From positions 1 through 64,000 of the IMG/VR virus record IMGVR_UViG_2852743531_000003: a stretch of DNA of 64,000 bases, one strand, 5' to 3'. Numbering within the stretch: position 1 is the stretch's first letter; each line of letters opens with the position of its first letter. This DNA is from a virus (taxonomy: Duplodnaviria > Caudoviricetes). Under the pieces are notes generated by a model. The model was not told where the DNA came from and ran no database searches. It worked only from the letters and a program-made list of their open reading frames with translations. A program made the position numbers and the translations under genes. Shown in pieces: positions 1 to 64,000 of this stretch.

Positions 1-576
1 ATGACCAGATTGTCCATTTCGATCCGGCTGCGATGGCTTGCGGCAACAGCGATTGCGCTGGCGTCCTTGCCGGTCGCACACGCCGGTAACCACGCCAGCG
101 CGTATTGCGAACCCTCACTGCGCGCGAGTCTCGTGGCGGCCGCGCAATCCGCTCCCGGGGCCGTTCGGGAAGATGGGTCACTGTACGGAATGCAACGCTG
201 GAATGCCTGGACGAAGCGCAGCTATTTCGGCGTAGGTTTCCCGGGGCTGCTGTCATGCGCCTACACCGTCAGTGCGATTTTCCAGGGAGCCTGTCACCCG
301 ATCGGCAGGATCGCTTCGGTGTCCGCGGTCGATGCAGCCCTCTCGCGCTGGCGGAAGATCGATGCCCAGGACATGGTACAGGCCGGCGATATTGTCTTCT
401 GGCGACCTCGCCAATTGCCGGTCGTGCACCGGCTGTGCGGCGCGCACTGGCATGTCGGTATCGCAACGGGCAACGGCCGGACTGTCGATAACGACTGGTT
501 CTCGGGAAAGCCGGAGAATCACGGTATGTCCCGCCTGTGCGTTGCGTTCGACCATGCACGTAGACCACCCGATTAA
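1..576 (+). CDS. Secreted NlpC/P60/CHAP-superfamily (Cys-His) hydrolase
   Basis: Sec-type signal peptide (RLRWLAATAIALASLPVAHA). SCAYTVS, GDIVFW and HVGI match the papain-like NlpC/P60 catalytic layout. Confidence 0.6.
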   Translation: MTRLSISIRLRWLAATAIALASLPVAHAGNHASAYCEPSLRASLVAAAQSAPGAVREDGSLYGMQRWNAWTKRSYFGVGFPGLLSCAYTVSAIFQGACHPIGRIASVSAVDAALSRWRKIDAQDMVQAGDIVFWRPRQLPVVHRLCGAHWHVGIATGNGRTVDNDWFSGKPENHGMSRLCVAFDHARRPPD

Positions 577-612
577 AGCGCATTTTGTCCAACCCCGGCC
601 CCCGAATCCGGG

Positions 613-3600
613 TCACGGTGGCGGGCCCTCTTCACCTTCTTCACCCTCCTCAGGGTTCTCCTCCTCGTCTTCGCTCCCTTTCTTTTTCGCTCCCGGCTTT
701 TGCGGTTTCCCTTCGCCCGATTCATTGCCGGTCTCGCTACCCGTTTCGTCAGCCGTTTCGCTGCCCATTTCGTTACCCGTTTCCTCACCAGCCTCGTTGC
801 TACCTCCCGAGCCGGTCTCTTCCTCACCGCCCGTGTTCTCCTCGCCACCGGATCCGAACGGCGACGGCGTCAATTCGCCCTCGCCCTCAGACGTCTGCAT
901 CGCGTCGAAGCCCTCACCACCGCCGAAGTCCGGCATCTCACCGCCGCCCATGTCCGCCTCGCCACCACCACCTCCAAAGCCATAATCCTCGCCGCCTGAA
1001 GTGTCGGAGCCCGACGAATAGCTGTCGGTGGCCTCCGTCGTGCTCTTGTCCTGCACCGTCTTGAACTTCTCGTTGGCGCGGTTCGTGATCGGCAGCAAAC
1101 CCTTGAAGAACTCACCGAAGGCCTTCTGCAACTGCTCGATGTGCTCGGTCTGTATCCTGAAGACATCCACGAGCGGTTTGCCGTCCTCGTCCATCGTGGT
1201 GAGCTGGGCGAGCTCCGGCAACATGCCGTTCTCGATCATGTAGAGGCGGACGTAGTAGGCCTTGGCCACTTCCTTCAGGGTTTCGATCTTCGCAGCGACA
1301 TCGCCAGCCGTATCGACGTTGAAAAATTTCTCGGAGATCCACGCTTCGAGCCCGGCCTCAAGCGCCTTCGTGTAAGTCTCGAGCGCCGTCACCTGGTTTT
1401 CCAGCGTCGACGAGTTCGGCCGCGGCAACGACACCTCGACGTTCATCAGAAACTCGATCAGGATCTGCTCGACGAGGTATTCCTTCTGCTCTTCGCCGAC
1501 ATTCCTGTCTCCTGCCGGCCGCTCCGTGATCACGGGCACTTCCGCTTTGCGGTCCGGTGCGGCGCCCGCACGATACGTCGACCAGTTGCGCGCCTCCTGC
1601 CGGTCCTCCCTGTCGAACTTCAGCTTGGCGAAGTTATCGCGCAGGATCTGCTTGAGGTCGGCCATCGTCTCCGCCGTATTCATCACGTGGATGCGCATAT
1701 GCGCCGCAAGCTGCGGATGAAACTCGTCCTGCAACTGCATCACGCGTTTGGACATCAGCGTATTGCTCGTGACGATCGAGGTGGCGAACTCGGGTTGGCT
1801 CGCGGTATCGATGAGCTCGGGTGGTGTGCCGACCTTCATGAGCGCGCGCTTGCGCAGGTTGTCCTCGAGATCCGTATCGGGCTTGGCATAGCTGGTATTC
1901 CGCTCGCCAAAGTCGATGTTCACGTCCGGGTAACCGGGATGGCCCTCCACTACGAAATTGAAGCCCGCTCGCGCGATGAAGTCCAGCACGTCATAGGGCG
2001 AACTGATTCCGACTGGCATCTGGTTTGAACGCAGACGCGCGGTCTCGTTCATAATGGTTTCCATCGTCTTCTCGGGGTTCGGATCCTCCTCATCGAGTTT
2101 GATCTTCACATCCGTGCGGGCGATGGAATTGCGCACGCCCGCCATCACGTTGGAGAAGAGCAGTGTCGTGCGCAGCCCGTTCAGGATGCGGATCTCGTCG
2201 AGCAGCGACTCCCCGATCCCGTTCTCGTTGAACCGGAAGGCGAAGTAGGTCATGAACTCCGCGGGAATGAAGAGCAGCTGGCTATTCTGTCTGGCCAGCG
2301 CCCGCGCAAACATCACGCGATAGATTTCCTCGCGCCGCGCGAGCTCGACGCCGGAGCCATAGACACCATTGCGCAGGCGCGCGAGCAGGTCCTGCTCGAT
2401 CATGTCACCGTAGACCCTGGCGCTGTAATCGAGCGATTCCCGGTTCGTGAAATTGAAACCCTCCATCTGCGACTTCACCTTGTTGATCATCGCGGAGGGA
2501 AACGCACCGCCGGTGTTCAGCTGCTGCGTCATCTGCTGGTAGGAGTCGGTGATCGCCTGCCTGACGATCGGATGCCCTTCCATGTCCAGCAGCACGAAGA
2601 ATCCAACCTGATGCTCAGGCGTGCCCGGCACATGCACCGGGATCACCGCCTCGGAAGGAATGTGCATGGTGAGCGGGCTGCCGACCGTGCGGCGCGTGAG
2701 CTGCTCCTGGGTCTTCACGCTTGCGATGGGTTGATACCCATACTGCCGGTTGCGATAGAGCACGCCCGTAAGTTCGCGATCGTTCATCTGCGCGATCGAC
2801 ATGTCGCGGCCGTAGCCCACCGATTCCAGCGCTGGCGATCTGAGCGCTTCGAGAATCCGGCACTCACGGATCTTCTGCCTGATCTCCGGGATCTTGAGCA
2901 CCGTCGGGTTGTCGGTCACGCTCAGAAAAACCTCATCCTCGCGCAACGGCTGCGCGAATCCCAGTTCGAACCGGACCCGCCCGACGTGCCGGCTTTCCCA
3001 CGCGTTGAAGCGCCAGTCAGCAAACGACTCGGCCGAGATGCTGGTCATGCTTTGCTCGGTGGGCGCCGTCTTCTGTACCGGCCCGAGTATCCCGAGAGGC
3101 CTCACCGTGCCATCGGCATAGATGTGCTCCGAGAGCGACTCCATCGACAGGCGCTGCTCGCCATTGATCACCGCGTCGACCGAATTTTCTGGAATCACGG
3201 CAACCGGATATGAGCCCGTCCTGAAGAGCGCAGCCCTCAGGATCTCGGGAATGAGCGCCTTAATTTTATGAACCTGCTCAAAATGCCGGCGATAGCGATC
3301 AATGAGCGCGCCGCTCACATCGGGCGGCATCAGCCCTTCTGGCGGTGTGAAGGTCAGGTCGATCGACATCATGTCCTTCGGCGACCCGATGCTGGCCACG
3401 AGTACCTGCTGCGCGAGCTCCATGTCGGGCAGCAGGCCCATGACGGTTTCCGCGTCATTGATGTTGCGGGCAGTCTGCTCCGCCGCATTGCGGAACTCAT
3501 ACAGGTTGGGTTGCGTGATCTCCCTCTGACCCTCCTGGTTGTATTGCACCGGATTGGTGGACGGGACCAGCTTGGCGAGTATGGCCGCGGTCTCCGGGTC

Positions 3601-3681
3601 GCGCCGCACGAGTTGCAGAACGTGGAATTTCCTGCCCGTTGCGGCCGATTCAATCACCCGCCGGTAGGCACTTGAATTCAT
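613..3681 (-). CDS. Probable portal protein, phiKZ gp129-like, with acidic Gly/Glu-rich C-terminal tail
   Basis: 1022 aa from ATG 3681 with a purine-rich RBS. Segments such as SEAVIPVHVPGTPEHQVGFFVLLD and FIPAEFMTYFAFRFNENGIGESLL resemble phiKZ-like portals. Divergent from a gp128/gp127-like pair. Confidence 0.7.
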   Translation of the reverse strand: MNSSAYRRVIESAATGRKFHVLQLVRRDPETAAILAKLVPSTNPVQYNQEGQREITQPNLYEFRNAAEQTARNINDAETVMGLLPDMELAQQVLVASIGSPKDMMSIDLTFTPPEGLMPPDVSGALIDRYRRHFEQVHKIKALIPEILRAALFRTGSYPVAVIPENSVDAVINGEQRLSMESLSEHIYADGTVRPLGILGPVQKTAPTEQSMTSISAESFADWRFNAWESRHVGRVRFELGFAQPLREDEVFLSVTDNPTVLKIPEIRQKIRECRILEALRSPALESVGYGRDMSIAQMNDRELTGVLYRNRQYGYQPIASVKTQEQLTRRTVGSPLTMHIPSEAVIPVHVPGTPEHQVGFFVLLDMEGHPIVRQAITDSYQQMTQQLNTGGAFPSAMINKVKSQMEGFNFTNRESLDYSARVYGDMIEQDLLARLRNGVYGSGVELARREEIYRVMFARALARQNSQLLFIPAEFMTYFAFRFNENGIGESLLDEIRILNGLRTTLLFSNVMAGVRNSIARTDVKIKLDEEDPNPEKTMETIMNETARLRSNQMPVGISSPYDVLDFIARAGFNFVVEGHPGYPDVNIDFGERNTSYAKPDTDLEDNLRKRALMKVGTPPELIDTASQPEFATSIVTSNTLMSKRVMQLQDEFHPQLAAHMRIHVMNTAETMADLKQILRDNFAKLKFDREDRQEARNWSTYRAGAAPDRKAEVPVITERPAGDRNVGEEQKEYLVEQILIEFLMNVEVSLPRPNSSTLENQVTALETYTKALEAGLEAWISEKFFNVDTAGDVAAKIETLKEVAKAYYVRLYMIENGMLPELAQLTTMDEDGKPLVDVFRIQTEHIEQLQKAFGEFFKGLLPITNRANEKFKTVQDKSTTEATDSYSSGSDTSGGEDYGFGGGGGEADMGGGEMPDFGGGEGFDAMQTSEGEGELTPSPFGSGGEENTGGEEETGSGGSNEAGEETGNEMGSETADETGSETGNESGEGKPQKPGAKKKGSEDEEENPEEGEEGEEGPPP

Positions 3682-3753
3682 GCTTTCCCCTTTTCCCGGA
3701 TCCGGGAACCGCTTCAGCAACCTTTGCGCGCACCCTCCGCCCGGAGCACTGCC

Positions 3754-6087
3754 GTGGCATCGAGCAATTCCAATGAGTTCCAGGTCTATATCAACCAGTG
3801 CATCCAGCTCGCGAGCACCCTCACGATCAAGTCACAGGAAAGTTTGGATGGACTGAACCAGTATGTAAAGGACTACTATGGATTGATGAGATTTGACGAG
3901 ACAGAGCCGACCACGTGGAAGTACTACATGAACGTGGCCGGGCAGTACCACTTCACGGATACGCCCATGCAGGTGAAATCGCTTGACAGCATGCAGATCA
4001 TCGATTTCACCGTGGAGAACCTCAAGGTCCATACAGCGACTGCTGCCGCCTACCAGTTTGGAACATGGGAGTACTATCAGCTCGTCACGCAATACCCGAA
4101 GCAGGTGTTCCTGATCCTTGGAATCATCTATCCGGTTGAGGTTCAGAGCGCGATCAGCGCGGCCGATGGCGACATTCTCGGGTGGCCAGCATCGCTCATC
4201 GAACCCAACGAGTTCAGCCTGGTGCAAAAGCTTCAGGGCTGGATCAAGGCCTTCAAGAACCGCTGGTTCAATCCGCAGTACGGGATCAGTGACGAGCTTT
4301 ACTTCACGGTCCAGAATTCGAACCTGTACTACGGCCTCGCCATGGCGATCATTTCGTATCGCCTTGCCGCCTGTGGCACCGCCGAAGCCCACAGCTACCA
4401 CGTGAGGCAGTATCTCGCATCGCATCTCGGACTCGATGCGTACTACGATCAGCTCACGCTCGCGCAATCCATCTGGCTGTACCGCAACATCAACTATATC
4501 GAGCGCAATGCTGGCAAGCAGTCCACCTTCAGGACACTCATCCAGAAGCTGCTAACGGACCGCGGCATACCGCTGGCAGCCTACGTGATGAACCACAACG
4601 TGTCCGATATGCCGGATTCGCTCTATCCGGCGATCGAGTTCGACGCCATCGCACTGAACCTCGGCTACAACGCTGTCGCGGACACCACGTGGACGCTCGA
4701 CCAGATGCTCGACAATGAGCAGCCAGTGGCCGTGGGCAATGCGCTGGTCCAGACCGACGTCGAAGCCAATATCCAGACGCGTATGGAGAATTCGCGCTCA
4801 AACACCTTGCAGACCAAGGTGCTCAATTCAGCCATGATTGATATGTCTGGATCGAGCCCCTACACGCTCGAGGATATCCTGCTCCACCACTGGGCCTTCT
4901 TCGCGAGCAAGGATCTCTACACGGCTTTTCTCGTCGTGAACAACCCCGTGACGGGAGAGCCGATCGTGCCCATGACCGCGAAGGACGGCTTTGCGTTCAT
5001 GATCTACTGCTTCTGCCAGTCGGTCGGCTTTGACCTGACCAATGAGCCTGTCCCGAGCGTGATCGCTACACGTGTGCAGCGCATTCCCACGCCACCGATA
5101 GCGGACCTGATGTCCGTGGTTGACTCCGGGCTCGTGACACAGGATATCGCCCTTGAAGCGCTGTCCTGGCAGCCGGCAATTGTGCCGATGATCTCGGTTC
5201 ATGCCTTCTGCGCCACGGCGAACGCAATCTGGCAGGCCGCCACCAACCAGTGGAAGCTGATCGCCTTTCAGGAGCATGAGGAACGTCGCGGCATGGTCTT
5301 CGGAATGGTCGAACGCATCTACTCCGACAACGTGATCCAGCTCGGCGACGGCAGTATCAACGGCAGCGGCGAAACCTACGCACAGTGGTTCAGGCTGCGC
5401 AATATCGACATCACAGTCTTCTCCGCTGACGACTATGGGCTCATGTACCAGTCGCTCATCGAGGCTGCCACCGGAGTGAACCTGCAGTCGACCCACTCTG
5501 TCGCAAACCTGCAGGCGGCCATGCTCTCCATGATGCAGAAGCTCTCCAGCTACAGCATCCAGTTCATTTCCGGGATCAACGACTCCACGATCAGGGACGT
5601 CGGTTCGGCCATCATACGAACGGGCGACAACCTCACGGCGTCCGTTGAGGATGTCTACGACGGTGATACTGAAGTCGATGTCATCCGTCACAGCACCCTC
5701 GCGAGGGTGCATTTCGATTACGACATCAATGCCGCGAGGGTTGGCCAGATCGGCAACCGCCTCGAAGCATCGGCGCAATCGAGTGTGAAGGAACGGATCG
5801 GTCTGGTCGTACGGCCGGCGCGCGATCCGATCGACGTCTACGGCTACGTCAGCATGCAGGGCATTGACGTGCGCTCAACGATACGTGTCTCAACGGGAAA
5901 CCCTGTCATTCCTCCGTTGATTGGCATCGAGAACTGGCTCGCGCTATCCGATACGGATCGGGCCGCCTCCATCGTCAGCATCTGGCCGCCGCCCTGGCAG
6001 ACACCCGGCGCCCCCCTACCCCAACTCCCGGATATCTGGCCAGTCAGGAATCTCGGCGGCCTCACGTACACGCCACCATCTGACTAG
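3754..6087 (+). CDS. Virion structural (baseplate-associated) protein, phiKZ gp128-like
   Basis: GTG 3754 after GGAG. Motifs TWKYYMNVAGQYHFTD, AHSYHVRQYLASH, WLYRNINYIERNAGKQSTF. Synteny with the portal. Confidence 0.65.
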   Translation: MASSNSNEFQVYINQCIQLASTLTIKSQESLDGLNQYVKDYYGLMRFDETEPTTWKYYMNVAGQYHFTDTPMQVKSLDSMQIIDFTVENLKVHTATAAAYQFGTWEYYQLVTQYPKQVFLILGIIYPVEVQSAISAADGDILGWPASLIEPNEFSLVQKLQGWIKAFKNRWFNPQYGISDELYFTVQNSNLYYGLAMAIISYRLAACGTAEAHSYHVRQYLASHLGLDAYYDQLTLAQSIWLYRNINYIERNAGKQSTFRTLIQKLLTDRGIPLAAYVMNHNVSDMPDSLYPAIEFDAIALNLGYNAVADTTWTLDQMLDNEQPVAVGNALVQTDVEANIQTRMENSRSNTLQTKVLNSAMIDMSGSSPYTLEDILLHHWAFFASKDLYTAFLVVNNPVTGEPIVPMTAKDGFAFMIYCFCQSVGFDLTNEPVPSVIATRVQRIPTPPIADLMSVVDSGLVTQDIALEALSWQPAIVPMISVHAFCATANAIWQAATNQWKLIAFQEHEERRGMVFGMVERIYSDNVIQLGDGSINGSGETYAQWFRLRNIDITVFSADDYGLMYQSLIEAATGVNLQSTHSVANLQAAMLSMMQKLSSYSIQFISGINDSTIRDVGSAIIRTGDNLTASVEDVYDGDTEVDVIRHSTLARVHFDYDINAARVGQIGNRLEASAQSSVKERIGLVVRPARDPIDVYGYVSMQGIDVRSTIRVSTGNPVIPPLIGIENWLALSDTDRAASIVSIWPPPWQTPGAPLPQLPDIWPVRNLGGLTYTPPSD

Positions 6088-6140
6088 ACCAGCCCGCCGC
6101 TCCTTCCGGCCGGCTCGCGTCATTTGATCAGGATACCTAA

Positions 6141-7013
6141 ATGGAACAGAGTCAGCGCACGGCATGGGGCGCGTATCTGCAGACGTGCCTGCTGCAGAAC
6201 CTTCCCTTCACGATGATGGCGAACACCACGCTCAACGAGAAGTTTGGTGTACAGGCAGGTGTGGCACCCTCACCTGGCATCCTCCCCTCCCAGCGCTACT
6301 ACTGCATCGGCAATGGTGGCGCAGGTGTGACAGCCGGCGCCGACAACGTCGCGCTTTCGCAGCCCCTGCAGCATCAGGCAACGGATGCCGCACTATTCAA
6401 TCACCTGCCTTTCATCATGCGCCCGGTGAACGCGGACCTCGCCACCTCGCAGATGGCCCAGTATGCCCTGCGACAGGTGATCACCTGGAATAGCGTGCCC
6501 TATGCATGCTACTTCCTGCGCAGGATCGATTTCACGGGTGTGGGGGTCGAACTGAACATGGTGACGGTAGCGGGCGGCGTCTCCACCATCACGCCCTATG
6601 TGCCGGATGCATCCAACCTCAATCCACAGCCGTCCACCCCAGCAAACGGGTCAATCAACATTCTCTCAGGCGACTTCATCACCGCGGCCGCCATCGTCAA
6701 GCTCTTCTTCAACGCACAGGACGTTACCGAACTGCTTAATTGCGCCAACATCATCTACGGCGATCCGAGATACGCAGTCGTCAACGAGATCGGGCTTGTC
6801 AGCGGCGTGGACAAGGTGGTGAACGTCCCGGTATCAGGCGGATCGTTCAACGTGAACGAGGTCATCTGCGCCCAGATCTGCTCGTTCTTCAACACGTATC
6901 AGGCAATGAACTACCAGAACGGCGGCGTCAACATCAATCTGAGCGTTGGCGCCACCGAACCGCTCTTCGTGCTTCAGAACACCGGCGCCCAATCTGGTAC
7001 TTCCACTGGCTAG
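6141..7013 (+). CDS. Virion structural protein, phiKZ gp127-like
   Basis: 290 aa. TTLNEKF, YYCIGNGG, ALFNHLPF and EIGLVSG motifs. Directly follows the gp128-like gene. Confidence 0.65.
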   Translation: MEQSQRTAWGAYLQTCLLQNLPFTMMANTTLNEKFGVQAGVAPSPGILPSQRYYCIGNGGAGVTAGADNVALSQPLQHQATDAALFNHLPFIMRPVNADLATSQMAQYALRQVITWNSVPYACYFLRRIDFTGVGVELNMVTVAGGVSTITPYVPDASNLNPQPSTPANGSINILSGDFITAAAIVKLFFNAQDVTELLNCANIIYGDPRYAVVNEIGLVSGVDKVVNVPVSGGSFNVNEVICAQICSFFNTYQAMNYQNGGVNINLSVGATEPLFVLQNTGAQSGTSTG

Positions 7014-7022
7014 GGAGTACCT

Positions 7023-7622
7023 ATGCTGAGCATGCCGGCAGACTCGCCACAGGAAATCTGCATCGTCGGCATCGATCCGGGAAGCGTGCATCTCGGCACA
7101 GCAGTGTTGTACATCGACCTCGCGACGCTGCGAATTACACGCACGACAGCGTGCACGCTGGACGCGCTGCATTTGACAACACGGTTGCCCGCGACGCTGT
7201 GGACCTCGCAACTTTTCGGTGAGCGCCTGGGCCGGATTGCGTCACTCGAAGACGCGCTCGTGTCGCTATTTCGGGAGATCGACCCGATCATGATTGCCTG
7301 CGAGGCTCCTTTCATCAATCTGCGACGCCCCCAGGCCCACGGCGTCCTGACCGAGGTGATCTGTGGCGTGCGTCGGGCCGTGATGCGCTACGACATCTGG
7401 AAGGCCCTTTATCTCATTGATCCGGCGAGTGTGAAGACCGCCGTCGGTGCGAAAGGCAATGCGGACAAGGACACAGTGCGAGACGCGCTTCTGCGCCTGC
7501 CTGAGCTTCACTACAACGGCGAAATTCCGCTCCAGTTACTCGACGAGCACAGCATCGACGCGATTGCAGTGGGGTATTCGCACTGGAAAGCATGGCTGGA
7601 GGTCTCATGTTTGACAAACTGA
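7023..7622 (+). CDS. ruvC: Holliday junction resolvase RuvC
   Basis: GIDPG, IACE and DEHSIDAIAV acidic catalytic motifs. GGAG RBS. Confidence 0.9.
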   Translation: MLSMPADSPQEICIVGIDPGSVHLGTAVLYIDLATLRITRTTACTLDALHLTTRLPATLWTSQLFGERLGRIASLEDALVSLFREIDPIMIACEAPFINLRRPQAHGVLTEVICGVRRAVMRYDIWKALYLIDPASVKTAVGAKGNADKDTVRDALLRLPELHYNGEIPLQLLDEHSIDAIAVGYSHWKAWLEVSCLTN

Positions 7623-8155
7623 AGGCATACGCCGCAGTCATCGTCGGCACAGTGGTGCTCGCGCTTATGGCAAGCCTGGTTGCCTATGGCGCGTACCAGG
7701 CTCACAAGGTCAAGACCCTCAATGCAAGCCTGACGGCAGCCCAGCAACAGGTCAGCGATCTGCAGGCGGCCAATAGAAACCTCACCCAGCAGCTACAGCT
7801 CGCGCAGACCCTCAACCGGGTCAATGACGAAGTGGTCACCACCGTCGTGCAGGCCAAAGCTGACATGGCGGCCGCGCAGGGTTCCATCGCATCGTCTACA
7901 AAAGCCCAGATTGAAAGCGTCAAGACGAAGTACGCCCCAGCAGCCGGCCAGATGAAAAAGCAGGAAGAGGCTGACGCCGAGGCGCGCGAGATCAGCGCGA
8001 TCCAGATCACCGGACTCTGGCAGAGCTACTGCGCGGCCGCCCCTGCGAATGCGGCAGGGTGTGTGGAATTTACCTCTCCCAGCCATGCTACGCCCAGTGC
8101 GCCCGCGGACATTCCATCAACACTTGTGCCACCCCCCTCCGGCCCGGACGGCTGA
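7607..8155 (+). CDS. Putative inner-membrane spanin (Rz-like)
   Basis: ATG 7607 after GGAGG. Single N-terminal TM helix, then a long Gln/Ala-rich coiled coil and two C-terminal Cys. Confidence 0.65.
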   Translation: MFDKLKAYAAVIVGTVVLALMASLVAYGAYQAHKVKTLNASLTAAQQQVSDLQAANRNLTQQLQLAQTLNRVNDEVVTTVVQAKADMAAAQGSIASSTKAQIESVKTKYAPAAGQMKKQEEADAEAREISAIQITGLWQSYCAAAPANAAGCVEFTSPSHATPSAPADIPSTLVPPPSGPDG

Positions 8156-8195
8156 TCGATCAATGTCACCCTGGCCAGAACCTGAGGGTAAGACG

Positions 8196-8561
8196 ATGAA
8201 ACGATTTAACGCGCTCGCCGCAACAGGCTTGACCGCCTTGTGTGTTGCAGGCTGCTCGACTACCCCGGCGGTCGTCAACCACTACCAGACGATCCTTCCC
8301 GAGATCCCCGCCATTCTCCTTGCCGATTGCCCGGTAGCGCCGCCGCCAGATCGCACGCAATATCTCTCGAGCGACTGGGAGGGAAAGGAAGACCTGCTCT
8401 CACAGGTGTATATCGCCCAGACGACCAATCTCGCCAACTGCAATATCGACAAAAAAAATCTGCGCACCTGGTGGGCCCAGACGAAAGCGGCCGTGGACAA
8501 GGCAAATGCCGCCGCCGCGCCAACCGGCACTGACGCACCCGGTGGCGGAGCTCCACAATGA
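8196..8561 (+). CDS. Putative outer-membrane lipoprotein spanin (Rz1-like)
   Basis: Lipobox CVAG-C, Pro-rich IPAILLADCPVAPPP, then LANCNIDK, which is typical of o-spanins. Follows the i-spanin candidate. Confidence 0.7.
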   Translation: MKRFNALAATGLTALCVAGCSTTPAVVNHYQTILPEIPAILLADCPVAPPPDRTQYLSSDWEGKEDLLSQVYIAQTTNLANCNIDKKNLRTWWAQTKAAVDKANAAAAPTGTDAPGGGAPQ

Positions 8562-9049
8562 AAGAAGAGATCGCGCAGACCATCAGGGTCGTGCTGTCAG
8601 ATGTCGAAGACCCGGTACCCCTGCATAGCTACGAAGGAGCACCGCACGCCCTGCGTGACCTGCTGGTCGCCTACCAGACGCTCGCCGCGACACGCAGGCA
8701 ACTGCCGGCGCTCAGCCAGGAGTCGACCGGCGCCGAGCTGAAGGACGCGATTGGCCAGCTTGAGCCCTCGCAGGCCATGGTCCTTATGGCCCGCTATGTC
8801 GCGGGCAAACGTCATGCCCATGAGGGCAGCCCGTCCGGATCCGCGACAACCCTGTCTGTGGACGTCGCAAACCTGCAGACACAGATCTATCTGCTCGCGG
8901 TCGTTCTCGCAGTCTTCATCGTGCTGACCATCGCGGCCGCCATCTACGCCACCCTCGTTCACTTCGGCATCGTGACACCGGGCGCGGTGTCTCGGGAAAT
9001 GCTCAACCTGATGAAGGACGCCGTCAAGACGCTGTGGGGTATCGATTAA
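8558..9049 (+). CDS. Membrane protein, possible holin/antiholin
   Basis: ATGA overlap with the o-spanin. One strong C-proximal TM segment (IYLLAVVLAVFIVLTIAAAIYATLV). Function inferred from context only. Confidence 0.4.
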   Translation: MKEEIAQTIRVVLSDVEDPVPLHSYEGAPHALRDLLVAYQTLAATRRQLPALSQESTGAELKDAIGQLEPSQAMVLMARYVAGKRHAHEGSPSGSATTLSVDVANLQTQIYLLAVVLAVFIVLTIAAAIYATLVHFGIVTPGAVSREMLNLMKDAVKTLWGID

Positions 9050-9075
9050 GGTCCGACTCCCGCCAGGAGCGCGTC

Positions 9076-9858
9076 ATGTCCAGCCTGCTGAAACTGGCGC
9101 TCGAAGAAGATGCATCGGGCGCGAACTTCCACGAAATCGAATACGTCTTCTACGCAAGACTGCCCGAGGTCCAGCCAGAGGCGACAGGCTCCCTTCCGAC
9201 TGTAGCGCCCCCGTCAGGTTTCACGTCCGCCGAGCGGCACGAACAGTGGGAAATCAAGGTTCCCCAGAGCGACGCGAACGGCGGCCGGGGCACTATCCGC
9301 ATCCGTCGTACGACCTGGCCCGATGAACGTGGCAAGGCAGCCCAATACGTCCTCACCACCAAGGTGAAGCTGAAGGACGGCACGAACTCGGAAGTGCCGA
9401 TCGGAACGACCGGGGATAACTTCCGGCAATTCAGGGTCCTGGCCGAAAGCGGCATGCTCAAGGACCGGTACACCTATCCCGTTGCTGAAGGCGCGCTTCC
9501 TGAAAGCATGGGGCATGGCCTCAAGTGGGAGGTGGATTTCTTCCACCGGTCGCCCCCTGAGGCATCCGGCGCGCCGGGCGCGATCCCGCGTCGCCCTGCC
9601 TGGCACCCCTGGGTCAAGATCGATCTCGAAGTCCGGCAGCGCATTTCTCCCCTTGCCACCACCGAAATCGATTCGTGGCCTTTTCCCTTCGAAGCGGAAG
9701 AGTGGATTGTCAACCAGAGGGGTGGCCAGACGCCCGAAGAAGAGGCGCGGATCGATGAGATCTACGAGCGCTGCTTTCTCATCAGGAACCCCTACGCCCG
9801 CGCCACCCTCCCCAGCCATCAACCGGATTCCCGTCAACCCGGAGCGCACGCATCATGA
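9076..9858 (+). CDS. CYTH-like (triphosphate tunnel) domain protein
   Basis: ATG 9076 after AGGAG. HEIEYVFY, IRIR, KDRY, WEVDFF and KIDLEV follow the CYTH pattern. Confidence 0.65.
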   Translation: MSSLLKLALEEDASGANFHEIEYVFYARLPEVQPEATGSLPTVAPPSGFTSAERHEQWEIKVPQSDANGGRGTIRIRRTTWPDERGKAAQYVLTTKVKLKDGTNSEVPIGTTGDNFRQFRVLAESGMLKDRYTYPVAEGALPESMGHGLKWEVDFFHRSPPEASGAPGAIPRRPAWHPWVKIDLEVRQRISPLATTEIDSWPFPFEAEEWIVNQRGGQTPEEEARIDEIYERCFLIRNPYARATLPSHQPDSRQPGAHAS

Positions 9859-10580
9859 TCTTCCACGAACACTTCGCCAGGAACACGAAGGGACGGGACC
9901 TCGTTGCAGGTGACATCCATGGCATGTTTTCTGCCCTCTCCCGCGTGCTGGATGTCGTCGGGTTCGATCGTGACGCAGACCGTCTCTTTTGCACGGGAGA
10001 TCTTGTTGACAGGGGGCCGGAATCGGACCGCGTACTCGAATGGCTCAATTATCCGTGGTTTCATCCGGTGCGCGGCAACCATGACGACTACACCATCCGC
10101 TGGCCGCGAGGCACTGTCGATGCCGCTACCTACCTCTCCAACAGCGGAGGATGGAACATTGAGAACGTCCCCGAACTTCAGCAACGCTTCTCGGATGCCC
10201 TTGACCGCTTACCTGTTGCCATCGAGGTAGAGACCGAAGCGGGAATGGTCGGTATCGTACACGCCGATTGCCCCGTACCTTCATGGCGGGACTTCGTGAC
10301 GCGTCTGGGCAGCGCGAAGGTTCCTGCTGAGGAGCGTGAACATCTCGCGCAGCTGGCCATATGGGCCCGGGCGCGCATCCTGGCGCTCGATCCCTCTTGC
10401 GTGCGCGATATCCACGCTGTTGTGGTCGGACATACCCCCGTCTCGCGCCATGGCACGCTGGGCAACGTCCATTACATCGATACCGGGGCGGTATTCGAAG
10501 GTGGTCACTTCACGCTGCTCGACCTCGCGAGCCTGACACCAGTCTATCCCGCTGCCAGCGAACCCAACTGGCACGCGTAA
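9855..10580 (+). CDS. Ser/Thr protein phosphatase (lambda NinI / PphA metallophosphoesterase family)
   Basis: GDIHG, GDLVDRG, RGNHD, GHT and DTG motifs are all present. Confidence 0.92.
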   Translation: MIFHEHFARNTKGRDLVAGDIHGMFSALSRVLDVVGFDRDADRLFCTGDLVDRGPESDRVLEWLNYPWFHPVRGNHDDYTIRWPRGTVDAATYLSNSGGWNIENVPELQQRFSDALDRLPVAIEVETEAGMVGIVHADCPVPSWRDFVTRLGSAKVPAEEREHLAQLAIWARARILALDPSCVRDIHAVVVGHTPVSRHGTLGNVHYIDTGAVFEGGHFTLLDLASLTPVYPAASEPNWHA

Positions 10581-10645
10581 CACCGGTCACGGCTCACGAC
10601 AATAAAACGGCTCTCGGATATATATCACCGTTGGGAACAGTCATT

Positions 10646-10677
10646 GAGGACGCCCCTGCGGCGTCCTCCTTTATTTT
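10646..10677 (+). terminator. Probable intrinsic terminator
   Basis: Perfect 9-bp stem GAGGACGCC-cctgc-GGCGTCCTC followed by CTTTATTTT, downstream of the phosphatase gene. Confidence 0.6.
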
Positions 10678-10696
10678 CCCTTCCGGAGATCCGCCC

Positions 10697-11581
10697 ATGG
10701 GCCGCCGAGACAAAAACCAGTTTTCGATCAAGGTCAACCCGCATCAGCACAATATCGTGGAACTCATGCGGGGGCTCTTTGCGAGGCACAACCCTTACTC
10801 GGTCTTTACCGACTTCATCGAGACGAGTGCCATCGCGCTGAGCAACCGTTTCGATTTCGCCCAGCGCGACAGGCGCGAGAAGCGCTATATGGAGATAGTA
10901 AAAGGCTATACCTCCGACGAGGCCACAAAATTCGCGCACATGTTCGTCGAGCTCCTGCTGTGTTATCGGGAACGCACTGACGAATTCGGTTCCCCCGGTC
11001 TTGGGCATTCCGCCATCGACCGCGACGGCGATGTACTGGGCAAGATTTTCAGCATGCTGGACGTAGGCAATGACCGCCTGGGGCAATTCTTTACGCCCGG
11101 CGGTGTTCAGAGTCTTATGGCGCTCATGACCTTACGCAACGAAGACGAGGTACGGGACCAGATCCGTGAACACGGTTTCATTACTGTCCTGGAACCGGCC
11201 TGTGGGGCCGGCGGTATGGTCGTCGCCCTTGCCGAAACCTTTCACAACCTGGGGTTCAACTATCCAACGCAGTTTCACGCGACGTGTGTCGACAAGGATC
11301 GTCTCTGCGTTCACATGACCTATCTGCAACTGTCACTGCGTGGGATTCCGGCCATCATCGTTCAGGGAGACTCGCTAACCTTGCAGACATGGGATACGTG
11401 GTACACGCCAACACATATCTTCCTGGGCTGGAACGCCAGATTGCAAAAGCGGCGAGAAAGCGAAAAACAGGCCGACCAGCAAGCCGCAAAGCTGCTCCAG
11501 CCCGCCGCTGAGCCACGCCTGGTAAAAACGCCTTCAGCCATGAATCTCGATCCCGGCAAACTGGTACCAACGCCAAACTAA
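10697..11581 (+). CDS. HsdM/N-6 methylase-like SAM-binding protein lacking an NPPY-type motif
   Basis: ATG 10697 after GGAG. GQFFTP, VLEPACGAGGM and QGDSL are present. No (N/D/S)PP(Y/F) motif is visible. Confidence 0.75.
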   Translation: MGRRDKNQFSIKVNPHQHNIVELMRGLFARHNPYSVFTDFIETSAIALSNRFDFAQRDRREKRYMEIVKGYTSDEATKFAHMFVELLLCYRERTDEFGSPGLGHSAIDRDGDVLGKIFSMLDVGNDRLGQFFTPGGVQSLMALMTLRNEDEVRDQIREHGFITVLEPACGAGGMVVALAETFHNLGFNYPTQFHATCVDKDRLCVHMTYLQLSLRGIPAIIVQGDSLTLQTWDTWYTPTHIFLGWNARLQKRRESEKQADQQAAKLLQPAAEPRLVKTPSAMNLDPGKLVPTPN

Positions 11582-11723
11582 CCCAGGAAACGCACCTATG
11601 CTCTTCGCCCGAGAGGACTCCGGGGCGCCTTTCCTTCGCGACAACGAAACCGCCTTATTTCCTCAAGGCACGTATCCCCATCGTTCAAAAATTCGCCCCG
11701 TCTCCGGTGGCTCCCTCCTGAAC

Positions 11724-11746
11724 TGACTGGCCTTCAGTCATTTTTT
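11724..11746 (+). terminator. Possible intrinsic terminator
   Basis: TGACTG-gcctt-CAGTCA followed by TTTTTT. The stem is short. Confidence 0.4.
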
Positions 11747-11812
11747 ATGCGCGGCGCTTTCCACACCGAATGCCGTCTTTTCAACGCCAATCTATTTAAT
11801 CAGGACTACCAC

Positions 11813-12580
11813 ATGTCTGGTCATCAATGCTGTCTTCATGGCTCTCTCAACATCAAACCTGGCACCTCCGAAGATACCATCGCGCGAGCGCTCGCTCCCC
11901 TGCTCAACGCCAACGGCATGAGGTTCGATCACGAACTGGCCAGTGGTGCGATTGAATATCTACCCGACTATCATCAGCTTAAACTCTCCCTGGAGTTCCA
12001 AGACACGGCGGATGGCCGCCTCAGCAGTGGCATTCAGGCGAATGTCGACAGCCTTGGCCGCCTTGTCGATGGCCACGGCTATCTCGAACTGGTCGATTAC
12101 GACACCGCCGAAAGCGAGTCCATGATTGTTCCACTATTCATCGGCGAAAGCTTGAGGGAGCAGAACCGCGCCCGCGTCGGGTACGCAACCGATCAGGCCA
12201 TTCAGTGGCTCCGACCGCTACTGCACGCAAACGCCCTGTCCTCCATCCGCGATTACATTGCATCTTTCGAGCCCGCTGGCGAACCAGCGTTTCGTCTCCC
12301 TACTGGATCACCTGCGCCGACTGAGCCAGCAATATTGGCTCGGGACGTCCTGGCGAGCACAACCGGATTCACGATTGAACAGATAGATCTGATGGTCCAG
12401 GAAACCGGACTGTCTGGCGAGGCTCTGGACGCCATTTACAACCCTGGAGGCGACGGCGAGCATCCGGCTATTACCCGCGTGATGTGGCGCGAAGCCGTGG
12501 CCAATCAGGAGACGGTAAGTGGCTACTGGGATTGGGCTGCTTACCAGATCGCAGAAGCCACCGGTCCGGCTCTGTGGTAA
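11813..12580 (+). CDS. Hypothetical protein
   Basis: ATG after AGGA. C-terminal HP...WREAVANQETVSGYWDW motif. No function assignable. Confidence 0.7.
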   Translation: MSGHQCCLHGSLNIKPGTSEDTIARALAPLLNANGMRFDHELASGAIEYLPDYHQLKLSLEFQDTADGRLSSGIQANVDSLGRLVDGHGYLELVDYDTAESESMIVPLFIGESLREQNRARVGYATDQAIQWLRPLLHANALSSIRDYIASFEPAGEPAFRLPTGSPAPTEPAILARDVLASTTGFTIEQIDLMVQETGLSGEALDAIYNPGGDGEHPAITRVMWREAVANQETVSGYWDWAAYQIAEATGPALW

Positions 12581-12600
12581 TCGGGAGCAGTCGTAGACCA

Positions 12601-13515
12601 TCAATTGACGTTCGGCGCGTCGATGTCCTCAACTGACGTCAACTTCTGGGTGGTCGTATTGCCCGTGATCTGGGCGTTACCCTTGACATTGACGTTGGCT
12701 GCGATGCTCACCTGCCCGGTGCCGCCACCCTGCGCACCGGGTGCTGTAGTCATGTCGCCGTTGAGTTGCAGCACACCGTTCTCGGTGAGGGTACCGGTAT
12801 GGGTGGTATTGGCCTGAATGTTGAGACTCTTCGTCCTGATGTCGATTTCGTCCTGCGTCAGGATGCTCAGCTTCGACTGCATCATCTGAAGCAGCGACTG
12901 GTCGCCATTGCCGATCTCGAAGAGGTTTTGCGTTGAATCGAGCACAAGGTAGTTGCCTATATCGTCCTGGATACGCAGATAGCCTTCCTTGGTGTTGAGC
13001 TGGATTCCATAGGCGTGGGCTTCCCCGTTTGCCTTGGAAGTCGTCAGCGTCACAAGGCCCGTATGCGTTGAAACCTGAAAGAAGTAGCTGTTCGACGGGT
13101 CGAGATTCGCCGACTCGTCCTGCGTTCCACTCCATGCGTGCGTCACGGTCTCGAGTTTGCGCAGGCTCGAATCGTCGCCGCACACCGTCCAGTAATACCT
13201 GTCCGAATCCGCAAACTGGTACAGCTTGACACGGGCGCCACGCCTGACGTCAGGTGCGCTCACCCGGTTGGATTCTCCTTCCCGTAACCATTCAGCCTTG
13301 ATCGTGGTAGAGGAAGCCACCTGGGTGTTGTATGCCGCACCGTTCACGTCCGTGCCAGACGCCGAGAGCGTCGTCCCGGTCTGGGTCAGTTCGCCATCAA
13401 CGAACGGCAATTTCTCGATCGGTGTGACCTCGATCAGGTTACTCGAAGGCAGCTTGTTTTCCGCAACGATACCAATCGAAACAGGTTGAAGATGGGATGG
13501 CGAGGGGTTGGCCAT
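12601..13515 (-). CDS. Baseplate central spike / tail tip protein (gp5/gpV-like; phiKZ gp164-like)
   Basis: OB-fold-like N-terminus (IGIVAENK, NRVSAPDVRRGARV), then short beta-strand repeats (IQDDIGNYLVLDS, ANVNVKGNAQITGN). Confidence 0.7.
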   Translation of the reverse strand: MANPSPSHLQPVSIGIVAENKLPSSNLIEVTPIEKLPFVDGELTQTGTTLSASGTDVNGAAYNTQVASSTTIKAEWLREGESNRVSAPDVRRGARVKLYQFADSDRYYWTVCGDDSSLRKLETVTHAWSGTQDESANLDPSNSYFFQVSTHTGLVTLTTSKANGEAHAYGIQLNTKEGYLRIQDDIGNYLVLDSTQNLFEIGNGDQSLLQMMQSKLSILTQDEIDIRTKSLNIQANTTHTGTLTENGVLQLNGDMTTAPGAQGGGTGQVSIAANVNVKGNAQITGNTTTQKLTSVEDIDAPNVN

Positions 13516-13608
13516 GATCTCCCCTTGCGATAGTTTGCAAATGGAACAATAAAAAGTACTGCATACGATCATTCTCTGATTGGCAAGCCGTTAACAGGAA
13601 GTGAACAT

Positions 13609-13980
13609 ATGAAGAGTAGCGAAAACAAGAACCCGGTGGCGCAGCGTGGTGACCTGATCCTGATGATGAGAACGAGGCCCATGCTTGTCGCTGAAGAAGG
13701 CACACTGCTGGCGTGCTTCTGGTCACTCGGCCGCGTCACAGGCGTCGCACAGGACGGCATCGTCAGCGCCTTCCGCATTTTTGGCACGCACTATGTCTGT
13801 CGGGATGTGCCAGAGAACTATCAGCTGCTTTCCGCCACACTGGTCGACATGCCAGCCATCGAAGGCGACATGACGAATCGTGTTGGGCAGCACAGCGGCG
13901 CGAATGAATTCCCGATACCCGATCATGCGTACGAGTACGCAACAACGTTCATGCTGGAAACAACGAATAACGGAGTTTGA
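13609..13980 (+). CDS. Hypothetical protein, RGDL-FWxLGRVT family copy 1
   Basis: Shares RGDL, FWSLGRVT, EGDM and ANEF with the ORFs at 14229 and 14665. Confidence 0.8.
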   Translation: MKSSENKNPVAQRGDLILMMRTRPMLVAEEGTLLACFWSLGRVTGVAQDGIVSAFRIFGTHYVCRDVPENYQLLSATLVDMPAIEGDMTNRVGQHSGANEFPIPDHAYEYATTFMLETTNNGV

Positions 13981-13983
13981 TTG

Positions 13984-14232
13984 ATGAACAGGAAAAACCT
14001 CGATCCGTATATCAGGATCTCCGCCGACTCGCTCGGCGAACTGCGCAGGGTCGACGTGCATCGCGTGATCAGTTCTGTCTGCTTTGACAATATCGACGGC
14101 GTTACACGTGGCGATCTCGCCACCTGGATCGCGACGCATCGCCCCGACCTGACCGATGAGGTCATGGACGTCATGCAGGACGAGTTTCCCGACGAAAGCT
14201 GGAAGCCAGCAACAATGGACGCGGCAAAATGA
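13984..14232 (+). CDS. Small acidic hypothetical protein
   Basis: GGAG RBS and ATGA overlap with the next gene. Confidence 0.6.
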   Translation: MNRKNLDPYIRISADSLGELRRVDVHRVISSVCFDNIDGVTRGDLATWIATHRPDLTDEVMDVMQDEFPDESWKPATMDAAK

Positions 14233-14642
14233 TGGAAAAGCCGACGACACGACATGAGCAAGGCACGCAGACGCCGTTCATGAGCAAGCCGACCAAGCCA
14301 TCCCGGCGAGGTGACCTGGTAGCCATTGTCATGGGCGAGGTCGTGTACACGGAAGAGCAAGGGGAAACGACGCGTCTGTTCTGGACGCTGGGACGTGTGA
14401 CGCATGCTGACGATAATGGTACGGTTTCGGCCTGGCGCCGATTCGGTCAGCACTTCATCGACAAGGAAGTGCCCGCGCGATGCGGCGGTGTTGGCGCCCA
14501 CCGCATCGACATGCACGCGGTCGAAGGCGACATGGTCGCACGCCTGGCGAAGAACGCAAAGGCCAACGAATTCGAGGACCTGGATGCACTTAACAGCTAC
14601 CTGCTTCCATTTATGAAGACAATCGATAGGCAGCGCATTTGA
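14229..14642 (+). CDS. Hypothetical protein, RGDL-FWxLGRVT family copy 2
   Basis: RGDL, FWTLGRVT, EGDM, ANEFEDLD. Confidence 0.8.
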   Translation: MMEKPTTRHEQGTQTPFMSKPTKPSRRGDLVAIVMGEVVYTEEQGETTRLFWTLGRVTHADDNGTVSAWRRFGQHFIDKEVPARCGGVGAHRIDMHAVEGDMVARLAKNAKANEFEDLDALNSYLLPFMKTIDRQRI

Positions 14643-14664
14643 GGCGTGGTACCAGGGATAGGAA

Positions 14665-15053
14665 ATGAAAATGACACAAGAAAGCGTCAGGGCAAAGCGC
14701 GGTGACCTGATCGTGACGCAGACAACCGCGTCGCACGTCCATGTCAAGGAAGGAGCCCGGAGCCGCACATTCTGGACACTGGGGCGCGTAACATCCGTGT
14801 CCCGTGACGGACGGGTGAAGGCCTATCGTACCTTTGGCGGCCATCATGACAGCCGGCACATACCTCTGCACTGCCACGTGGTGACAGCGGAGACCGCCGA
14901 CGTCACTGCGATCGAACGCGACATGCCGGACTGATCGTGAACCAGTGGGATGCCAATGAATTTGTCGACCTGGACGCCGTACGCATTTACCTTCAGGCCT
15001 TCAAAAGAGTGGCCGTCAATGGTGGATCACAAGCCATCAAAGCGAAAAAATGA
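14665..15053 (+). pseudogene. Frameshifted copy 3 of the RGDL-FWxLGRVT family
   Basis: The frame stops at 14934 (ERDMPD*). Homology continues in another frame (GLIVNQWDANEFVDLDAVRIYLQAFK) to TGA at 15051-15053. Confidence 0.8.
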
Positions 15054-15277
15054 GTCAGGCACACATTCACACCCAACCTGATGCGCATGCGCGTGCATTC
15101 TCCCTGTGCGCGGCGGCCCAGTTTTCGCCGGCGCAGGCCCTTGTGATGGCACGAGGATTCGCAGCAAGGGGAAAGACCGATGCCAGCGAAGGCTGCGCCC
15201 ATTACGTCATGCGCCTGATGGTTCAAGCACAGGCAGATCACGATGCGCTACACCGCGCTGATCCTGAAGGGCTATAA
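15050..15277 (+). CDS. Small hypothetical protein
   Basis: ATGA coupling with the restored upstream frame. Overlaps the sbcC start by 35 nt, so it is uncertain. Confidence 0.4.
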   Translation: MSQAHIHTQPDAHARAFSLCAAAQFSPAQALVMARGFAARGKTDASEGCAHYVMRLMVQAQADHDALHRADPEGL

Positions 15278-17765
15278 ACGTTTCGGCCTGAACCAGATCC
15301 AGAGCTTCACCATCCAGCCCACCGAAGCCGTCCAGCTGATCCTCGGCACCAACGGTTCAGGCAAATCTTCCCTGCTGCACGAACTCACCCCCCTGCCTGG
15401 AAGCCCTGCGGACTATAGCAAGGACGGATCCAAGGAAATCCATATCCTGGATCAAGGGCATCACTATGTCCTGAAAAGCGATTTTTCCCTCAAGCAGCCT
15501 CACAGTTTCCGCAAGGACGGTGGCAAGGAGCTGAACCCCGGCGGCACTGCAACGGTACAAAAGGAACTGGTCAGGCAGGCGTTTGGTGTCACGCCCGAGA
15601 CGCACGCACTCGCGCTCGGCGCTGAACGGTTCACCTCGATGGGACCAACGCGCCGCCGCGAATGGTTCACCATGCTCTCGGACGTCAACTATGACTACGC
15701 GATCACCGTCTACAACCGCCTGAAGGAAGAGTGGCGCAACGTCTCGGGTGCGCTCAAGCTCGATCGCCGGCAACTCGTACTCGAACAGGCAAAGGTCATC
15801 ACACAGGAGGAACAGGCCAGACTCGATGCCGAAGTCAGAGACCTGCATAAGGAGCTCACGCGTCTCATCGAACTGCGCGCGCCGCTCGAGCGATCAGTCG
15901 GGGAAATCGATGCCGGGCGCCGCGAGCGCGAACGTGAGCTTCATGCAATGAGCCGGCAACTGCTTGCGATGCGCGTACAGGCCCCCGTTGATCCAGTTGG
16001 CGCAGATGGCACGCCCCCGAAAAAGCTCACCTTTGAAGGCACCGATGGTGTCGACCGCCACATTGAAGCGATCCGCAGCAGCATCACAGGACAGGAGGCC
16101 GTGCTCACCCGGTGCGTGACCGAACACGAAAAGATCAGGGAAACAGTCGAAATTCTCCGACGACGAGGAACCGACGATCTGAACACCCTGCGCTCGCGCA
16201 TCAGGCGTGCGCAGGAGCAACGCCAGCAGTTACTCAAGGCGCGGCGCCTCGGGCTCGAAGGATTCGACGCCGCGGCTGCCATGCAATCTTTCCAGTCGAT
16301 TGCAGAGACGCTTTCGGAAAAGCTCGCTGAGATGCCCGCCAACGAGGAAGGCCTCTTCAGTTCCATCCGGCTGAAGGATCGGCGTGAGCAACTGCTCAAG
16401 CTCAAGGAAGCGGGTACGCGCGGCAACCGGCAACTGGCGCAACTGCAGGCAAGGAAGCAGCACGCCGAGCAGCACCGTGCCCATGGTAGCGTCACCTGCC
16501 CGAAGTGCCGTCATGTCTTCACTCAGGGCGTGGGTGCGGAAACGTTGCAGCAGTTGGAAAAGGAAATCGCCGCGAGCGTAGAGACGCTCGCCAGCCTGGA
16601 AAAGGAGGTGACCAAGGCCGAACAGTCGGTGGCCACTATTCAGGCCTACGGCGACCTTTACCGCGAGATCATCCAGATCACGCGCATGGCGAGCGCGCTT
16701 GAACCGTTCTGGGATCATCTCGCGCAGACAAACGCCCTGAAGGTGGCGCCCGCGAAGGTCATTGGCATGCTCGCGCTGCTCGGGGAGGATCTCAGGCTGG
16801 AGGTCAAGGCGGCTGAACAGGACGCCGAGATCGGCAAGGTGAAGGAACTGCTCGTCCAGTCGGAGCGCCTCGGGGACGCGACGCTGGGCGAGACGTCGCA
16901 GAAACTGCGCGAGTCGGAGCGCACCATCGAGGCACTCACCAGGGCGCTGGCAGCAGCACGCCGATGCCTTGGGGAGTTCGTCCAGTATCGCAGGAAGCTC
17001 GCCGATGCGATCGCACTGTCCGCACGCATCGACGCAGCGTGCCGGGAATTCGAAAATCTCACCCATGAACAGGTCGAGATGCTCTGGCGCGCGAGCATCC
17101 ATGCGTGTATCCGCCACGTCCAGAGCACGCTCTCGCGCAAGGAGGAAATCCTTGCGAACCTTAACCAGCAGAAGGCGATTGTCGCCAACCTCGAGCAGAC
17201 GATCCTGCGGCGCTCCCTGGAGGAAGAAGCGCTTGCAGCTGCCATGCGTGAACTCTCTCCAACCGATGGCCTGATCGCGCAGGGACTACTGGGCTTCATC
17301 CGCATCTTCACCCGCCAGATGAACCAGCTCATCAGCCGGGTCTGGGTTTATCCGCTCGAAGTCGTTCCGTGCGGAACGACGACGGAAAAAGGCGCCGGCC
17401 TTGACTACAGGTTTCCCCTGCGGGTGGGCTCCGAAGGCGACATCAAGGAGGATGTGAGCGACGGCAGCGACGGGATGCTGGAAATCATCGATCTGGCGTT
17501 CCGGGTTGTCGGCCTGAAATGCCTTCATCTCGACGACGGCCCCCTGCTGCTTGACGAGTGGGGCGCCACCTTCGACGCCGGGCATCGCAGCAATGCGATC
17601 AACACCATCAGGCACATCATGGAGACGTGGCCCTTCAGCCAGCTTTTCCTGATTTCCCACTACGCCGCGACCTACGGTGCATTCAGCAATGTCCAGACGT
17701 GTGTGCTGGATGCGCGCAACATCGCCGTACCGAAAGTCTACAACACGCACGTCACCATGACCTGA
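15243..17765 (+). CDS. sbcC: SbcC/Rad50-like SMC ATPase (phiKZ gp165-like)
   Basis: Walker A GTNGSGKS, long coiled coil with central zinc hook CPKC, Walker B LLLDE, ISH loop. Confidence 0.9.
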   Translation: MRYTALILKGYKRFGLNQIQSFTIQPTEAVQLILGTNGSGKSSLLHELTPLPGSPADYSKDGSKEIHILDQGHHYVLKSDFSLKQPHSFRKDGGKELNPGGTATVQKELVRQAFGVTPETHALALGAERFTSMGPTRRREWFTMLSDVNYDYAITVYNRLKEEWRNVSGALKLDRRQLVLEQAKVITQEEQARLDAEVRDLHKELTRLIELRAPLERSVGEIDAGRRERERELHAMSRQLLAMRVQAPVDPVGADGTPPKKLTFEGTDGVDRHIEAIRSSITGQEAVLTRCVTEHEKIRETVEILRRRGTDDLNTLRSRIRRAQEQRQQLLKARRLGLEGFDAAAAMQSFQSIAETLSEKLAEMPANEEGLFSSIRLKDRREQLLKLKEAGTRGNRQLAQLQARKQHAEQHRAHGSVTCPKCRHVFTQGVGAETLQQLEKEIAASVETLASLEKEVTKAEQSVATIQAYGDLYREIIQITRMASALEPFWDHLAQTNALKVAPAKVIGMLALLGEDLRLEVKAAEQDAEIGKVKELLVQSERLGDATLGETSQKLRESERTIEALTRALAAARRCLGEFVQYRRKLADAIALSARIDAACREFENLTHEQVEMLWRASIHACIRHVQSTLSRKEEILANLNQQKAIVANLEQTILRRSLEEEALAAAMRELSPTDGLIAQGLLGFIRIFTRQMNQLISRVWVYPLEVVPCGTTTEKGAGLDYRFPLRVGSEGDIKEDVSDGSDGMLEIIDLAFRVVGLKCLHLDDGPLLLDEWGATFDAGHRSNAINTIRHIMETWPFSQLFLISHYAATYGAFSNVQTCVLDARNIAVPKVYNTHVTMT

Positions 17766-17776
17766 ACGGACATGCC

Positions 17777-18619
17777 ATGACCCGTGATGAAATCGCCGAG
17801 GCCCTCGCGTCGATCGGCCAGCACCATACCCGTGCCCAGCGAGAACTCCTGCAACTGGCCCTGCGGCTGCAAAACGAGGGGCTCACCGGGCAAACGCGAG
17901 ACATGCTGCCTGCCCGGCACGCCATACCGGAGGACTCGCAGGAAGATCTTCTCCCTGTGGTGGCCGCAACGACGGCAGTCAGCGCACCGCGGCTCCGACC
18001 CACAACGGCGCAGGCCCTCGCCACGGCAAAGGAGGTACTCAAGGAAGAGCTGATCAACCACGACCAGTCTCATCTGCTGCACCTGGTCGACACCGTCGAG
18101 CAATCCGACATCGATGCGACCCATCACGCGCCCGCACCGACGCCTGTTACAGAGCCGTCAACGGGGAACCAGGCGAGTGTCGAGTTCTTCCGAAACATCT
18201 TTAACGCGCAAACGCTGGCCGGTGGCACAGGTCCGCTCGGCATCGGCGTAGCCGGCCTGAAACACTATCAGCAGGATGTGCGCCTTGCGAGACAGGCGCA
18301 TCTGAAGAACTGGCCAAGCGGCTTCTATACGGAACACACGACTCATGCAACGCAGTTTCTGCTCAACCGGGCCGATCTGGGATGGGCAATCCTCGTCGAA
18401 GGGTTGCAGCGCGCCGATATACGTGCTTCGACCCTGAACTACGGCAAGGAAGAATTCGCAAGCTTCATGCCGATGCCCTCCGTCGGCCTCGATGAAGGAA
18501 AGCGGGAACGTCTGGCCAGTTGCTTCAACCAGACTTTCAGCTGCGACACGGCTACAAACCGCTCGCATGATCTGATCGGCGATCACGATCACATTAGCGC
18601 AGTCTTCGATAAACAGTAA
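17777..18619 (+). CDS. Hypothetical protein
   Basis: ATG 17777 just after the sbcC stop. 280 aa with no recognisable motif. Confidence 0.6.
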   Translation: MTRDEIAEALASIGQHHTRAQRELLQLALRLQNEGLTGQTRDMLPARHAIPEDSQEDLLPVVAATTAVSAPRLRPTTAQALATAKEVLKEELINHDQSHLLHLVDTVEQSDIDATHHAPAPTPVTEPSTGNQASVEFFRNIFNAQTLAGGTGPLGIGVAGLKHYQQDVRLARQAHLKNWPSGFYTEHTTHATQFLLNRADLGWAILVEGLQRADIRASTLNYGKEEFASFMPMPSVGLDEGKRERLASCFNQTFSCDTATNRSHDLIGDHDHISAVFDKQ

Positions 18620-18628
18620 GGAATCCAA

Positions 18629-19099
18629 TTGGAATCACTAGCAGTCAACACATGGGCGCACCTCGAACATTTCGGTATCAAGGCGCTCACTGGCGAGGCC
18701 TGTAGCTACATGATGCGCATACTCTGCGACGTCAATGAGGATGGCCGACTGGGCATCCTCGACTATCTCTCGCTTCCCGTCAATACGGTACTCACAGGCC
18801 CCTGGAACAGTCTGGTGAACGGAAAGCCGAGCGTAGGCAGCATCATGCTGCATCGCGACTGCCTCCCCGCGCTGGCTGAATTCATGCTCCGACGTGCGGG
18901 GGTGAGGGCACTGGTTCGCCTTCCCTCCTCCGGCTCGATTGTCGGGCTCTTCACGGAAGAGCGCGTAACGCAGTATGAGCAGTTGCTACAGGACATGCCC
19001 AACTCCACGCATCTGTGGCAGATCCAGCGACTCTCGGGAACCACCCAGCCCTGCATTGGTTCGAGGAACATTCACGCAGCGACTGGTCGGGCCCTCTGA
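18629..19099 (+). CDS. Hypothetical protein
   Basis: TTG start after AAGGA. GIKALTGEAC..MRILCD and RNIHAATGR look like conserved motifs. Confidence 0.65.
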   Translation: MESLAVNTWAHLEHFGIKALTGEACSYMMRILCDVNEDGRLGILDYLSLPVNTVLTGPWNSLVNGKPSVGSIMLHRDCLPALAEFMLRRAGVRALVRLPSSGSIVGLFTEERVTQYEQLLQDMPNSTHLWQIQRLSGTTQPCIGSRNIHAATGRAL

Positions 19100-19351
19100 G
19101 CATCCCCGACGCTCAACCCTGTCCTGTCCAATACAAACATTACTCCGGAGTTCGACCTCATTCTGGATAAATCCAGTTGTCCGGGACCGTCGCAAATCGT
19201 ACGTGGCGACGACGTGCGATGGAGAGGACAGCGAGGAACCCACTGTCCTCGACTGCGTGTTGCGTGTCTATTTCCTCGGTTACGGCTCGCTGACCGATGC
19301 CCCAAAACACGCTGATGATCTGAACTCCGGAGGGTTCTCACGGCAAACTTC

Positions 19352-19777
19352 ATGAACACACAGGAAATCGAAACGGCTGCACGGCACTTTGTCATTGCAG
19401 CTATCTGGGCGGACGGCCCGGAAGGAAGGAAAATCAAAAGTGCTCCGGAAACCGATGCCATTGCCCGCGTCTTTGTCGAGGAGTTTGCGCAAGCCTGGCC
19501 GTCGGAATGCGCACAGGTCATGGCCAAGGATGGTTACGGCTTACATCCCGATGCGGGCACTCCCGCCGCAGCATTCGGCCACGACCTCTACCTCACCTGT
19601 GCAGGACACGGCGCAGGTTTCTGGGACCGCCCCGAACTGGGCGAATCCGGTCGCCGCATCAGCGAGCGCATTCGCGCCGAATGGCGACGCTGGAGCATCG
19701 AGTCGTATCCATACAGGCGGCGGCTGTATTTCTGTGTCTCACCCGAAATGCGCAAGCTTGCCGGGCAAGCCGCATGA
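19352..19777 (+). CDS. Conserved phage/plasmid hypothetical protein (GHDxxLTxxGHGAGFWDR motif)
   Basis: FGHDLYLTCAGHGAGFWDR motif. ATGA overlap with the downstream methyltransferase. Confidence 0.75.
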   Translation: MNTQEIETAARHFVIAAIWADGPEGRKIKSAPETDAIARVFVEEFAQAWPSECAQVMAKDGYGLHPDAGTPAAAFGHDLYLTCAGHGAGFWDRPELGESGRRISERIRAEWRRWSIESYPYRRRLYFCVSPEMRKLAGQAA

Positions 19778-20979
19778 AAGTCAGCCAGGACGTCCTGGAA
19801 GTCCTGGGAGCGGCATCTACGCAGAACACCTCGCTCGCATTGCCTCATGAGCTCGGGCGAAACCTCTATGTACGCACCAACAAGGTGCTCGAAGCCGCCG
19901 GCGGCAGGTGGAATCGGAAGGCGAAAGCCCATCTTTTTGACGGTGATGCCGCAGATGCCATCGAGCAGATCATTCTGTCCGGCGAAATCACCATCCCCCA
20001 GGACTTTGGTTACTTCCCGACCCCTGAGGAGGTCGTTCAGCGCCTGATCAAACTCGCGGATGTGCGTGCGAATCACGTCGTGCTGGAACCCAGTGCCGGG
20101 CGGGGAAACATCGCCCGTGCACTCGCGCATGCCGCACGCGTCGATTGCCACGAACTGCTGCCGGAGAATGTGGCTGCACTGCGCTCACTCGGCCTCAGGA
20201 ACTGCAACATCGTGCAAGGAGACTTTCTCGGTGTCAAACCGAAGCGCGTCTATGACCGGATTGTCATGAATCCACCTTTCGGCAAACGGGCCGATATTCA
20301 TCATGTCAGGCATGCGCTGCTTTTTCTTGCACCGCGCGGACGTCTCGTCTCCGTCATGTCGAAGAGCGTCACGTTCCGGCAGGATCGACTCGCGAGCGAA
20401 TTCCGTGAGCTTGTTGCACGACGGGGCGGTGAATTCGAGGCTGTTCCAGATGGCGCCTTCGCAACGAGTGGCACGCTGGTGGGAACTGTGATCGTGACCA
20501 TCCCTGCCGAAATCCGTTCCCCTTCCGGCAAACGCCGCGTTGCCGCTGAACATGACGGCCGGGAAGCGCACGCGGCAGGAGCGGAAGCAGGTACCCGCCC
20601 CCGCATAGCGGGAACGCGGCGTCAAGGGCAAGCGCCGCGCCCCCCCGATGGGACCCGAAAGCCTGACATACCGTCTGGCGACCACGTGCGTCTTCCGGTT
20701 GAACTGCCCGATGGCTGGGATGCCGAGCCTTACGGTGATGGCGACGTCGTCATCATCACCAGCCCGCATCGGCGCTGTGCCGTGTCAGTGTCACCAAAAT
20801 GGCGGAGCTTTTCACTGGGCGCTGGCCGCCCGCGCCGAAGCGCAATAGGTATGTCACTTTACAGCGGTCGCAACTGGAGAGCCAACCTCTTTACTGCCGC
20901 AGTTGGATCCCTAAAACGTGAACTTGATGAATGTGCTATCGAAACTCAGCCACCTACCGAAGAGAAAAATTTTGAATGA
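19774..20979 (+). CDS. Solitary N6-adenine DNA methyltransferase-like protein with C-terminal extension
   Basis: YFPTP, VLEPSAGRG (motif I), GDFL, MNPPF (motif IV) and GAFATSGT (motif VIII-like). Confidence 0.85.
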   Translation: MKVSQDVLEVLGAASTQNTSLALPHELGRNLYVRTNKVLEAAGGRWNRKAKAHLFDGDAADAIEQIILSGEITIPQDFGYFPTPEEVVQRLIKLADVRANHVVLEPSAGRGNIARALAHAARVDCHELLPENVAALRSLGLRNCNIVQGDFLGVKPKRVYDRIVMNPPFGKRADIHHVRHALLFLAPRGRLVSVMSKSVTFRQDRLASEFRELVARRGGEFEAVPDGAFATSGTLVGTVIVTIPAEIRSPSGKRRVAAEHDGREAHAAGAEAGTRPRIAGTRRQGQAPRPPDGTRKPDIPSGDHVRLPVELPDGWDAEPYGDGDVVIITSPHRRCAVSVSPKWRSFSLGAGRPRRSAIGMSLYSGRNWRANLFTAAVGSLKRELDECAIETQPPTEEKNFE

Positions 20980-21299
20980 TTGAGATCAGACAGACAGGAC
21001 TTCCTGAAAGTGGGAACCATTGGAGTTACGGGCGTGACTACATGCGCCGAATTTCAGCCGGCAGCGCCAGGAAACTCTGCGGCCTGTACCCGATGCCCCG
21101 CATGGGATATGAAACGATTGTAGCCGTCGCGAATGATGGCTACGGAGGGAAATACCATCTCTGCGTGCAAAACATCTCCGGAATCTGGTTTCTCGCGTGC
21201 ACGTCTGTACCCGTGGCAGATTGGCCGGAGATCTTTCAGGTGAAGATCGTGGAGCCAGCCCGGGAAAGAGAAGATGAGAAACAAGCCCATCTGGAGTGA
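20976..21299 (+). CDS. Hypothetical protein
   Basis: ATGA overlap within a co-directional run of small genes. Confidence 0.6.
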   Translation: MIEIRQTGLPESGNHWSYGRDYMRRISAGSARKLCGLYPMPRMGYETIVAVANDGYGGKYHLCVQNISGIWFLACTSVPVADWPEIFQVKIVEPAREREDEKQAHLE

Positions 21300-21693
21300 A
21301 GAGTATCGGGGCCACCACATCCAGGGCGTGCACGAGGACGGTAAGGAGCGGATCGAGGTGATGCTTCGTGATGCCGAAGGCCCGGGGGTCACCATCGCCA
21401 CCTGCAGCAGTCGTAAAACTGCGAAAGCGAAAATCAGTCATCACGTAAGGCGGAAGACTCCGCGGTTCGATGAAATCATCCGCACCAGCGCCTGGCGTGT
21501 CCGGAACGTGACAATTGACGTCAACGAAAGCATGCCAACCGTTGCCATCGGCGAAAACGTCTTTCTTCAGGGCGAAGAAGCAGACAATTTTATCGAGGCC
21601 GCAAAGGGGCTCTACGAGCAGGCCCAAACCGTAACGATGGACGATTGCTATGCCTGCGTCGCCCATCCCTATGTCGAAAGCTGCGAGACGTGA
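21274..21693 (+). CDS. Hypothetical protein
   Basis: 139 aa, tightly packed in the co-directional run. Confidence 0.6.
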   Translation: MRNKPIWSEEYRGHHIQGVHEDGKERIEVMLRDAEGPGVTIATCSSRKTAKAKISHHVRRKTPRFDEIIRTSAWRVRNVTIDVNESMPTVAIGENVFLQGEEADNFIEAAKGLYEQAQTVTMDDCYACVAHPYVESCET

Positions 21694-21905
21694 CGTCCAG
21701 TTCAAGCACACACTCTGCCCGACCCCAGTCTGCACTCTACTACGATGCCGTACGCGCGGCTGGTGAAATCAATCTGCTGTTCCTCGACCTGGTAAAAGAA
21801 GGTCTGACGCGCGAAGAACTCGCGATCAACATCAAACGCCGCCCGTCCCTGTGGCAACGCTTCGAGACGTGGCTCGATCATCTTCCCACCCTACCCGCAA
21901 AATGA
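21690..21905 (+). CDS. Small hypothetical protein
   Basis: GTGA and ATGA overlaps at both ends. LTREELAINIKRRPSLWQRF. Confidence 0.6.
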   Translation: MTSSSSTHSARPQSALYYDAVRAAGEINLLFLDLVKEGLTREELAINIKRRPSLWQRFETWLDHLPTLPAK

Positions 21906-22234
21906 CATCTGGAAACACGATCAACCTCAACGATATGAACCAGGCTGCGCTGAACCGGCACAGCGAGGCACTCAACGCCCTGCAGGGCGCGTCCAATCTG
22001 AGCGGCATCGCGCGCTCGCTGGTGCGGGCGATCAACCAGTGCCATACCGAGAATCCTGGCTCCCAGGAAATCCGTGATGACCCTGCGATCCGGTTCTTCG
22101 TCCACCACATGGCGTTCCTGTGCAACGTCGGGGAGCTCGACCGGAAGCCCGATGTCTATGAAGCGCTCGAGAAAGCCTGCGAGGTAGGAAGCGCTACGCG
22201 CAAGGCTGAACTCAGGACACGACAACAGGCATAA
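21902..22234 (+). CDS. Hypothetical protein
   Basis: ATGA overlap. QGASNLSGIARSL and DPAIRFFVHHM motifs. Confidence 0.65.
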   Translation: MTSGNTINLNDMNQAALNRHSEALNALQGASNLSGIARSLVRAINQCHTENPGSQEIRDDPAIRFFVHHMAFLCNVGELDRKPDVYEALEKACEVGSATRKAELRTRQQA

Positions 22235-22254
22235 CCTCTCATGGGAGATCGGAC

Positions 22255-22629
22255 ATGACGCCGAGTCAACCGGACACGGTGATCCTGGACCTGCGCTCAG
22301 CCATTGACGAATACGAGCGCGACGTCAAACATTTGACCGGTGTGCTCGACACTGACCCAGGTGCGATGGTGAGTTGGCTGGCGTGCTACGTGACTACCCG
22401 CGAATGGGCCGAAGACGAGATCCAGAACGCTGTTATTGACGCCGTGTGCGATGACGACGACACGCCACCGGACGCGCTCGAAAAGTTTTCTGACGCTGCC
22501 TTCGGGCTCGGCCTGTCGATGGTGAGGAAGCTGGAAGAATGCGGCATATTCTCGCGCAGCGACGGTCAATTCCACTACACGTACTCCGGCCTGCTTGGCA
22601 GGTCCGCTGTTTTCAGGCGGACTGCCTAG
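22255..22629 (+). CDS. Acidic hypothetical protein, paralog A
   Basis: GGAG RBS. Aligns over its full length with 23023..23418. Confidence 0.8.
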   Translation: MTPSQPDTVILDLRSAIDEYERDVKHLTGVLDTDPGAMVSWLACYVTTREWAEDEIQNAVIDAVCDDDDTPPDALEKFSDAAFGLGLSMVRKLEECGIFSRSDGQFHYTYSGLLGRSAVFRRTA

Positions 22630-22703
22630 CTGGCAGGCCGAATCACACCCGATCTACAAGACTCAGCCGTGGATCAACGCGTTGACATCAATTAGGATAA
22701 CAG

Positions 22704-22973
22704 ATGGATTCTGAATCTCTCGACGTGGACGGCAACCCGCTGTACGTCAATGCACGCTGTACTATCGTTTCAGTCTGGCATCAGGCGTTTTCGGGGTACA
22801 TTGGAAAGAAGGTTGTTGTGGCGAAACTTCGAGGCGAATCCGCCTGGATTTACAACGACCAGCCAATACGCTACCGAACGAACCGGAAAGGTCGCGATGT
22901 GGTGGACCACGACCCCAAGACCATTCAAACCGTGATCGGTGTTGCGCACTTGCGTCTGAGGATTAACGAATGA
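22704..22973 (+). CDS. Small hypothetical protein (possible SH3/KOW-like beta fold)
   Basis: AGGA RBS. The DVDGNPLYV..YIGKKVVV pattern is only a weak fold hint. Confidence 0.55.
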   Translation: MDSESLDVDGNPLYVNARCTIVSVWHQAFSGYIGKKVVVAKLRGESAWIYNDQPIRYRTNRKGRDVVDHDPKTIQTVIGVAHLRLRINE

Positions 22974-23022
22974 CGACAAATACCACCGCATCGGCACGGA
23001 AAAGCGAACGGGAAAGGCGGTC

Positions 23023-23418
23023 ATGACGGTCCATTACCCCAACACGGTCATCGTGGATCTGGGAACGGCCATCAAGGATTACAGGCGCGAACTCAAGTGC
23101 CTCGATAGCCTTGTCGACACCGATCCCAATTCGATGCTCAGCTGGTTGTCGAGTTGCATCACCACGGCCGACCATGCCGAAGATGAAGTCGACAACGCTA
23201 TCATGGAAAGTATCTCAGCAAATATTGACATTCCTTCGGACGAGATAGGCACGTACTTCGACGCTGCCCTGGGGCTGGGTTTCACGATGGTAAAGGAGCT
23301 TCGCGACAAGCAGATCTTCCCGCCCAGGTCATCGTCTAATGGCGAATTTCCCTACGAGTTCGTGTGCCTGCTCGGCAGTTCTGCGGTGTTCACGAGACCT
23401 GATCCCGCATCGGACTAG
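23023..23418 (+). CDS. Acidic hypothetical protein, paralog B
   Basis: Shares TVIxDL, DTDP, SWL, AEDE, DAAxGLG and LLGxSAVF with 22255..22629. Confidence 0.8.
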   Translation: MTVHYPNTVIVDLGTAIKDYRRELKCLDSLVDTDPNSMLSWLSSCITTADHAEDEVDNAIMESISANIDIPSDEIGTYFDAALGLGFTMVKELRDKQIFPPRSSSNGEFPYEFVCLLGSSAVFTRPDPASD

Positions 23419-23436
23419 CCATATACTGCGGCCTGG

Positions 23437-24690
23437 TCAGCCACCTGAAAGATTGACATCACAGCCGATCTGAAGAAAGTATGCGGGACTCAGGCCCGTC
23501 GCGTGGATGGGATTGCGGCTATCGGAAAGACCCGTCTCAACCTTCGCGTCGACGGTCCTGTATATGGGGTTGTTCCTGAAGTTGTCCTCCACCCTTAGCG
23601 ACCACTGCCTGTCTTCCGGGACAGGCCAGTATTCCGCAATTTTTCCGCAACCCGTCACGAGTGGCCAGACAGGTTGCACATAGCTAATATAGGCATGGGG
23701 CCAGCGTGGCGCCTCGACGCCCAGAAACTCGGTCCAGAGTTCGGTGTTGTCGATGAGCACGATGAAGGACTGACTGAGCGTGAGATAGGCCCCGATAAAG
23801 GCATCGGAGATCATTTCCGTGACCGTGAACGCGTGCGGGTTATCCGGCCACGATGTTAGCGGCATTGCAGAAAGGTCGATGAAACGCTTCGATTCGTACC
23901 AGCGGTCGAAGAGCGGCAGGTTGTTGAAGTCGATCATGATCGTGTCGGCGCCCACCAGCGTCACGGTCTTCGGATCGAGCACGTGGAGATATCCCCCGAT
24001 CACCGCCATCACGGTGTAGCCCGTCAGATCTCTCCCGAGATTCAGGTACGTGTGATTGCCCAGGTTCTGCTCGTCGATCTGCTTGAAGAGCATCTCACGC
24101 GTGATCGGGACATAGGTGAGCGTCCCCAGGTCCTGAAAATCCAGAATTCCGACTTTATTTTTTTTGGCATGAGTAACGGATTTCATTCCGTCCGTCACCC
24201 ATATACCGTTCTGGCCGTCGCTGTCGATCAGGTGGAAGAATCCGTTTACAGTCACCATGCAGCTCTGGAAAAACGAGCTGTAGGACGTTCGGGCGCGCGT
24301 GAGAAACAGATCCGTCTTCTCCGCTGTCGGTAGCGGACTGGACAACGACGCAACGGGGCTGATCGGCTCGATTGCATAGCCCGCCTGAAATGCGTCCTGA
24401 TACCGCGCATACCGGGTGTCGAGCGTGGGGATGGTATCGGATGTCGGTAGCGCCATGTCACCAAGGGCAGCCAGATACTGGTTGAAGGTCTGCTGCTGGT
24501 CGGTGATGGTGCCAGCAATATCGTTGAGATTCAGGCTGACAGGGTTGCCGAGAAAGGGATTGGTCAGCACCGCGCAGACCGTCGAGAAGGTCTGGACGAC
24601 CGTTGAAAAGGTCATGTCCCCGAGATCGATGGCGCACCAGTCCTGTCCACCGCCCAGTGATTTACCGATCGCAGATACCAGGGCATACAT
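23437..24690 (-). CDS. Virion structural protein, phiKZ gp130-like
   Basis: 417 aa. CMVTVNGFFH, VIGGYLH and AYLTLSQSFIVLID motifs. Divergent from the fibre cluster, as in phiKZ-like phages. Confidence 0.65.
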   Translation of the reverse strand: MYALVSAIGKSLGGGQDWCAIDLGDMTFSTVVQTFSTVCAVLTNPFLGNPVSLNLNDIAGTITDQQQTFNQYLAALGDMALPTSDTIPTLDTRYARYQDAFQAGYAIEPISPVASLSSPLPTAEKTDLFLTRARTSYSSFFQSCMVTVNGFFHLIDSDGQNGIWVTDGMKSVTHAKKNKVGILDFQDLGTLTYVPITREMLFKQIDEQNLGNHTYLNLGRDLTGYTVMAVIGGYLHVLDPKTVTLVGADTIMIDFNNLPLFDRWYESKRFIDLSAMPLTSWPDNPHAFTVTEMISDAFIGAYLTLSQSFIVLIDNTELWTEFLGVEAPRWPHAYISYVQPVWPLVTGCGKIAEYWPVPEDRQWSLRVEDNFRNNPIYRTVDAKVETGLSDSRNPIHATGLSPAYFLQIGCDVNLSGG

Positions 24691-24777
24691 CGTTTTCTCC
24701 GGAAAAGGTCGCTCATCATCCTATGGTCCTTCGCACAGCCATACGATGAGCGACGCGTTTTCAGGAGTACGAACCGT

Positions 24778-27027
24778 ATGTCTACCATGCCCTCGTACCC
24801 GTTCGATCCAACAGGTTCGCTCGCCTCGAACCTCATCACCGGAGAGCAGCAGGTACTGGTTGCCCAGAATTTTCGCGACCAGCACCTGATCATCCCGGCG
24901 GCCGCCCCCTATTTTGCCGACACACTCCAGATCCAGTTCAGGGATACGAGCGGACAGATCACGACGCTCAAGGAGGGGACGGACTACTTCTGCACGCACT
25001 GGTTCATTTCCGCGAGCCGTTCGTGCGCCATGCGGGTGCACGGCTCCATCAGCTTCATCAACACCGCCCTGTCCGGGGTGGTGCAGTTGCGGTACCAGAC
25101 AATCGGCGGAATCTGGGTGCTCGACGCTGCCACGATTGCCGGGATACTTGCAAGCGCGATGAACAACGCGCGCGTGACCTCGTGGGAAGAGATCAGCGGC
25201 ACACCCTACGCCTTCCCGCCCGAGGCCCATACGTGGGACGTCTATGACATGGTCGGGATGGACGCCGTCGTTCAGGCGCTGGCCGACATCCAGAATACAC
25301 TGCAGGAGACAGGCGGTGCTGGTCTGGCCGCTCACAAAGCCGATCACGACAATCCGCACGTGGTCACGGCTGCGCAGGTCGGGCTCGGGAACGTCCAGAA
25401 CTATGGCGTTGCGGCCAACAGTGATGCGGCCGCCGGCACGTCAACCACGCTTTACATGACCCCGGCGACGACCGCTGCGGCGATCCAGACACAGGTTCTG
25501 GGCCCCTTCCTGATTCACGCAAGCAACTTCAACAACCCGCACCAGGTGAGCGCTGCCCAGGTGGGCTTAGGCAACGTCAGGAACTATGGCGTCGCAGCGC
25601 CAGCCGATGGGGTAAGTGGCACCTCGAACACGCTCTACATGACGCCGTCCACCACGGCCGCGGCGATCAACGGGACGGTTGGCATCACGATCAACCAGCA
25701 CCTGCTTGACTTTGGCAATCCGCACCAGGTGAGCGCCGCCCAGGTGGGCCTAAGTAATGTACGCAACCTGTTAACGGCGAGTGCAGCAGATGCAGTGGCC
25801 GGCACCAGCAACGATCTCTACATGACACCTGCGGCGACCGCGGCCGCCATTGCCCAGACGGGTGCCATGGGGCAACTGAACAGCCACATCACCGACTACA
25901 GCAATCCTCACCAGGTCACCGCGGCACAGGTTGGCGCGGTCACCGTGGGTGACGTCAACAATCTCCTGCAGGGCTACCTCCCCCTCACCGCTACGGCGGC
26001 CGACAGCACACTGGCGTACGGCCTGACGCTCAGTGAACTCGCGGCTTCCATTCTGGAAGGCACGGCCTCGAACGCGACGATGGTCGGGGGCATGACACCG
26101 CAGGACCTGATCAACTACATCACGAGCGGCATGTCGGACGATGCATCCACGTTCGGCGGCATGTCGCCAGCCGACTGGCAGGACTATATCGCGCACGCGA
26201 CCGTCGCAAACGCCAATCTGGCGTATGGCCTCACCCAGGACGCCCTGACGGCGGCGATCCTGTCGGGAACCGCTGCCAATGCCAACCAGCTCGGTGGCAT
26301 GTCGGTCTCGGAGCTCAGTGCGAGCATTCTCTCGGGCACCGCGGCGAACAGTGAACTCGCATACGGGTTGACGCAGGCCCAGCTCGCCAGCGCGATTCTT
26401 CAGGGCACAGCCGCTAATTCCGCAGAACTGAACGGCATGACGTCCAACGTGCTGATCCAGACAGCGGTGAACGCTGTCAGCGCGGTGGTCGCAGCTCAGG
26501 AGACCATTGCGGCCAACACCGACAACGTTGCCAATGTCTGGACGCCACTGGGGCAGGTCGCGATGCCGGGTCCGGCGCAAACGCAGACCGTGTTTCCCGA
26601 TGTGCAGTGGATTGTCACGGGAGGCGATGCGACCACGGACACCGGCAGTGGAGTCTGGCTTGTACGCATTTCGGTCAGGGCGAGCGGACAACCCGGCAAT
26701 GCGCTGCTGAGCGTGGTGAGCCTGAACGGCGTGAACATGGACACGGTGTCGTTCGGCTTCACCGTCGACAGCACCACGACACCGGGAGCACCCGTGCTCA
26801 CCACGTGGATGAAAACGCCGGGCGAGACCAACCAGATGTCCGTGACTTCGCTGTCCGAAAACACCACCCAGCTTGCCGGCAACGTTGTTCAGGTTAGCGC
26901 CGAGCCCTCCGGCATTACGTACTGGGCGGCAGACGCGTTTGCGACCGTGTCGCAGATGGCCGACCTCGTAAGCCAGTTGTACTTCGCGTTTGAAACCTTC
27001 TCCAGCTCGCTCAGCTCCGCTGCGTAA
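24778..27027 (+). CDS. Tail fibre / baseplate fibre protein 1 (phiKZ gp131 family)
   Basis: N-terminal YPFDPTG..NLITGE anchor. Four HxxxxxNPH repeats at 61-62 aa spacing, a second repeat type (GTAANS..AYGLT), and a beta-rich C-terminal domain. Confidence 0.8.
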   Translation: MSTMPSYPFDPTGSLASNLITGEQQVLVAQNFRDQHLIIPAAAPYFADTLQIQFRDTSGQITTLKEGTDYFCTHWFISASRSCAMRVHGSISFINTALSGVVQLRYQTIGGIWVLDAATIAGILASAMNNARVTSWEEISGTPYAFPPEAHTWDVYDMVGMDAVVQALADIQNTLQETGGAGLAAHKADHDNPHVVTAAQVGLGNVQNYGVAANSDAAAGTSTTLYMTPATTAAAIQTQVLGPFLIHASNFNNPHQVSAAQVGLGNVRNYGVAAPADGVSGTSNTLYMTPSTTAAAINGTVGITINQHLLDFGNPHQVSAAQVGLSNVRNLLTASAADAVAGTSNDLYMTPAATAAAIAQTGAMGQLNSHITDYSNPHQVTAAQVGAVTVGDVNNLLQGYLPLTATAADSTLAYGLTLSELAASILEGTASNATMVGGMTPQDLINYITSGMSDDASTFGGMSPADWQDYIAHATVANANLAYGLTQDALTAAILSGTAANANQLGGMSVSELSASILSGTAANSELAYGLTQAQLASAILQGTAANSAELNGMTSNVLIQTAVNAVSAVVAAQETIAANTDNVANVWTPLGQVAMPGPAQTQTVFPDVQWIVTGGDATTDTGSGVWLVRISVRASGQPGNALLSVVSLNGVNMDTVSFGFTVDSTTTPGAPVLTTWMKTPGETNQMSVTSLSENTTQLAGNVVQVSAEPSGITYWAADAFATVSQMADLVSQLYFAFETFSSSLSSAA

Positions 27028-27108
27028 CTTCGCCTGCGGCACGGGGCTGGTGGATTGCATTCGCGGGAAGGCGGACTCCATACCCCGGTCAGATACGTGG
27101 GAGCGTTC

Positions 27109-28563
27109 ATGTCGACTCCACCCGTTTCGCTGCCTGTATCACTACCATTCGACCCCGGCGGCAGCGCGCGCAGCAACCTGGTCGAGGACGAAATCCAGGT
27201 CATCGGACTACGCAGCATTCGAGCCTTTCCGTTGAATTATGGGCTTTTCTTCACCACCTCCCTGGTTGTAACCGACAATGCGACCGGCCTGCCCCTGACG
27301 CCAGGGGCGCAGTACTACGCGACACAGATGGATGTCGGCGCATCCATGCGATGCGGCAGCGAGATCGACGAGGTTGTGGTCATCACCGACCTCACGGTGA
27401 GCCAGACAGTTCGCGTGACCTATCAGGCGCTTGGCGGCGTCAACAATGTGGCACTCGGTGCCCTGCAAATCGCGATCGATAACCTGCACATCAATGACGG
27501 CCCTGTGAGCTGGGCTGACGTGACAGGCAAACCATGCGCCTACCCGCCCACGCCACACCATCCGCATATTGCTGACGATATCTACGGTGCGGAGTACATC
27601 GTTGTTGCGCTCGAGCGCCTGAGTGCATCGATCCTCCAGGGACAGGGTGGCGCACAGGACGAACTGATGGCCTATGCGCAAAGCTGCGTGAATGAGGTCC
27701 TCGATTCGATCGCGGCCGCAGGCGCCACGCTTGACGCCCACGAGACGGATTCTGGCAACCCGCATCAGGACACTGCCCACCTGATCGGTGGCTATACCAC
27801 GGAAGAAACTACTGCGGCGATCGCCGTCGAGACGGTGAACCAGGAGCAGGCCGATGCCACTATCCAGGCCGCTCTCAATGCCCATATCGCTGATTACGAC
27901 AATCCGCACGAAGTCACCGCCAACCAGATTGGCGGCTGGTCGACTGCGCAATCCGATGCAGCCATGGCTGCGATGCAGGCATCGCTCATGCAGGCGATCA
28001 CGACGACCGAAGCCGTGCAGAACGCCCACTTTGTGAACCATGCCAACCCCCATCAGGACACGGCGGTGAATATCGGCACGCTCACGAGCGGGCAGATCAG
28101 CAGTGCTGCAACGGCTGGCGCCGCCACGCCTGGCTCGCAGGCCTCGGGGCTCGGCACCTCGGTCAACAACCACGTGACGAACACGGGCAATCCGCATCAG
28201 GACACCGCGGCCAACGTCGGCACGTGGACGTATGCGACAATCCAGAACAGCATCGTCAATCCCCTCACCTCGCACATCAACAATCTGGCCAATCCCCATC
28301 AGGTGACAGTCGCCCAGCTCGGGACCTACTCGTCGGCCACTATCAACAACAACATTGCTGCCGCACTCAACCAGATCGTAAGCGATGTGAATTCGCTGAA
28401 CGGCTATATCTCGGCGCACACGGGCAACATGAACAACCCGCATCAGGACACCCTGGCGAATACGGGTGCGGGAGGCTTCACGGCCGGGGCGCTGCAAAAC
28501 GCGATCAACCAGCTGCAGGGTCCGGGAGGCAGCGCCGGCAATGCCATTGCCGCGCTTCCCTGA
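27109..28563 (+). CDS. Fibre protein 2 (gp131/134/135 family)
   Basis: LPFDPGG..NLVEDE anchor, YQALGG, six NPH repeats, no C-terminal globular domain. Confidence 0.8.
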   Translation: MSTPPVSLPVSLPFDPGGSARSNLVEDEIQVIGLRSIRAFPLNYGLFFTTSLVVTDNATGLPLTPGAQYYATQMDVGASMRCGSEIDEVVVITDLTVSQTVRVTYQALGGVNNVALGALQIAIDNLHINDGPVSWADVTGKPCAYPPTPHHPHIADDIYGAEYIVVALERLSASILQGQGGAQDELMAYAQSCVNEVLDSIAAAGATLDAHETDSGNPHQDTAHLIGGYTTEETTAAIAVETVNQEQADATIQAALNAHIADYDNPHEVTANQIGGWSTAQSDAAMAAMQASLMQAITTTEAVQNAHFVNHANPHQDTAVNIGTLTSGQISSAATAGAATPGSQASGLGTSVNNHVTNTGNPHQDTAANVGTWTYATIQNSIVNPLTSHINNLANPHQVTVAQLGTYSSATINNNIAAALNQIVSDVNSLNGYISAHTGNMNNPHQDTLANTGAGGFTAGALQNAINQLQGPGGSAGNAIAALP

Positions 28564-31380
28564 GCACCTCGCTGAGCCTCTCCTGGGTGGAAAGGTTGCG
28601 TCTACAAGGGGCCGCGGATGATACCCAATCTCTATCGCTACCCGCTCGACCTCTCGGGCGAACGCCGGAAAAACTTCGTGACTGGCGAGCCGCATGCGAT
28701 CGGAACCATGCCTGTACGCGTCATCGCGCCCCGTCAGGGGCTTTTCTTTGGCGCATCCGTCCAGATCGTGGACGCGTTCACCCAGCACACGCTGTTGCCG
28801 CTCCAGTATCGTTTCCAGTTCCTGCACGAACACGCGACGAGACTGACGGGCAAGGAGGTCGACGCGGTGATCGTCATCACCGATCCGGGCGTCAGCCCCA
28901 ATGTCCTGATTACCTACCAGGCGCTGGGCGGCGAGTACGGCCAGCCGCTGGCCGCGATCACGGATGAAATCACCGCGTTAGCCAACGACACGCGCGGTGT
29001 CGCATTCCAGGACATCACGAACAGGCCGGATACCTTTCCCCCCGTGCCACATCTGCACGCAATCGGGGACACCTACGACTGGGACTATATCGTCACGGCC
29101 ATCGAGATGCTGATGGCGATCGTGAGCCTGTCCGAAACGGCAGCCTACGACACCGTGCTGGGTTTCATCGATCAGCAGGTCAATCTTCGCGACGGCGACA
29201 TTGCCAATCTTGCGCAGCAGCTCTCGGCGCACATCACAAACTACAGCAACCCGCACCAGACCACGCTCGCCCAGCTGAACATGTATTCCGCCGCGCAGGT
29301 CGCAACGCTGATTGCCAGCCAGACAGCCGCACGTGAGGCGGGTGACAGCGCTCTGCTTGCCAGCATTGCGGCCCATTCGGGGGATCTGGGCAACCCACAT
29401 CGCGACACGGCGGCCGACATTGGCGGCTATACAAGCGAAGAGGCGAATGCCAACCTGAACACCATCGTGAATGCGCTTGACGCAACGCTCGCGCAGGATG
29501 CATCTGCGATGGCCGCGCACATCGCCGACACTGACAATCCTCATGAGGTGACACTCGCCCAGATTGATGGACTGACGACGGCACAGATCAACGCCGTGAT
29601 TTCGACGGCGATGCAGCCGGCAACCACGCAGCTCGCGGCCATCGAGAGCCAGCTCGATACCCACATCACCAACTACAGCAATCCGCACCAGACCACGCTC
29701 GCACAGATCAGCGGGTGGGACAACGGCAGTATCGGCACGGTCAACACGCAGGCGACCAGCCACATCAGCAACCGAAGCAATCCGCACCAGCTGAACGTTT
29801 CACAGGTCGGTACGCTGACGGGCGCACAGATCAACGCGAACATCACCAGCAACCTGGTGAACCCGGCGAACAACTCGTATCTGACGCCACAGGCAAACAA
29901 CATCAACGCCCACGTCGGCAATTTCAATAACCCCCATAACACCACGGTGGCGATGCTCGGCGGCTGGACCTACGCACAGTGGCAGGCCGCATTACAGGCC
30001 GCGATCAACAACCTTTCTTACCATTGACCTCGACGTTCAGGAGAACTGTGTATGTCCGAAGTCATGAGTTTGCCACTGGACGCAACAGGAAAGGCACCAT
30101 CAAACCACATCACCGACGAACATTACGTAATCGGATCAGCCGGTATCCGGGCTATCGCGACAGACTACGGTGGATTTTACGCTTCTAGCCTCATCATCCG
30201 GGACGTTGCAACCGGCGAGCCGCTTGGACCCGACCAGTATTTCCTGTCAGGGATCATGGATCTGGCCACCGCGAAGTACGGCGCAGCCAATGCTACGCAG
30301 ATCGTCTCGATCGTTGTTGTCACGGATCCTGCGGTTTCCAGCAACGTCGAACTCGACTATCAGGCGCTTGGCGTGCAGTACGCCACACCGCAAACCGCAA
30401 TCGCCAATGCGATCGAAACGTATGAACCTGATACACGATCACCGCAATGGCCATCGGTTATCGACGATGTAGCCGATCTGCCTGCCTCGCAGGCGCTGCA
30501 TGACGCGGGACAGGAAGGGCTGATCACCTTCGAATATGTGGTCCATGCCATTGATCGCCTGCAGCAGCTGGCGTTAATGGGTGATCCGATCGCACAGGAC
30601 GAGGTGAAGGCTTACGCGGACGGGGCCGACAATACACAGACGCAGGCCATCAGTTCACTGCTCGATCTGCTGGTGAAGCACGAAGCGGATCACGCCAACC
30701 CCCACCGGCTCACACCCGGCCAGATTCTGGCTTTGACACAGTCGCAGCAGGACGCTGCCATCAGGGTCGAGACGTCAGCGCGTATCGCGGCTGACACGGA
30801 AGTCGACGAGACGCTGAACGATCACATCACCGACTACGCAAACCCGCACCAGACCACCCTTGCGCAGGTCGACATGTACTCAGTCGCACAGGCGAACAAC
30901 CAGATCAGTATTGCGCAGAATGGGGTCAACGCCGTGCTCGCGTCCAACGTGAGCACAATGAACGCCCACATCAACAACACGAACAACCCCCACCAGACGA
31001 CTCCCGCCGAACTCGGCACGCTAAGCGCCAGCGACATTTCGGCGGCAATTGCCGCGGCCGCCAGCACGGTGACATCCGGGGTAAGCGCTGCGCTCTCGAC
31101 GCTTAACGCGCATATAGGCAATACCGCAAACCCTCACGAGCTGACCCCTGCACAACTCGGAACATGGACTGCTGCGCAGTTGCAGAGCCTCGCGAGTGCG
31201 GTGTCGGGACACGCCGCAAACTATTCGAATCCTCATGGCGACACGGTCGACATGATCGGCGGCATGGCGAGTGATGCGATCGACAGCGCCATCAATAGCG
31301 CACTCTCAGGACTGCTGTCCTATTACTCGAACAACAACGCGGCGATGGTCGGGCACGTCAATAATTTCGGCAATCCGCAT
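27739..31380 (+). repeat. 18 HxxxxxNPH coding repeats, mostly 144-nt period, across fibre genes 2-4
   Basis: NPH codons start at 27757/27901/28045/28189/28291/28435; 29248/29392/29536/29680/29779/29929; 30697/30841/30985/31129/31228/31372. Confidence 0.9.
28618..30027 (+). CDS. Fibre protein 3 (gp131/134/135 family)
   Basis: YPLDLSG..NFVTGE anchor, YQALGG, six NPH repeats, no C-terminal globular domain. Confidence 0.8.
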   Translation: MIPNLYRYPLDLSGERRKNFVTGEPHAIGTMPVRVIAPRQGLFFGASVQIVDAFTQHTLLPLQYRFQFLHEHATRLTGKEVDAVIVITDPGVSPNVLITYQALGGEYGQPLAAITDEITALANDTRGVAFQDITNRPDTFPPVPHLHAIGDTYDWDYIVTAIEMLMAIVSLSETAAYDTVLGFIDQQVNLRDGDIANLAQQLSAHITNYSNPHQTTLAQLNMYSAAQVATLIASQTAAREAGDSALLASIAAHSGDLGNPHRDTAADIGGYTSEEANANLNTIVNALDATLAQDASAMAAHIADTDNPHEVTLAQIDGLTTAQINAVISTAMQPATTQLAAIESQLDTHITNYSNPHQTTLAQISGWDNGSIGTVNTQATSHISNRSNPHQLNVSQVGTLTGAQINANITSNLVNPANNSYLTPQANNINAHVGNFNNPHNTTVAMLGGWTYAQWQAALQAAINNLSYH

Positions 31381-31980
31381 CAGGTTAGCGCGCAGGCTAT
31401 CGGTTGCGTCGGACCCTGGAACAATCTCGCGGGCGATCTGAACAACGCACAGGCGCAGATCAATGCGAGCGGCCATCCTGTCACTGAGTCGCCAACGCAG
31501 TATTTCAGCATCAACTACTCGGGTGCGATGGGGGGCAATTTCGAGCGCAGCCTGGAGATTGCCTGGTCCATCAGTGCCGGCACAGCGTACTACCGCCCGT
31601 CCGGCGGGGACAACACCTTTTGCGGCATCTTCCCGTTCTTCAGCGTGACCGGCGGAGCTCAGGTTCAGGGCTTTTTCCGCTCGGGCAACGTCATCTCGAT
31701 CTATGTGCTCAATGGCAGCCTCGACGGCATGACCTTCACGTCGTCGATTGGCGACAATGTTCTGCTGTCCAACGCGCGCTCGTACACGTTCCTCCAGACG
31801 GGCAATGGCCTCTTCACGTTGTACTGCGGGATCAGTGCGGTGGGGCAGACGGGCACGCCGCGCTCGTACGCCGTGAATTTCACGGGCTCACCCCTGGCAC
31901 CGCAGCCGCCAATGGGCTACGTCAACAACCAGCCGCCTGCGCCACCCCCGCCGCCGCAGGAAGCTGGTGGCGGGGCCTGA
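30052..31980 (+). CDS. Fibre protein 4 (gp131/134/135 family) with C-terminal beta-rich domain
   Basis: LPLDATG..NHITDE anchor, YQALG, six NPH repeats, then an aromatic/beta-rich domain of about 150 aa and a poly-Pro tail. Confidence 0.8.
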   Translation: MSEVMSLPLDATGKAPSNHITDEHYVIGSAGIRAIATDYGGFYASSLIIRDVATGEPLGPDQYFLSGIMDLATAKYGAANATQIVSIVVVTDPAVSSNVELDYQALGVQYATPQTAIANAIETYEPDTRSPQWPSVIDDVADLPASQALHDAGQEGLITFEYVVHAIDRLQQLALMGDPIAQDEVKAYADGADNTQTQAISSLLDLLVKHEADHANPHRLTPGQILALTQSQQDAAIRVETSARIAADTEVDETLNDHITDYANPHQTTLAQVDMYSVAQANNQISIAQNGVNAVLASNVSTMNAHINNTNNPHQTTPAELGTLSASDISAAIAAAASTVTSGVSAALSTLNAHIGNTANPHELTPAQLGTWTAAQLQSLASAVSGHAANYSNPHGDTVDMIGGMASDAIDSAINSALSGLLSYYSNNNAAMVGHVNNFGNPHQVSAQAIGCVGPWNNLAGDLNNAQAQINASGHPVTESPTQYFSINYSGAMGGNFERSLEIAWSISAGTAYYRPSGGDNTFCGIFPFFSVTGGAQVQGFFRSGNVISIYVLNGSLDGMTFTSSIGDNVLLSNARSYTFLQTGNGLFTLYCGISAVGQTGTPRSYAVNFTGSPLAPQPPMGYVNNQPPAPPPPPQEAGGGA

Positions 31981-32003
31981 CATGACGGCGTCCCAGCATC
32001 ACT

Positions 32004-32241
32004 ATCGCAAGCCCCGGGAGCCAGACACGATGAAACCAGCATTGCCAGGTGAGCGCCGGAGCGCAAGCCAGATGCTTCGGGATCTGATCTACCACTCGCC
32101 GCGAGGATGTGGACAAGCGCACATCCGTGAACGGAAAAGGTATCGGCAATGCAATCGCAAGTCTCATGAGTCGACTTCAATGAAACCGCCATACTCGATC
32201 TATCACAGAACATCGCCCCAGATTCTTCGCGATCTGGTCTA
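32004..32241 (+). repeat. Degenerate 150-bp tandem duplication of a gene 5' end
   Basis: ATCGCAAG...ATGAAACC...CCAGATNCTTCGNGATCTGNTCTA recurs at an offset of exactly 150 nt (32004 and 32154). Confidence 0.75.
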
Positions 32242-32707
32242 TTTTACCTCCGGTTTTCTTCTGCCAGAACAGGGCGTGATCTATGGGAAGCCTGTAGCTA
32301 AAAAGCCCGTTCACGGAGATACGATCAAACGGGATACCGTAATCGAAATAGGGATAGAAAGAGGAGGCGCCTGCAGCCAGCGCATTCGGGGCAGAAGGTC
32401 GTTCTGGTACAGGCGGATCGATCTCGGCTTGCTTGATCCTCCAGAAGCAGGTCACGAGCCGATCCCCATAACGGCTTACCCATTTGATACGTATAACATC
32501 CTGCCTGCCATCAACGAATACTACGGGCTGAAACTCGGCCAAAACGATGTCGAAAACCGCGTATGCGGGCCAACGGACGTCGCTTACCTAGTAGCCAGCA
32601 GCGGATCGCTGGCGTTTTCGGGGTGCAAGGAACTCCAGTTGACCCTGCCGGATATCGCGAGTCTGGTCGATACAGCAAGTATCGGGGAGTTTGAAGCTGC
32701 TGCCTGA
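32180..32707 (+). CDS. Hypothetical protein, likely virion/tail accessory
   Basis: YRRIDL, LPAINEYYGLKL and GSLAFSG motifs. The start could instead be the in-frame ATG at 32030. Confidence 0.6.
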   Translation: MKPPYSIYHRTSPQILRDLVYFTSGFLLPEQGVIYGKPVAKKPVHGDTIKRDTVIEIGIERGGACSQRIRGRRSFWYRRIDLGLLDPPEAGHEPIPITAYPFDTYNILPAINEYYGLKLGQNDVENRVCGPTDVAYLVASSGSLAFSGCKELQLTLPDIASLVDTASIGEFEAAA

Positions 32708-32723
32708 AGAAGGCGTCTGCCGG

Positions 32724-34043
32724 TCAGCTTCCCGAACCGGCCTCCGTATTCCATGCGAGATAGCTGGCCGGCACGGCATTGATGAACGCGCTATTGCCGG
32801 GATTGAACGTGACCTGATCCGCGACCTGCCAGGTTGACGCGGCCGGAAACACCTGGGCGGCCTGAGCGTTGTGCCGGCAAATGCTCTGGATGGAGATCCC
32901 GCCGACGTTGCCAACGGGATTCTGGCTGTTCGGCGCATCGCCGTTCCACTGCTGGGTGATCGGGTTGTAGAACCAGATGAGCGCGTCGGTGAGGTTGACC
33001 GCCATGCCCACCGTGATGCCCTGCGATGGCGGCTGCGCGCCGGTCGAATCCACGACGGCGCCCAGGTAGTAGACGCCGCTCGTGGCCTTGGCCACGTTGG
33101 TGAACATCATGATGCTGTTCGCGTCTGCGCCCAGCTCGCCTACCGGTGCCCCGAACTGGTTAGTGAGACCAAACCCTACAGCCCCCGTCAGACGGTCATA
33201 GGTCGCCTCGGCGTAGAAGTAGCCCGAAACCTGCCCGTAAGTCGTGCGCGCAGTGAGCCATTCGTTCGCGCTCGCCGCCACCGTCATGTTGCTGTTTGCG
33301 AGTTCCATGCCGTCTGGCAGCAATTCGGGATCAAACGTCGCCGTCACTGTCGGCAGGATTTTCGTACCGCCTCCCGTGCCAGGAATATCGCCACCGGGAA
33401 TCGTTCCGTCATCGACCAGACTCTGGATGAACTGCGAGAGCATCGCGATCTGCTGCTGCAGTGTCGCGATCTGGGCGCGCGCTGCGGCCAACTGGGCTGT
33501 AGGCGTGCCCTTGCTACCCATCAGCGCCTCACGGCTCGCGGTGATCGAGGCATCCTCCTGCGGGCTGATCAGGGTCTTCGACGTCACGGCAAGCGATGTC
33601 ACCGCGCCTGGGTGCACACCGATCGCGTCCTGCACTGCGGCGCTCACCTGCGACTTCACGTAGGTCAGGTCGAGCGAATCCGGCAACGCACCGAGATTGA
33701 CGCCAAGCACGATACCCCGATACGGGATGTTGTTCGCGTTAGGCATCTGGCTGATGTACGTGCTCGGTACATACACCCAGTTGCCGCCCGTGGCCTGCAG
33801 TGAAACGATGGCGGCGCCAGCGGCGACATCATTCTGGTAGTCGGTCTGGGTCAGGTCCTGCGGCTGATAGTAGAGCGTAAAGGGATCGCCGCCGGCCGCG
33901 ATAATATCGACAAGCAGGCGTACCGCCACGCAACTGTACGCCAATGCGGGCGAGATCAGCTGGTCGAATGGTGCAACCAGCGACCACAGACCCGATGCAC
34001 CGACGTTCGGATTCAGGGGTGTCGTCATGGCAGGCTGGTTCAC
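32724..34043 (-). CDS. Virion-associated protein with C-terminal SPRY/B30.2-like domain
   Basis: phiKZ-like N-terminal half (GLWSLVAPF, VYVPSTYI, LGALP), a short coiled coil, then a SPRY pattern (SGYFYAE, VGFGL, TVGMAVNL..LIWFY..NG, QVTFNPG). Confidence 0.65.
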   Translation of the reverse strand: MNQPAMTTPLNPNVGASGLWSLVAPFDQLISPALAYSCVAVRLLVDIIAAGGDPFTLYYQPQDLTQTDYQNDVAAGAAIVSLQATGGNWVYVPSTYISQMPNANNIPYRGIVLGVNLGALPDSLDLTYVKSQVSAAVQDAIGVHPGAVTSLAVTSKTLISPQEDASITASREALMGSKGTPTAQLAAARAQIATLQQQIAMLSQFIQSLVDDGTIPGGDIPGTGGGTKILPTVTATFDPELLPDGMELANSNMTVAASANEWLTARTTYGQVSGYFYAEATYDRLTGAVGFGLTNQFGAPVGELGADANSIMMFTNVAKATSGVYYLGAVVDSTGAQPPSQGITVGMAVNLTDALIWFYNPITQQWNGDAPNSQNPVGNVGGISIQSICRHNAQAAQVFPAASTWQVADQVTFNPGNSAFINAVPASYLAWNTEAGSGS

Positions 34044-35419
34044 GAAGTGAGCGATGCAGTGTCGGCGGGCTGTACGGGAGCCGGCACACCGGGAAGGGGG
34101 AAGTTTGACAGCGTGACCATCAGATAGCTGATGCCCCCATAACTGGAGACGAGATACAGAATATTGTTGCGCACGAGCTTGGTCATGCCTGCCGGGACGC
34201 TACCGAACTGCGTCAGCGTTTCCGCGGTTTTGAGCATGTCAACGAGGAGCAGCAGGAAGTTTTGCGTGTCGACCGCCATGCGGTTGAAATCCACGCTTTG
34301 CGTGGGCACCGAAAGGATATCCGGAAACACGTTCACGATCTGGAATGCGCCGTTCCTGTTATTCGGTGAACCGCAGCTCACGAGCGCTACGCATTTATAC
34401 GGCACGGTCTGCACACACGCGTTCGAATCAATATGATTCGAACCATACGCCGCGACCTGATTGATCATGGCATTGGCACGGCTGAGGTTGGCGACTGGCG
34501 AGTAAATCCCGCGTTGCTGGCTACGATCCGGAATCGCGAACTGGTCCCACATCGGCACGAGAGTGAATTCCGTTCGTCTGAAAATGTCCGGCAGGATCGT
34601 TTCCCAGTCGGCCTGGTCATGCGCGCTGTTGGCCAGAATGAAATTGATGATGGCATTGGCAATCGAGTCGATATTGTTGCCGGCCAGTCCGTAAATCAGG
34701 ATCGTCCAGTTTGTCGGTATCGTATTGGCCGGGTTATTCGGATCGATGTAATTGAAGCTCAGTGCCTCAATCATTGTTTCCGGATTATTGCCTCTGGCCG
34801 CGTTGACCAGCGCAATGGTATCGGTATAGGACTGCGCCGCGACAAGTGCGGCGACGTTGGAGGAGGTCGTGAAAAAGTCATCGAGATTCTGGATCGGCGG
34901 CACGACGAGGATCGTGTAGTCATCGTACTGTGCAGCGAACGCCGCATCGGTGAACCAGATCCGGATGAGGCAGGTGCTACCCGTCGTGATCGAGCCATAA
35001 ACCGGATCCGTGAGGTTTTCCCATTGCAGCCATTCCGGCACCCAGTACGTGCCGTCGGTCACCATGGTGCCGCACGTGAAATTCTGTGCCTCGGTCTGGA
35101 ACTGGCCCAATAACCCGTCGAGCAGGGTTTGTGCCGCGATCTCGCCGGGGTTCGGGATGGCCTGCGTCTGCGCGTACACCCAAGCGGCGAACCGGAGTAC
35201 CTGTGTCGCGATTCCCGGCGGTGGTTGCACCGTGCCGGTGTCGTCCGCGCTGGTAAAGCTCACGAAGAAGAGGTCTGGACTCGACTCCTCAAAAAACATG
35301 GATTTCGTGATCGCGTAGGTACTCGAGAGTTCCGAAAGCGCGCCGATCACGGCAAGCGTGCCCGCAGGAGCGGCGCTCGCGAGCTTCGAATTATTGATGA
35401 AACCTTTGAGCAGATACAT
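34040..35419 (-). CDS. Virion structural protein (phiKZ gp157-like region)
   Basis: 459 aa. MYLLKGF, IGALS, IWFTDAAFAAQYD and LPDIFRRTEF motifs. Position upstream of RNase H. Confidence 0.6.
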   Translation of the reverse strand: MYLLKGFINNSKLASAAPAGTLAVIGALSELSSTYAITKSMFFEESSPDLFFVSFTSADDTGTVQPPPGIATQVLRFAAWVYAQTQAIPNPGEIAAQTLLDGLLGQFQTEAQNFTCGTMVTDGTYWVPEWLQWENLTDPVYGSITTGSTCLIRIWFTDAAFAAQYDDYTILVVPPIQNLDDFFTTSSNVAALVAAQSYTDTIALVNAARGNNPETMIEALSFNYIDPNNPANTIPTNWTILIYGLAGNNIDSIANAIINFILANSAHDQADWETILPDIFRRTEFTLVPMWDQFAIPDRSQQRGIYSPVANLSRANAMINQVAAYGSNHIDSNACVQTVPYKCVALVSCGSPNNRNGAFQIVNVFPDILSVPTQSVDFNRMAVDTQNFLLLLVDMLKTAETLTQFGSVPAGMTKLVRNNILYLVSSYGGISYLMVTLSNFPLPGVPAPVQPADTASLTS

Positions 35420-35510
35420 CGCGTTCGCGCTCCCGCCAGAGTGTCGTTAATGAGGCAAAAGGGGCATCCAGCGTCCCGCCTTTCCAGGACCATAAAATTC
35501 GAGGTGCTGC

Positions 35511-35900
35511 ATGCCTGTTTTCCAGTACGTCACAAAGCTGTTCACCGTGACATGGTCAGTCGTGCGGGAGATGGTGCTCAACGACCAGCCTTTCACACAG
35601 GTTCTCAGGGGCAACCGGCGACGTGCGATCTTCAGCGTCCTCGTGATGTCGAGCTTTATTTTCAGCGTGGTCAGTCTCGGCGCGGACGCGAGATTCGTGT
35701 CCATCCTGATCAGTTATGTACGACTGCAGCGTCAGTATCAGGAACTCGCAACGCAGTACAGGGAGCATGACGGGGAACACGCTTCAGATCATCGCGCCGC
35801 GGACGCTGGTCACGAGGCCGCGGCTTCCGCATCCGCGGCGCAATCCGATCCGGTCGACCGGCTACGCGCGGCGCTCACCGACTGGGAACCTGACAACTGA
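35511..35900 (+). CDS. Membrane protein with short coiled coil
   Basis: GAGG RBS. Hydrophobic segment AIFSVLVMSSFIFSVVSLG followed by RLQRQYQELATQY. Confidence 0.65.
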   Translation: MPVFQYVTKLFTVTWSVVREMVLNDQPFTQVLRGNRRRAIFSVLVMSSFIFSVVSLGADARFVSILISYVRLQRQYQELATQYREHDGEHASDHRAADAGHEAAASASAAQSDPVDRLRAALTDWEPDN

Positions 35901-35914
35901 CGATAGGTCCGACC

Positions 35915-36403
35915 ATGCTCCAGTACGGATGGATTCTCCCGGGCATCACGCTTGCCCTGCTACCAGGTTGCATCACGATCAATCCTGTCAGCACAGCACC
36001 TCCCTCCTCCGCTCCCACCGTGCTCTATGTTTTCACGCTGCCATCACCCGCGAATAATGCCGAGCACCCCGCCATCCGTCCTCCAGAAGTGCCGGAAACG
36101 CACCGCGCCACATCGACGCACACGCCGCCAGGAGCACCGGCGAGCTCACAGACCAACCATGAGGCCCACGAGGGCATCAATGCGCAGGACGTCTGTACCC
36201 GCTTTGTCATGCCCGATCTCCCGGCCGTACCCAAAGCGCCACTCAAGGAACTCGACGCGGTCCTTCCCGGCGATACCGCGTCGGCGCTCGCCATTTCCGA
36301 CCGGCACATCATCGACCTGCATCATTACATCGTCCGCCTGAAGCGCTCGCTGGACACCGCATATCAGGATTACCTGCATCGCTGCCGCGTCACCGCACCG
36401 TAA
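35915..36403 (+). CDS. Pro-rich putative lipoprotein
   Basis: Lipobox-like LALLPG-C, Pro-rich linker, C..F.MPDLPAVP, then a helical C-terminus ending in Cys. Confidence 0.65.
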   Translation: MLQYGWILPGITLALLPGCITINPVSTAPPSSAPTVLYVFTLPSPANNAEHPAIRPPEVPETHRATSTHTPPGAPASSQTNHEAHEGINAQDVCTRFVMPDLPAVPKAPLKELDAVLPGDTASALAISDRHIIDLHHYIVRLKRSLDTAYQDYLHRCRVTAP

Positions 36404-36451
36404 AACGTTACCGGCTCCTTCCATCGTGTGGTCCGGACTTGATGGGGAGGC

Positions 36452-38059
36452 GTGATGTACGCAGAAGACGGGTTTCTCGAGAAGGAAGCCAGGGACGCAG
36501 ACGCGGCAGACACGCCCCCGGTCAATTCGTCCAGTCGTCCCGCAGATGACGTCCCGGACAGGCTTGCGAGTGAGGTAACGACCGGTCTCGTTCTGTATAC
36601 GGACGCTGGCAGCAACCCGAATCCGGGGCCAACGGGATGGGGGGTCCACGGCTACCTCTACGCCGACTCCGCGCCGTCGAAAGGCAGCGGCAACAGCCGC
36701 TGGCTGCTCACCCGCAAGGGCTACGTCGAAAAGTACGATGCCGCGAAGCGCGTCGGTCTCACTGAAGTCACGCCGATCCACTATGTCGACGGCTACGGCT
36801 CCATGCTCATCACTGGCGAGCGCAGACCCAGCAACGACATCGGCGAGCTGACGGCCGCCGCGCGCGCGCTCGAGTATGCCCAGGACTTTGACGTGAAGCG
36901 CGTTGTCATCAGGGTTGATAGTGAATATGTACGCCGGGGAATGGAAAGCTGGGTTGACACGTGGGAGAAGAATGGCTGGATCAGACGCGGCGGCAGGCCC
37001 GTTTCCAATGTGGAACTCTGGAAGGAGTTGACCGCTGCGAGAACGCGCCTTCTGGAACGTGGCGTGGACGTCAGGTTCATCTGGGTCAAAGCCCATAGTC
37101 ATCATCTGGGCAACGTGCTGGCCGACAAGCTCGCCACGATCGGCATTGCGCTGTCCGCCCAGGGACTTCCCAGAAACGAGATAAGCTCGGCAGCCGCACA
37201 GGGATACTGGAAATACGATACCGGCCGTCATCCGATGCTCGCCAACCGGTGTCTGTACTTCAACAGCGTGGCACAGTACCAGCAGCCTGGCGTCTACTAT
37301 CTCGGAGATCATGGCAAGGAAGACGAGCTGCTCGGCAAGCGCATCAGCGACGGCGCGCATACGGTCACGAGACTCAGCGCACCCGATCCGGCAATCGAGC
37401 TCATCCGCAACTACACCACGGAACTGGCGGCCGGCCTCGACTCGATCATCATTGTGCGTCTGGACCAGCTTTTCAGTCCCACTACCCACCGCGAACTGAT
37501 TACCTGGGGCACAGCTGCCCTGCTGAGGCCTAACACATGGAGGCTGGACCTGAACTGCCTCGATGAAGAGCCCGGCGGCCATACCCACAAGCCGCTGTCG
37601 CGGGAATGCCGGCCGCCGCGCATCGCCATGCGTGCGATCGAAGCGATATCCGGCCTCATTGAGCGTCTGCGCCTGTATGAAGCGCATGATGCGTCCATCA
37701 CCACCACAGACCTTACCGGCCATCTCTACGAAACGAAGGAAAAACCCGCTGCGAAAAAAGGAGAGCCACAGGTCGTTATGGAATTGCGGCCAGAGTATGG
37801 CGTCGGCTTTGCCTCGATGAGCGTTTGCGCAAATTATCACGCAGCCGACAGCGTAGCTTCGATTCCCCTGACCCTGACGCTTGGCATCGACCTGCTCAAT
37901 CGCAACTCGCTCAAGCGTCTGGAGAAGTCCAGCCCCACGGTAACGCTGATCACATGGCCCGAATCAGGGCGATCCTTCCGGTATGCGACGGTGGTCAAGG
38001 CGGGCGAGGACATCTGCATCAGCGCCGGCACGTATTCGAACCTGCGGGTGATCCCCTGA
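36452..38059 (+). CDS. rnhA: Ribonuclease HI with C-terminal extension (phiKZ gp155-like)
   Basis: LYTDAGSNPNPG..GWG, GELTA, DSEYV, WEKNGW, N.ELW, WVKAH..H.GN.LAD.LA. Confidence 0.92.
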   Translation: MMYAEDGFLEKEARDADAADTPPVNSSSRPADDVPDRLASEVTTGLVLYTDAGSNPNPGPTGWGVHGYLYADSAPSKGSGNSRWLLTRKGYVEKYDAAKRVGLTEVTPIHYVDGYGSMLITGERRPSNDIGELTAAARALEYAQDFDVKRVVIRVDSEYVRRGMESWVDTWEKNGWIRRGGRPVSNVELWKELTAARTRLLERGVDVRFIWVKAHSHHLGNVLADKLATIGIALSAQGLPRNEISSAAAQGYWKYDTGRHPMLANRCLYFNSVAQYQQPGVYYLGDHGKEDELLGKRISDGAHTVTRLSAPDPAIELIRNYTTELAAGLDSIIIVRLDQLFSPTTHRELITWGTAALLRPNTWRLDLNCLDEEPGGHTHKPLSRECRPPRIAMRAIEAISGLIERLRLYEAHDASITTTDLTGHLYETKEKPAAKKGEPQVVMELRPEYGVGFASMSVCANYHAADSVASIPLTLTLGIDLLNRNSLKRLEKSSPTVTLITWPESGRSFRYATVVKAGEDICISAGTYSNLRVIP

Positions 38060-38111
38060 TTCTCAATGCCCCGGCGTACGGCTCTGATGCCCGCCGCTGC
38101 ACGCGTGACGG

Positions 38112-38798
38112 TTAGTCCTGCCGGAACTGCGCATCACTCAGACGCTCGGCCTTGACGTAGTGAACGTGCCAGTACGGATCGTCCAGTCTTTCAACGCGCA
38201 CATGACCGCCGGACGACGGCGCGTGAACGAACTTTCCGTGGCCGAGGTATAGACCCACGTGGGAAATCCCCCGTCCGTAGGTATGAAAGAAGACGAGATC
38301 ACCCAGCTTCAGGTTACTGCGCCCGACCTGCTGTCCCGCTGTCGCCTGGCTCGCCGCCGTACGGCCAAGCTGCAGCCCGGCCGCATGGCGCATCACGTAC
38401 TGCACAAAGCCGCTGCAATCGAATCCGCTCAATGGAGAACTTCCGCCATACCGATACCGCACACCGACGAGGCTCATAGCTTTTTCCTGCACCCGCTCGA
38501 GCGCCGTGGTGGACTCATCGGCCACCTCAGTCTGCGGCTCGGCGGTTGCCACTGGACTTGACCCCATGTCCTGTACAACGAGAGGCGTCGAATCCTCGTC
38601 GGGGGAGTGGACAAAACCCCGCTTTGGCTGCGGGTGCGCGTCGAGCGCAACGCGCCGGTGTCCCGGCTCACGATGCAGGTTGTGCGGGCGGTGATGCGCC
38701 CAGGCAGGTGCGGCCGTCGTGGCTGCTGCCGTGACAACAATAGCCGCGCCGGCTTTCGAAATAAATTTTGCCGTATTACCTGGAAGAGTCAGCCGCAT
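38112..38798 (-). CDS. Secreted NlpC/P60 (C40) peptidoglycan endopeptidase
   Basis: Signal peptide ending APAWA. YRYGG, FDCSGFV, GDLVFF and HVGLYLG..KFVHA. Confidence 0.92.
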   Translation of the reverse strand: MRLTLPGNTAKFISKAGAAIVVTAAATTAAPAWAHHRPHNLHREPGHRRVALDAHPQPKRGFVHSPDEDSTPLVVQDMGSSPVATAEPQTEVADESTTALERVQEKAMSLVGVRYRYGGSSPLSGFDCSGFVQYVMRHAAGLQLGRTAASQATAGQQVGRSNLKLGDLVFFHTYGRGISHVGLYLGHGKFVHAPSSGGHVRVERLDDPYWHVHYVKAERLSDAQFRQD

Positions 38799-38992
38799 GG
38801 ATGCCGTGGCCCATAGGGCCGGAAATCACGGCTGGTCATCTCGCAGCTCGACCGGAGTGTTAGCCAGTCCGCCAGATTCCAAGGCAAGAGCAATCAGCAC
38901 GTCATGAAAGGAAGCTCGCGAGAATAACAGGCATATTTTTGCGATACCGTGTCATGACCTTATTTAACAAAAATGGTTCGATTACCGGATTG

Positions 38993-39826
38993 CTACCGGC
39001 TCGCCTGCTCCTTGCCAACAAACGCCCGGAGCACGACCTCGGCACTGAAGTCCACAGCCGTCACGAACGTCTGCACCTTGTACCAGACGGCGCTGTACAT
39101 CTCGAGCTGCGAGGCCATCTGGAATGCCCCTTCCGAGAGCTCCGTCACGATCCCGGGTGAGACGCCCTCCAGCTCCTCCCGGACAATCTTCTTTTCGATC
39201 ACGTCGAGCAGGTGCACCGATTCCGCGATCTTCTTCGTGATGATCGAGCGATCGACCCGGTTAATATCCGCTGTGAGCCTGTTGGCGACCTCGAACACGG
39301 TCTTCCAGTCAGCATTGCGCGAGACGACGTCCGCATAGGTGCGCTCCGTCCTCGTCGATCCCGTCTGGTAGCACTGTCCGAGCTTCTGGTTGTCGTCCTC
39401 ACGCTGGCGCTGCAGTTCCCTGTAGTAGGCGGGGTCGTACTCCGCGCTGTACTGGAATTCGTGGCTTGTCACGAGCCTGCCAAGAAAGAGCGTATAGCGC
39501 GAAAGCTCTTCATTGATCTGCGCCGCGTGAGATACGGCATCCGATAGTGCTTCCGCATAGACCAGATACGGTACCTTCAGTCCCTGGGGGACGCGCGCCG
39601 GCAGTGGCGAAAGCGTGACGTAGTTGTGTCCCGCGAGCAGCCCGAGAAACGTCTTCTGGTCTGCGCTCAGGACTACCGGACGATCATCGGGTGAGATGAG
39701 CCCCGCCAGATCCTCAAAGCCCTTCCTGATGGCCGGAAAGGCCCGGCGCAGCAATCCGGCGATATCCTGAAGGGCAAATGCCTCCAGCGCCACCACCTTG
39801 CGCTGGTTCTTGAGCAGGGTCGTCAT
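38993..39826 (-). CDS. Virion (head) protein, phiKZ gp153-like
   Basis: 277 aa, helical, with N-terminal ALE motif. Divergent from uvsX, as in phiKZ-like phages. Confidence 0.55.
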   Translation of the reverse strand: MTTLLKNQRKVVALEAFALQDIAGLLRRAFPAIRKGFEDLAGLISPDDRPVVLSADQKTFLGLLAGHNYVTLSPLPARVPQGLKVPYLVYAEALSDAVSHAAQINEELSRYTLFLGRLVTSHEFQYSAEYDPAYYRELQRQREDDNQKLGQCYQTGSTRTERTYADVVSRNADWKTVFEVANRLTADINRVDRSIITKKIAESVHLLDVIEKKIVREELEGVSPGIVTELSEGAFQMASQLEMYSAVWYKVQTFVTAVDFSAEVVLRAFVGKEQASR

Positions 39827-39935
39827 GGTCTGTGTCCCCTCATGCGGGCGCCCGGCGGGCGGTCATAAAATCTAACTTTCGAAGATCATCATCTGTAAGC
39901 AGTCCAGATCAGTTTGCAATTGACACGGAGGCGAG

Positions 39936-41450
39936 ATGACCCAGGACATTGATCTTCGGTCGAGGATGACGCCTGCGCCCAACGTCAAGCTCATGATCAA
40001 TCTCGGCGCGTGTCTGGACATCCCGACCGGGCACTACATCGAGGGACGACGCGGCGAATCGATCCTCAATGGCGGACTCGGATTTATCACCGGCATCGTT
40101 GGCATCGGCAACAACTTCAAATCGACGATCGAGCGCTTCATGATGCTCACCGCCATGGCGCGCATGATGCATTCCACCGCCAAGACCTATGACACCGAGA
40201 CCAACATTCATGAAGAGCATCAGGTCAAGGTTGCCGCGAATATCGGCGATTTTCATGACGAAAACATTCTGCGCAACGGCCGCTGGATCATTACCGACAA
40301 AACTGTCTATGTGGGCGACGAGTGGTATCGCATTCACAAGGAGGAACTGGAGGAGAAGGGAAAGCGCCGTGACATCGCTGTGAACACGCCGCACTGGAAC
40401 CGCGAGCATTCCGGCCCCTTCCGGATGCTCATCCCGACCTTCACGGAAATTGATTCCTTCAGTGAATTCGAGACCAGCAACATCATCGAGATGCAGGACG
40501 ATATCGAACTCGGCGAGGCGAAGGGCAATACCATCGACATGCAGCAGGGGCGCGTGAAGAACCGCATCCTGATGGAAGTGCCGCGCACCCATACCAGTGT
40601 CTACGACTATCTTCTGATGACGGCCCATATCGGCAAGGTGATCGACCTGGGCGGGCCACCCGGTGCTGGCGTTCAATCCAGCATGCTCAAGTATCTGCGC
40701 AACGGCGACAAGATCAAGGGCGTACCGGCCAAGTTCACATTCCTCACGCACAACTGCTGGCACGCATTCAGTGCCGCGCCCCTGCTGAACCAGGGAACGA
40801 AAGGGCCGGAGTATCCGCGCAACAGCAGCGATGACATGGCGCACGATACCGACCTGAATGCCGTACAGATCCGTAACCTGCGCGGCAAAGCCGGGCCGTC
40901 GGGCATGCCCGTCACCCTCATCGTGTCGCAGGCCGACGGCGTGCTGCCGTCGCTGACCGAGTTTCATCACATCCGGGAAAACGCCCGCTATGGGCTGGAA
41001 GGCAGCAACACCAGCTATGCGCTCGCGCTCTACCCCGACGTGAAGCTGCAACGCACCTCCGTGCGCGCCCGGATCGATGCCGATCCTCTTTTGCGGCGGG
41101 CGCTTGCGATCACTTCGGAGATGTGCCAGATGGGCTATCTCTGGCACTCCCAGCCGGAAAAGTACCGCATTGGTCCGAAAGCGCTGTATGAGAACCTGAA
41201 GTCGCAGGGCTACGACTGGACGGTTTTGCTGACCACACGCGGGTGGTGGACCCATGAACCGGGGGAAGCACGGGAGCTCCCCTACCTCTCGACGATGGAT
41301 CTGCTCCGCATGAGCCTGCCCGTTGGCGATCCCAAACGTTACGTGCCGTACTGGCTCGAGGAGGACAGGAAGACTGTCAGGCCGCGATACCAGGCATGCA
41401 TGGAACAGTACCGCGCACGGGACGCAGAACGCGCAACCGTGCATGCGTGA
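39936..41450 (+). CDS. uvsX: UvsX/RecA-like recombinase (phiKZ gp152-like)
   Basis: NLGACLDIPTG, Walker A GIGNNFKST, YDTE, IDSFSE and MTAH. Confidence 0.8.
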   Translation: MTQDIDLRSRMTPAPNVKLMINLGACLDIPTGHYIEGRRGESILNGGLGFITGIVGIGNNFKSTIERFMMLTAMARMMHSTAKTYDTETNIHEEHQVKVAANIGDFHDENILRNGRWIITDKTVYVGDEWYRIHKEELEEKGKRRDIAVNTPHWNREHSGPFRMLIPTFTEIDSFSEFETSNIIEMQDDIELGEAKGNTIDMQQGRVKNRILMEVPRTHTSVYDYLLMTAHIGKVIDLGGPPGAGVQSSMLKYLRNGDKIKGVPAKFTFLTHNCWHAFSAAPLLNQGTKGPEYPRNSSDDMAHDTDLNAVQIRNLRGKAGPSGMPVTLIVSQADGVLPSLTEFHHIRENARYGLEGSNTSYALALYPDVKLQRTSVRARIDADPLLRRALAITSEMCQMGYLWHSQPEKYRIGPKALYENLKSQGYDWTVLLTTRGWWTHEPGEARELPYLSTMDLLRMSLPVGDPKRYVPYWLEEDRKTVRPRYQACMEQYRARDAERATVHA

Positions 41451-41483
41451 TGGACGTGCCTGGAATGCACGCGCGGTGAAACC

Positions 41484-41491
41484 TATATTAC
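41484..41491 (+). promoter_or_regulatory. phiKZ-type early promoter motif TATATTAC
   Basis: Exact match to the phiKZ early consensus, in an intergenic gap 21 nt before ATG 41513. This AT-rich 8-mer is unlikely in such GC-rich DNA. Confidence 0.55.
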
Positions 41492-41512
41492 TTACTGGAC
41501 AGAGCGCTCATC

Positions 41513-41869
41513 ATGAGTCACCCGATCGACACCTCCGGCGGGCCTGAACCCATGCCGGCTGCGCCAGACAATCTTGCTGCTTTTGTGACCGGCCTGCTGG
41601 CCGAAAACCTTCATCCGGAGCCACAGGCCTGGCTGAGATTTCTCCAGTCAGGGGTCGATACGCTATCTGACCCCCACTATCAGCGCTTCGCCATCAATCG
41701 TGCGTGGCGCGTTATCTTCGCCAAACTGAATCAACGTGAACGTATCGACACCATCGACGTGCGGTACTGCCTGGTAGACAAGGAAGGGAGTATTCAGGAT
41801 TGGAAAAAACTTTTCGAAACGGGCGTGCTGCCGTTCATTCTGGAGCATCAGCTTCCCGGCTCGCTTTGA
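41513..41869 (+). CDS. Hypothetical protein
   Basis: 118 aa. YCLVD.G...DW...F...VLPF pattern. Lies between uvsX and the RNAP subunit. Confidence 0.7.
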   Translation: MSHPIDTSGGPEPMPAAPDNLAAFVTGLLAENLHPEPQAWLRFLQSGVDTLSDPHYQRFAINRAWRVIFAKLNQRERIDTIDVRYCLVDKEGSIQDWKKLFETGVLPFILEHQLPGSL

Positions 41870-41934
41870 GCTCCCGGGTTGCTCCCCGGTTGCCGCCGCC
41901 GGCGCCGTCCCGGCTGACCGCCCTGCCGCCCCTG

Positions 41935-42477
41935 ATGATCGGCCACACTGCGCTCAGCCACACCGCGATTCGCTCGTTCGACGAAGCGGTCGTCGTCGCG
42001 GGTAGCCGTACCTTCAACGACGACCGCGTTTTCGCCGAACTTCTCGAGTCGTGGCTTGACAGGAACGTGCGCCCCGGCGCATCGGTGATCTTCATCTCGG
42101 GCAAGGCTCCCAGCGGTCCTGACGAGATGATCATCCGCTGGTGCCGTGCCCGTGGTCAGGCGTGGACCGAATATCCTGCGGACTGGGAGAACCTGGGCGC
42201 GCCGAACTCCTACATCAAGAAGAGCGCCGTGACGGGCAGACCCTACAACGCGCGCGCAGGCCATCAGCGAAACCGCGAGATGGCCCGCGTGGCCACACGC
42301 GTCGTCTGTTTCTGGGATGGCGTCTCGCCCGGCACCCGCAACATGATCGAGGAGGCCGAAGACCACCAGATCAAACCCTCCATCTTTCTGATCAACCGCG
42401 ATCCGGAGCAATGGAATGAGCACCGCAATGGACAGCCCACCCGGAAAAAGAAAGGAGACAGAGAAGTTCCTTCTTGA
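41935..42477 (+). CDS. SLOG-superfamily (YspA/DUF2493-like) protein
   Basis: VVVAGSRTF, ISGKAPSGPD, YPADW, AGHQRNREM and FWDGVSPGTRNMI. The start is uncertain (TTG 41866 is possible). Confidence 0.85.
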   Translation: MIGHTALSHTAIRSFDEAVVVAGSRTFNDDRVFAELLESWLDRNVRPGASVIFISGKAPSGPDEMIIRWCRARGQAWTEYPADWENLGAPNSYIKKSAVTGRPYNARAGHQRNREMARVATRVVCFWDGVSPGTRNMIEEAEDHQIKPSIFLINRDPEQWNEHRNGQPTRKKKGDREVPS

Positions 42478-43111
42478 GTATATCGGCAAGCTTATTCCCG
42501 GCTCTGACAGCAACGTCAGGATCTACCGGGCGCTCTTTGCCGGCATGGACGATGAGGCATTCCACGCCTTCATGGGCAGGCTCGAGCGCCGTGAAATCCG
42601 GCTTGCCATCGTGGCGCCCAACCTTTCGAAGGAGAAAGTCACCGTCGCCAACAACCTGGCGATCGCCGACGAGCTCGGCCACAATTTTTTCGAACGCATC
42701 TGGATCGACAACGGTAACGATGCCCCGCCCTATCTCTCGCCGGTCCGGTATCTGGTGTGCGATCTCACGCTGTGCCGCCAGGCGCAGCTGCTCGTGAAGA
42801 AGATCTCGATTCCCGAGGATAACCGCAGCGTCGACGATCTCACCGGCCAGCCTTCCGGCAAGTCGGAAGCGAGCAAGATTTCGTTTCCTGAAAACCAGGT
42901 GCTCGCCGCCTTCCATCTGGACAAGACCCTGCACGAGCTGATCACCCTGCGAGGTGGCGACACCCAGGGATTCAACGCCATGAACGAGAGCTTCGCCCGC
43001 ACGGGCGGCGCCTCGCAGAAGGCGATCGAACCGTTCCGCGGTGGCGTGAAGTCGACCCAGGCGCTGCGCGTCATGCTGCTGTCCATGCACCTCGATGCTG
43101 AGGGACTGTAA
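42416..43111 (+). CDS. Virion RNA polymerase beta subunit, C-terminal part (phiKZ gp149-like)
   Basis: RQAQLLVKKISIP, DDLTGQP, SKISFPE and ELITLRGGD mirror the beta C-terminal conserved region. Confidence 0.85.
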   Translation: MSTAMDSPPGKRKETEKFLLEYIGKLIPGSDSNVRIYRALFAGMDDEAFHAFMGRLERREIRLAIVAPNLSKEKVTVANNLAIADELGHNFFERIWIDNGNDAPPYLSPVRYLVCDLTLCRQAQLLVKKISIPEDNRSVDDLTGQPSGKSEASKISFPENQVLAAFHLDKTLHELITLRGGDTQGFNAMNESFARTGGASQKAIEPFRGGVKSTQALRVMLLSMHLDAEGL

Positions 43112-43148
43112 TGGCGCTCACCAGGGGACAGGAGGAGGGAATTGGGCC

Positions 43149-43685
43149 ATGTCTCTCACAAGCGACGAGTGGCGCGACACAGCGCTGATCTTTACGGAAA
43201 GCGTGGAATTTGTGCTGAACAACATCGCGGCAGGCAACGAGGAGCTGCATGAAAAGCTCACGGATTTCCTGATGTCGCTGATCCTCGCCGACAAGCCCTA
43301 TCTGCTCGCGAGCGCGAAGGGACTCGACCGGGCGGTGAATCTCGCCTTTGTGGATCCGCAGGTGTGCGACTTCATCCTCATGATCGTGTTCGTATTTTTT
43401 TCAAGATGGGGTGCATCGTTCAGCCGGTACATGCACCTTGTCGAATCGCTCGCGTTTGCCGTCGCGGGAGACGCCCCATTTTCCCCACCGGGCTCCCAGA
43501 CCACGCAGCGCCAGGTGCTCGTCGCAACACCCTCCGAAATTCACGAATCGCTGCCCGACCCGGCTCTCACCCAGGACCTGTTGCTGCAGAACAAGTGGCT
43601 CAGCGTGCTGCTGCTCATCCATCTTTTCGTTGGGGCGCCTCGCGCAAAGCGTCAGAAGGCCACCCGCAATGAAGTCCAGCCATGA
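43149..43685 (+). CDS. Hypothetical protein
   Basis: ATG 43149 after GGAGG. Helical and hydrophobic. Confidence 0.65.
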   Translation: MSLTSDEWRDTALIFTESVEFVLNNIAAGNEELHEKLTDFLMSLILADKPYLLASAKGLDRAVNLAFVDPQVCDFILMIVFVFFSRWGASFSRYMHLVESLAFAVAGDAPFSPPGSQTTQRQVLVATPSEIHESLPDPALTQDLLLQNKWLSVLLLIHLFVGAPRAKRQKATRNEVQP

Positions 43686-44418
43686 AAACGCGATGAAAGA
43701 TGGAACGAATTTTGCCACTGTCCTGATCTTCCTCGACTGCCTGCTCGATACCCGTCTGGGCACCCTCGCGCGCATGAGCGATACGCTCGCGTGTCGCGCG
43801 CTCTCAGCCAGCTATCACCAGCGCGAAGAAGATGTTTTTGAAGGCGTGGACACTGCGGAATTTCGCCAGATGTACCGGGCACGCGATGTCGAGACGCTCA
43901 AACGTTCGACGATCACCACGCTGACCACCCTGCTGGGTGACTTCTCCCGCACGCTCTCGCGGATCGTGGGCACCCGTCCATGGCTTGATGGGGTGCGCAT
44001 CCTCGTGAACACCTGGCCATACCGGCTCGATGCACCCACGCTCGACGCATTGCAGGGGGTCATTGCACTCTGGAGCGGTGGATCTTCGCCAGTTGAAATG
44101 GTCGACTACGCGCCCGGCCAGCTGACACCGGCGTTCGTGAAAGCGAACTTCGACATTCTCTTCATGTATGAATATGAAGAGTGGCTTCACATGCATGGCG
44201 AGGCCTTCAGCAAGACCTCGCTTGCGGACATCAACGTGATCGTTCCCGCGCTCTATTTCAACCACAGACCCGACGAGAAAACATTTGATGAACTGGTCCG
44301 TGACGGCGCCCATCCGTTTGCCGCCATCACGATGCTGACGTCCGGATTTGTCGGACTGGAACTGATCGACGTGAAGTACTTCAGTATCGCAGAGCCTGCC
44401 GGCATACCGGCGGCATAG
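43669..44418 (+). CDS. Conserved phiKZ-like protein (gp147-like; degenerate HAD-like N-terminus)
   Basis: LDCLLDTRLGT, VNTWPYRL and MYEYEEW motifs. Synteny near the gp149-like gene. Confidence 0.6.
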   Translation: MKSSHENAMKDGTNFATVLIFLDCLLDTRLGTLARMSDTLACRALSASYHQREEDVFEGVDTAEFRQMYRARDVETLKRSTITTLTTLLGDFSRTLSRIVGTRPWLDGVRILVNTWPYRLDAPTLDALQGVIALWSGGSSPVEMVDYAPGQLTPAFVKANFDILFMYEYEEWLHMHGEAFSKTSLADINVIVPALYFNHRPDEKTFDELVRDGAHPFAAITMLTSGFVGLELIDVKYFSIAEPAGIPAA

Positions 44419-44448
44419 TCCGCCTCCGCGGGGTGGCAGGAGGCGGAC
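44418..44448. terminator. Hairpin between convergent genes
   Basis: 10-bp inverted repeat GTCCGCCTCC / GGAGGCGGAC. No U-tract. Confidence 0.45.
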
Positions 44449-44487
44449 GCTGGTCATGCCTGCAGGGCGCCCTTCGGCTCGTCACAT

Positions 44488-44988
44488 TCACCCAGCAGTG
44501 CCCAAGCCGGCCATGAACGAGTCAACATTCATCTGCGCGGCTTCCATGTCCGTTTCCCCTGGCACGAAGACGGGTTCGGGCACATCACACGGCAGCATCG
44601 GAATCGCAGGGCGCAGTTCGCCTGAGTGCTGATCTGACTGCCCGCCCGGCCTCGGCGCAGCCTGCCCGATTCCGGGTGTACCGAGAATCTTTGCGATGAC
44701 GGCAGCAGCGGCAGCCTGGTTGGCCAGCGCAATGTTTTCCGACTTCAGACGCTTCCTGCCAAGCGCGACACGATCCATACCGTCGAGCGCGGCGAGTACA
44801 ACGTCCATCTCGCGCGGGGAGAGCTTGCTGAGGCTCTCCCCGCTGTTTCCCGCCATGGTCACGATGATTGCCTGACGCTGGCGCAATGTGTAATCGAGGA
44901 CTTTATCCTCATCGTCGGGCACCTCGAATACGGGCACGGCATGTTCTGGCCCGTCATCCTGATCCGCCCGCAAAACAGTACTGGACAT
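44488..44988 (-). CDS. Hypothetical protein
   Basis: ATG 44988 after GAGGA. LAALDGMDRVALGRKRLK motif and Pro-rich tail. Confidence 0.7.
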   Translation of the reverse strand: MSSTVLRADQDDGPEHAVPVFEVPDDEDKVLDYTLRQRQAIIVTMAGNSGESLSKLSPREMDVVLAALDGMDRVALGRKRLKSENIALANQAAAAAVIAKILGTPGIGQAAPRPGGQSDQHSGELRPAIPMLPCDVPEPVFVPGETDMEAAQMNVDSFMAGLGTAG

Positions 44989-45068
44989 GGCATTCCTCAC
45001 GAATTCAATCCTGGCGACTATCATAGAAATGAACGATTGCGCTAAAACCCGGGCGTATGAGGTACTCC

Positions 45069-45611
45069 ATGCAATCGTGGCGCTTTCGACTCTCCCACTG
45101 GTTTCGCAGCAAACGCACGGATCGGCTGGTCACCAGATTGATCCGCGAAGAACGGGCGATGTCCAGTCACGAGGCAGGCCGCGCGATGCTCGAAGTGCTA
45201 TGCCAGTGCCTGGACATCGAGAGGTTCCAGCGCTTCGGTCTGTCCGATTCGTTCGGCTTCGATATCCGGCCGTTCTACGCAACGATTGGCCAGTACTGCG
45301 ACGAACTGAAGGCCATCAATGCGAGACTCGCGACAGGCACGCCACTGCCGCCGCAATGGGCGATGCTGGATGGCAACGCCACCACCCTTGACCGGTTCTT
45401 CGAATCAAAGGAGGGCTTCTACATCAATGTCCCGGAGCACCTTGCCCGGTTCAAAAACGAAATCCTGATTTTATGCACGCTGATGCGTGAGAGCGATGGA
45501 GCCGAGACCGGCATTCATCAATACAACCTGCGCATGCTCACTCGGGTATTCGTCAATCTCAGACGGCTCGTCATCGTACTGATCGGAATGAGTCACGAAA
45601 TCGGGCGCTGA
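45069..45611 (+). CDS. Hypothetical protein
   Basis: ATG after GAGG. 180 aa. Confidence 0.7.
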   Translation: MQSWRFRLSHWFRSKRTDRLVTRLIREERAMSSHEAGRAMLEVLCQCLDIERFQRFGLSDSFGFDIRPFYATIGQYCDELKAINARLATGTPLPPQWAMLDGNATTLDRFFESKEGFYINVPEHLARFKNEILILCTLMRESDGAETGIHQYNLRMLTRVFVNLRRLVIVLIGMSHEIGR

Positions 45612-45710
45612 ACGAGACCGCAAGCCGGACAATCTGCGCAGGCGCGCCCGTCGCCCATCACAAGCCGCTTCACACGTTTTCTCACAAGTTTTTCTGCAAG
45701 GAATGCGATC

Positions 45711-46517
45711 ATGGCTTCGCAACAGCTCGGTCACATCCTCAAATCCAGCGACAAGGACGTCCACCGCACCGCCGGTCCCAATGGAATTCTGGCCAATCTT
45801 TACCGCAAGATGCTGGTCGAACTCAACGTTGGTCCAGGGCGTTTCAGCGATTTTCTGCGCGAGTACGTGACCGACCCGCGACACGGCATTGCGCAGACCC
45901 AGAAGGATCTCACCACTGCACGTGGCAACCTGATGAAGGAGCTGTCGCGCTCAGGAATGACGTTCAAGGTCTTCCTCAAAGGCATGCGCTTTCTGCAGGT
46001 CAGGAAGTTCGACTTCTGCGTCAGGTGCCACTACTACACCGGCAGCCCATCGATCCATCAAGCCCTGATCGACTTCGGTAGCAGAAGGGATCATCAGGTG
46101 GTTTCGCCCAACGGCATCCTCGCTGATCTCTTTCGCCAGATGCTGGTCGATCTCGACATCGGCCCCGGGCGGTTCAGCGATCTGCTCGACGACTATGTCA
46201 ACGATCCACGAAACGGCGTTCCCCGGACACCGAAAGACTTCACCACTGCGCGTGGCAATCTGACCAAGGAGCTTTCCCGGGACGGGATGACGTTCAAGGT
46301 CTTCCTCAAGGGCCTGCGTTTTCTGCAGGTCATAAAAGTCGAGTTCTCGGTGAGATGCCACTATTACAGTGGCCGCGTCTCGATTCACGGAACCACCGTC
46401 GAATTCGCAAAACGCCCCGAGCTCCTTGATGAATCTGGCGAGCCCGTTCGTAACGAGGAAGAAACGGCGTCACTGCTGTCCAATGCCGTGCCGCAATCCC
46501 TGATTGCGCTTGCCTGA
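45711..46517 (+). CDS. Protein made of two tandem 110-aa domains
   Basis: PNGILA..GPGRFSD..TTARGNL.KELSR.GMTFKVFLKG.RFLQV..RCHYY occurs twice, 330 nt apart. Confidence 0.85.
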   Translation: MASQQLGHILKSSDKDVHRTAGPNGILANLYRKMLVELNVGPGRFSDFLREYVTDPRHGIAQTQKDLTTARGNLMKELSRSGMTFKVFLKGMRFLQVRKFDFCVRCHYYTGSPSIHQALIDFGSRRDHQVVSPNGILADLFRQMLVDLDIGPGRFSDLLDDYVNDPRNGVPRTPKDFTTARGNLTKELSRDGMTFKVFLKGLRFLQVIKVEFSVRCHYYSGRVSIHGTTVEFAKRPELLDESGEPVRNEEETASLLSNAVPQSLIALA

Positions 46518-46613
46518 GATACGGCGTAAGGCGTCCTGATAGCTACCCGGGGCTGGCGTCACCAGCCAGAAAGGACAGTTCACAAGCGACACAATCCCGT
46601 CAGAGATCGAGTC

Positions 46614-47168
46614 ATGACTACGGCATTCCATGAAACCGCCCTGTCGCCATCCATCACCTTTGCTGGCATGAAACCCGAGGACGATGGCATCACCCATATC
46701 AACATTTCGACAAGCGGACAAACAGCACTCGGAAGAAAGCTTGCCCATTACAGCGTCACCCCGTTCATTCATCCGGTCTATGGACCTTTTCGCTCGATGG
46801 AGGGCTTCTGGTATTACATCAAGTGCGAAAGACCTGATGACGAGTTTCGCAACCTGTGCGGCAGCCGCGCAAAGGCGCACGCGAAAACGAAAAGGATGGT
46901 CTGGAGAGAGCACTTCAGCCAGATCATCAACGAAGCGAACTTTTACCGCATCGTGCAGAACGATGATATTCGCGAGGCCATGATCGCCTCAACGCTGCCG
47001 TTCGGCTATTACTACCTGCATGGGCCACAGCAGCTTCAGATCCACAGCCCGATTTCCGGGTGGCTCTGTGATGGCCTGGAGGAAATCCGCCGCCACCTGA
47101 AGGCGAGCTTTCCCTGGCCGCCGGCGCCCGTCGTGAAGTTCGACGTAACCCAGCATTGGCAGGAGTAA
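46614..47168 (+). CDS. NADAR-like protein (T4 gp30.3-related pattern)
   Basis: DGITHINI...LGRKLAHY...PF....GPFRSMEGFW...G..AK resembles the NADAR LSNF..PF..G.F.S.E core. Confidence 0.5.
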   Translation: MTTAFHETALSPSITFAGMKPEDDGITHINISTSGQTALGRKLAHYSVTPFIHPVYGPFRSMEGFWYYIKCERPDDEFRNLCGSRAKAHAKTKRMVWREHFSQIINEANFYRIVQNDDIREAMIASTLPFGYYYLHGPQQLQIHSPISGWLCDGLEEIRRHLKASFPWPPAPVVKFDVTQHWQE

Positions 47169-47185
47169 CGCAGCAGGAGTCAAAC

Positions 47186-48493
47186 ATGCCATCCGGCGCA
47201 CTGGCCAATCCAGGCTTCCTGACGGGTCCCGGAGACAACCTCGCGGCTGTCGACGTCTACAGCGGTACTGCAGCTGGCATCATCAACTCGATCCAGAGCC
47301 TTGCGGCAAAATACGACGTCAACCTGATCGGCATGCTGCGTGCAGGCGCCGCGGCTGCGCAGTTGCTACCGCTGGTGCAAGGCGTAGCCAACGGTCAGCT
47401 GCTCATGAACCCGCAGAACACGATCGCGCGCATTCTCACGGCGTCGAACACTCTTGTGCAGGCCGCTTCAGGCGGCACGCTCAGTGGCACCGTCAACAGC
47501 GCCTTTACTGCACTCTCCCCTTCGATCCAGAGCAGCATCGGAGCGTCGGCCCAGGTGGTCGGCAGCGTGCAGACGAGCGTGGGCGGCGTCATGAGCAGCA
47601 TCACGAACGGTGCGATCGGCGACATCCAGAGCCTGGGCAAGCTCATCAACAGTTTCTCCGGATCCTCGTCGTTCATGATGATCGACAACCAGGCGCTCGG
47701 CGGTGTCGCCGCAGGGGTCATCAACCAGTGTGCGAGTCTTGGCGTCAGCGGAGTCTTCCAGCCGCTCGTAAGCCAGATCACGAGTCCGACCGTACTGTCG
47801 GCGATCGTCAAACAGACGCTGCCCAGTCTCGTCCGCACGGGCGACCTCGCCAGTCTCCAGAGCCTCGTGGCGGTGGCGGGGGCCGCCGGTATTGCCGCAG
47901 TGAATCCCGGCGTGATCTCGCAGTTCGCGCAGACCTACGTCCGCACGGCATCGGGCAATGTCACCCAGGCTACGCCAGCGCTCGATTCGACGACGTACAC
48001 GCAGATGATGTCCGTCTTCGATACCGCCGCGCCCTCGTGGAACGTCTGCACACGCTCGACCCCTAGTGCGGACGACAATACCATCGACATCTCGTCGATC
48101 ATTGGCGGCACAGACAACTTCAACAGCGTGCTCGCAGCAGGCGTTGCCAGCAGCAGCGATCTCGGGGAACAGTTATACGGCCTCGCCGCGGCATGCCCCG
48201 TCACCAATGTCGATTTGCTGCTCAAGAACACGTACCCGGGCTCCTACATCGATCCGGCACTGCGCAGCACCGGAACGCCGGTCGATCCCTCACAGGCCGG
48301 CATTTCCGCCGGGGTCAACGCGGCGACGAGCACGACAGCCGTCCAGGTGACATCCGGCATCGCAGTCACTCAATCGCTTCCCAACGACCCGGTCTGTAGC
48401 CAGCCCAATGCGGGTACGATCGGTCTCCTCTCATCCAACTCAGCAACCCAGGTCACCATGACCAATACCCAGATCAACTGGCTCACTGGCTGA
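47186..48493 (+). CDS. Probable virion structural protein
   Basis: ATG after AGGAG. Ser/Thr/Ala/Gly-rich with N-terminal DNLAAVDVY. Convergent on the tail genes. Confidence 0.55.
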   Translation: MPSGALANPGFLTGPGDNLAAVDVYSGTAAGIINSIQSLAAKYDVNLIGMLRAGAAAAQLLPLVQGVANGQLLMNPQNTIARILTASNTLVQAASGGTLSGTVNSAFTALSPSIQSSIGASAQVVGSVQTSVGGVMSSITNGAIGDIQSLGKLINSFSGSSSFMMIDNQALGGVAAGVINQCASLGVSGVFQPLVSQITSPTVLSAIVKQTLPSLVRTGDLASLQSLVAVAGAAGIAAVNPGVISQFAQTYVRTASGNVTQATPALDSTTYTQMMSVFDTAAPSWNVCTRSTPSADDNTIDISSIIGGTDNFNSVLAAGVASSSDLGEQLYGLAAACPVTNVDLLLKNTYPGSYIDPALRSTGTPVDPSQAGISAGVNAATSTTAVQVTSGIAVTQSLPNDPVCSQPNAGTIGLLSSNSATQVTMTNTQINWLTG

Positions 48494-48786
48494 AACCGAT
48501 TCACCGGCCTGACAAGCGACAGGTCATGCACGTGCGGCCCTGCCGTCGGAACCAGCCTTCCTACTTGAGGTTGATGCGCCCAGAACCCCGGCGTGCGCTT
48601 GATGCGGCTGCTCTCCGAACCGCAGCAAGCGCATCAGACAGACGCAAGCCGGACTGCGTTGTTGCCGTCATGTGTTCCCTGATCAATTCTGTCTGGAAGC
48701 GACAGATGGTAGCAGAGAGGTACAATATTAGCCTTCACGGAGGCCGCCGGTCGAGCCGTCTAGTTGAGCGAACTGTCACATAAAAC

Positions 48787-50157
48787 ATGCTAATCGATCT
48801 AAAAAAATTCCCGAAGTATAAGAGAACTGACACAAGCGCCAAACTCGATACGTTGCGCCGACTGATCCAAGAAAATGTTTTGGCATCAAAGTATATGGAT
48901 GCCCCGGCCGCGCGCCGGCTTATTGGAACGGCAATCAACTCTTTTAAAGAATTGCTAATTAAGGACCAGCAGGGCGCTAATCCAAATACCGTGCCGGACG
49001 CGAAACTCGTGCTCGCGTTTTTGTTCGACCTGACCTGCAATGCCGAATATTTGCACGACCGGCTAACCAATGATCGATGGATTTACTGCGACGCTCATGT
49101 TGAAGGTGAATCGCGGCAGCATGAGGCGTATTTTTCATTCCTTAAACAATGCCCGGACTGCTGTCTTTCGATGGGTCTTGATGCTAGAATTGAAAAAGCA
49201 CAGCACAAACCGACCAGTCATCACATTGGGGAAATCACCTCTACCATAACGGTACTTCTACTGACGTTGCTTGCGAAGGCCACGGATGAAAATATTCAGC
49301 TCGCACCCATTGCGAAACAATCTCACGATGTGGACGCAGTTGTATTCAACGAAGATCTGTTGGTGCTCCTAGAGGTCAAGTCCTCACCTCTCGTGACTTT
49401 CCCGGTTGCCGCCAAGCTAGACGGATCGCTCACGAAGGAAGGCGAAGATGGACCGATTGAAGAAGCGCGACACGCTTTAGTGAACGTGGATTTTCGTAAG
49501 TATCCTTTGAGTCTATTTATTCCCCATCGTCAATTACATATTCCTCTGCCACACGTCGACGAAAAAGACTGGCCCTACGTTCCCCTCACCGACTGGATAA
49601 GTGTGCCGGAGAATTTTCTCGTGCTGTTTGAAGCATGGAAAGAGATATTCGAGGCTTACAGTGTTCCCAAAACCCAGCGTACCGGCTCACAGATATCACT
49701 TGGCTACATCGCTAATGGTTGGGGTGATGAGATCGACTCCAATAAAACGAAACCCGGTCTTGGGCGTACAGACGACGTTAAGAAAGGAACCTACCAGCTC
49801 ATCAAATACGGTGCCTACTATGCACTGCAAACGCCGGATCTGACAATTAAGTCGGCGCTCGTCGCCAATTTGGATCCCCTCTTTATGCATGCGGCCTACC
49901 TTGAGAAACTCCTCGATATTCGCTGGGGCAAAAATGTCGACTTTCGTGATCTGCCAGAATTCGAGGAGTTTGCTATCAAGCGGGACCGCCTTAAATGGCT
50001 CTATGAGGGGATACTAACTTTCAACAACCCTCATATCAATGACGAGACGCTGCGGAAATTATTTAATTTTGATCGACTAGGCGAGTCGTTGCGTTACGGT
50101 CGTTTAAACACATTAATTGAGGAATGGATGACCATTCCCGTAGGTGGAAAAAATTAA
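48787..50157 (+). CDS. Putative type II restriction endonuclease (PD-(D/E)xK) with Cys cluster
   Basis: HDVDAVV...LLEVKSS catalytic pattern and Cys residues WIYC...CPDCC. Lower GC. Two nt upstream of a DNA methyltransferase. Confidence 0.7.
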   Translation: MLIDLKKFPKYKRTDTSAKLDTLRRLIQENVLASKYMDAPAARRLIGTAINSFKELLIKDQQGANPNTVPDAKLVLAFLFDLTCNAEYLHDRLTNDRWIYCDAHVEGESRQHEAYFSFLKQCPDCCLSMGLDARIEKAQHKPTSHHIGEITSTITVLLLTLLAKATDENIQLAPIAKQSHDVDAVVFNEDLLVLLEVKSSPLVTFPVAAKLDGSLTKEGEDGPIEEARHALVNVDFRKYPLSLFIPHRQLHIPLPHVDEKDWPYVPLTDWISVPENFLVLFEAWKEIFEAYSVPKTQRTGSQISLGYIANGWGDEIDSNKTKPGLGRTDDVKKGTYQLIKYGAYYALQTPDLTIKSALVANLDPLFMHAAYLEKLLDIRWGKNVDFRDLPEFEEFAIKRDRLKWLYEGILTFNNPHINDETLRKLFNFDRLGESLRYGRLNTLIEEWMTIPVGGKN

Positions 50158-50159
50158 TT

Positions 50160-51944
50160 ATGCCTGTTCTTAATGCATTAGCAATTCTGCGGAGCAACGT
50201 TGAGCAAGAAACCGATTTTTCACTAGCGCTTGAGGAAGCCAAAGCTCTATGCGGCGACGATTGCAAACCCGTCAAGAATGCGGACGCTCTCAGGCGGTCT
50301 CTGCCTGCTGAGCTTCGTGTGGTTGCAGAGAACGCACTTCTTGCGAACAACTTAAGCGCAGTAGCGGTCCGCATTAACAACGTTACATCTGCAACTCTGG
50401 CCGCCTTCGCTCTACGGACTGCATTTTTTCAAGAAATTGCGTTTTGGAGCAGCACTACGACGCTCCCGCAGTTTCCGCATCTACCAGCGACCGAATTGCC
50501 CGGTGGTCGCGCTATGGTTACCCTGTCCCTGTATTATGTCCTGGAGATCGAAGGGGTCTCCGCGGTGCAAGGCGATCTGCTCCGAGGACGACTTGAGTGC
50601 CTGTATGAGATTTTGCTATCTGAGGTCACGAATCCCGTGCCGAAATCGCATCGAATTGGTGGTGCGAAGCGGACGACACTGACACTCACACACGATCTCC
50701 ACATCTATAAGGCGAAATTTTTCCCCCGAATGATTCGAGCGCTTCTAAATATTTATGCGCCGGAGCATGCCCGCGTGGTAGATCCTTTTTGCGGTAGCGG
50801 CACCGCATTGCTTGAAGCGAGCTTACTTGGGCTCGAGTCATACGGCATAGATTTCGACCCCATCTGCGAGCTCATCTCATCCTCGAAAGTCACGCCGTTT
50901 TTGAGTGCGACTGCGCTGAAGCAGGACCTTCATTTAGCACAAAAAGCGTTCGAAACGATAACGCCAACCGCTGACGATCATTCGGCGTTTCCCGAAGAGC
51001 TAGGAATAAAGCTTAAGAACCGCGATCGGAAATTCGGGACCCGCGAGTTCGAGGAAGTAACCAGCGATGCTGTGCTCTTGAGGGGGCTTTACCGCTCGAT
51101 CAAAAACGTGTTGTCGACGGCAATCGTACCGGTGCTCGCAAGCGATGCCCTTACGAAAAAAGTGCGCTACCGCTATGTGGGTATCGGCAACGGGGCTTAC
51201 ACCGTTGAGGTCCTTCGATTACGAGCAGTCGACCGTTTCCGCGAAAAGGCAATGCGCTGCGTCGAGCTATGTGATGTATTCGCCGAACTCTCAGGGATTT
51301 TGCCGTGGAAGCTGGGCAAGACCAGCGCACGAAGAGGGTCGGCCGGCGACTTCTCCACTTGGGGCTTGAAAAAGGCGGTAGACATAGTCATAACCAGCCC
51401 ACCGTATTTGCCAGCGTCTTCTGGACGTGAACACTATACGTCGTCACGTGCGCTGTCCTTTTTTGCAGTCGACGCCCCAGCGATGGCTTCGAAGGCGCCT
51501 CCCTCTTCAACGGAATGTCCCAGCGAAGAATGGTTCGATGCGCCCGAGATTGCCGCCTTAATCCAGTACCTAGGTGCCGATCAAGGAATTGGGAATCTGC
51601 AGACTGATGCAATGCGCTCGATCTGGAAGCTCAAGCCCACTATCGAGTATCTGCACCTGATCAAAGATTTTTTCTCGGCGGCGAAGACCGCCCTTAAAGG
51701 AGATGGCCTGTTGCTGTTAGTTGTTGCGACGCAGCACGTCTTCTACTCTCACAAAAGAAAAGAGATTGAGCACGTGGTGAATTGCGGCCAACTCTACTCG
51801 GCACTGGCGATTTCATCTGGATTTAGACTGGAGCGCGAAATCAAACTCCAACTTACGAAACACGCAGCAAGTATGGCTCGGCCTCAGGCAAAGGACGAAT
51901 ACTTCGAAAGCGTGCTGGTGTTCAGACAACAGTCGTTACAGTGA
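50160..51944 (+). CDS. Amino-DNA methyltransferase, probably N4-cytosine, motif I before motif IV
   Basis: THDLHIYKAKFFP (motif X), VVDPFCGSGT (motif I), ITSPPY (motif IV), with a long intervening target-recognition region. Confidence 0.88.
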   Translation: MPVLNALAILRSNVEQETDFSLALEEAKALCGDDCKPVKNADALRRSLPAELRVVAENALLANNLSAVAVRINNVTSATLAAFALRTAFFQEIAFWSSTTTLPQFPHLPATELPGGRAMVTLSLYYVLEIEGVSAVQGDLLRGRLECLYEILLSEVTNPVPKSHRIGGAKRTTLTLTHDLHIYKAKFFPRMIRALLNIYAPEHARVVDPFCGSGTALLEASLLGLESYGIDFDPICELISSSKVTPFLSATALKQDLHLAQKAFETITPTADDHSAFPEELGIKLKNRDRKFGTREFEEVTSDAVLLRGLYRSIKNVLSTAIVPVLASDALTKKVRYRYVGIGNGAYTVEVLRLRAVDRFREKAMRCVELCDVFAELSGILPWKLGKTSARRGSAGDFSTWGLKKAVDIVITSPPYLPASSGREHYTSSRALSFFAVDAPAMASKAPPSSTECPSEEWFDAPEIAALIQYLGADQGIGNLQTDAMRSIWKLKPTIEYLHLIKDFFSAAKTALKGDGLLLLVVATQHVFYSHKRKEIEHVVNCGQLYSALAISSGFRLEREIKLQLTKHAASMARPQAKDEYFESVLVFRQQSLQ

Positions 51945-52261
51945 GCGAAGAACATGCGATACAGGAGCAGAATCGTGCCCGGGTCGGGTACGTAGCGCCC
52001 CCAGCGACGCTGTGGCTCGCGTCTGCGCTGGGCGCGCCCGCGCTGCTCAGCATTCACCACTACATTTCCTCCTTCGAAGCGCTCTGGTAAGCGAACACGC
52101 CTTTCGAGCCCGGATGGCGGATTTTGTTTTTCCCTGTTCAGAAGCCGGACCTGGTTGGTATTCGGAGAGTTGCGGCCGGACCAATAGGTCCGTCGCAACG
52201 ACTCTGATGCCCTACCATTGGGGGCTATGTGTTTTTCTTTTTTCCGTAGGGAATGCTCTTT

Positions 52262-54532
52262 TCAGATATTCGAATCAATACCCTTGAAAAATCCCGAGAT
52301 CAAACGCGCCGGCATCAGGTCTCCCGCGAAGCTCGCCCAGTGCGCGGGTGAAAGCCAGGACTTCCACTGCGCCATCTGCATCGTCAGATTGAGTTTCAGC
52401 TTTCTGAAAACATAGATCTGGTCCGCAAGACCAAGACCACCCAGCACGGCCATATAGTCGGTGAAGGGATTGTCGCCATCGAAGATATTGTCGAGTGACG
52501 TTGCAACGTTCGATACCGTGTCCACCACGGTTCCAAGCGCCGCTCCCGCGGCCGAGACTGCGGCTGCCACCGGCAGCGCCGCGGCAGCCGCACCCGCCCC
52601 ACCCGCGACCGCCCCCACCGGACCCGCGATAGCACCACCTCCCACGGCACCGGCAACCGCAGCCGCGCCTTCTGTCACGGCGAACCCGAGACTCGCCCCC
52701 GTCTGCGCGGCCGCCGTGCTCAAGCCCTGGCTGATCGGCAGATACACCAGCGACGAAAGATCGGCAACCGTAAACGTTACGTCGATCGCCAGTGCCCGCC
52801 CATCGTTATTGAATCCGAGATTGCCCGTGCCTCGTGTCACGGAGAGACTGTCGATGATGCCGAGCCGTATCTGGCAGCGACCACGGTCGTACAGTTCGCA
52901 GATGAATGGTGCCGTATAGGACTGCCGGCCGGTGGCAAGTGGCAACGCGCCTGCGATCAGCATCGCGAGCGGGATGTAGAGGTTGATGAGCTGCGAGACC
53001 GGATTGCCGTAGGGGCTTACGAGGTTGACGGTATAGCTCGTGCGGGCGAGTGATGCCGAGGCCGACTGCCAGTGCCGCGGGATATCGACGAAGGCCGAGC
53101 CGCCCAGCGCGGCCAGGCCCGATAGCCCCATGCCGCCGGCGATACCGGACGCAAAGTCGAGTGCATCGTTCACCGCACTGCCGACGAGTCCCAGCACGCC
53201 ACCACTCGCGAGATTGCCACCAGCCGCATCGAAGCGCGTCGTGCGTGCCTGGCTCGACATGCTGTTGATCTTGTTTGCGATCTCGGAATCCGCCGTCTGG
53301 TTCTGGAATGAATCCGTGACCGCCCCGGTCGCGTTCACGCGGAAACTGACGAACGATCCGCCATCGTTGAGCTCCGCGTTCAGGAAATCGAAAAACCCGG
53401 CGTTCTCGCTCTGGGACTGTGAAAAGTTCTCCGTGACCGAATCCAGCGTCGCGTTATCCTGCGTCTGGGTAACGGCTGTTGACGCGCCTGATGTGTCGGC
53501 GCTGGTTGTGCCGGTGGAGTCTGCTGGCGCGCTCGTGCCTGGCGCACTGTCATCGCCGCCGCCGGCCGGCTTCACCTGCGCATTGGCGACCGTGCCAAAC
53601 CACTGCGAGATATAGTCGCTGAATGAGCGTGCGCCGGTATCGGCGAGCTTGTTGCCAGGACTGAAGAGGTTCTGGATGACCGAGGCGAGATTCTGGCTCG
53701 TAAGCGCACCGGTATCCATCGCAGCCTGATACATCGCAATCTGCTTCGCCTCCAGCCGCCGTGCACGCGTCGACATCTTGTAGACGTCGATTCCGCCTCC
53801 ATTGAAAAAGATGTCCGGCCACGCCGCCTGCATTTGTGCAATACCTGCTGCATCAAACTGGTACTGATCGCCAAGCCCCGGAATGTTCGTCACGTCCGCG
53901 CCAACCACCGCGTCGCCGGCGCGCGGAATGACCCCGAGGTTCACGGCAATCTGGTTGACGATCGTCTGCACGATCTGCCAGTACACAGGCATCGTGCGCT
54001 TCAGGTAATAGAACTTCGAGGAGGGCTTGTTCATGAGGAAATTCAGGCCCACGCCGGCCAGATGAAACGCGAGCAGCCTCCAGCTCATGAGCGACACGAC
54101 GAACCCGGCTGCCTTGCCCAGCGTGTAGAAGAAGGTCGTGCCGCGCCCGGTTCTTGCGAGCACTCCTGCTCCACTGTTATAAAAGCTCGTAAAGAACTGC
54201 GTGAGTGAATTGAACTGGGGCACGCCAAAGCTCATGTGGATGACCTGGGCGTTGTCGTCGATCGCCTCGCTGTAGTAGATGCCAAGACCGTTGCTGCCAT
54301 TCAGTCGCGAAGGTGCCTTGGGATCGGCATGACGCGTGAATTGCGGCGGTGGATTGATGGCGATGTTGCCGCCCGGGCGCGTGTCGACATACTTGAGCGC
54401 CGCGCTCGTGAAAAAACGGTTCGAGGCATCGGGGCTGCCCGTTGCAAAACTGGATGAAGGCACGAGAAACGACTGCCTCACCCAGCTGACGTCACTGCCC
54501 TGGGTATCGAGTGTGTTGAGATTGGATATCAT
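52262..54532 (-). CDS. Virion structural (tail/baseplate) protein, phiKZ gp182-like
   Basis: INPPPQFTRHADP, YYSEAIDD, FGVPQFNSL, SPYGN, SYTAPF and GIIDSLSVTRG motifs. Directly follows the gp181-like gene. Confidence 0.75.
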   Translation of the reverse strand: MISNLNTLDTQGSDVSWVRQSFLVPSSSFATGSPDASNRFFTSAALKYVDTRPGGNIAINPPPQFTRHADPKAPSRLNGSNGLGIYYSEAIDDNAQVIHMSFGVPQFNSLTQFFTSFYNSGAGVLARTGRGTTFFYTLGKAAGFVVSLMSWRLLAFHLAGVGLNFLMNKPSSKFYYLKRTMPVYWQIVQTIVNQIAVNLGVIPRAGDAVVGADVTNIPGLGDQYQFDAAGIAQMQAAWPDIFFNGGGIDVYKMSTRARRLEAKQIAMYQAAMDTGALTSQNLASVIQNLFSPGNKLADTGARSFSDYISQWFGTVANAQVKPAGGGDDSAPGTSAPADSTGTTSADTSGASTAVTQTQDNATLDSVTENFSQSQSENAGFFDFLNAELNDGGSFVSFRVNATGAVTDSFQNQTADSEIANKINSMSSQARTTRFDAAGGNLASGGVLGLVGSAVNDALDFASGIAGGMGLSGLAALGGSAFVDIPRHWQSASASLARTSYTVNLVSPYGNPVSQLINLYIPLAMLIAGALPLATGRQSYTAPFICELYDRGRCQIRLGIIDSLSVTRGTGNLGFNNDGRALAIDVTFTVADLSSLVYLPISQGLSTAAAQTGASLGFAVTEGAAAVAGAVGGGAIAGPVGAVAGGAGAAAAALPVAAAVSAAGAALGTVVDTVSNVATSLDNIFDGDNPFTDYMAVLGGLGLADQIYVFRKLKLNLTMQMAQWKSWLSPAHWASFAGDLMPARLISGFFKGIDSNI

Positions 54533-54604
54533 GGAGGAGTCCTATGTTTCATGATGTGCCCGGAGGAGTGGCATGCTTCCCCGGGCGGCCGTCAGACCAT
54601 GCCG

Positions 54605-57600
54605 TCAGGCCATCTTCGCCATGGAGACGGGAGCCGTTGGCATCGGTCGCGACGTTGAAGGCAGCGACTGGACCGTGCTGGCTGCCGCCGCATTGGCACC
54701 CGCCGCCAGGTTTCCGGCACCGGAGCGCGCACCCTGCTTCACCGCCTGCTGCATCAGGTCGTACATGGCCTTCAGAACGTCCAGTGCCTGTTCGTGAACC
54801 TTGAGCGACCTGTCCAGCGTTTCTCCCACCCCACCCAGCGCGTCCATGTGCTCGTCATGCTGGGCCTGCTGGATCGTCATGAGGGATTTCGGGCCCTGGT
54901 CGATCAGCTTGACGGACCCCGGCCCGAAACCAAACTGCGCGAACGGCGCGGCTGGCGAACCGCCCGCGAAGGGGATTTTCGAGGGCACATTGCTGATCGC
55001 CCCAGCCAACCTGGTCCGCGCAACCGAGGCGTCAGCCAGGGTCACCGCCGCGGCAACTGCTGGCTGCCTGGGTACGACGCTCAGAGGGTCACCCTGCGAG
55101 GTGTTCGTTACCGGGATCATGGCCCCCGCCGTCGCGGATTTCGACGCGGTGGCTGGACCAGCAGCGGAAGCGGCGGTGGCACTTCCCGCACCGCCGACTC
55201 CAGTCATGCCCGGCGTTGTTGGGGCGATTGCCGCCGCGCCCGTCGCAGGACTGGGCGCTTTCGCAGATGCCGGCGAAGCCGGTTTCGCCGGTCCGGCGTC
55301 CGCCGGAGCGTTAGTTGCATTTGCACCTACCCCCGAGGCACCCGGCGCCGGCGCCTTGATGGCGGTGTCCGCAACGCCCGCGCCCTTGCCGGTTTTAACT
55401 GGCGCGGATGCAACGTCAACCGCGCCTGTCGTCACCCCTGTCTGCTTCAGGCCGAGCTGGACCCGCCGGCCGATCTCCGCATAGACCCCGGCCACCGAGC
55501 GATGGGAACCATCCCTGTTGAAGAAGATCGACCGATTCGCGGCCGCGGGCCCTGGCATGAGCGCTACAGCGTCCGTGCCGGGATCGGCCTTGAGAAGCTG
55601 CTTCGCACCACCGGGACCCAGAAAGTGCGCGAGATAGACATCCGTCGGTGTGATGGTAGCCTTCACGCCCTTGAGCGCCGCGACGTTTTCCTTGATGAAC
55701 TCGGCACCCATGAGGGCGCTCGCGCGCGGATCGGTCTGTGGCGTGTTGGGCGGAATGTCGTACTTCGACCCGTACTTCCTGAGCATCGTCTGCCAGGTGC
55801 TGTTGATGAACTGGAACAGACCCGACGCGCTGCTCGTGCCCGCCTTCGCGGACGGATTGAACGCGGACTCGATCGCACCGATCGCTGCGAGCAGGATCGG
55901 ATCGACGCCCACCATCGACGCGGCCTTGCCGATCAGATCCTTGACGGCGCTCCAGCCGCGGCCGATCGGCAGCGGCAACTGGCCAATCCTGCCGCCCAGT
56001 GCCTGCAAGCCCGTGCGGATCGCACCGCCTGCAGCACCCGCCACACCGGCTACGGTTTCCTTCACGCCGGAAACAACCTTCCCCGCCATAGTTCCAACCG
56101 CGGTGCCCGCGCGCTTCGCGACATCCCATGCCCTGCTGGCACCACCTGCGGCAGCACTCTCCACCCCCGAGATCAGGTTGCCCGCCACATCCTTGACGCT
56201 GTCCCACATGCCAGCCATGAGGCTCCCAACCGTTCCCACGCCCGACTGGATCCTGTCGGTCAGCAGGTCGGTCCAGCCCTTGCCCTGATCCCTGGCTGGT
56301 GTCGACGCGGGTGTTACGTCCCGTGCCGTTTGCAATCGCTGCGCGGCGTCGGCTTTCTTCTTCTGGTCGGCTGCTGCCTTGCCCGCTTCGGTTGCAACAC
56401 TACTTGCGGCCGCGGCACCCACCTTCAGCGCGGCCGCCTTTCCCGTCGAAGGTTGATCCGCGCGCATGCTGTCGATCGCAGCCTGCGCGGCGGCAACGTA
56501 GGTGGCCACCTCCTTTGGCCCCGCATCGAGCGTCAGGCTACGGTGAAGCGTGAGAATCGATCCATGAAATGGCGAGCGCATTTCCTTGTATGGACCAGTG
56601 GGCCACGAAACCGCCTTCAGATATTGCTGCCGGTCCTCCTTCCTGCGCAGCCGCTCGTCGACCTCAGGAAGACTGATGTTCTGCCCCATCGATTTCAGAA
56701 CCGTCAGGTGCGTGCAGAAAACCGGCTTGAAACGACGCAGATACCAGGTCGCGAAGTTCGCCACTTCGCCCCTGTTGGCCGGGTCGATGTCAAACGGAGC
56801 GACGATCTCTCTGAAATTGATGGATTTGCCACTGACGTCCGCGCGGCCGTTCCGGTAGTACACACCCTTCATCAGGGTGTCCTCGAGAGTAAGGATTGCC
56901 TTGACGCTGTCGTGGTCATCGGGCAGGAAGCCATACTGGGCGATGCGCACACTGGCGAGCGCCCCAGGCTTCTTCTCGAGCAGTCGCCTGATACCGCGAT
57001 ATGCCAGATAGCCCGCCCCCGCGACGGCAGCAGCACCGAGCACCACGGGCAGAGACAGAAAGCTGCCCACCGCGGCAAGCCCACCACCAATCACTTCGCC
57101 CGCAGTGGCGAGTCCTCCTGCCAATCCTCCCATCCCGGCAAGCGATCCACCCAGGCCGAGTGTCCCGGTCGCGCCGGCGGCGGCAAGACCTTCGCCGGCA
57201 AGCGCCTCGGCGCCCCCCGTCAGTGCGGTGCGCCCCAGCACGCTCCCAATGCCCCGGCCCAGCAGCTTCCTGCCACCACCAGCGAGCGCTCCCAGACCAC
57301 GCCCCGCCCGCTTCACACCCTTCATCGCTCCCTTTAGCAGCCTGCCGCCTCCCCATCTGCCAAGCTTGCGTTCCAGCCAGTTTTGCGCGTCGCCCATCAG
57401 ACCGCTGCCGTCCTTCCCATCCTCACCTTCACCATCGCGCTTGCCGCGCCCCCTGAGCCGGCCAAGCAGGCTGCCGAGCCCGGCAAGGAGCCCCTTGCTG
57501 CCGCCTGCCTCTCCGGTCGCAGCGCCACCGGGCTTTTCCCTGTCAGCAAGACGGCGTTTACGCTCGAGGTCTTCCCATGAGTTGGTGATAACGCCGGTGC

Positions 57601-60600
57601 CCTCCTGATCGCCGACGAGACGCTTGCGTGGCTTTGGCAGACGCTCGAACAGGATGTCGCGGATTTCGGTCAGGCGCTGCGTGATGGTCTTCGAACCGGC
57701 AAAGACAATGCCGTCCGGTCCCATCATCCTGTTGAACCAATCCGAAAGCCCCCTGAATGGCGAAAGCGCGAGATCCTTGAGAACGCCAGCCCCCTTTCTG
57801 ATCGCCTTGAAATAGCCCTTTACCGGCGCCATGACCAACGCCGCGAGCTTCATGAGCGGCGTGCGGATGGGATGCCCCTGTGCATCGACCAGGCCGCGCG
57901 CGAGGTCCTCTTTCCTCAGTACGACCTTCGGATAGCTCCGGTCGCTATAGTCGACTACCGGCCCGTCGATCATGCCGGGGCGCAGGATGACCTTGTCTTC
58001 GTGCAACTGTGAGCGGTAGGCGCCCGCGCGCATCATGATGGCCAGCAACCTCGGCTCGGTCTCGCCCTTGACGTAGATGTCGACGGGCGGGTCGAGATAT
58101 TCGAGACCACGTCTGGCAAGCGCAATGCCCTTTGTGACGGTCTTCGCCGCCATCGAGAAGACGTCGCCCGTCATGAACTCAGCAGCGCGGCCAATGAGCT
58201 TGCGGCCCGCGCCAAAAGCCGAGATGAGTTTTGCCTTCAACCGCCCCTTCGCATAGGCGCGTTTGATGTCTTTCGATTGCAGCACGACATTGTCATTGTC
58301 GGCGCTGTCAATCACATCGCCCTTGATGTCCTTGTACGAACGGATGACGGCACCGGTCGCCCTGTCGCGGTAGTGGCCAAGTCGCATTTTCCAGGCAAGC
58401 AGTACCGGCTCGCTGGATTCGGGCAGGTAGACATCCTTCAGGCTCGCGACGTAATCGAGCCCCTTCTGGCCGCCCTCCTTCGCGAGATCAACGCCACCGC
58501 GAATCATGCGCGCGCCGAGATGTTCGGACTTCGTCATCCAGTCCCAGCCCGTGCGCACAGCCGATGTCGCTGCCTGCCGCGCGCCCCGCAGCGTGTCGAC
58601 ACCCGCGCTGGCAAGATCGCGCACGGTCCAGTCCGAAAAGCGCTTGCCCCAGCGCGAACCTTTCAGCCTCTCACCGAGTTCGCCAAGCCTGCCTGCCGCA
58701 CCGCTTGCTGCACGACCGGCGGCGCCCTTGATGCGACCGCCGATTCCGGAGACATCCGGTACGTGAAACAGCCCCTCCTCGATCTTTTTCTGGATGACAA
58801 GGAGCGTCTCGTAGATTTTCGCGACCAATGGCTTGCTGCTGTGCTCCCTGAATTGCTCCCTGAGCACATCAATGACGGCGCCCATCGGTCCATGCACCGC
58901 GCCCGCGGTATCGGCAGGCGTGAAGCGCCGCCCCGCCCCGAACGCCGGAACCGCGCCAGGCTGCAACGACCTTCCCCACTTCTGCTGCAGGAAGCGTTCA
59001 ACATCGTGCGCGGTACTGCCATGCCGCTGCACAGGCATGGGCTCTTCCTGCAGCGCCATGCTCGCCGTTTGCACCTGCGCGGACGGCTGGATGCTGGCGA
59101 TGCCTGTGACACCTGCGGCAGGAGCGATGGCTGGAACCACGCGGCGCGCGCCACCCGTGAACGGTTGGGAAACGACAACGCCGGCACGCCGTGTCTTCGT
59201 GGTTGCCTTCGCGCGGTGCGGCGGCACGCGCGCGAATGTCCTGATGGGGCGCGGAGCATGACGACGCGCGGCCATCGGCGCGACACCTGAAATCCCTGCA
59301 GAGCCCGGGGTTCCCCGCAGATCGCCTGCGCCCGGCTCAACGCCCGGCGTGTATTCTCCGGACAGGTACCAGTCAATCAGCCGGTTCTGGTCGATCATGC
59401 CGTCCTTAACGATACCGGCGTCTTCGGCGAACTCGAGCATGCCGGCATTGATGAGGCTCTGGACCATCTCGCGCGGATCGGCAATGCCCCCACCCAGATA
59501 GGCGAAGCGCGCATGAAACGCCTTCTGCCTCTCCTCCCGATCCTGCGAGGCATAGTTCTGGAACAGCTGGGCAAACGTGCCCGCGTGCTTCGCCTCGTCG
59601 CCGGCATAGCTCCACAGATCGCTGTAACGTTTGAGCGACCCGGTACGGTTGGCAAAGTTGTCGCGCACAAGGCGCCGGATCAACATCTGCCGCTGCTCCG
59701 CGCTCAGCTTTACGCCACTGTTTTTTTCCAGATCATCGATGAGTGAGCCGGCGTGCTCCTGGACGTGTTGCCGGTCGCGCGGCTGCACAATCGACTCGAA
59801 TGCGCGTTTGAAGGTCAGTGAACGCTCGCGGAACCGGTTGCCTGACCAGTCGAACGATGTAAGCTCGACTTTCGTGTCTCCCGTGCGCAGGATCTGCAAC
59901 TCGCGATAGATCCGCGCGAGAAACCCGGGGATGATTTCGGTGATCGACTTTCTGACGAGATGCGTAAAAGGTGCGGGCTCCTGCAGGTTGCGCAGGTTGT
60001 CGACGTGGACGCCCGTCTGCACCGCGTTCGCCCTGATGATCTGGTTCTTCAGCCACTGTACGGCCGAGCCCACCACCGGCGTGTCGTTGAGCCTGTCCGA
60101 ATACGCGAACTCGGTCAGATGCTGGGGCACGCTCTGCGCGAAGTGACCGGCCGTGTGGCCGTGCCGCTCAATGAAGTCGCCAACGCGCGTGCCCTTGAGC
60201 GTGCGGCCAATGCGTGACCCGAGCACAGAAGCGAGACCCTGGGCCGCAAGACCGCCCGCCATGTCCCCGGCCATCTCCGCCTTCGATGGCCCGATTCCGT
60301 CCATCCCCGACATGCCGGCGCCCACGTCTGCCATGCCAAGACCCATCTGTGCGCTACCGACGAGGTTGCGCAGCGATGAGGTAAGTGACGACCTGATCTG
60401 TCCGGTCAGTGCCCGCATGAAGTTGCTGCGCTGACCGAGAAACCAACTGCCCGCATTGCCCATGAACTTGTTGCGCAACAGCGTCGGCCAGTCCTCGCGC
60501 ATCTTCACCTTGAGCAGATCGGGCAGCGCGGTGTTCTTCTGGATGTTTTCGAGCAGCTCACGCGTGGCCACGCCCTGTTTTCTCTGCTCCATCAGCGCAT

Positions 60601-61306
60601 CCATCGCCACGAAGTAGTGGCGCAGCTGCACTTCAAGCGACTTGCGCTGGTAGTTGACCGTCACACGGTCCTGATAGTCTGCAAGCCGCTGCAGCGCGAG
60701 TCTGATCGAGTTCAGATGTCCAAGCTGGCTGTTCGTGCGATCGGTCTCGATCTGCTTCAGGATATCGGCTTCGGCCTTGTCCTCGGCACGTTGTTGCGCC
60801 TGCGTCTGCGCCTGGTAGCTGAAGATGTCCCCGAGTGTCGCCTGCAGCGAGGCATGACGCGCGGCCTCGGCAGACAGGCCGGTGGTGCCTGTGTCCGCCG
60901 ATTCCGCCCAGGATTTGAGGCGGTCCTGCGCGCTTTTCGGCAAAAACTTACCGCCAGCCGGCAAAAGTTTGCCGACGGCGCGCTTGAGTTCATTCTGGAT
61001 CGGCTTTACTTCGCGTACCGAAGCATTGTATAGATCCCGGATCGATGATGCGGCCTCGTCTGCCCGGTCCAGCGCCTGTCCATAGCCGGTCGGCAATGCC
61101 GAGCGCAGCGTCCTGTTCAGAAATGACTTGCTGCGCACCCCCTCCCAGACACCGCCTGCACCGCCCTTGACGAACTCTTTCGCGTGCTTCGCGACCGGCA
61201 CGCGATCATCCCGCTTTGCTTTCTCCCTGTAATTGAATTCCGGAATATCCAGATCTGCATCGAAGCCGAAACCGTCGTCGGCCTTGAACGATTTCTTTCT
61301 GAACAT
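54605..61306 (-). CDS. Large tail protein with lytic transglycosylase domain (phiKZ gp181-like, tape-measure-like)
   Basis: 2233 aa. SITEIIPGFLARI motif, a Gly/Ala-rich hydrophobic stretch, and an SLT domain IESAFNP..SSASGLFQFINSTW...YLAHFLGPGGA. Confidence 0.88.
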   Translation of the reverse strand: MFRKKSFKADDGFGFDADLDIPEFNYREKAKRDDRVPVAKHAKEFVKGGAGGVWEGVRSKSFLNRTLRSALPTGYGQALDRADEAASSIRDLYNASVREVKPIQNELKRAVGKLLPAGGKFLPKSAQDRLKSWAESADTGTTGLSAEAARHASLQATLGDIFSYQAQTQAQQRAEDKAEADILKQIETDRTNSQLGHLNSIRLALQRLADYQDRVTVNYQRKSLEVQLRHYFVAMDALMEQRKQGVATRELLENIQKNTALPDLLKVKMREDWPTLLRNKFMGNAGSWFLGQRSNFMRALTGQIRSSLTSSLRNLVGSAQMGLGMADVGAGMSGMDGIGPSKAEMAGDMAGGLAAQGLASVLGSRIGRTLKGTRVGDFIERHGHTAGHFAQSVPQHLTEFAYSDRLNDTPVVGSAVQWLKNQIIRANAVQTGVHVDNLRNLQEPAPFTHLVRKSITEIIPGFLARIYRELQILRTGDTKVELTSFDWSGNRFRERSLTFKRAFESIVQPRDRQHVQEHAGSLIDDLEKNSGVKLSAEQRQMLIRRLVRDNFANRTGSLKRYSDLWSYAGDEAKHAGTFAQLFQNYASQDREERQKAFHARFAYLGGGIADPREMVQSLINAGMLEFAEDAGIVKDGMIDQNRLIDWYLSGEYTPGVEPGAGDLRGTPGSAGISGVAPMAARRHAPRPIRTFARVPPHRAKATTKTRRAGVVVSQPFTGGARRVVPAIAPAAGVTGIASIQPSAQVQTASMALQEEPMPVQRHGSTAHDVERFLQQKWGRSLQPGAVPAFGAGRRFTPADTAGAVHGPMGAVIDVLREQFREHSSKPLVAKIYETLLVIQKKIEEGLFHVPDVSGIGGRIKGAAGRAASGAAGRLGELGERLKGSRWGKRFSDWTVRDLASAGVDTLRGARQAATSAVRTGWDWMTKSEHLGARMIRGGVDLAKEGGQKGLDYVASLKDVYLPESSEPVLLAWKMRLGHYRDRATGAVIRSYKDIKGDVIDSADNDNVVLQSKDIKRAYAKGRLKAKLISAFGAGRKLIGRAAEFMTGDVFSMAAKTVTKGIALARRGLEYLDPPVDIYVKGETEPRLLAIMMRAGAYRSQLHEDKVILRPGMIDGPVVDYSDRSYPKVVLRKEDLARGLVDAQGHPIRTPLMKLAALVMAPVKGYFKAIRKGAGVLKDLALSPFRGLSDWFNRMMGPDGIVFAGSKTITQRLTEIRDILFERLPKPRKRLVGDQEGTGVITNSWEDLERKRRLADREKPGGAATGEAGGSKGLLAGLGSLLGRLRGRGKRDGEGEDGKDGSGLMGDAQNWLERKLGRWGGGRLLKGAMKGVKRAGRGLGALAGGGRKLLGRGIGSVLGRTALTGGAEALAGEGLAAAGATGTLGLGGSLAGMGGLAGGLATAGEVIGGGLAAVGSFLSLPVVLGAAAVAGAGYLAYRGIRRLLEKKPGALASVRIAQYGFLPDDHDSVKAILTLEDTLMKGVYYRNGRADVSGKSINFREIVAPFDIDPANRGEVANFATWYLRRFKPVFCTHLTVLKSMGQNISLPEVDERLRRKEDRQQYLKAVSWPTGPYKEMRSPFHGSILTLHRSLTLDAGPKEVATYVAAAQAAIDSMRADQPSTGKAAALKVGAAAASSVATEAGKAAADQKKKADAAQRLQTARDVTPASTPARDQGKGWTDLLTDRIQSGVGTVGSLMAGMWDSVKDVAGNLISGVESAAAGGASRAWDVAKRAGTAVGTMAGKVVSGVKETVAGVAGAAGGAIRTGLQALGGRIGQLPLPIGRGWSAVKDLIGKAASMVGVDPILLAAIGAIESAFNPSAKAGTSSASGLFQFINSTWQTMLRKYGSKYDIPPNTPQTDPRASALMGAEFIKENVAALKGVKATITPTDVYLAHFLGPGGAKQLLKADPGTDAVALMPGPAAANRSIFFNRDGSHRSVAGVYAEIGRRVQLGLKQTGVTTGAVDVASAPVKTGKGAGVADTAIKAPAPGASGVGANATNAPADAGPAKPASPASAKAPSPATGAAAIAPTTPGMTGVGGAGSATAASAAGPATASKSATAGAMIPVTNTSQGDPLSVVPRQPAVAAAVTLADASVARTRLAGAISNVPSKIPFAGGSPAAPFAQFGFGPGSVKLIDQGPKSLMTIQQAQHDEHMDALGGVGETLDRSLKVHEQALDVLKAMYDLMQQAVKQGARSGAGNLAAGANAAAASTVQSLPSTSRPMPTAPVSMAKMA

Positions 61307-61386
61307 GACGTTTCCCAGATCAGGTTGAAACCAGTGACTCCCTCATAGTTCTTCTCCGCTTGCATTCATTAACGGAGGATGTGCGC

Positions 61387-63015
61387 ATGCCCGAGCGTTC
61401 TGCCATCCCCTTCAATATCCGGCTACTCGACCTCACTCCCGCGCGGCTGCAGAACATCCGCCCCGTCACCTCGCTCGAATTCTTCGATGGAAACAGCCAG
61501 AACTTTCATCCGGAAGGGCTTTTTTCGACGCTGATCTTTGGCAGGGTTGGTGACGAAAAGCGCTCGCTGCGGTTTTCGTATATCGATATCCGGGTACCGG
61601 TCTTTCACCCCGTCATCTATCGCGCGCTCACGAGCCTCAAGCAGCTGTACAAGGACGTTATCGCGGGCAGCCAGTACGCTGTGTGGAATGACGTAACGAA
61701 AGACTTCGATCGTAGCGACACACTTAACGGACAGACCGGGTTTCATTTCTTTGTTTCGCACTGGCACGACATCCAGTTCTCCGAAACAAAAAGCGACGAG
61801 CGTCAGGCAAAACTCCAGCTGCTCCAGAAATATCGCGAGAAGGCAATGACCTCGAAGATTGTCGTCATGCCAGCCGGCATGCGTGACCTCGAATTTACCG
61901 ACGACGGGCGCATCCGGGAAGACGAGACGAACACGATCTACCGCTCGATCATCGCCCGCTCGAACAGCGTCAACGAAAACACCGTCAGACGCAATCCCGA
62001 ACTCATCGACACCGTCCGCTACAGCCTCCAGACCACCTTCAACCAGCTCTATGACCATCTCGAAAGCATGGTCGAAGGCAAGCACAAGCTGCTGCTGGGG
62101 AGGTGGGCAAGCCGCCGGATCTTCGATGGCACCCGCAACGTTGTTACTGCCATGGATGCCTCGCAGAGCTATCTGGGCTCGACCGGCTCCACCGGTCTGA
62201 ACGATCATGTGGCGGGCCTGTACCAGACGCTCAAGGCCGCCAGACCGCTCGCGGTCTATCACATCCGCGCGGGGTTTCTGCAGTCGGTTTTCCCGGGACC
62301 CAACGAGCCGGCCCGGCTCGTCAACCGGAAGACGCTCGGGAGCGAACCCGTGCAGTTACGGCCTGAATACTACGATCGATGGGCGACCATCGAGGGCATC
62401 GAGAAGCTGCTCACGCTCTTCGGCGAGGAGAGCCTGCGCCATCGGGTCATCGAGATCGATGGCCGCTATCTGGGTCTCATTTACAAGGGGCCCGACATGA
62501 CCTTCCGGCTCATGAACAATATCGATGAACTGCCCGGCCATCTTGACCAGCAGCACGTCTTTCCCCTCACGTTCTGCGAGCTCCTTTACTGCTCCACCTA
62601 CCGGCATATGAACAAGGTGGCGGCCTTTCTCACGCGCTATCCCATCACGGGCCTGGGGTCGGTTGTGCCGGGAAAGATCCACATGCGCACCACCATCCGC
62701 AACGAGATTCGCCGCGAGCTCGGCGCGGACTGGACGCCACTCGGCGAGGACTACGTTGCTCACGAGTTTCCTATCAGGGATGGTGAATTCATCAACAGCA
62801 TTGTGGTCGCGCCCGCGCTTCTTGGCGAGCTCGGTATGGATTTCGATGGCGACACCGGATCGCTCAATCTCGCCTACACGGACGACTCGATCCAGGAGGT
62901 CGACGCGTTTCTCAGAAGCCGCAAGGCCTACATCGGACCCGATGGCAGACCGCTCAAGAGCTGCGCCGTCTCCACGGTCGATCTCGTCCTGCACAACATG
63001 ACCGGCGACGCCTGA
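61387..63015 (+). CDS. Virion RNA polymerase beta' subunit carrying the catalytic motif (phiKZ gp180-like)
   Basis: FHPEGLFSTLIFG, WASRRIFDGTRNV, RYP and catalytic DFDGD. GGAGG RBS. Confidence 0.92.
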   Translation: MPERSAIPFNIRLLDLTPARLQNIRPVTSLEFFDGNSQNFHPEGLFSTLIFGRVGDEKRSLRFSYIDIRVPVFHPVIYRALTSLKQLYKDVIAGSQYAVWNDVTKDFDRSDTLNGQTGFHFFVSHWHDIQFSETKSDERQAKLQLLQKYREKAMTSKIVVMPAGMRDLEFTDDGRIREDETNTIYRSIIARSNSVNENTVRRNPELIDTVRYSLQTTFNQLYDHLESMVEGKHKLLLGRWASRRIFDGTRNVVTAMDASQSYLGSTGSTGLNDHVAGLYQTLKAARPLAVYHIRAGFLQSVFPGPNEPARLVNRKTLGSEPVQLRPEYYDRWATIEGIEKLLTLFGEESLRHRVIEIDGRYLGLIYKGPDMTFRLMNNIDELPGHLDQQHVFPLTFCELLYCSTYRHMNKVAAFLTRYPITGLGSVVPGKIHMRTTIRNEIRRELGADWTPLGEDYVAHEFPIRDGEFINSIVVAPALLGELGMDFDGDTGSLNLAYTDDSIQEVDAFLRSRKAYIGPDGRPLKSCAVSTVDLVLHNMTGDA

Positions 63016-63037
63016 CAGGCACCGTGACCTGAACCGG

Positions 63038-63066
63038 GCATCGCATCGGAGCATCGCATCGGAGCA
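63038..63066 (+). repeat. 13-bp tandem repeat GCATCGCATCGGA x2 (plus GCA)
   Basis: Exact tandem copy in the gap between the RNAP genes. It duplicates the GGAG RBS. Confidence 0.8.
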
Positions 63067-63070
63067 GCTC

Positions 63071-64000
63071 ATGGCCGTCCTCTTCGAGACGTGGTACCGG
63101 CAGTTTGGTGTACGTCGCTCCAACCAGCTCGTCCAGCCACCGCTGCCCGGCATGGACCGCCTCATCCTTCCACGACGCAGCCTGTTTCACTATCCTGGCA
63201 CGGGCCCGCTCGATGACGGACCCGATGCGACACAGCTGGAGTTCAGGGGGATCACCCGCCCCATCCTCGTGCACCACGTGGTCAGGCAGTCCGTCAATCT
63301 GGGTAACCCGCGACCGTTACCCACGCCCGTCGCCACCCTCGCCTCACGCTTCTTCCAGAAGAAGCGCCGCTACAAGAAGCTGGTGAATTTCGAAACCGCC
63401 ACGAGGGACGACAACACGCTATGCGTTTTCAACTATGCGTTCCTGTGGCGCACGTACCGCTATGCGCGCTCGATCTACGCCGGTACCTGGCAGTGGCACA
63501 ACATCAACGAAACCCTCTGGATGCAGGTCACGGAAGTCGCCAGCCGCTCGAACCGCAACCAGTTCATACCCGTGGCGTTGCCAGCCGTCCTGCCATGTCT
63601 GACCGACCTTAAGCTCGGCGAAATGGGACAGCCGATGGGTCAAATGAGCCAGCGTCTGGTCAAGCGCTTTGCCGCCCACGAATCGCTCATGATCCTCGAG
63701 ATCTGGAAATGGCTGGGAGAAAACCGCAAGGCTTCGATGATCTCCCATGTTCCCGACGACAGGCTCAGCCGCGTAAACCTGATCCTTGAGGAAAGCGGTC
63801 GCTGGTTCGTCGTCAATCTTGGCACGCTCAACGGCTGGCGCGTAGCCACGAAGGAAGAGCTCGAAGCGAATCCCGAAGCGAACCGGCACGGGTTCGAGCC
63901 CAACCGCATCCAGCGTTATTTCCTGCGCATGCTCATGACGCTCATGGAAGTGCGCACAGCCGCCGCGCCCGAAGTCAGCGCGCAAAGCGGCGCGGCGCGG
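63071..64000 (+). CDS. Virion RNA polymerase beta subunit, N-terminal part (phiKZ gp178-like), truncated by the window end
   Basis: Not in the ORF track. Reads MAVLFETWYRQFGVRRSNQLVQPP..LPRRSLFHY..GNPR..RNQFIPVALPAVLP and appears open to the edge. Follows the gp180-like gene. Confidence 0.8.
   Translation, partial: MAVLFETWYRQFGVRRSNQLVQPPLPGMDRLILPRRSLFHYPGTGPLDDGPDATQLEFRGITRPILVHHVVRQSVNLGNPRPLPTPVATLASRFFQKKRRYKKLVNFETATRDDNTLCVFNYAFLWRTYRYARSIYAGTWQWHNINETLWMQVTEVASRSNRNQFIPVALPAVLPCLTDLKLGEMGQPMGQMSQRLVKRFAAHESLMILEIWKWLGENRKASMISHVPDDRLSRVNLILEESGRWFVVNLGTLNGWRVATKEELEANPEANRHGFEPNRIQRYFLRMLMTLMEVRTAAAPEVSAQSGAAR

Follow-up and report, generated by a model that had tools for sequence, protein, structure and literature searches.

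Matched type II fibre genes in a phiKZ-like jumbo phage as candidate chains of a mixed trimer with a single tip

Phage fibres are usually taken as homotrimers, and host-range engineering presumes three identical tips. The locus analysed here, which lies in 64,000 nucleotides of DNA from a tailed phage (the window), raises the question of whether three adjacent fibre genes with closely matched repeat arrays, named gA, gB and gC, encode chains of one and the same fibre. An initial annotation had proposed that the three proteins co-assemble 1:1:1 into an asymmetric fibre with one receptor-binding tip. Judging from the comparisons of sequences described below, we see an even chance that gA, gB and gC would form such a mixed 1:1:1 heterotrimer. 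The cluster has the following features.

23437..24690, minus strand: gp130-like baseplate protein (phrog_3337, E 1.7e-105; BLASTP to phiKZ gp130, 30% over 428 aa, E 4e-60)
24778..27027, plus strand: g0, type I fibre protein (gp131-like), 749 aa (phrog_2163, E 1.5e-104)
27109..28563, plus strand: gA, type II fibre protein (gp133-like), 484 aa, six repeats, without tip (phrog_2163, E 4.8e-66)
28618..30027, plus strand: gB, type II fibre protein, 469 aa, six repeats, without tip (phrog_2163, E 3.1e-80)
30052..31980, plus strand: gC, type II fibre protein, 642 aa, six repeats (phrog_2163, E 1.4e-62)
31444..31977, plus strand: connector, beta-sandwich tip of about 140 aa and Pro-rich end of gC (residues 465-642; predicted by AF2)

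These genes make up the baseplate-fibre module of a jumbo phage of phiKZ-like (Chimalliviridae) type, whose host genus is probably Paraburkholderia or Caballeronia. The N-terminal domain of phrog_2163, the phiKZ gp131-like family, is present in g0, gA, gB and gC; an N-domain HMM recognises the four paralogues at E 1e-63 to 1e-70, and by BLASTP they match gp131 or gp135 at E 6e-53 to 2e-22. The gp130-like gene is divergent, in a position matching that of phiKZ gp130, and is followed by the type I gene first and the type II genes next. The gene g0 had been overlooked when the paralogs were initially counted as three, and with it there are four. It belongs to the type I clade in the N-domain tree, aligns with gp131 by BLASTP (34% over 326 aa, E 6e-53), and is composed of an N-terminal anchor domain, four repeats whose H-x5-NPH motifs are spaced at 61/61/62 aa, and a 371-aa C-terminal part with another repeat family. 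The seven-bladed beta-propeller C-terminal domain of gp131 was not found in g0, whose C-terminus has no match to the C-terminal part of gp131; because the BLASTP alignment stops at gp131 residue 363 and a sequence search with g0 against PDB chains gave 0 matches at E<=10, its tail is regarded as a different domain. Pfam searches with the four proteins gave no family above cut-off, the cluster matched no phage record by megablast, and a scan for promoters (0) and terminator-like sites (7 vs 5.4 expected from shuffles) performed no better than shuffles. Paralogue counts from tblastn places per record were rejected, since they give 2 places in phiKZ, where the true paralogues are 4.

Exactly six H-x5-N-P-H motifs are present in each of gA, gB and gC, with spacings of 48/48/48/34/48, 48/48/48/33/50 and 48/48/48/33/48 aa, respectively; both the number and the spacings are identical to those first described. 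The starts of the arrays, given earlier as 216, 210 and 215 aa, are correct as the number of residues before NPH (the N of the first NPH is residue 217, 211 and 216), and the first His of the first motif is actually residue 211, 205 and 210. Beyond the last motif are 39 residues in gA and 29 in gB, in agreement with the 30-40 aa noted before, and 199 in gC. When all 64 kb of the window are translated in six frames, the four adjacent genes account for 22 of 22 motif matches, and 2000 residue shuffles per protein gave a mean count of 0.003-0.004 and a maximum of 1.

As the initial annotation had stated, the three chains are otherwise diverged, their N-domains being only 33-36% identical to each other. 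In seven genomes of the window clade, all 72 H, N, P and H residues of the 18 motifs are invariant in 7/7, against a mean column identity of 62-70% for gA, gB and gC as a whole. Every inter-motif interval of each protein has its own signature, kept across the seven genomes, and intervals of the same index have features common to gA, gB and gC, such as an Arg/Asp pair limited to interval 1-2. Repeats of different index are also alike (gA1 and gB2, gA2 and gB3, gB1 and gC2, with 17-19 identities in 33 positions); array turnover, which this likeness might suggest, is not relied on because the interval-specific features are collinear.

The AF2 monomer model of gB consists of a beta-rich N-domain, a helix at residues 156-206, and six helices with non-helical NPH knots between them, the first His of the motif closing each helix and the NPH lying in the next loop. 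For gC, the repeats are followed by a helical connector, then a tip folded as a beta-sandwich and lastly a tail rich in Pro, and residues 465-642 are predicted as a confident fold in a single chain (pLDDT 87.7, pTM 0.83, 11 strands), which bears out the earlier observation of a beta-rich domain on the third protein alone. Foldseek with the tip model against PDB and BFVD gave no match at E<=0.001, and the gC sequence had 0 matches to PDB at E<=1. The relatives of the tip at E<=0.001 are 15 proteins, including the window's own, and P0015 has the tip without any fibre shaft. A search 3' of gC for the remnant of a Hint-like domain gave nothing convincing: the match of the C-termini of P0004 and P0014 reaches 31926 at most, and the alignment of P0015 crosses the gC stop codon, but with a weak tail.

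A structural context is available from phiKZ. The 2026 cryo-EM atlas describes gp131-like fibres at the baseplate periphery of the virion, docked beneath gp130 at sites that number 12, are nearly identical and fall into two kinds, each with six gp131-like N-domains and a bundle of six helices; a fibre base of gp131x3+gp133+gp134+gp135 is given as a candidate by its authors, based on predicted models docked at 4.4-4.6 A (PMC13250141). A transposon-sequencing preprint reports gp131-135 of phiKZ to be without insertions.

In the tree of the type II genes, the phiKZ triple and the window triple fall in different clades, each together with single-copy genes, and joining the two triples was rejected by the AU test (p=0.02), the tested grouping having been chosen after inspection of the tree. 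The best BLASTP match among phiKZ proteins is gp135 for all of gA, gB and gC. The gp133-like (type II) gene thus underwent two independent triplications, one in the clade of phiKZ and the other in that of the window, which is new here. In the window clade, the arrays are 6/6/6 in the same register in 7/7 genomes, with no repeat-number change in 21 genes; g0, whose N-domains there are 63-91% identical to that of the window, has four repeats in 7/7. In phiKZ the type II arrays are 2/2/2, and at 6 of the 10 phiKZ-clade loci the second gp133-like motif was undetected, the protein lengths nonetheless being alike. All three type II genes have been kept at 7/7 window-clade and 9/10 phiKZ-clade loci, the tenth (L069) being interrupted by a contig end.

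Elsewhere in the family the arrays are labile. Repeat number ranges from 1 to 9, and the loci L054 (four repeats in type I, three in type II), L036 and L019 (both six and five) differ in repeat number despite end branches of <=0.019 for their type I N-domains. Speaking against the heterotrimer, gA of L007 and L009 has an 8-aa insertion past motif 5 (spacing 56) unmatched by gB (49) and gC (48). The N-domains of gA, gB and gC are 37-45% identical to those of L010 and L015, the closest type II genes in single copy, and these and their nearest single-copy kin (L013 and L027) are 54-68% identical to each other; the stems of the paralogue clades are long (0.55-0.81). By these identities, the anchor N-domains diverged faster after triplication, as would be expected if the chains occupied non-equivalent places within a single complex. 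Among single-copy type II proteins, tails of just 64-90 aa are common. A rule that type II genes come singly or in threes, never in twos, was rejected because of L068 (an Erwinia phage RAY-like record), where two type-II-like genes stand beside one type-I-like gene.

A second new observation is that the arrays of type I and type II genes vary together: their spans are correlated with a Spearman rho of 0.93 over 33 dereplicated loci, which are phylogenetically non-independent, and the type I array has one repeat more than the type II array in 21/33. The common partner g0 could therefore impose an equal length on separate homotrimers A3, B3 and C3, each standing with a g0 trimer, so that there would be three kinds of fibre with a length set by g0 and the baseplate geometry. 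The initial argument from length was right in that the register is conserved, and overlooked this pairing with g0 as another cause. We regard separate homotrimers as a possible explanation, without holding it probable. Besides the co-variation in genomes with one gene of each type, it is favoured by g0 being fixed at four repeats in the window clade, by the tip-less single-copy genes, from which a tip-less homotrimer would be normal in this family, and by the L068 lineage with its two genes. It leaves unexplained that both well-supported expansions halted at three genes, all of them kept, and that divergence has been fastest in the anchor domains, not in the tips. Three species would also not divide evenly among the 12 phiKZ fibre sites of two kinds, and the reported absence of transposon insertions from all of gp131-135 likewise speaks against it.

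Mixed trimers of variable composition (A2B, AC2, etc.), in which the chains are interchangeable within one fold, would agree with the common fold and register, and L068, if its trimer is mixed, would need a 2:1 ratio; this we hold to be improbable, since the chain-specific interval signatures across seven genomes and the long paralogue stems point to fixed, distinct roles. A slightly smaller probability is given to the register being a matter of duplication history, with no present constraint. Descent of all three genes from one six-repeat ancestor would account for the same-index features such as the Arg/Asp pair, yet the repeat number has remained unchanged in 21 genes while the N-domains fell to 33-36% identity, it shifts between near-identical relatives elsewhere in the family, and the motif residues are invariant.

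The heterotrimer of the initial annotation has gained from the phiKZ counterpart positions, the matched arrays in two expansions, the faster-diverging anchors and the tip on gC only; what it had missed is the fourth paralogue and the hexameric context. Common to the four paralogues are a long helix and, at the N-terminus, an anchor domain of some 120 aa. On the reading of gA, gB and gC as a mixed trimer, the fibre base would be built as in phiKZ, with six anchor domains and six helices beneath gp130 (PMC13250141). The g0 protein would most likely form a homotrimer, flanked by a second trimer of mixed type in which gA, gB and gC would most likely be present as a single chain apiece. The type II shaft is predicted to be a segmented helical rod in which six helices, about 31 residues long (but 16 in repeat 4), each terminate in a His and lead into a knot without helix, some 17 residues long, where the NPH lies, so that three chains in the same register would gather six invariant His at every knot. 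Right past knot 6, gA and gB end in a short helix, and gC alone extends into a self-contained beta-sandwich; we therefore propose one monomeric receptor-binding tip per mixed trimer.

More speculatively, Chimalliviridae fibres in general may be six-chain cables in which gp131-like and gp133-like trimers are length-coupled repeat for repeat, the homotrimer having become an obligate ABC heterotrimer at least twice; in the window lineage, two chains would have lost their heads, leaving one monomeric tip and six His6 knots that maybe hold metal. We consider this wider picture doubtful as a whole. If mixed trimers are in use throughout this family of nucleus-forming jumbo phages, with a single tip in the window lineage, receptor binding would be monovalent per fibre, a swap of gC alone would retarget the phage, and the independent triplications would provide a clean natural case of a homomer becoming a heteromer. 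For structural work on the fibre density left unresolved in the phiKZ and Goslar maps, the correlated gp131-like and gp133-like arrays also offer a concrete prediction.

With regard to other known systems, the NPH repeats have weak local matches to the CIS13 (Afp13/Pvc13-type) model NF053767 of NCBIfam (E 4e-5 to 6e-3), and membership was rejected, because the scores are 16-23 bits against a curated cut-off of 370 bits. A literature search on the NPH motif in fibres gave unrelated papers only. The T4 gp37 and gp12 fibres contain His-metal sites of HxH motifs, and the likeness to these, on which the term "His knot" was originally based, is in the invariant His pairs repeated along a trimeric fibre. 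HxH motifs of this type were not found here; the T4 motif is set in beta structure, whereas H-x5-N-P-H is placed at a helix end and then in a loop, with no homologue in PDB.

In the virophage DSLV2, three consecutive paralogues are reported to give a co-purifying heterotrimeric fibre, the 1:1:1 composition being supported by co-purification and AlphaFold3 scores (PMC12724248). Common to both systems are three adjacent paralogues of similar length and a proposed 1:1:1 fibre (PMC12724248), and in the window clade the three matched-length genes are always together (7/7 genomes, 6/6/6). The DSLV2 fibre differs in resembling the T4 gp37 tip and in having a head built by all three chains (PMC12724248); the window proteins, which have no PDB match, show no sequence relation to it.

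The closest system is phiKZ. The gene order gp130(-)/gp131/gp133/gp134/gp135 matches that of the cluster, the N-terminal domain is common (phrog_2163, E 1e-62 to 1e-104), both have one long type I gene and three type II genes of matched lengths with H-x5-NPH repeats, and for phiKZ, too, an assembly of mixed chains has been proposed, in which every type II protein is present once (PMC13250141). Differences are that gA, gB and gC, triplicated independently, are positional counterparts of gp133/134/135 and not 1:1 orthologues; that the type II repeats are six of 48 aa here and two of 61-64 aa in phiKZ; that a C-terminal part (176-187 aa) is present on each of phiKZ gp133-135 and here on gC alone, the tip on just the third chain being a further new point; and that the gap between g0 and gA is 81 bases, so that a gp132-like gene is absent. 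Since the 1:1:1 fibre idea has already been published for the homologous phiKZ genes and for the virophage, the present result is an extension of it to an independently triplicated set of genes.

The four neighbouring fibre paralogues (g0, gA, gB and gC) and their surrounding genes are arranged in the window as follows.

Genes of the fibre cluster in the window
23437-24690, minus strand, gp130-like gene
24778-27027, g0, 749 aa, four H-x5-NPH motifs with spacing 61/61/62
27109-28563, gA, six H-x5-NPH motifs, protein ends 39 residues past motif 6
28618-30027, gB, six H-x5-NPH motifs, protein ends 29 residues past motif 6
30052-31980, gC, six H-x5-NPH motifs, 199 residues past motif 6
32724-34043, minus strand, DUF7194 gene (Pfam E 4e-55; phrog_3241)
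34040-35419, minus strand, virion structural protein (phrog_3293, E 5e-123)

The initial annotation had described six motifs in matched register in each of gA, gB and gC, and both the motif number and the spacings, 48/48/48/34/48 in gA, 48/48/48/33/50 in gB and 48/48/48/33/48 in gC, were exact for these genes; it was incomplete in having missed the fourth paralogue, g0, which holds 4 of the 22 motifs. All 22 motif matches found in a six-frame translation of the window fall inside the gene cluster, and residue shuffles gave 0.003-0.004 matches per protein. The four products have a common N-terminal anchor domain (N-domain) and match phrog_2163, the phiKZ gp131-like baseplate-fibre paralogue family, with E-values of 1e-62 to 1e-104; the 141-kb record holds these four paralogues only. 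We refer to g0 as type I (gp131-like) and to gA, gB and gC as type II (gp133-like), and the motif residues of the type II genes are invariant across seven genomes (72/72). Repeats of unlike index are sometimes more alike between chains than those of equal index (gA1 and gB2, 17/33; gA2 and gB3, 18/33; gB1 and gC2, 19/33), and interval-specific features of the three are nevertheless collinear. Beyond the four NPH repeats, g0 carries another set of short repeats, rich in Ala, Gly and Thr and roughly 20-25 aa long (window 26000-26600, residues about 420-590), and its C-terminal part is unrelated in sequence to that of gp131.

The window, with a GC content of about 60%, is placed by protein searches among the phiKZ-like jumbo phages. 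By tblastn, gC matched 173 phage records, every one a jumbo phage, with hosts including Pseudomonas, Erwinia, Ralstonia, Burkholderia and Xanthomonas. The gene order mirrors the phiKZ order gp130(-), gp131, gp132, gp133, gp134, gp135, and the window's cluster lacks an equivalent of gp132, which lies between gp131 and gp133 in phiKZ. Among the phiKZ proteins, gp130 is matched by the gene at 23437-24690 (E 4e-60), g0 matches gp131 (34% over 326 aa, E 6e-53), and the best phiKZ match of each of gA, gB and gC is gp135. The phiKZ proteins gp133, gp134 and gp135 (462, 457 and 463 aa) have two motifs apiece, whereas the type II genes of the window have six. The viral source record (G000; 140,992 bases, estimated completeness 53%) is classed as "provirus". 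A gC protein identical to the window's is carried by a 282,688-base contig, and contigs of 275-284 kb carry identical or near-identical proteins, some from assemblies of Paraburkholderia and Caballeronia, which are also the named source of gC's nearest relatives. The record resembles an integrated prophage less than it does the genome of a free jumbo phage that was assembled together with its host.

For a survey of relatives, ORFs of 74 related loci, phiKZ, FLC9 and the window (77 sources) were searched with an N-domain HMM, which gave a match at E<1e-3 in 75. Two paralogues were found in 51 loci, four in 16, one in five and three in two (L068 and L069, the latter cut by a contig end), the commonest state being a single gene of each type. 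In the RAY-like Erwinia phage record L068 (9956-15751), the three paralogues measure 320, 416 and 1162 aa; one is type-I-like and lacks repeats, and the other two are type-II-like with one repeat apiece. No other lineage in the survey had two type-II-like genes. The first His lies near residue 181-195 in type I and near 204-210 in most type II proteins, and later in a few type II lineages (e.g., L042/L043 and L060-L062). Loci with four genes divide between a phiKZ clade (L003, L040, L048, L050, L051, L056, L065, L066, L070 and the cut L069) and a window clade (L004-L009 together with the window itself). In all seven genomes of the window clade, g0 has four repeats and the type II genes have 6/6/6, with equal spacings save for 8 additional aa after motif 5 in gA of L007 and L009, unmatched in gB and gC. 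phiKZ itself has two repeats at like positions in each of its three type II genes; in its clade, the second gp133-like motif is undetected in 6 of 10 loci, yet protein lengths stay similar. In L066, the gp133-like chain alone is extended, by about 215 C-terminal residues.

The initial annotation had proposed that gA, gB and gC form a 1:1:1 heterotrimeric, His-knotted tail fibre with a single tip domain, and a mixed heterotrimer is still the best single explanation, with about an even chance of being correct. A serious rival, possible if rather unlikely, is that of three separate homotrimers, each length-matched to g0. Length coupling was analysed in the 42 loci that carry a single gene of each type, reduced to 33 by removing near-duplicates; L023, L028, L061 and L067 had been dropped beforehand (type II gene cut or fragmentary, or genes on opposite strands). 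Array spans of the two types correlate with a Spearman coefficient of 0.93 over these 33 loci, which are phylogenetically non-independent, so that the p-value is not literal. The type I gene has exactly one repeat more than the type II gene in 21 of the 33, and the window clade departs from this pattern, with 4 type I repeats of 61 aa versus 6 type II repeats of 48 aa. Paired changes are found in close relatives (type I/type II repeats: 4/3 in L054 versus 6/5 in L036 and L019; 4/2 in L031 and 5/3 in L035; 5/4 in L041 and 6/5 in L045; 5/4 in L042 and 4/3 in L043), and close relatives among the Chimalliviridae loci alter both arrays by equal numbers. The coupling supports fibres built from length-matched products of separate genes. 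It is also the source of the homotrimer reading, in which gA, gB and gC may be equal since each has to fit g0.

N-domain trees place the phiKZ triple in a starred clade with single-copy genes of L031, L035 and L037, and the window triple in a different starred clade with those of L010, L013, L015, L002, L033, L049 and L060. Forcing both triples into one clade cost 42.6 log-likelihood units (AU p=0.02), for a grouping named after the tree was seen, and in a reduced tree the window triple forms one side of a branch with weak support (49). On these trees, the triplications in the two clades are independent. The N-domains of gA, gB and gC share 33-36% identity with one another and 37-45% with their closest single-copy type II counterparts (L010, L015), while those of L010, L015 and the two single-copy genes closest to these (L013, L027) are 54-68% identical mutually, and g0 is 49-58% identical to the type I genes of these loci. 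By these identities, all three anchor domains diverged faster after triplication. Diversification of paralogues for host range only is usually the opposite, with the anchor kept and the tip varied.

An AF2 monomer model of gB (66-row alignment, mean pLDDT 74.9) has the following features.

Features of the gB model (residues)
11-110, beta-rich N-domain, block-mean pLDDT 87-97
111-155, short helices 111-122 and 130-132, then a low-confidence linker
156-206, long helix
225-255, helix
273-303, helix
321-351, helix
369-384, short helix, repeat 4
402-433, helix
452-466, short final helix

Between residues 225 and 433, the helices are parted by 17-residue non-helical stretches holding NPH, and the first His of each motif is at the C-terminal end of a helix. 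The His residues may bind metal; a monomer model cannot show whether they meet on an axis. The tip (gC 465-642) folds confidently on its own (AF2 pLDDT 87.7, pTM 0.83, 11 strands), and no Foldseek match at E<=0.001 was found for it in PDB or BFVD. Since the metagenomic protein P0015 (416 aa) joins this tip and a Hint-like domain to an unrelated N-terminal segment of about 55 aa, without the fibre shaft, the tip is a mobile module.

In four of the six clade relatives (L005-L007 and L009), gC orthologues continue for about 200 aa beyond a Pro-rich linker (compare the related proteins P0004, P0012 and P0014). The start of this extension is Hint/intein-like (Pfam Hom_end_hint, 22.8-28.7 bits, below the 32.1 cut-off, over the first 35-40 profile positions only), with weaker matches to the Vint and Hint profiles. 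gC of the window and of L004 end within the linker, and the orthologue at L008:15254-17263 has a Gly/Asp-rich, low-complexity tail in place of the Hint-like domain. In relatives, the extension takes up the space that in the window is a gap of about 740 bases between gC and the next, minus-strand gene (31981-32723); no remnant of the Hint-like domain was found there, and the sole ORF (31967-32707, 246 aa) is unsupported. A candidate self-cleaving domain behind a fibre tip is of interest.

According to the available text of the phiKZ atlas (PMC13250141), twelve peripheral fibres are held beneath gp130, the anchor of each comprising six N-domains of the gp131 type and a bundle of six helices; its authors give three gp131 with gp133, gp134 and gp135 as a "candidate" composition, from AlphaFold3 models docked at 4.4-4.6 A. 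A literature search for gp133, gp134 and gp135 of phiKZ taken together gave this atlas only. In the accessible portions of other sources, a phiKZ transposon-sequencing preprint lists gp131-135 among insertion-free genes, the Goslar paper does not resolve the fibres, and a virophage paper (PMC12724248) describes a heterotrimeric fibre from three consecutive, co-purifying paralogues. Array co-variation is not mentioned in the available parts of the phiKZ and Goslar papers. Because of the atlas and the virophage paper, the 1:1:1 idea is already in print, phiKZ homologues included. The family and the phiKZ mixed-trimer idea were therefore already known, and the new elements here are the single-tipped six-repeat form, the independent triplications and the co-variation of type I and type II arrays.

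Follow-up and report, generated by a model that had tools for sequence, protein, structure and literature searches.

A likely Type II restriction-modification operon acquired from bacteria between virion genes of a nucleus-forming jumbo phage

Nucleus-forming phages are known for an immunity to restriction that they owe to their protein shell, which keeps restriction enzymes out, as stated in a review (PMC13282480). What, then, would a member of this group gain from carrying restriction-modification (R-M) genes of its own, a reversal of the usual roles? The gene pair described here is ordinary and its carrier is unusual, a combination that could reveal what a shielded virus gains. The pair lies in a 64,000-nt stretch of phage DNA (the window), positions 1 to 64,000 of the IMG/VR record IMGVR_UViG_2852743531_000003; the record is 141 kb long and only 53% complete.

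The original prediction placed the cassette in the tail region of a phiKZ-like phage, and profile matches in the record bear out this assignment. Chimallin (PF25677, 73 bits, cutoff 27; phrog_4795, 2.3e-68), the PhuZ tubulin (phrog_4733, 3.1e-77), and the RNA polymerase beta subunit (phrog_2986, 4e-193, with additional Rpb1/Rpb2 domain matches) are all encoded, and the features that mark the Chimalliviridae, a chimallin shell protein, PhuZ, and split multisubunit RNA polymerases, are thus present together in this nucleus-forming jumbo phage. The neighbors of the cassette are virion genes, among them one for a 2233-aa protein that matches phrog_3201 and has a transglycosylase part; tail-fiber-like paralogs lie at 24.7–32 kb. 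The cassette and its edges are laid out as follows.

47156–48493, + strand: left flanking phage gene U, 445 aa (phrog_5028, E 9e-29); left edge of the insertion, outside the cassette
48494–48786, + strand: 293 non-coding nt preceding R
48787–50157, + strand: R, predicted Type II restriction endonuclease of the PD-(D/E)xK type, 456 aa (PADLOC match, invariant residues)
50160–51944, + strand: M, predicted SAM-dependent amino-methyltransferase, 594 aa (Pfam, PADLOC, invariant motifs)
51945–52261, + strand: 317 non-coding nt that separate the stop codon of M from that of the convergent phage gene
52262–54532, − strand: phage gene on the right flank (phrog_3181, E 1.6e-205), which encodes 756 aa and in relatives converges with U; right edge of the insertion

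Reading frames, stop/start spacing, and GC windows agree with the prediction of two uninterrupted genes 2 nt apart, lower in GC than their flanks. The R stop codon (TAA, 50155–50157) is followed by 'tt' and the ATG of M at 50160; the open frame of M extends from 50124 to 51944 (+ strand, 606 aa), but homologs align from the ATG at 50160, giving a protein of 594 aa. In 500-nt windows, GC is 0.46–0.56 over 48750–52249, compared with 0.61 at 48000–48749 and 0.63–0.66 at 52250–53249. GC3 is 0.516 in R and 0.570 in M, whereas the 94 other ORFs of at least 150 aa in the 141-kb record average 0.705 (sd 0.082). Apart from small ORFs, only R and M lie between the phage genes, and neither has a Pfam ATPase domain; ATPase/helicase genes, a specificity subunit, and a fused R-M polypeptide, the features of Type I, III, and IIG systems, are absent from the cassette.

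The predicted nuclease is well supported. R matches the PADLOC model REase_II (PDLC03413) almost from end to end (E 2.5e-138; residues 7–451 on profile positions 3–448 of 455), a model whose 'restriction enzyme' label is an annotation rather than an assay result, and its full-length homologs score E values of 1e-116 to 1e-158. D183, E196, and K198 do not vary in an alignment of 26 family members. In a structure model of R (pLDDT 84.3), restriction enzymes and further PD-(D/E)xK nucleases make up most of the fold neighbors at Z 5–7.3. Together, the full-length match, the invariant D...ExK residues, and these neighbors identify the first ORF as a restriction-type nuclease. The Cys cluster noticed earlier is also a family feature: C101, C122, and C125 are invariant in the 26 members along with H140, H145, and H146, and C126 is present in at least 90%. 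This Cys/His cluster probably binds metal. R has no match in Pfam or NCBIfam, a PDB sequence search returned nothing at E up to 1, a Foldseek search of the model against the PDB returned nothing at E up to 0.001, and the ESM Atlas holds R in unnamed clusters only. The family thus lacks a Pfam model and a solved structure, and no named prototype came up in the searches above; a cloned copy could yield a new enzyme specificity.

Eleven of the 50 best structural neighbors of the R model (Z 4.7–7.3, 145–211 residues aligned) are enzymes of the CCGG/CCNGG family (Bse634I, Cfr10I, NgoMIV, SgrAI, PfoI, AgeI, BsaWI, Kpn2I, PspGI, EcoRII, and Ecl18kI), with which R has the PD-(D/E)xK core in common. 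These Z scores are middling on the scale of the tool and come with no sequence similarity, and we do not claim membership. In most enzymes of this group the second acidic residue sits elsewhere, unlike the classical D-x12-E-x-K arrangement in the family of R; nor is the Cys/His cluster a known feature of theirs.

M consists of an N-terminal domain (residues ~1–170), motif I DPFCGSGT (208–215), a helical insert (~240–385) that may recognize the target, and motif IV SPPY (413–416). All 26 members of the M family that were aligned keep D208-P209, G212-S213-G214-T215, and S413-P414-P415-Y416, and full-length homologs reach E values of 1e-89 to 1e-140 (structure model pLDDT 84.7). The Pfam matches, N6_N4_Mtase (2.3e-10; 41.2 bits, cutoff 26.7) and UPF0020 (2e-07), both cover the motif I region only; PADLOC assigns M to MTase_II (PDLC03322, 2.2e-20). 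Since full-length homologs of R and M are found at such low E values, both are real genes rather than chance ORFs.

How the two families occur in bacteria bears directly on their pairing. At 22 bacterial loci with an R homolog, the partner is a member of the M family in nine and a PF00145 C5 DNA methyltransferase in 12, with none seen in the remaining one. In these 9 of 22 loci M lies directly downstream of R on the same strand, within ~30 nt or overlapping, and the nuclease gene always comes first, so the nuclease-first order noted in the phage is the norm for the family. In a tree, R of the window groups with R genes partnered by the M family (support 85/97), and the partner label requires three changes compared with a shuffled mean of 7.5. 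The closest systems, the bacterial PDLC03413-family pairs (loci L006, L008, L010, L011, and L012, and a Burkholderia chromosome with P0036 and P0144), share both protein families with the phage cassette as well as the R-then-M order, the tight spacing, and the absence of a controller. Full-length identity is 45–54% for R and 40–44% for M. The phage cassette differs in its carrier, a lytic-type nucleus-forming jumbo phage instead of a chromosome, and in the long branch of R. A separate nuclease, an adjacent separate methyltransferase, and families that travel together in unrelated genomes place the cassette, judged from sequence, among putative Type II R-M systems.

That no controller gene is visible also holds on closer inspection, and this absence is usual for the family. 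Three small ORFs in the flanks include no HTH controller gene beside R: an 85-aa ORF (48526–48783) and ORFs at 52012–52287 (+ strand) and 51884–52198 (− strand) have no Pfam match. Likewise, 76 small ORFs around eight bacterial R-then-M loci include a single HTH_3 gene (locus L023). In the non-coding parts, Rfam has no match upstream of R, a hairpin at 48594–48633 folds no better than shuffled sequences (z −1.1), and a terminator-like hairpin at 52202–52225 is within chance (six sites against 5.1 expected; folding z 0).

We consider it likely that the cassette is an intact two-gene Type II R-M operon of bacterial origin, inserted between convergent virion genes of a nucleus-forming phage. Both proteins are full-length and keep all family-invariant catalytic residues, and their families form a conserved R-then-M pair in bacteria. 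In the mechanism that we propose, M would transfer a methyl group from SAM to an exocyclic amino group within a short DNA site, and R, as a Mg-dependent PD-(D/E)xK enzyme, would cut the same site when unmethylated. Both enzymes would be made in the cytoplasm of cells that are infected, persistently or otherwise, and there R would destroy unmethylated incoming DNA, such as that of rival phages or plasmids. In a carrier cell, M would protect the host DNA as in any R-M system. The early vesicle and the chimallin shell would shield phage DNA, as would methylation if M is imported, so self-cutting would be avoided without a controller. If the pair is active, cytoplasmic restriction of competing DNA is about as probable a role as all others combined. 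A more far-reaching version, in which the protein nucleus serves as the antidote of the R-M system by keeping the phage genome out of reach of cytoplasmic R, a 'lytic' phage that persists in bacterial cultures polices its carrier cell against rival phages and plasmids, and M mainly guards the host chromosome, is doubtful but worth stating: if true, a virulent-type phage would run a defense system for a host that it never lysogenized.

The site of insertion speaks to how the pair arrived. The flanking convergent genes are 42–67 nt apart in all nine relatives in which they adjoin, compared with 3,768 nt here, so the empty site sought in relatives exists in 9/9. U is 28% identical to gp44 of FLC9 (E 4e-28), 25% identical to gp46 of FLC1-1B, and 48–77% identical to its counterparts in five IMG/VR relatives; the right flanking gene has tblastn matches in 294 phage records (best, FLC9, 48%) and is 95% identical at the amino acid level in an IMG/VR relative (L030). 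The GC and GC3 values and the empty sites support a foreign insertion. The pair is also a clear case of genes passing from bacterial defense islands to a virulent-type jumbo phage.

Such an insertion could be a selfish passenger, a mobile addiction-type R-M element of no benefit to the phage, expressed poorly or not at all and on its way to being lost. Its foreign GC and GC3 fit this reading, and R and M are missing from the whole records of five relatives, including the closest (95% amino acid identity in the neighboring gene); because it is missing from this closest relative, the pair may be a transient passenger. The long branch of R (1.18 compared with a median of 0.27), which could reflect relaxed constraint, points the same way. 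So does the region upstream of R. The intergenic motif TATATCAC precedes at least seven genes of the carrier phage, chimallin included, but no copy is present in 48494–48786; the only promoter-like site there is a weak, host-type, sigma-70-like one at 48699–48726, within chance (five such sites in the region against 2.8 expected, not significant), and host RNA polymerase may never reach this DNA. The rarity of phage R-M systems, nine in 831 genomes according to Oliveira et al. (2014; PMC4176335), adds to this. However, both genes are uninterrupted with every family-invariant residue in place, and their sequence is identical (0 differences) in two sequencing runs from two studies. Nor does the cassette bear marks of a recent hop: no transposase or integrase accompanies it, the best local alignment of its ends scores 20–21 (20 in direct orientation; shuffle mean 20.3, sd 2.3) and thus reveals no target duplication, and no direct or inverted repeats bound it, the longest direct repeat across the ends being 16 nt at 81%. 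On balance, we regard a useless passenger as unlikely.

A second alternative gives the pair a use in maintenance: ParA and ParB would keep a plasmid-like phage genome, and the R-M genes would kill cells that lose it by post-segregational killing. The record does carry a parA gene (phrog_164, 1.8e-55) adjoining a ParB-like gene (phrog_4715, 3.5e-16). The best phage matches of ParA are plasmid prophages (PY54, phiKO2, and POI1126), and Chimalliviridae are absent among the best 15 of 184 matching records. The phage is present in two assemblies of ~8.4 Mb, the size of a bacterial genome, and IMG/VR labels the record 'provirus'. Against this stands a relative (G003), complete and bearing direct terminal repeats, which has ParA (90% identity) without R-M, and thus ParA and the R-M pair are unlinked. 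The 69 ORFs scanned in the 53%-complete record include neither a plasmid replication gene nor an integrase, and post-segregational killing requires methylated host DNA. An addiction module therefore seems rather improbable.

Less probable still, with only a slight chance of being correct, is a host-takeover weapon, in which R would shred the host chromosome, both to gain nucleotides and to shut the host off, and imported M would protect phage DNA alone. A shielded genome would make a cytoplasmic nuclease safe for the phage (PMC13282480), and the host probably shares the high GC of the phage (0.59–0.62), so a GC-rich site would be frequent. Yet M in the cytoplasm would protect host DNA too, selective import of M without R is unsupported, and relatives manage without the pair. 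Between the two readings of the original prediction, a weapon against host or co-infecting DNA and a defense or addiction module of an element that persists, ParA/ParB and the two bacterial-genome-sized assemblies lean toward persistence. This context, which also counts for the cytoplasmic role favored above, agrees with two preprints (10.1101/2024.12.31.630880, 10.1101/2025.05.06.652010) that describe Chimalliviridae as persistent infections often present in the assemblies of bacterial isolates.

The weakest point of the R-M assignment is the substrate of M, and the suggestion that M acts on RNA is where the original prediction was most exposed. M could modify tRNA or rRNA in the manner of Trm11/TrmN, with the first ORF a nuclease of another role. 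The best PDB sequence matches of M are indeed tRNA m2G methyltransferases, which align with the motif I region alone (E 7e-6 to 9e-5), and the closest solved folds are TrmN, aTrm11, and Trm14, N-terminal domain included (Z 17.4–17.6, 244–260 residues aligned). These THUMP-containing enzymes share with M an N-terminal domain, a Rossmann core, an xPPY motif, and a UPF0020 match, and the aligned fold leaves room for a common ancestry of the N-terminal domains. However, residues 1–175 of M have no Pfam THUMP match even at E 10. NCBIfam matches to Trm11 and Trm14 models are weak: M was rejected as a member, scoring 38.8 bits with TIGR01177 (cutoff 316.55) and 17–19 bits with the Trm14 models (19.3 against 280 in one case; cutoffs 280–480). 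M also differs from the Trm11/TrmN/Trm14 enzymes in its ~145-residue helical insert between motifs I and IV, in a catalytic tetrapeptide that starts with S and not D/N, and in its genomic tie to a restriction nuclease. In bacteria the M gene replaces a C5 DNA methyltransferase beside the same nuclease family, and PADLOC and PHROG label the families nearest M as DNA methyltransferases. The RNA reading is thus very improbable: because the same nuclease family pairs with either a C5 DNA methyltransferase or the M family, this pairing context makes DNA far more likely than RNA as the substrate of M. The target would probably be N4-cytosine, as S in the catalytic tetrapeptide is linked with m4C and the alternative partner of the nuclease family is a C5-cytosine methyltransferase.

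An assembly artifact joining bacterial R-M DNA to phage DNA, for which the GC step at both cassette ends might be read as evidence, has a negligible chance of being the answer, as Logan assemblies of two runs from two studies each hold one 96,257-bp contig, from an independent assembler, that crosses both junctions with 0 differences and spans window positions 42000–58000 at uniform depth, although either run may be the source sample. None of the three refuting conditions named with the original prediction, a first ORF that is no nuclease, a methyltransferase acting on RNA, and a chimeric assembly, was borne out.

Is the intact operon that we favor confined to this phage? We found no other phage with the pair. 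A megablast search of window positions 46000–55000 against 50,697 phage records, which possibly omit the record of the window itself, gave no match. M has no tblastn match among the phage records and R a single weak one, in a 14-kb Vibrio element (26% identity). R has no relatives in IMG/VR when searched with the protein and the 26-sequence alignment, in a pattern-based search that distant copies could escape. Viruses with R-M systems include P1, with EcoP1I, and the chlorella viruses; as here, such systems are complete pairs presumed to be used against competing DNA. In the passages of the literature that the search covered, no R-M system is reported in a nucleus-forming phage, and most known phage carriers are temperate or plasmid-like, unlike the present one. 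R-M density is 8-fold higher in prophages, according to PMC4176335.

The locus offers two natural tests. A new methyl mark on virion DNA would mean that M is imported, and would help to define which cytoplasmic proteins enter the phage nucleus; the locus could also reveal what holds nucleus-forming phages in long-term association with bacterial cultures.

Site-avoidance statistics did not point to a recognition site. In the 137-kb backbone, none of the 6-bp palindromes is markedly depleted, the lowest z being −2.8. Among 4-mers, only CTAG stands out as avoided (z −6.7), and avoidance of CTAG is common in bacteria.

Two adjacent genes, encoding a nuclease (R) and a methyltransferase (M), very probably form a real, horizontally acquired Type II restriction-modification (R-M) pair in a phage of the Chimalliviridae. 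The pair is laid out as follows:

48787-50157, + strand: R, an uninterrupted ORF of 456 aa with a TAA stop at 50155-50157
50124-51944, + strand: M, an uninterrupted ORF with its start at ATG 50160; 594 aa

The start of M was placed where its homologues begin to align, which leaves a gap of 2 nt after the R stop. In 500-nt windows, GC is 0.46-0.56 over R and M versus 0.61-0.66 on either side; third-position GC is 0.516 in R and 0.570 in M, compared with a mean of 0.705 (sd 0.082) for the 94 other long ORFs of the 141-kb record. The intact ORFs, 2-nt spacing and GC below that of the flanks noted in the original prediction are thus borne out in every detail.

R matched nothing in Pfam, NCBIfam and PDB sequence searches; the PADLOC model REase_II PDLC03413 covers it end to end (E 2.5e-138). 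A database search returned 164 homologues, nearly all titled 'hypothetical protein', with the top non-self sequences 54% identical across 96-97% of the length. An alignment of 26 members has 90 invariant columns, including D183, E196 and K198, the classical D-x12-E-x-K nuclease motif, as well as C101, C122, C125, H140, H145 and H146. Foldseek found no PDB match for the AlphaFold model of R (pLDDT 84.3). An exhaustive structural comparison gave Z values up to 7.3, values near 7 being middling on the tool's own scale; PD-(D/E)xK nucleases predominate, and CCGG/CCNGG-family restriction enzymes account for 11 of the best 50 neighbors. These model-based neighbors support the fold class of R only, and we infer no recognition site from them.

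Pfam matches to M (N6_N4_Mtase, 2.3e-10; UPF0020, 2e-07) are confined to the SAM-binding region, and the motifs DPFCGSGT (208-215) and SPPY (413-416) are invariant in a 26-member alignment. In the model of M (pLDDT 84.7), an alpha/beta domain at the N-terminus precedes the Rossmann core, and a helical insert, ~145 residues long, separates the two motifs; we take this layout to agree with the 'alpha' arrangement of DNA amino-methyltransferases. The top solved structures for this model are the tRNA m2G methyltransferases TrmN, aTrm11 and Trm14 (Z 17.4-17.6), with which M, as modeled, would have its fold in common, N-terminal domain included: their alignments span 244-260 residues from M residue 4-5, and the remaining methyltransferases align to residues 178-591 only (Z 15-17). 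These matches to a predicted structure are the sole result that favors an RNA substrate. M falls far short of the curated Trm11 and Trm14 models (38.8 versus a cutoff of 316.55 bits). No THUMP model matched at the N-terminus, and the nearest families of M by PADLOC and PHROG are DNA methyltransferases. Together with the genomic context, these results disfavor a role in RNA modification.

A bacterial survey, in which one genome per species was scanned for R homologues, yielded 22 loci spread over at least nine phyla. At nine of them R is followed directly, on its own strand, by a member of the M family that overlaps it or starts within about 30 nt; twelve carry a C5 cytosine DNA methyltransferase (PF00145) instead (11 upstream, 1 downstream), and no methyltransferase was seen at the last. 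Such alternation of two unrelated methyltransferase families beside R is expected if either supplies the DNA protection that R needs. Since cytosine is the base modified by the alternative partner, the SPPY enzyme M probably targets N4-cytosine. In a maximum-likelihood tree R clusters with M-partnered R genes, mostly from Pseudomonadota (support 85/97), on a long branch (1.18 versus a median of 0.27). The R-before-M order and the absence of a controller are traits of this R-M family: an HTH protein is encoded by only one of 76 small ORFs around eight bacterial R-then-M loci and by none of the three small ORFs beside the cassette in the window. That single HTH_3 ORF, which is controller-like, occupies positions 4158-4472 (+) of L023, a bacterial R locus, ~530 nt upstream of a divergent R homologue (33% identity). 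The same pair occurs on a Burkholderia chromosome (R 49%, M 42% identity), so the family is present in a genus infected by relatives of this phage; this chromosomal pair is too distant to be the donor.

The source record (140,992 bp; estimated completeness 53%) is labeled 'provirus' in IMG/VR, and PHROG and Pfam scans identify it as phiKZ-like. Genes in the window encode the beta subunit of an RNA polymerase, a virion protein of 2233 aa that includes a transglycosylase part, and four tail-fiber-like paralogues. Beyond it lie chimallin (PF25677, 73 bits versus a cutoff of 27; phrog_4795, 2e-68), PhuZ tubulin (phrog_4733, 3e-77), a divergent family B DNA polymerase and more RNA polymerase subunits. 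Among deposited phages, Burkholderia phage FLC9 comes nearest (48% aa identity for the 756-aa gene to the right of the cassette), ahead of Ralstonia and Xanthomonas jumbo phages. These genes and relatives identify the carrier as a phage that forms a nucleus and infects a proteobacterium of high GC.

The region is present in two public runs from two studies, each with ~8.4 Mb of contigs. In each run, one 96,257-bp contig from an independent assembler spans window 42000-58000 with 0 differences, which excludes a chimeric join of cassette and phage DNA. Since either run is possibly the source of the record, the two are not independent evidence of occurrence. Phage depth over window 42000-58000 is 114 in one run (X1) and 56 in the other (X2). 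The public contig reaches 2,338 nt further left than the window, which places the 'provirus' cut of the record within continuous sequence.

The genes that flank the cassette, U (445 aa) on the left and the 756-aa gene on the right, are 3,768 nt apart in the window. Their homologues are convergent in FLC9 and FLC1-1B, with 42 and 67 nt between them, and are separated by 43-66 nt in seven IMG/VR relatives. R and M are both missing from the entire 138,880-bp record of the closest relative, whose 756-aa gene is 95% (aa) and 82% (nt) identical; this argues that the cassette was acquired after the split from this relative. Compared with the window, the relative's genome is rearranged precisely at the ends of the two genes that border the cassette: its 756-aa gene is followed by 1.5 kb of unique DNA, containing a 434-aa ORF without a family match, beyond which come homologues of window 32.7-38.6 kb, and its U homologue lies 16.5 kb off, adjoining homologues of window 11.8-13.1 kb. 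This lineage has therefore undergone change at the junction of the flanking genes. The positions concerned are L030:10272-11780 and L041:1-1624 in the relative, and 11.8-13.1, 32.7-38.6 and 46.7-54.9 kb in the window. No integrase, transposase, bounding repeat or target duplication was found at the cassette. The main reading of the original prediction, an intact R-M cassette in a phiKZ-like phage, is supported. The data show what R and M are, what kind of phage carries them, that they were inserted, that their pairing is conserved and that their motifs are intact.

As an R-M system the pair is ordinary, of a known kind and with standard machinery; its setting is unusual and its carrier unexpected. 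PMC4176335 describes R-M systems as 'nearly absent' from non-temperate phages (9 in 831 genomes). Among 50,697 phage records, the R and M families gave no other phage hits except one weak R match, and a pattern-based search, which distant copies could escape, found no R relatives in the IMG/VR contigs scanned. The portions of reviews and papers searched mention no nucleus-forming phage that encodes an R-M system.

R and M would be expected to behave as an ordinary Type II pair. According to the review PMC13282480, the genome of a nucleus-forming phage is enclosed by an early infection vesicle and then by a chimallin shell, both of which exclude restriction enzymes. We infer that R can be carried without self-risk because the genome is enclosed away from it, which would answer the earlier question of how self-cutting is avoided; R would then be harmless to the carrier whether or not M is imported. 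It would reach DNA in the cytoplasm, namely unshelled rival phages, plasmids and, unless marked by M, the host chromosome. Given activity, we put the chances of the proposed role of the pair at about even. Two more methyltransferase-like genes, with GC normal for the phage, at 10361-11581 (+; N6_Mtase, 4e-6) and 19507-20979 (+; MTS domain, PHROG 'DNA methyltransferase' families, PADLOC mad2 6e-21), may mark the phage DNA by other means too.

A persistent association with the host, and hence a defense role for the carrier cell, is plausible given the bacterial-genome-sized assemblies, adjacent ParA and ParB genes and preprints on persistence. The ~8.4 Mb of each assembly is the size of one bacterial genome and fits a carrier-state or episomal association. 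The partition genes lie beyond the window:

own record 137257-139451, - strand: adjacent ParB-like (339 aa) and ParA (400 aa) genes, identified by PHROG

Among the best 15 of 184 matches, the best phage matches of ParA are the plasmid prophages PY54, phiKO2 and POI1126. FLC9, FLC1-1B and three IMG/VR relatives lack the pair; the closest relative has it at 98% identity. A complete relative that carries terminal repeats has it at 90% identity, against only 58-59% for backbone genes; conservation above the backbone suggests exchange or strong constraint. This complete relative has ParA without R-M, which argues against a tight ParA-R-M link. Two preprints (10.1101/2024.12.31.630880; 10.1101/2025.05.06.652010) report that bacterial isolates often harbor Chimalliviridae persistently; one of the two reports no ParA in its Chimalliviridae set.

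An intergenic motif, TATATCAC(C/T), sits 22-84 nt upstream of at least seven gene starts, including that of chimallin (for example own record 77375, 101562, 113388, 122768, 128482 and 132896 on the + strand; 101557 on the - strand). Its 7-mer ATATCAC has 8 intergenic occurrences versus 0.6 expected, and the motif is a candidate phage promoter element. It was not found upstream of R. Transcription of the R-M genes may rely on read-through from the virion operon upstream (45057-48493), which has the same orientation.

Two other islands lie in the record beyond the window. A bacterial-looking one at own record 71635-76136 (IlvD/Edd-type dehydratase, FAD-dependent oxidoreductase, MFS transporter; GC 0.59-0.66) may be the reason for the 'provirus' label. 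At own record 92633-97466, a gene for a VgrG-like spike protein (Phage_GPD, T6SS_Vgr, DUF2345), within which the public contig of both runs stops, precedes a second island of low GC (0.45-0.49). Its three ORFs (450, 175 and 119 aa) have no Pfam, PHROG or PADLOC match; the VgrG-like gene and the island are arranged like a spike gene accompanied by genes for cargo and immunity.
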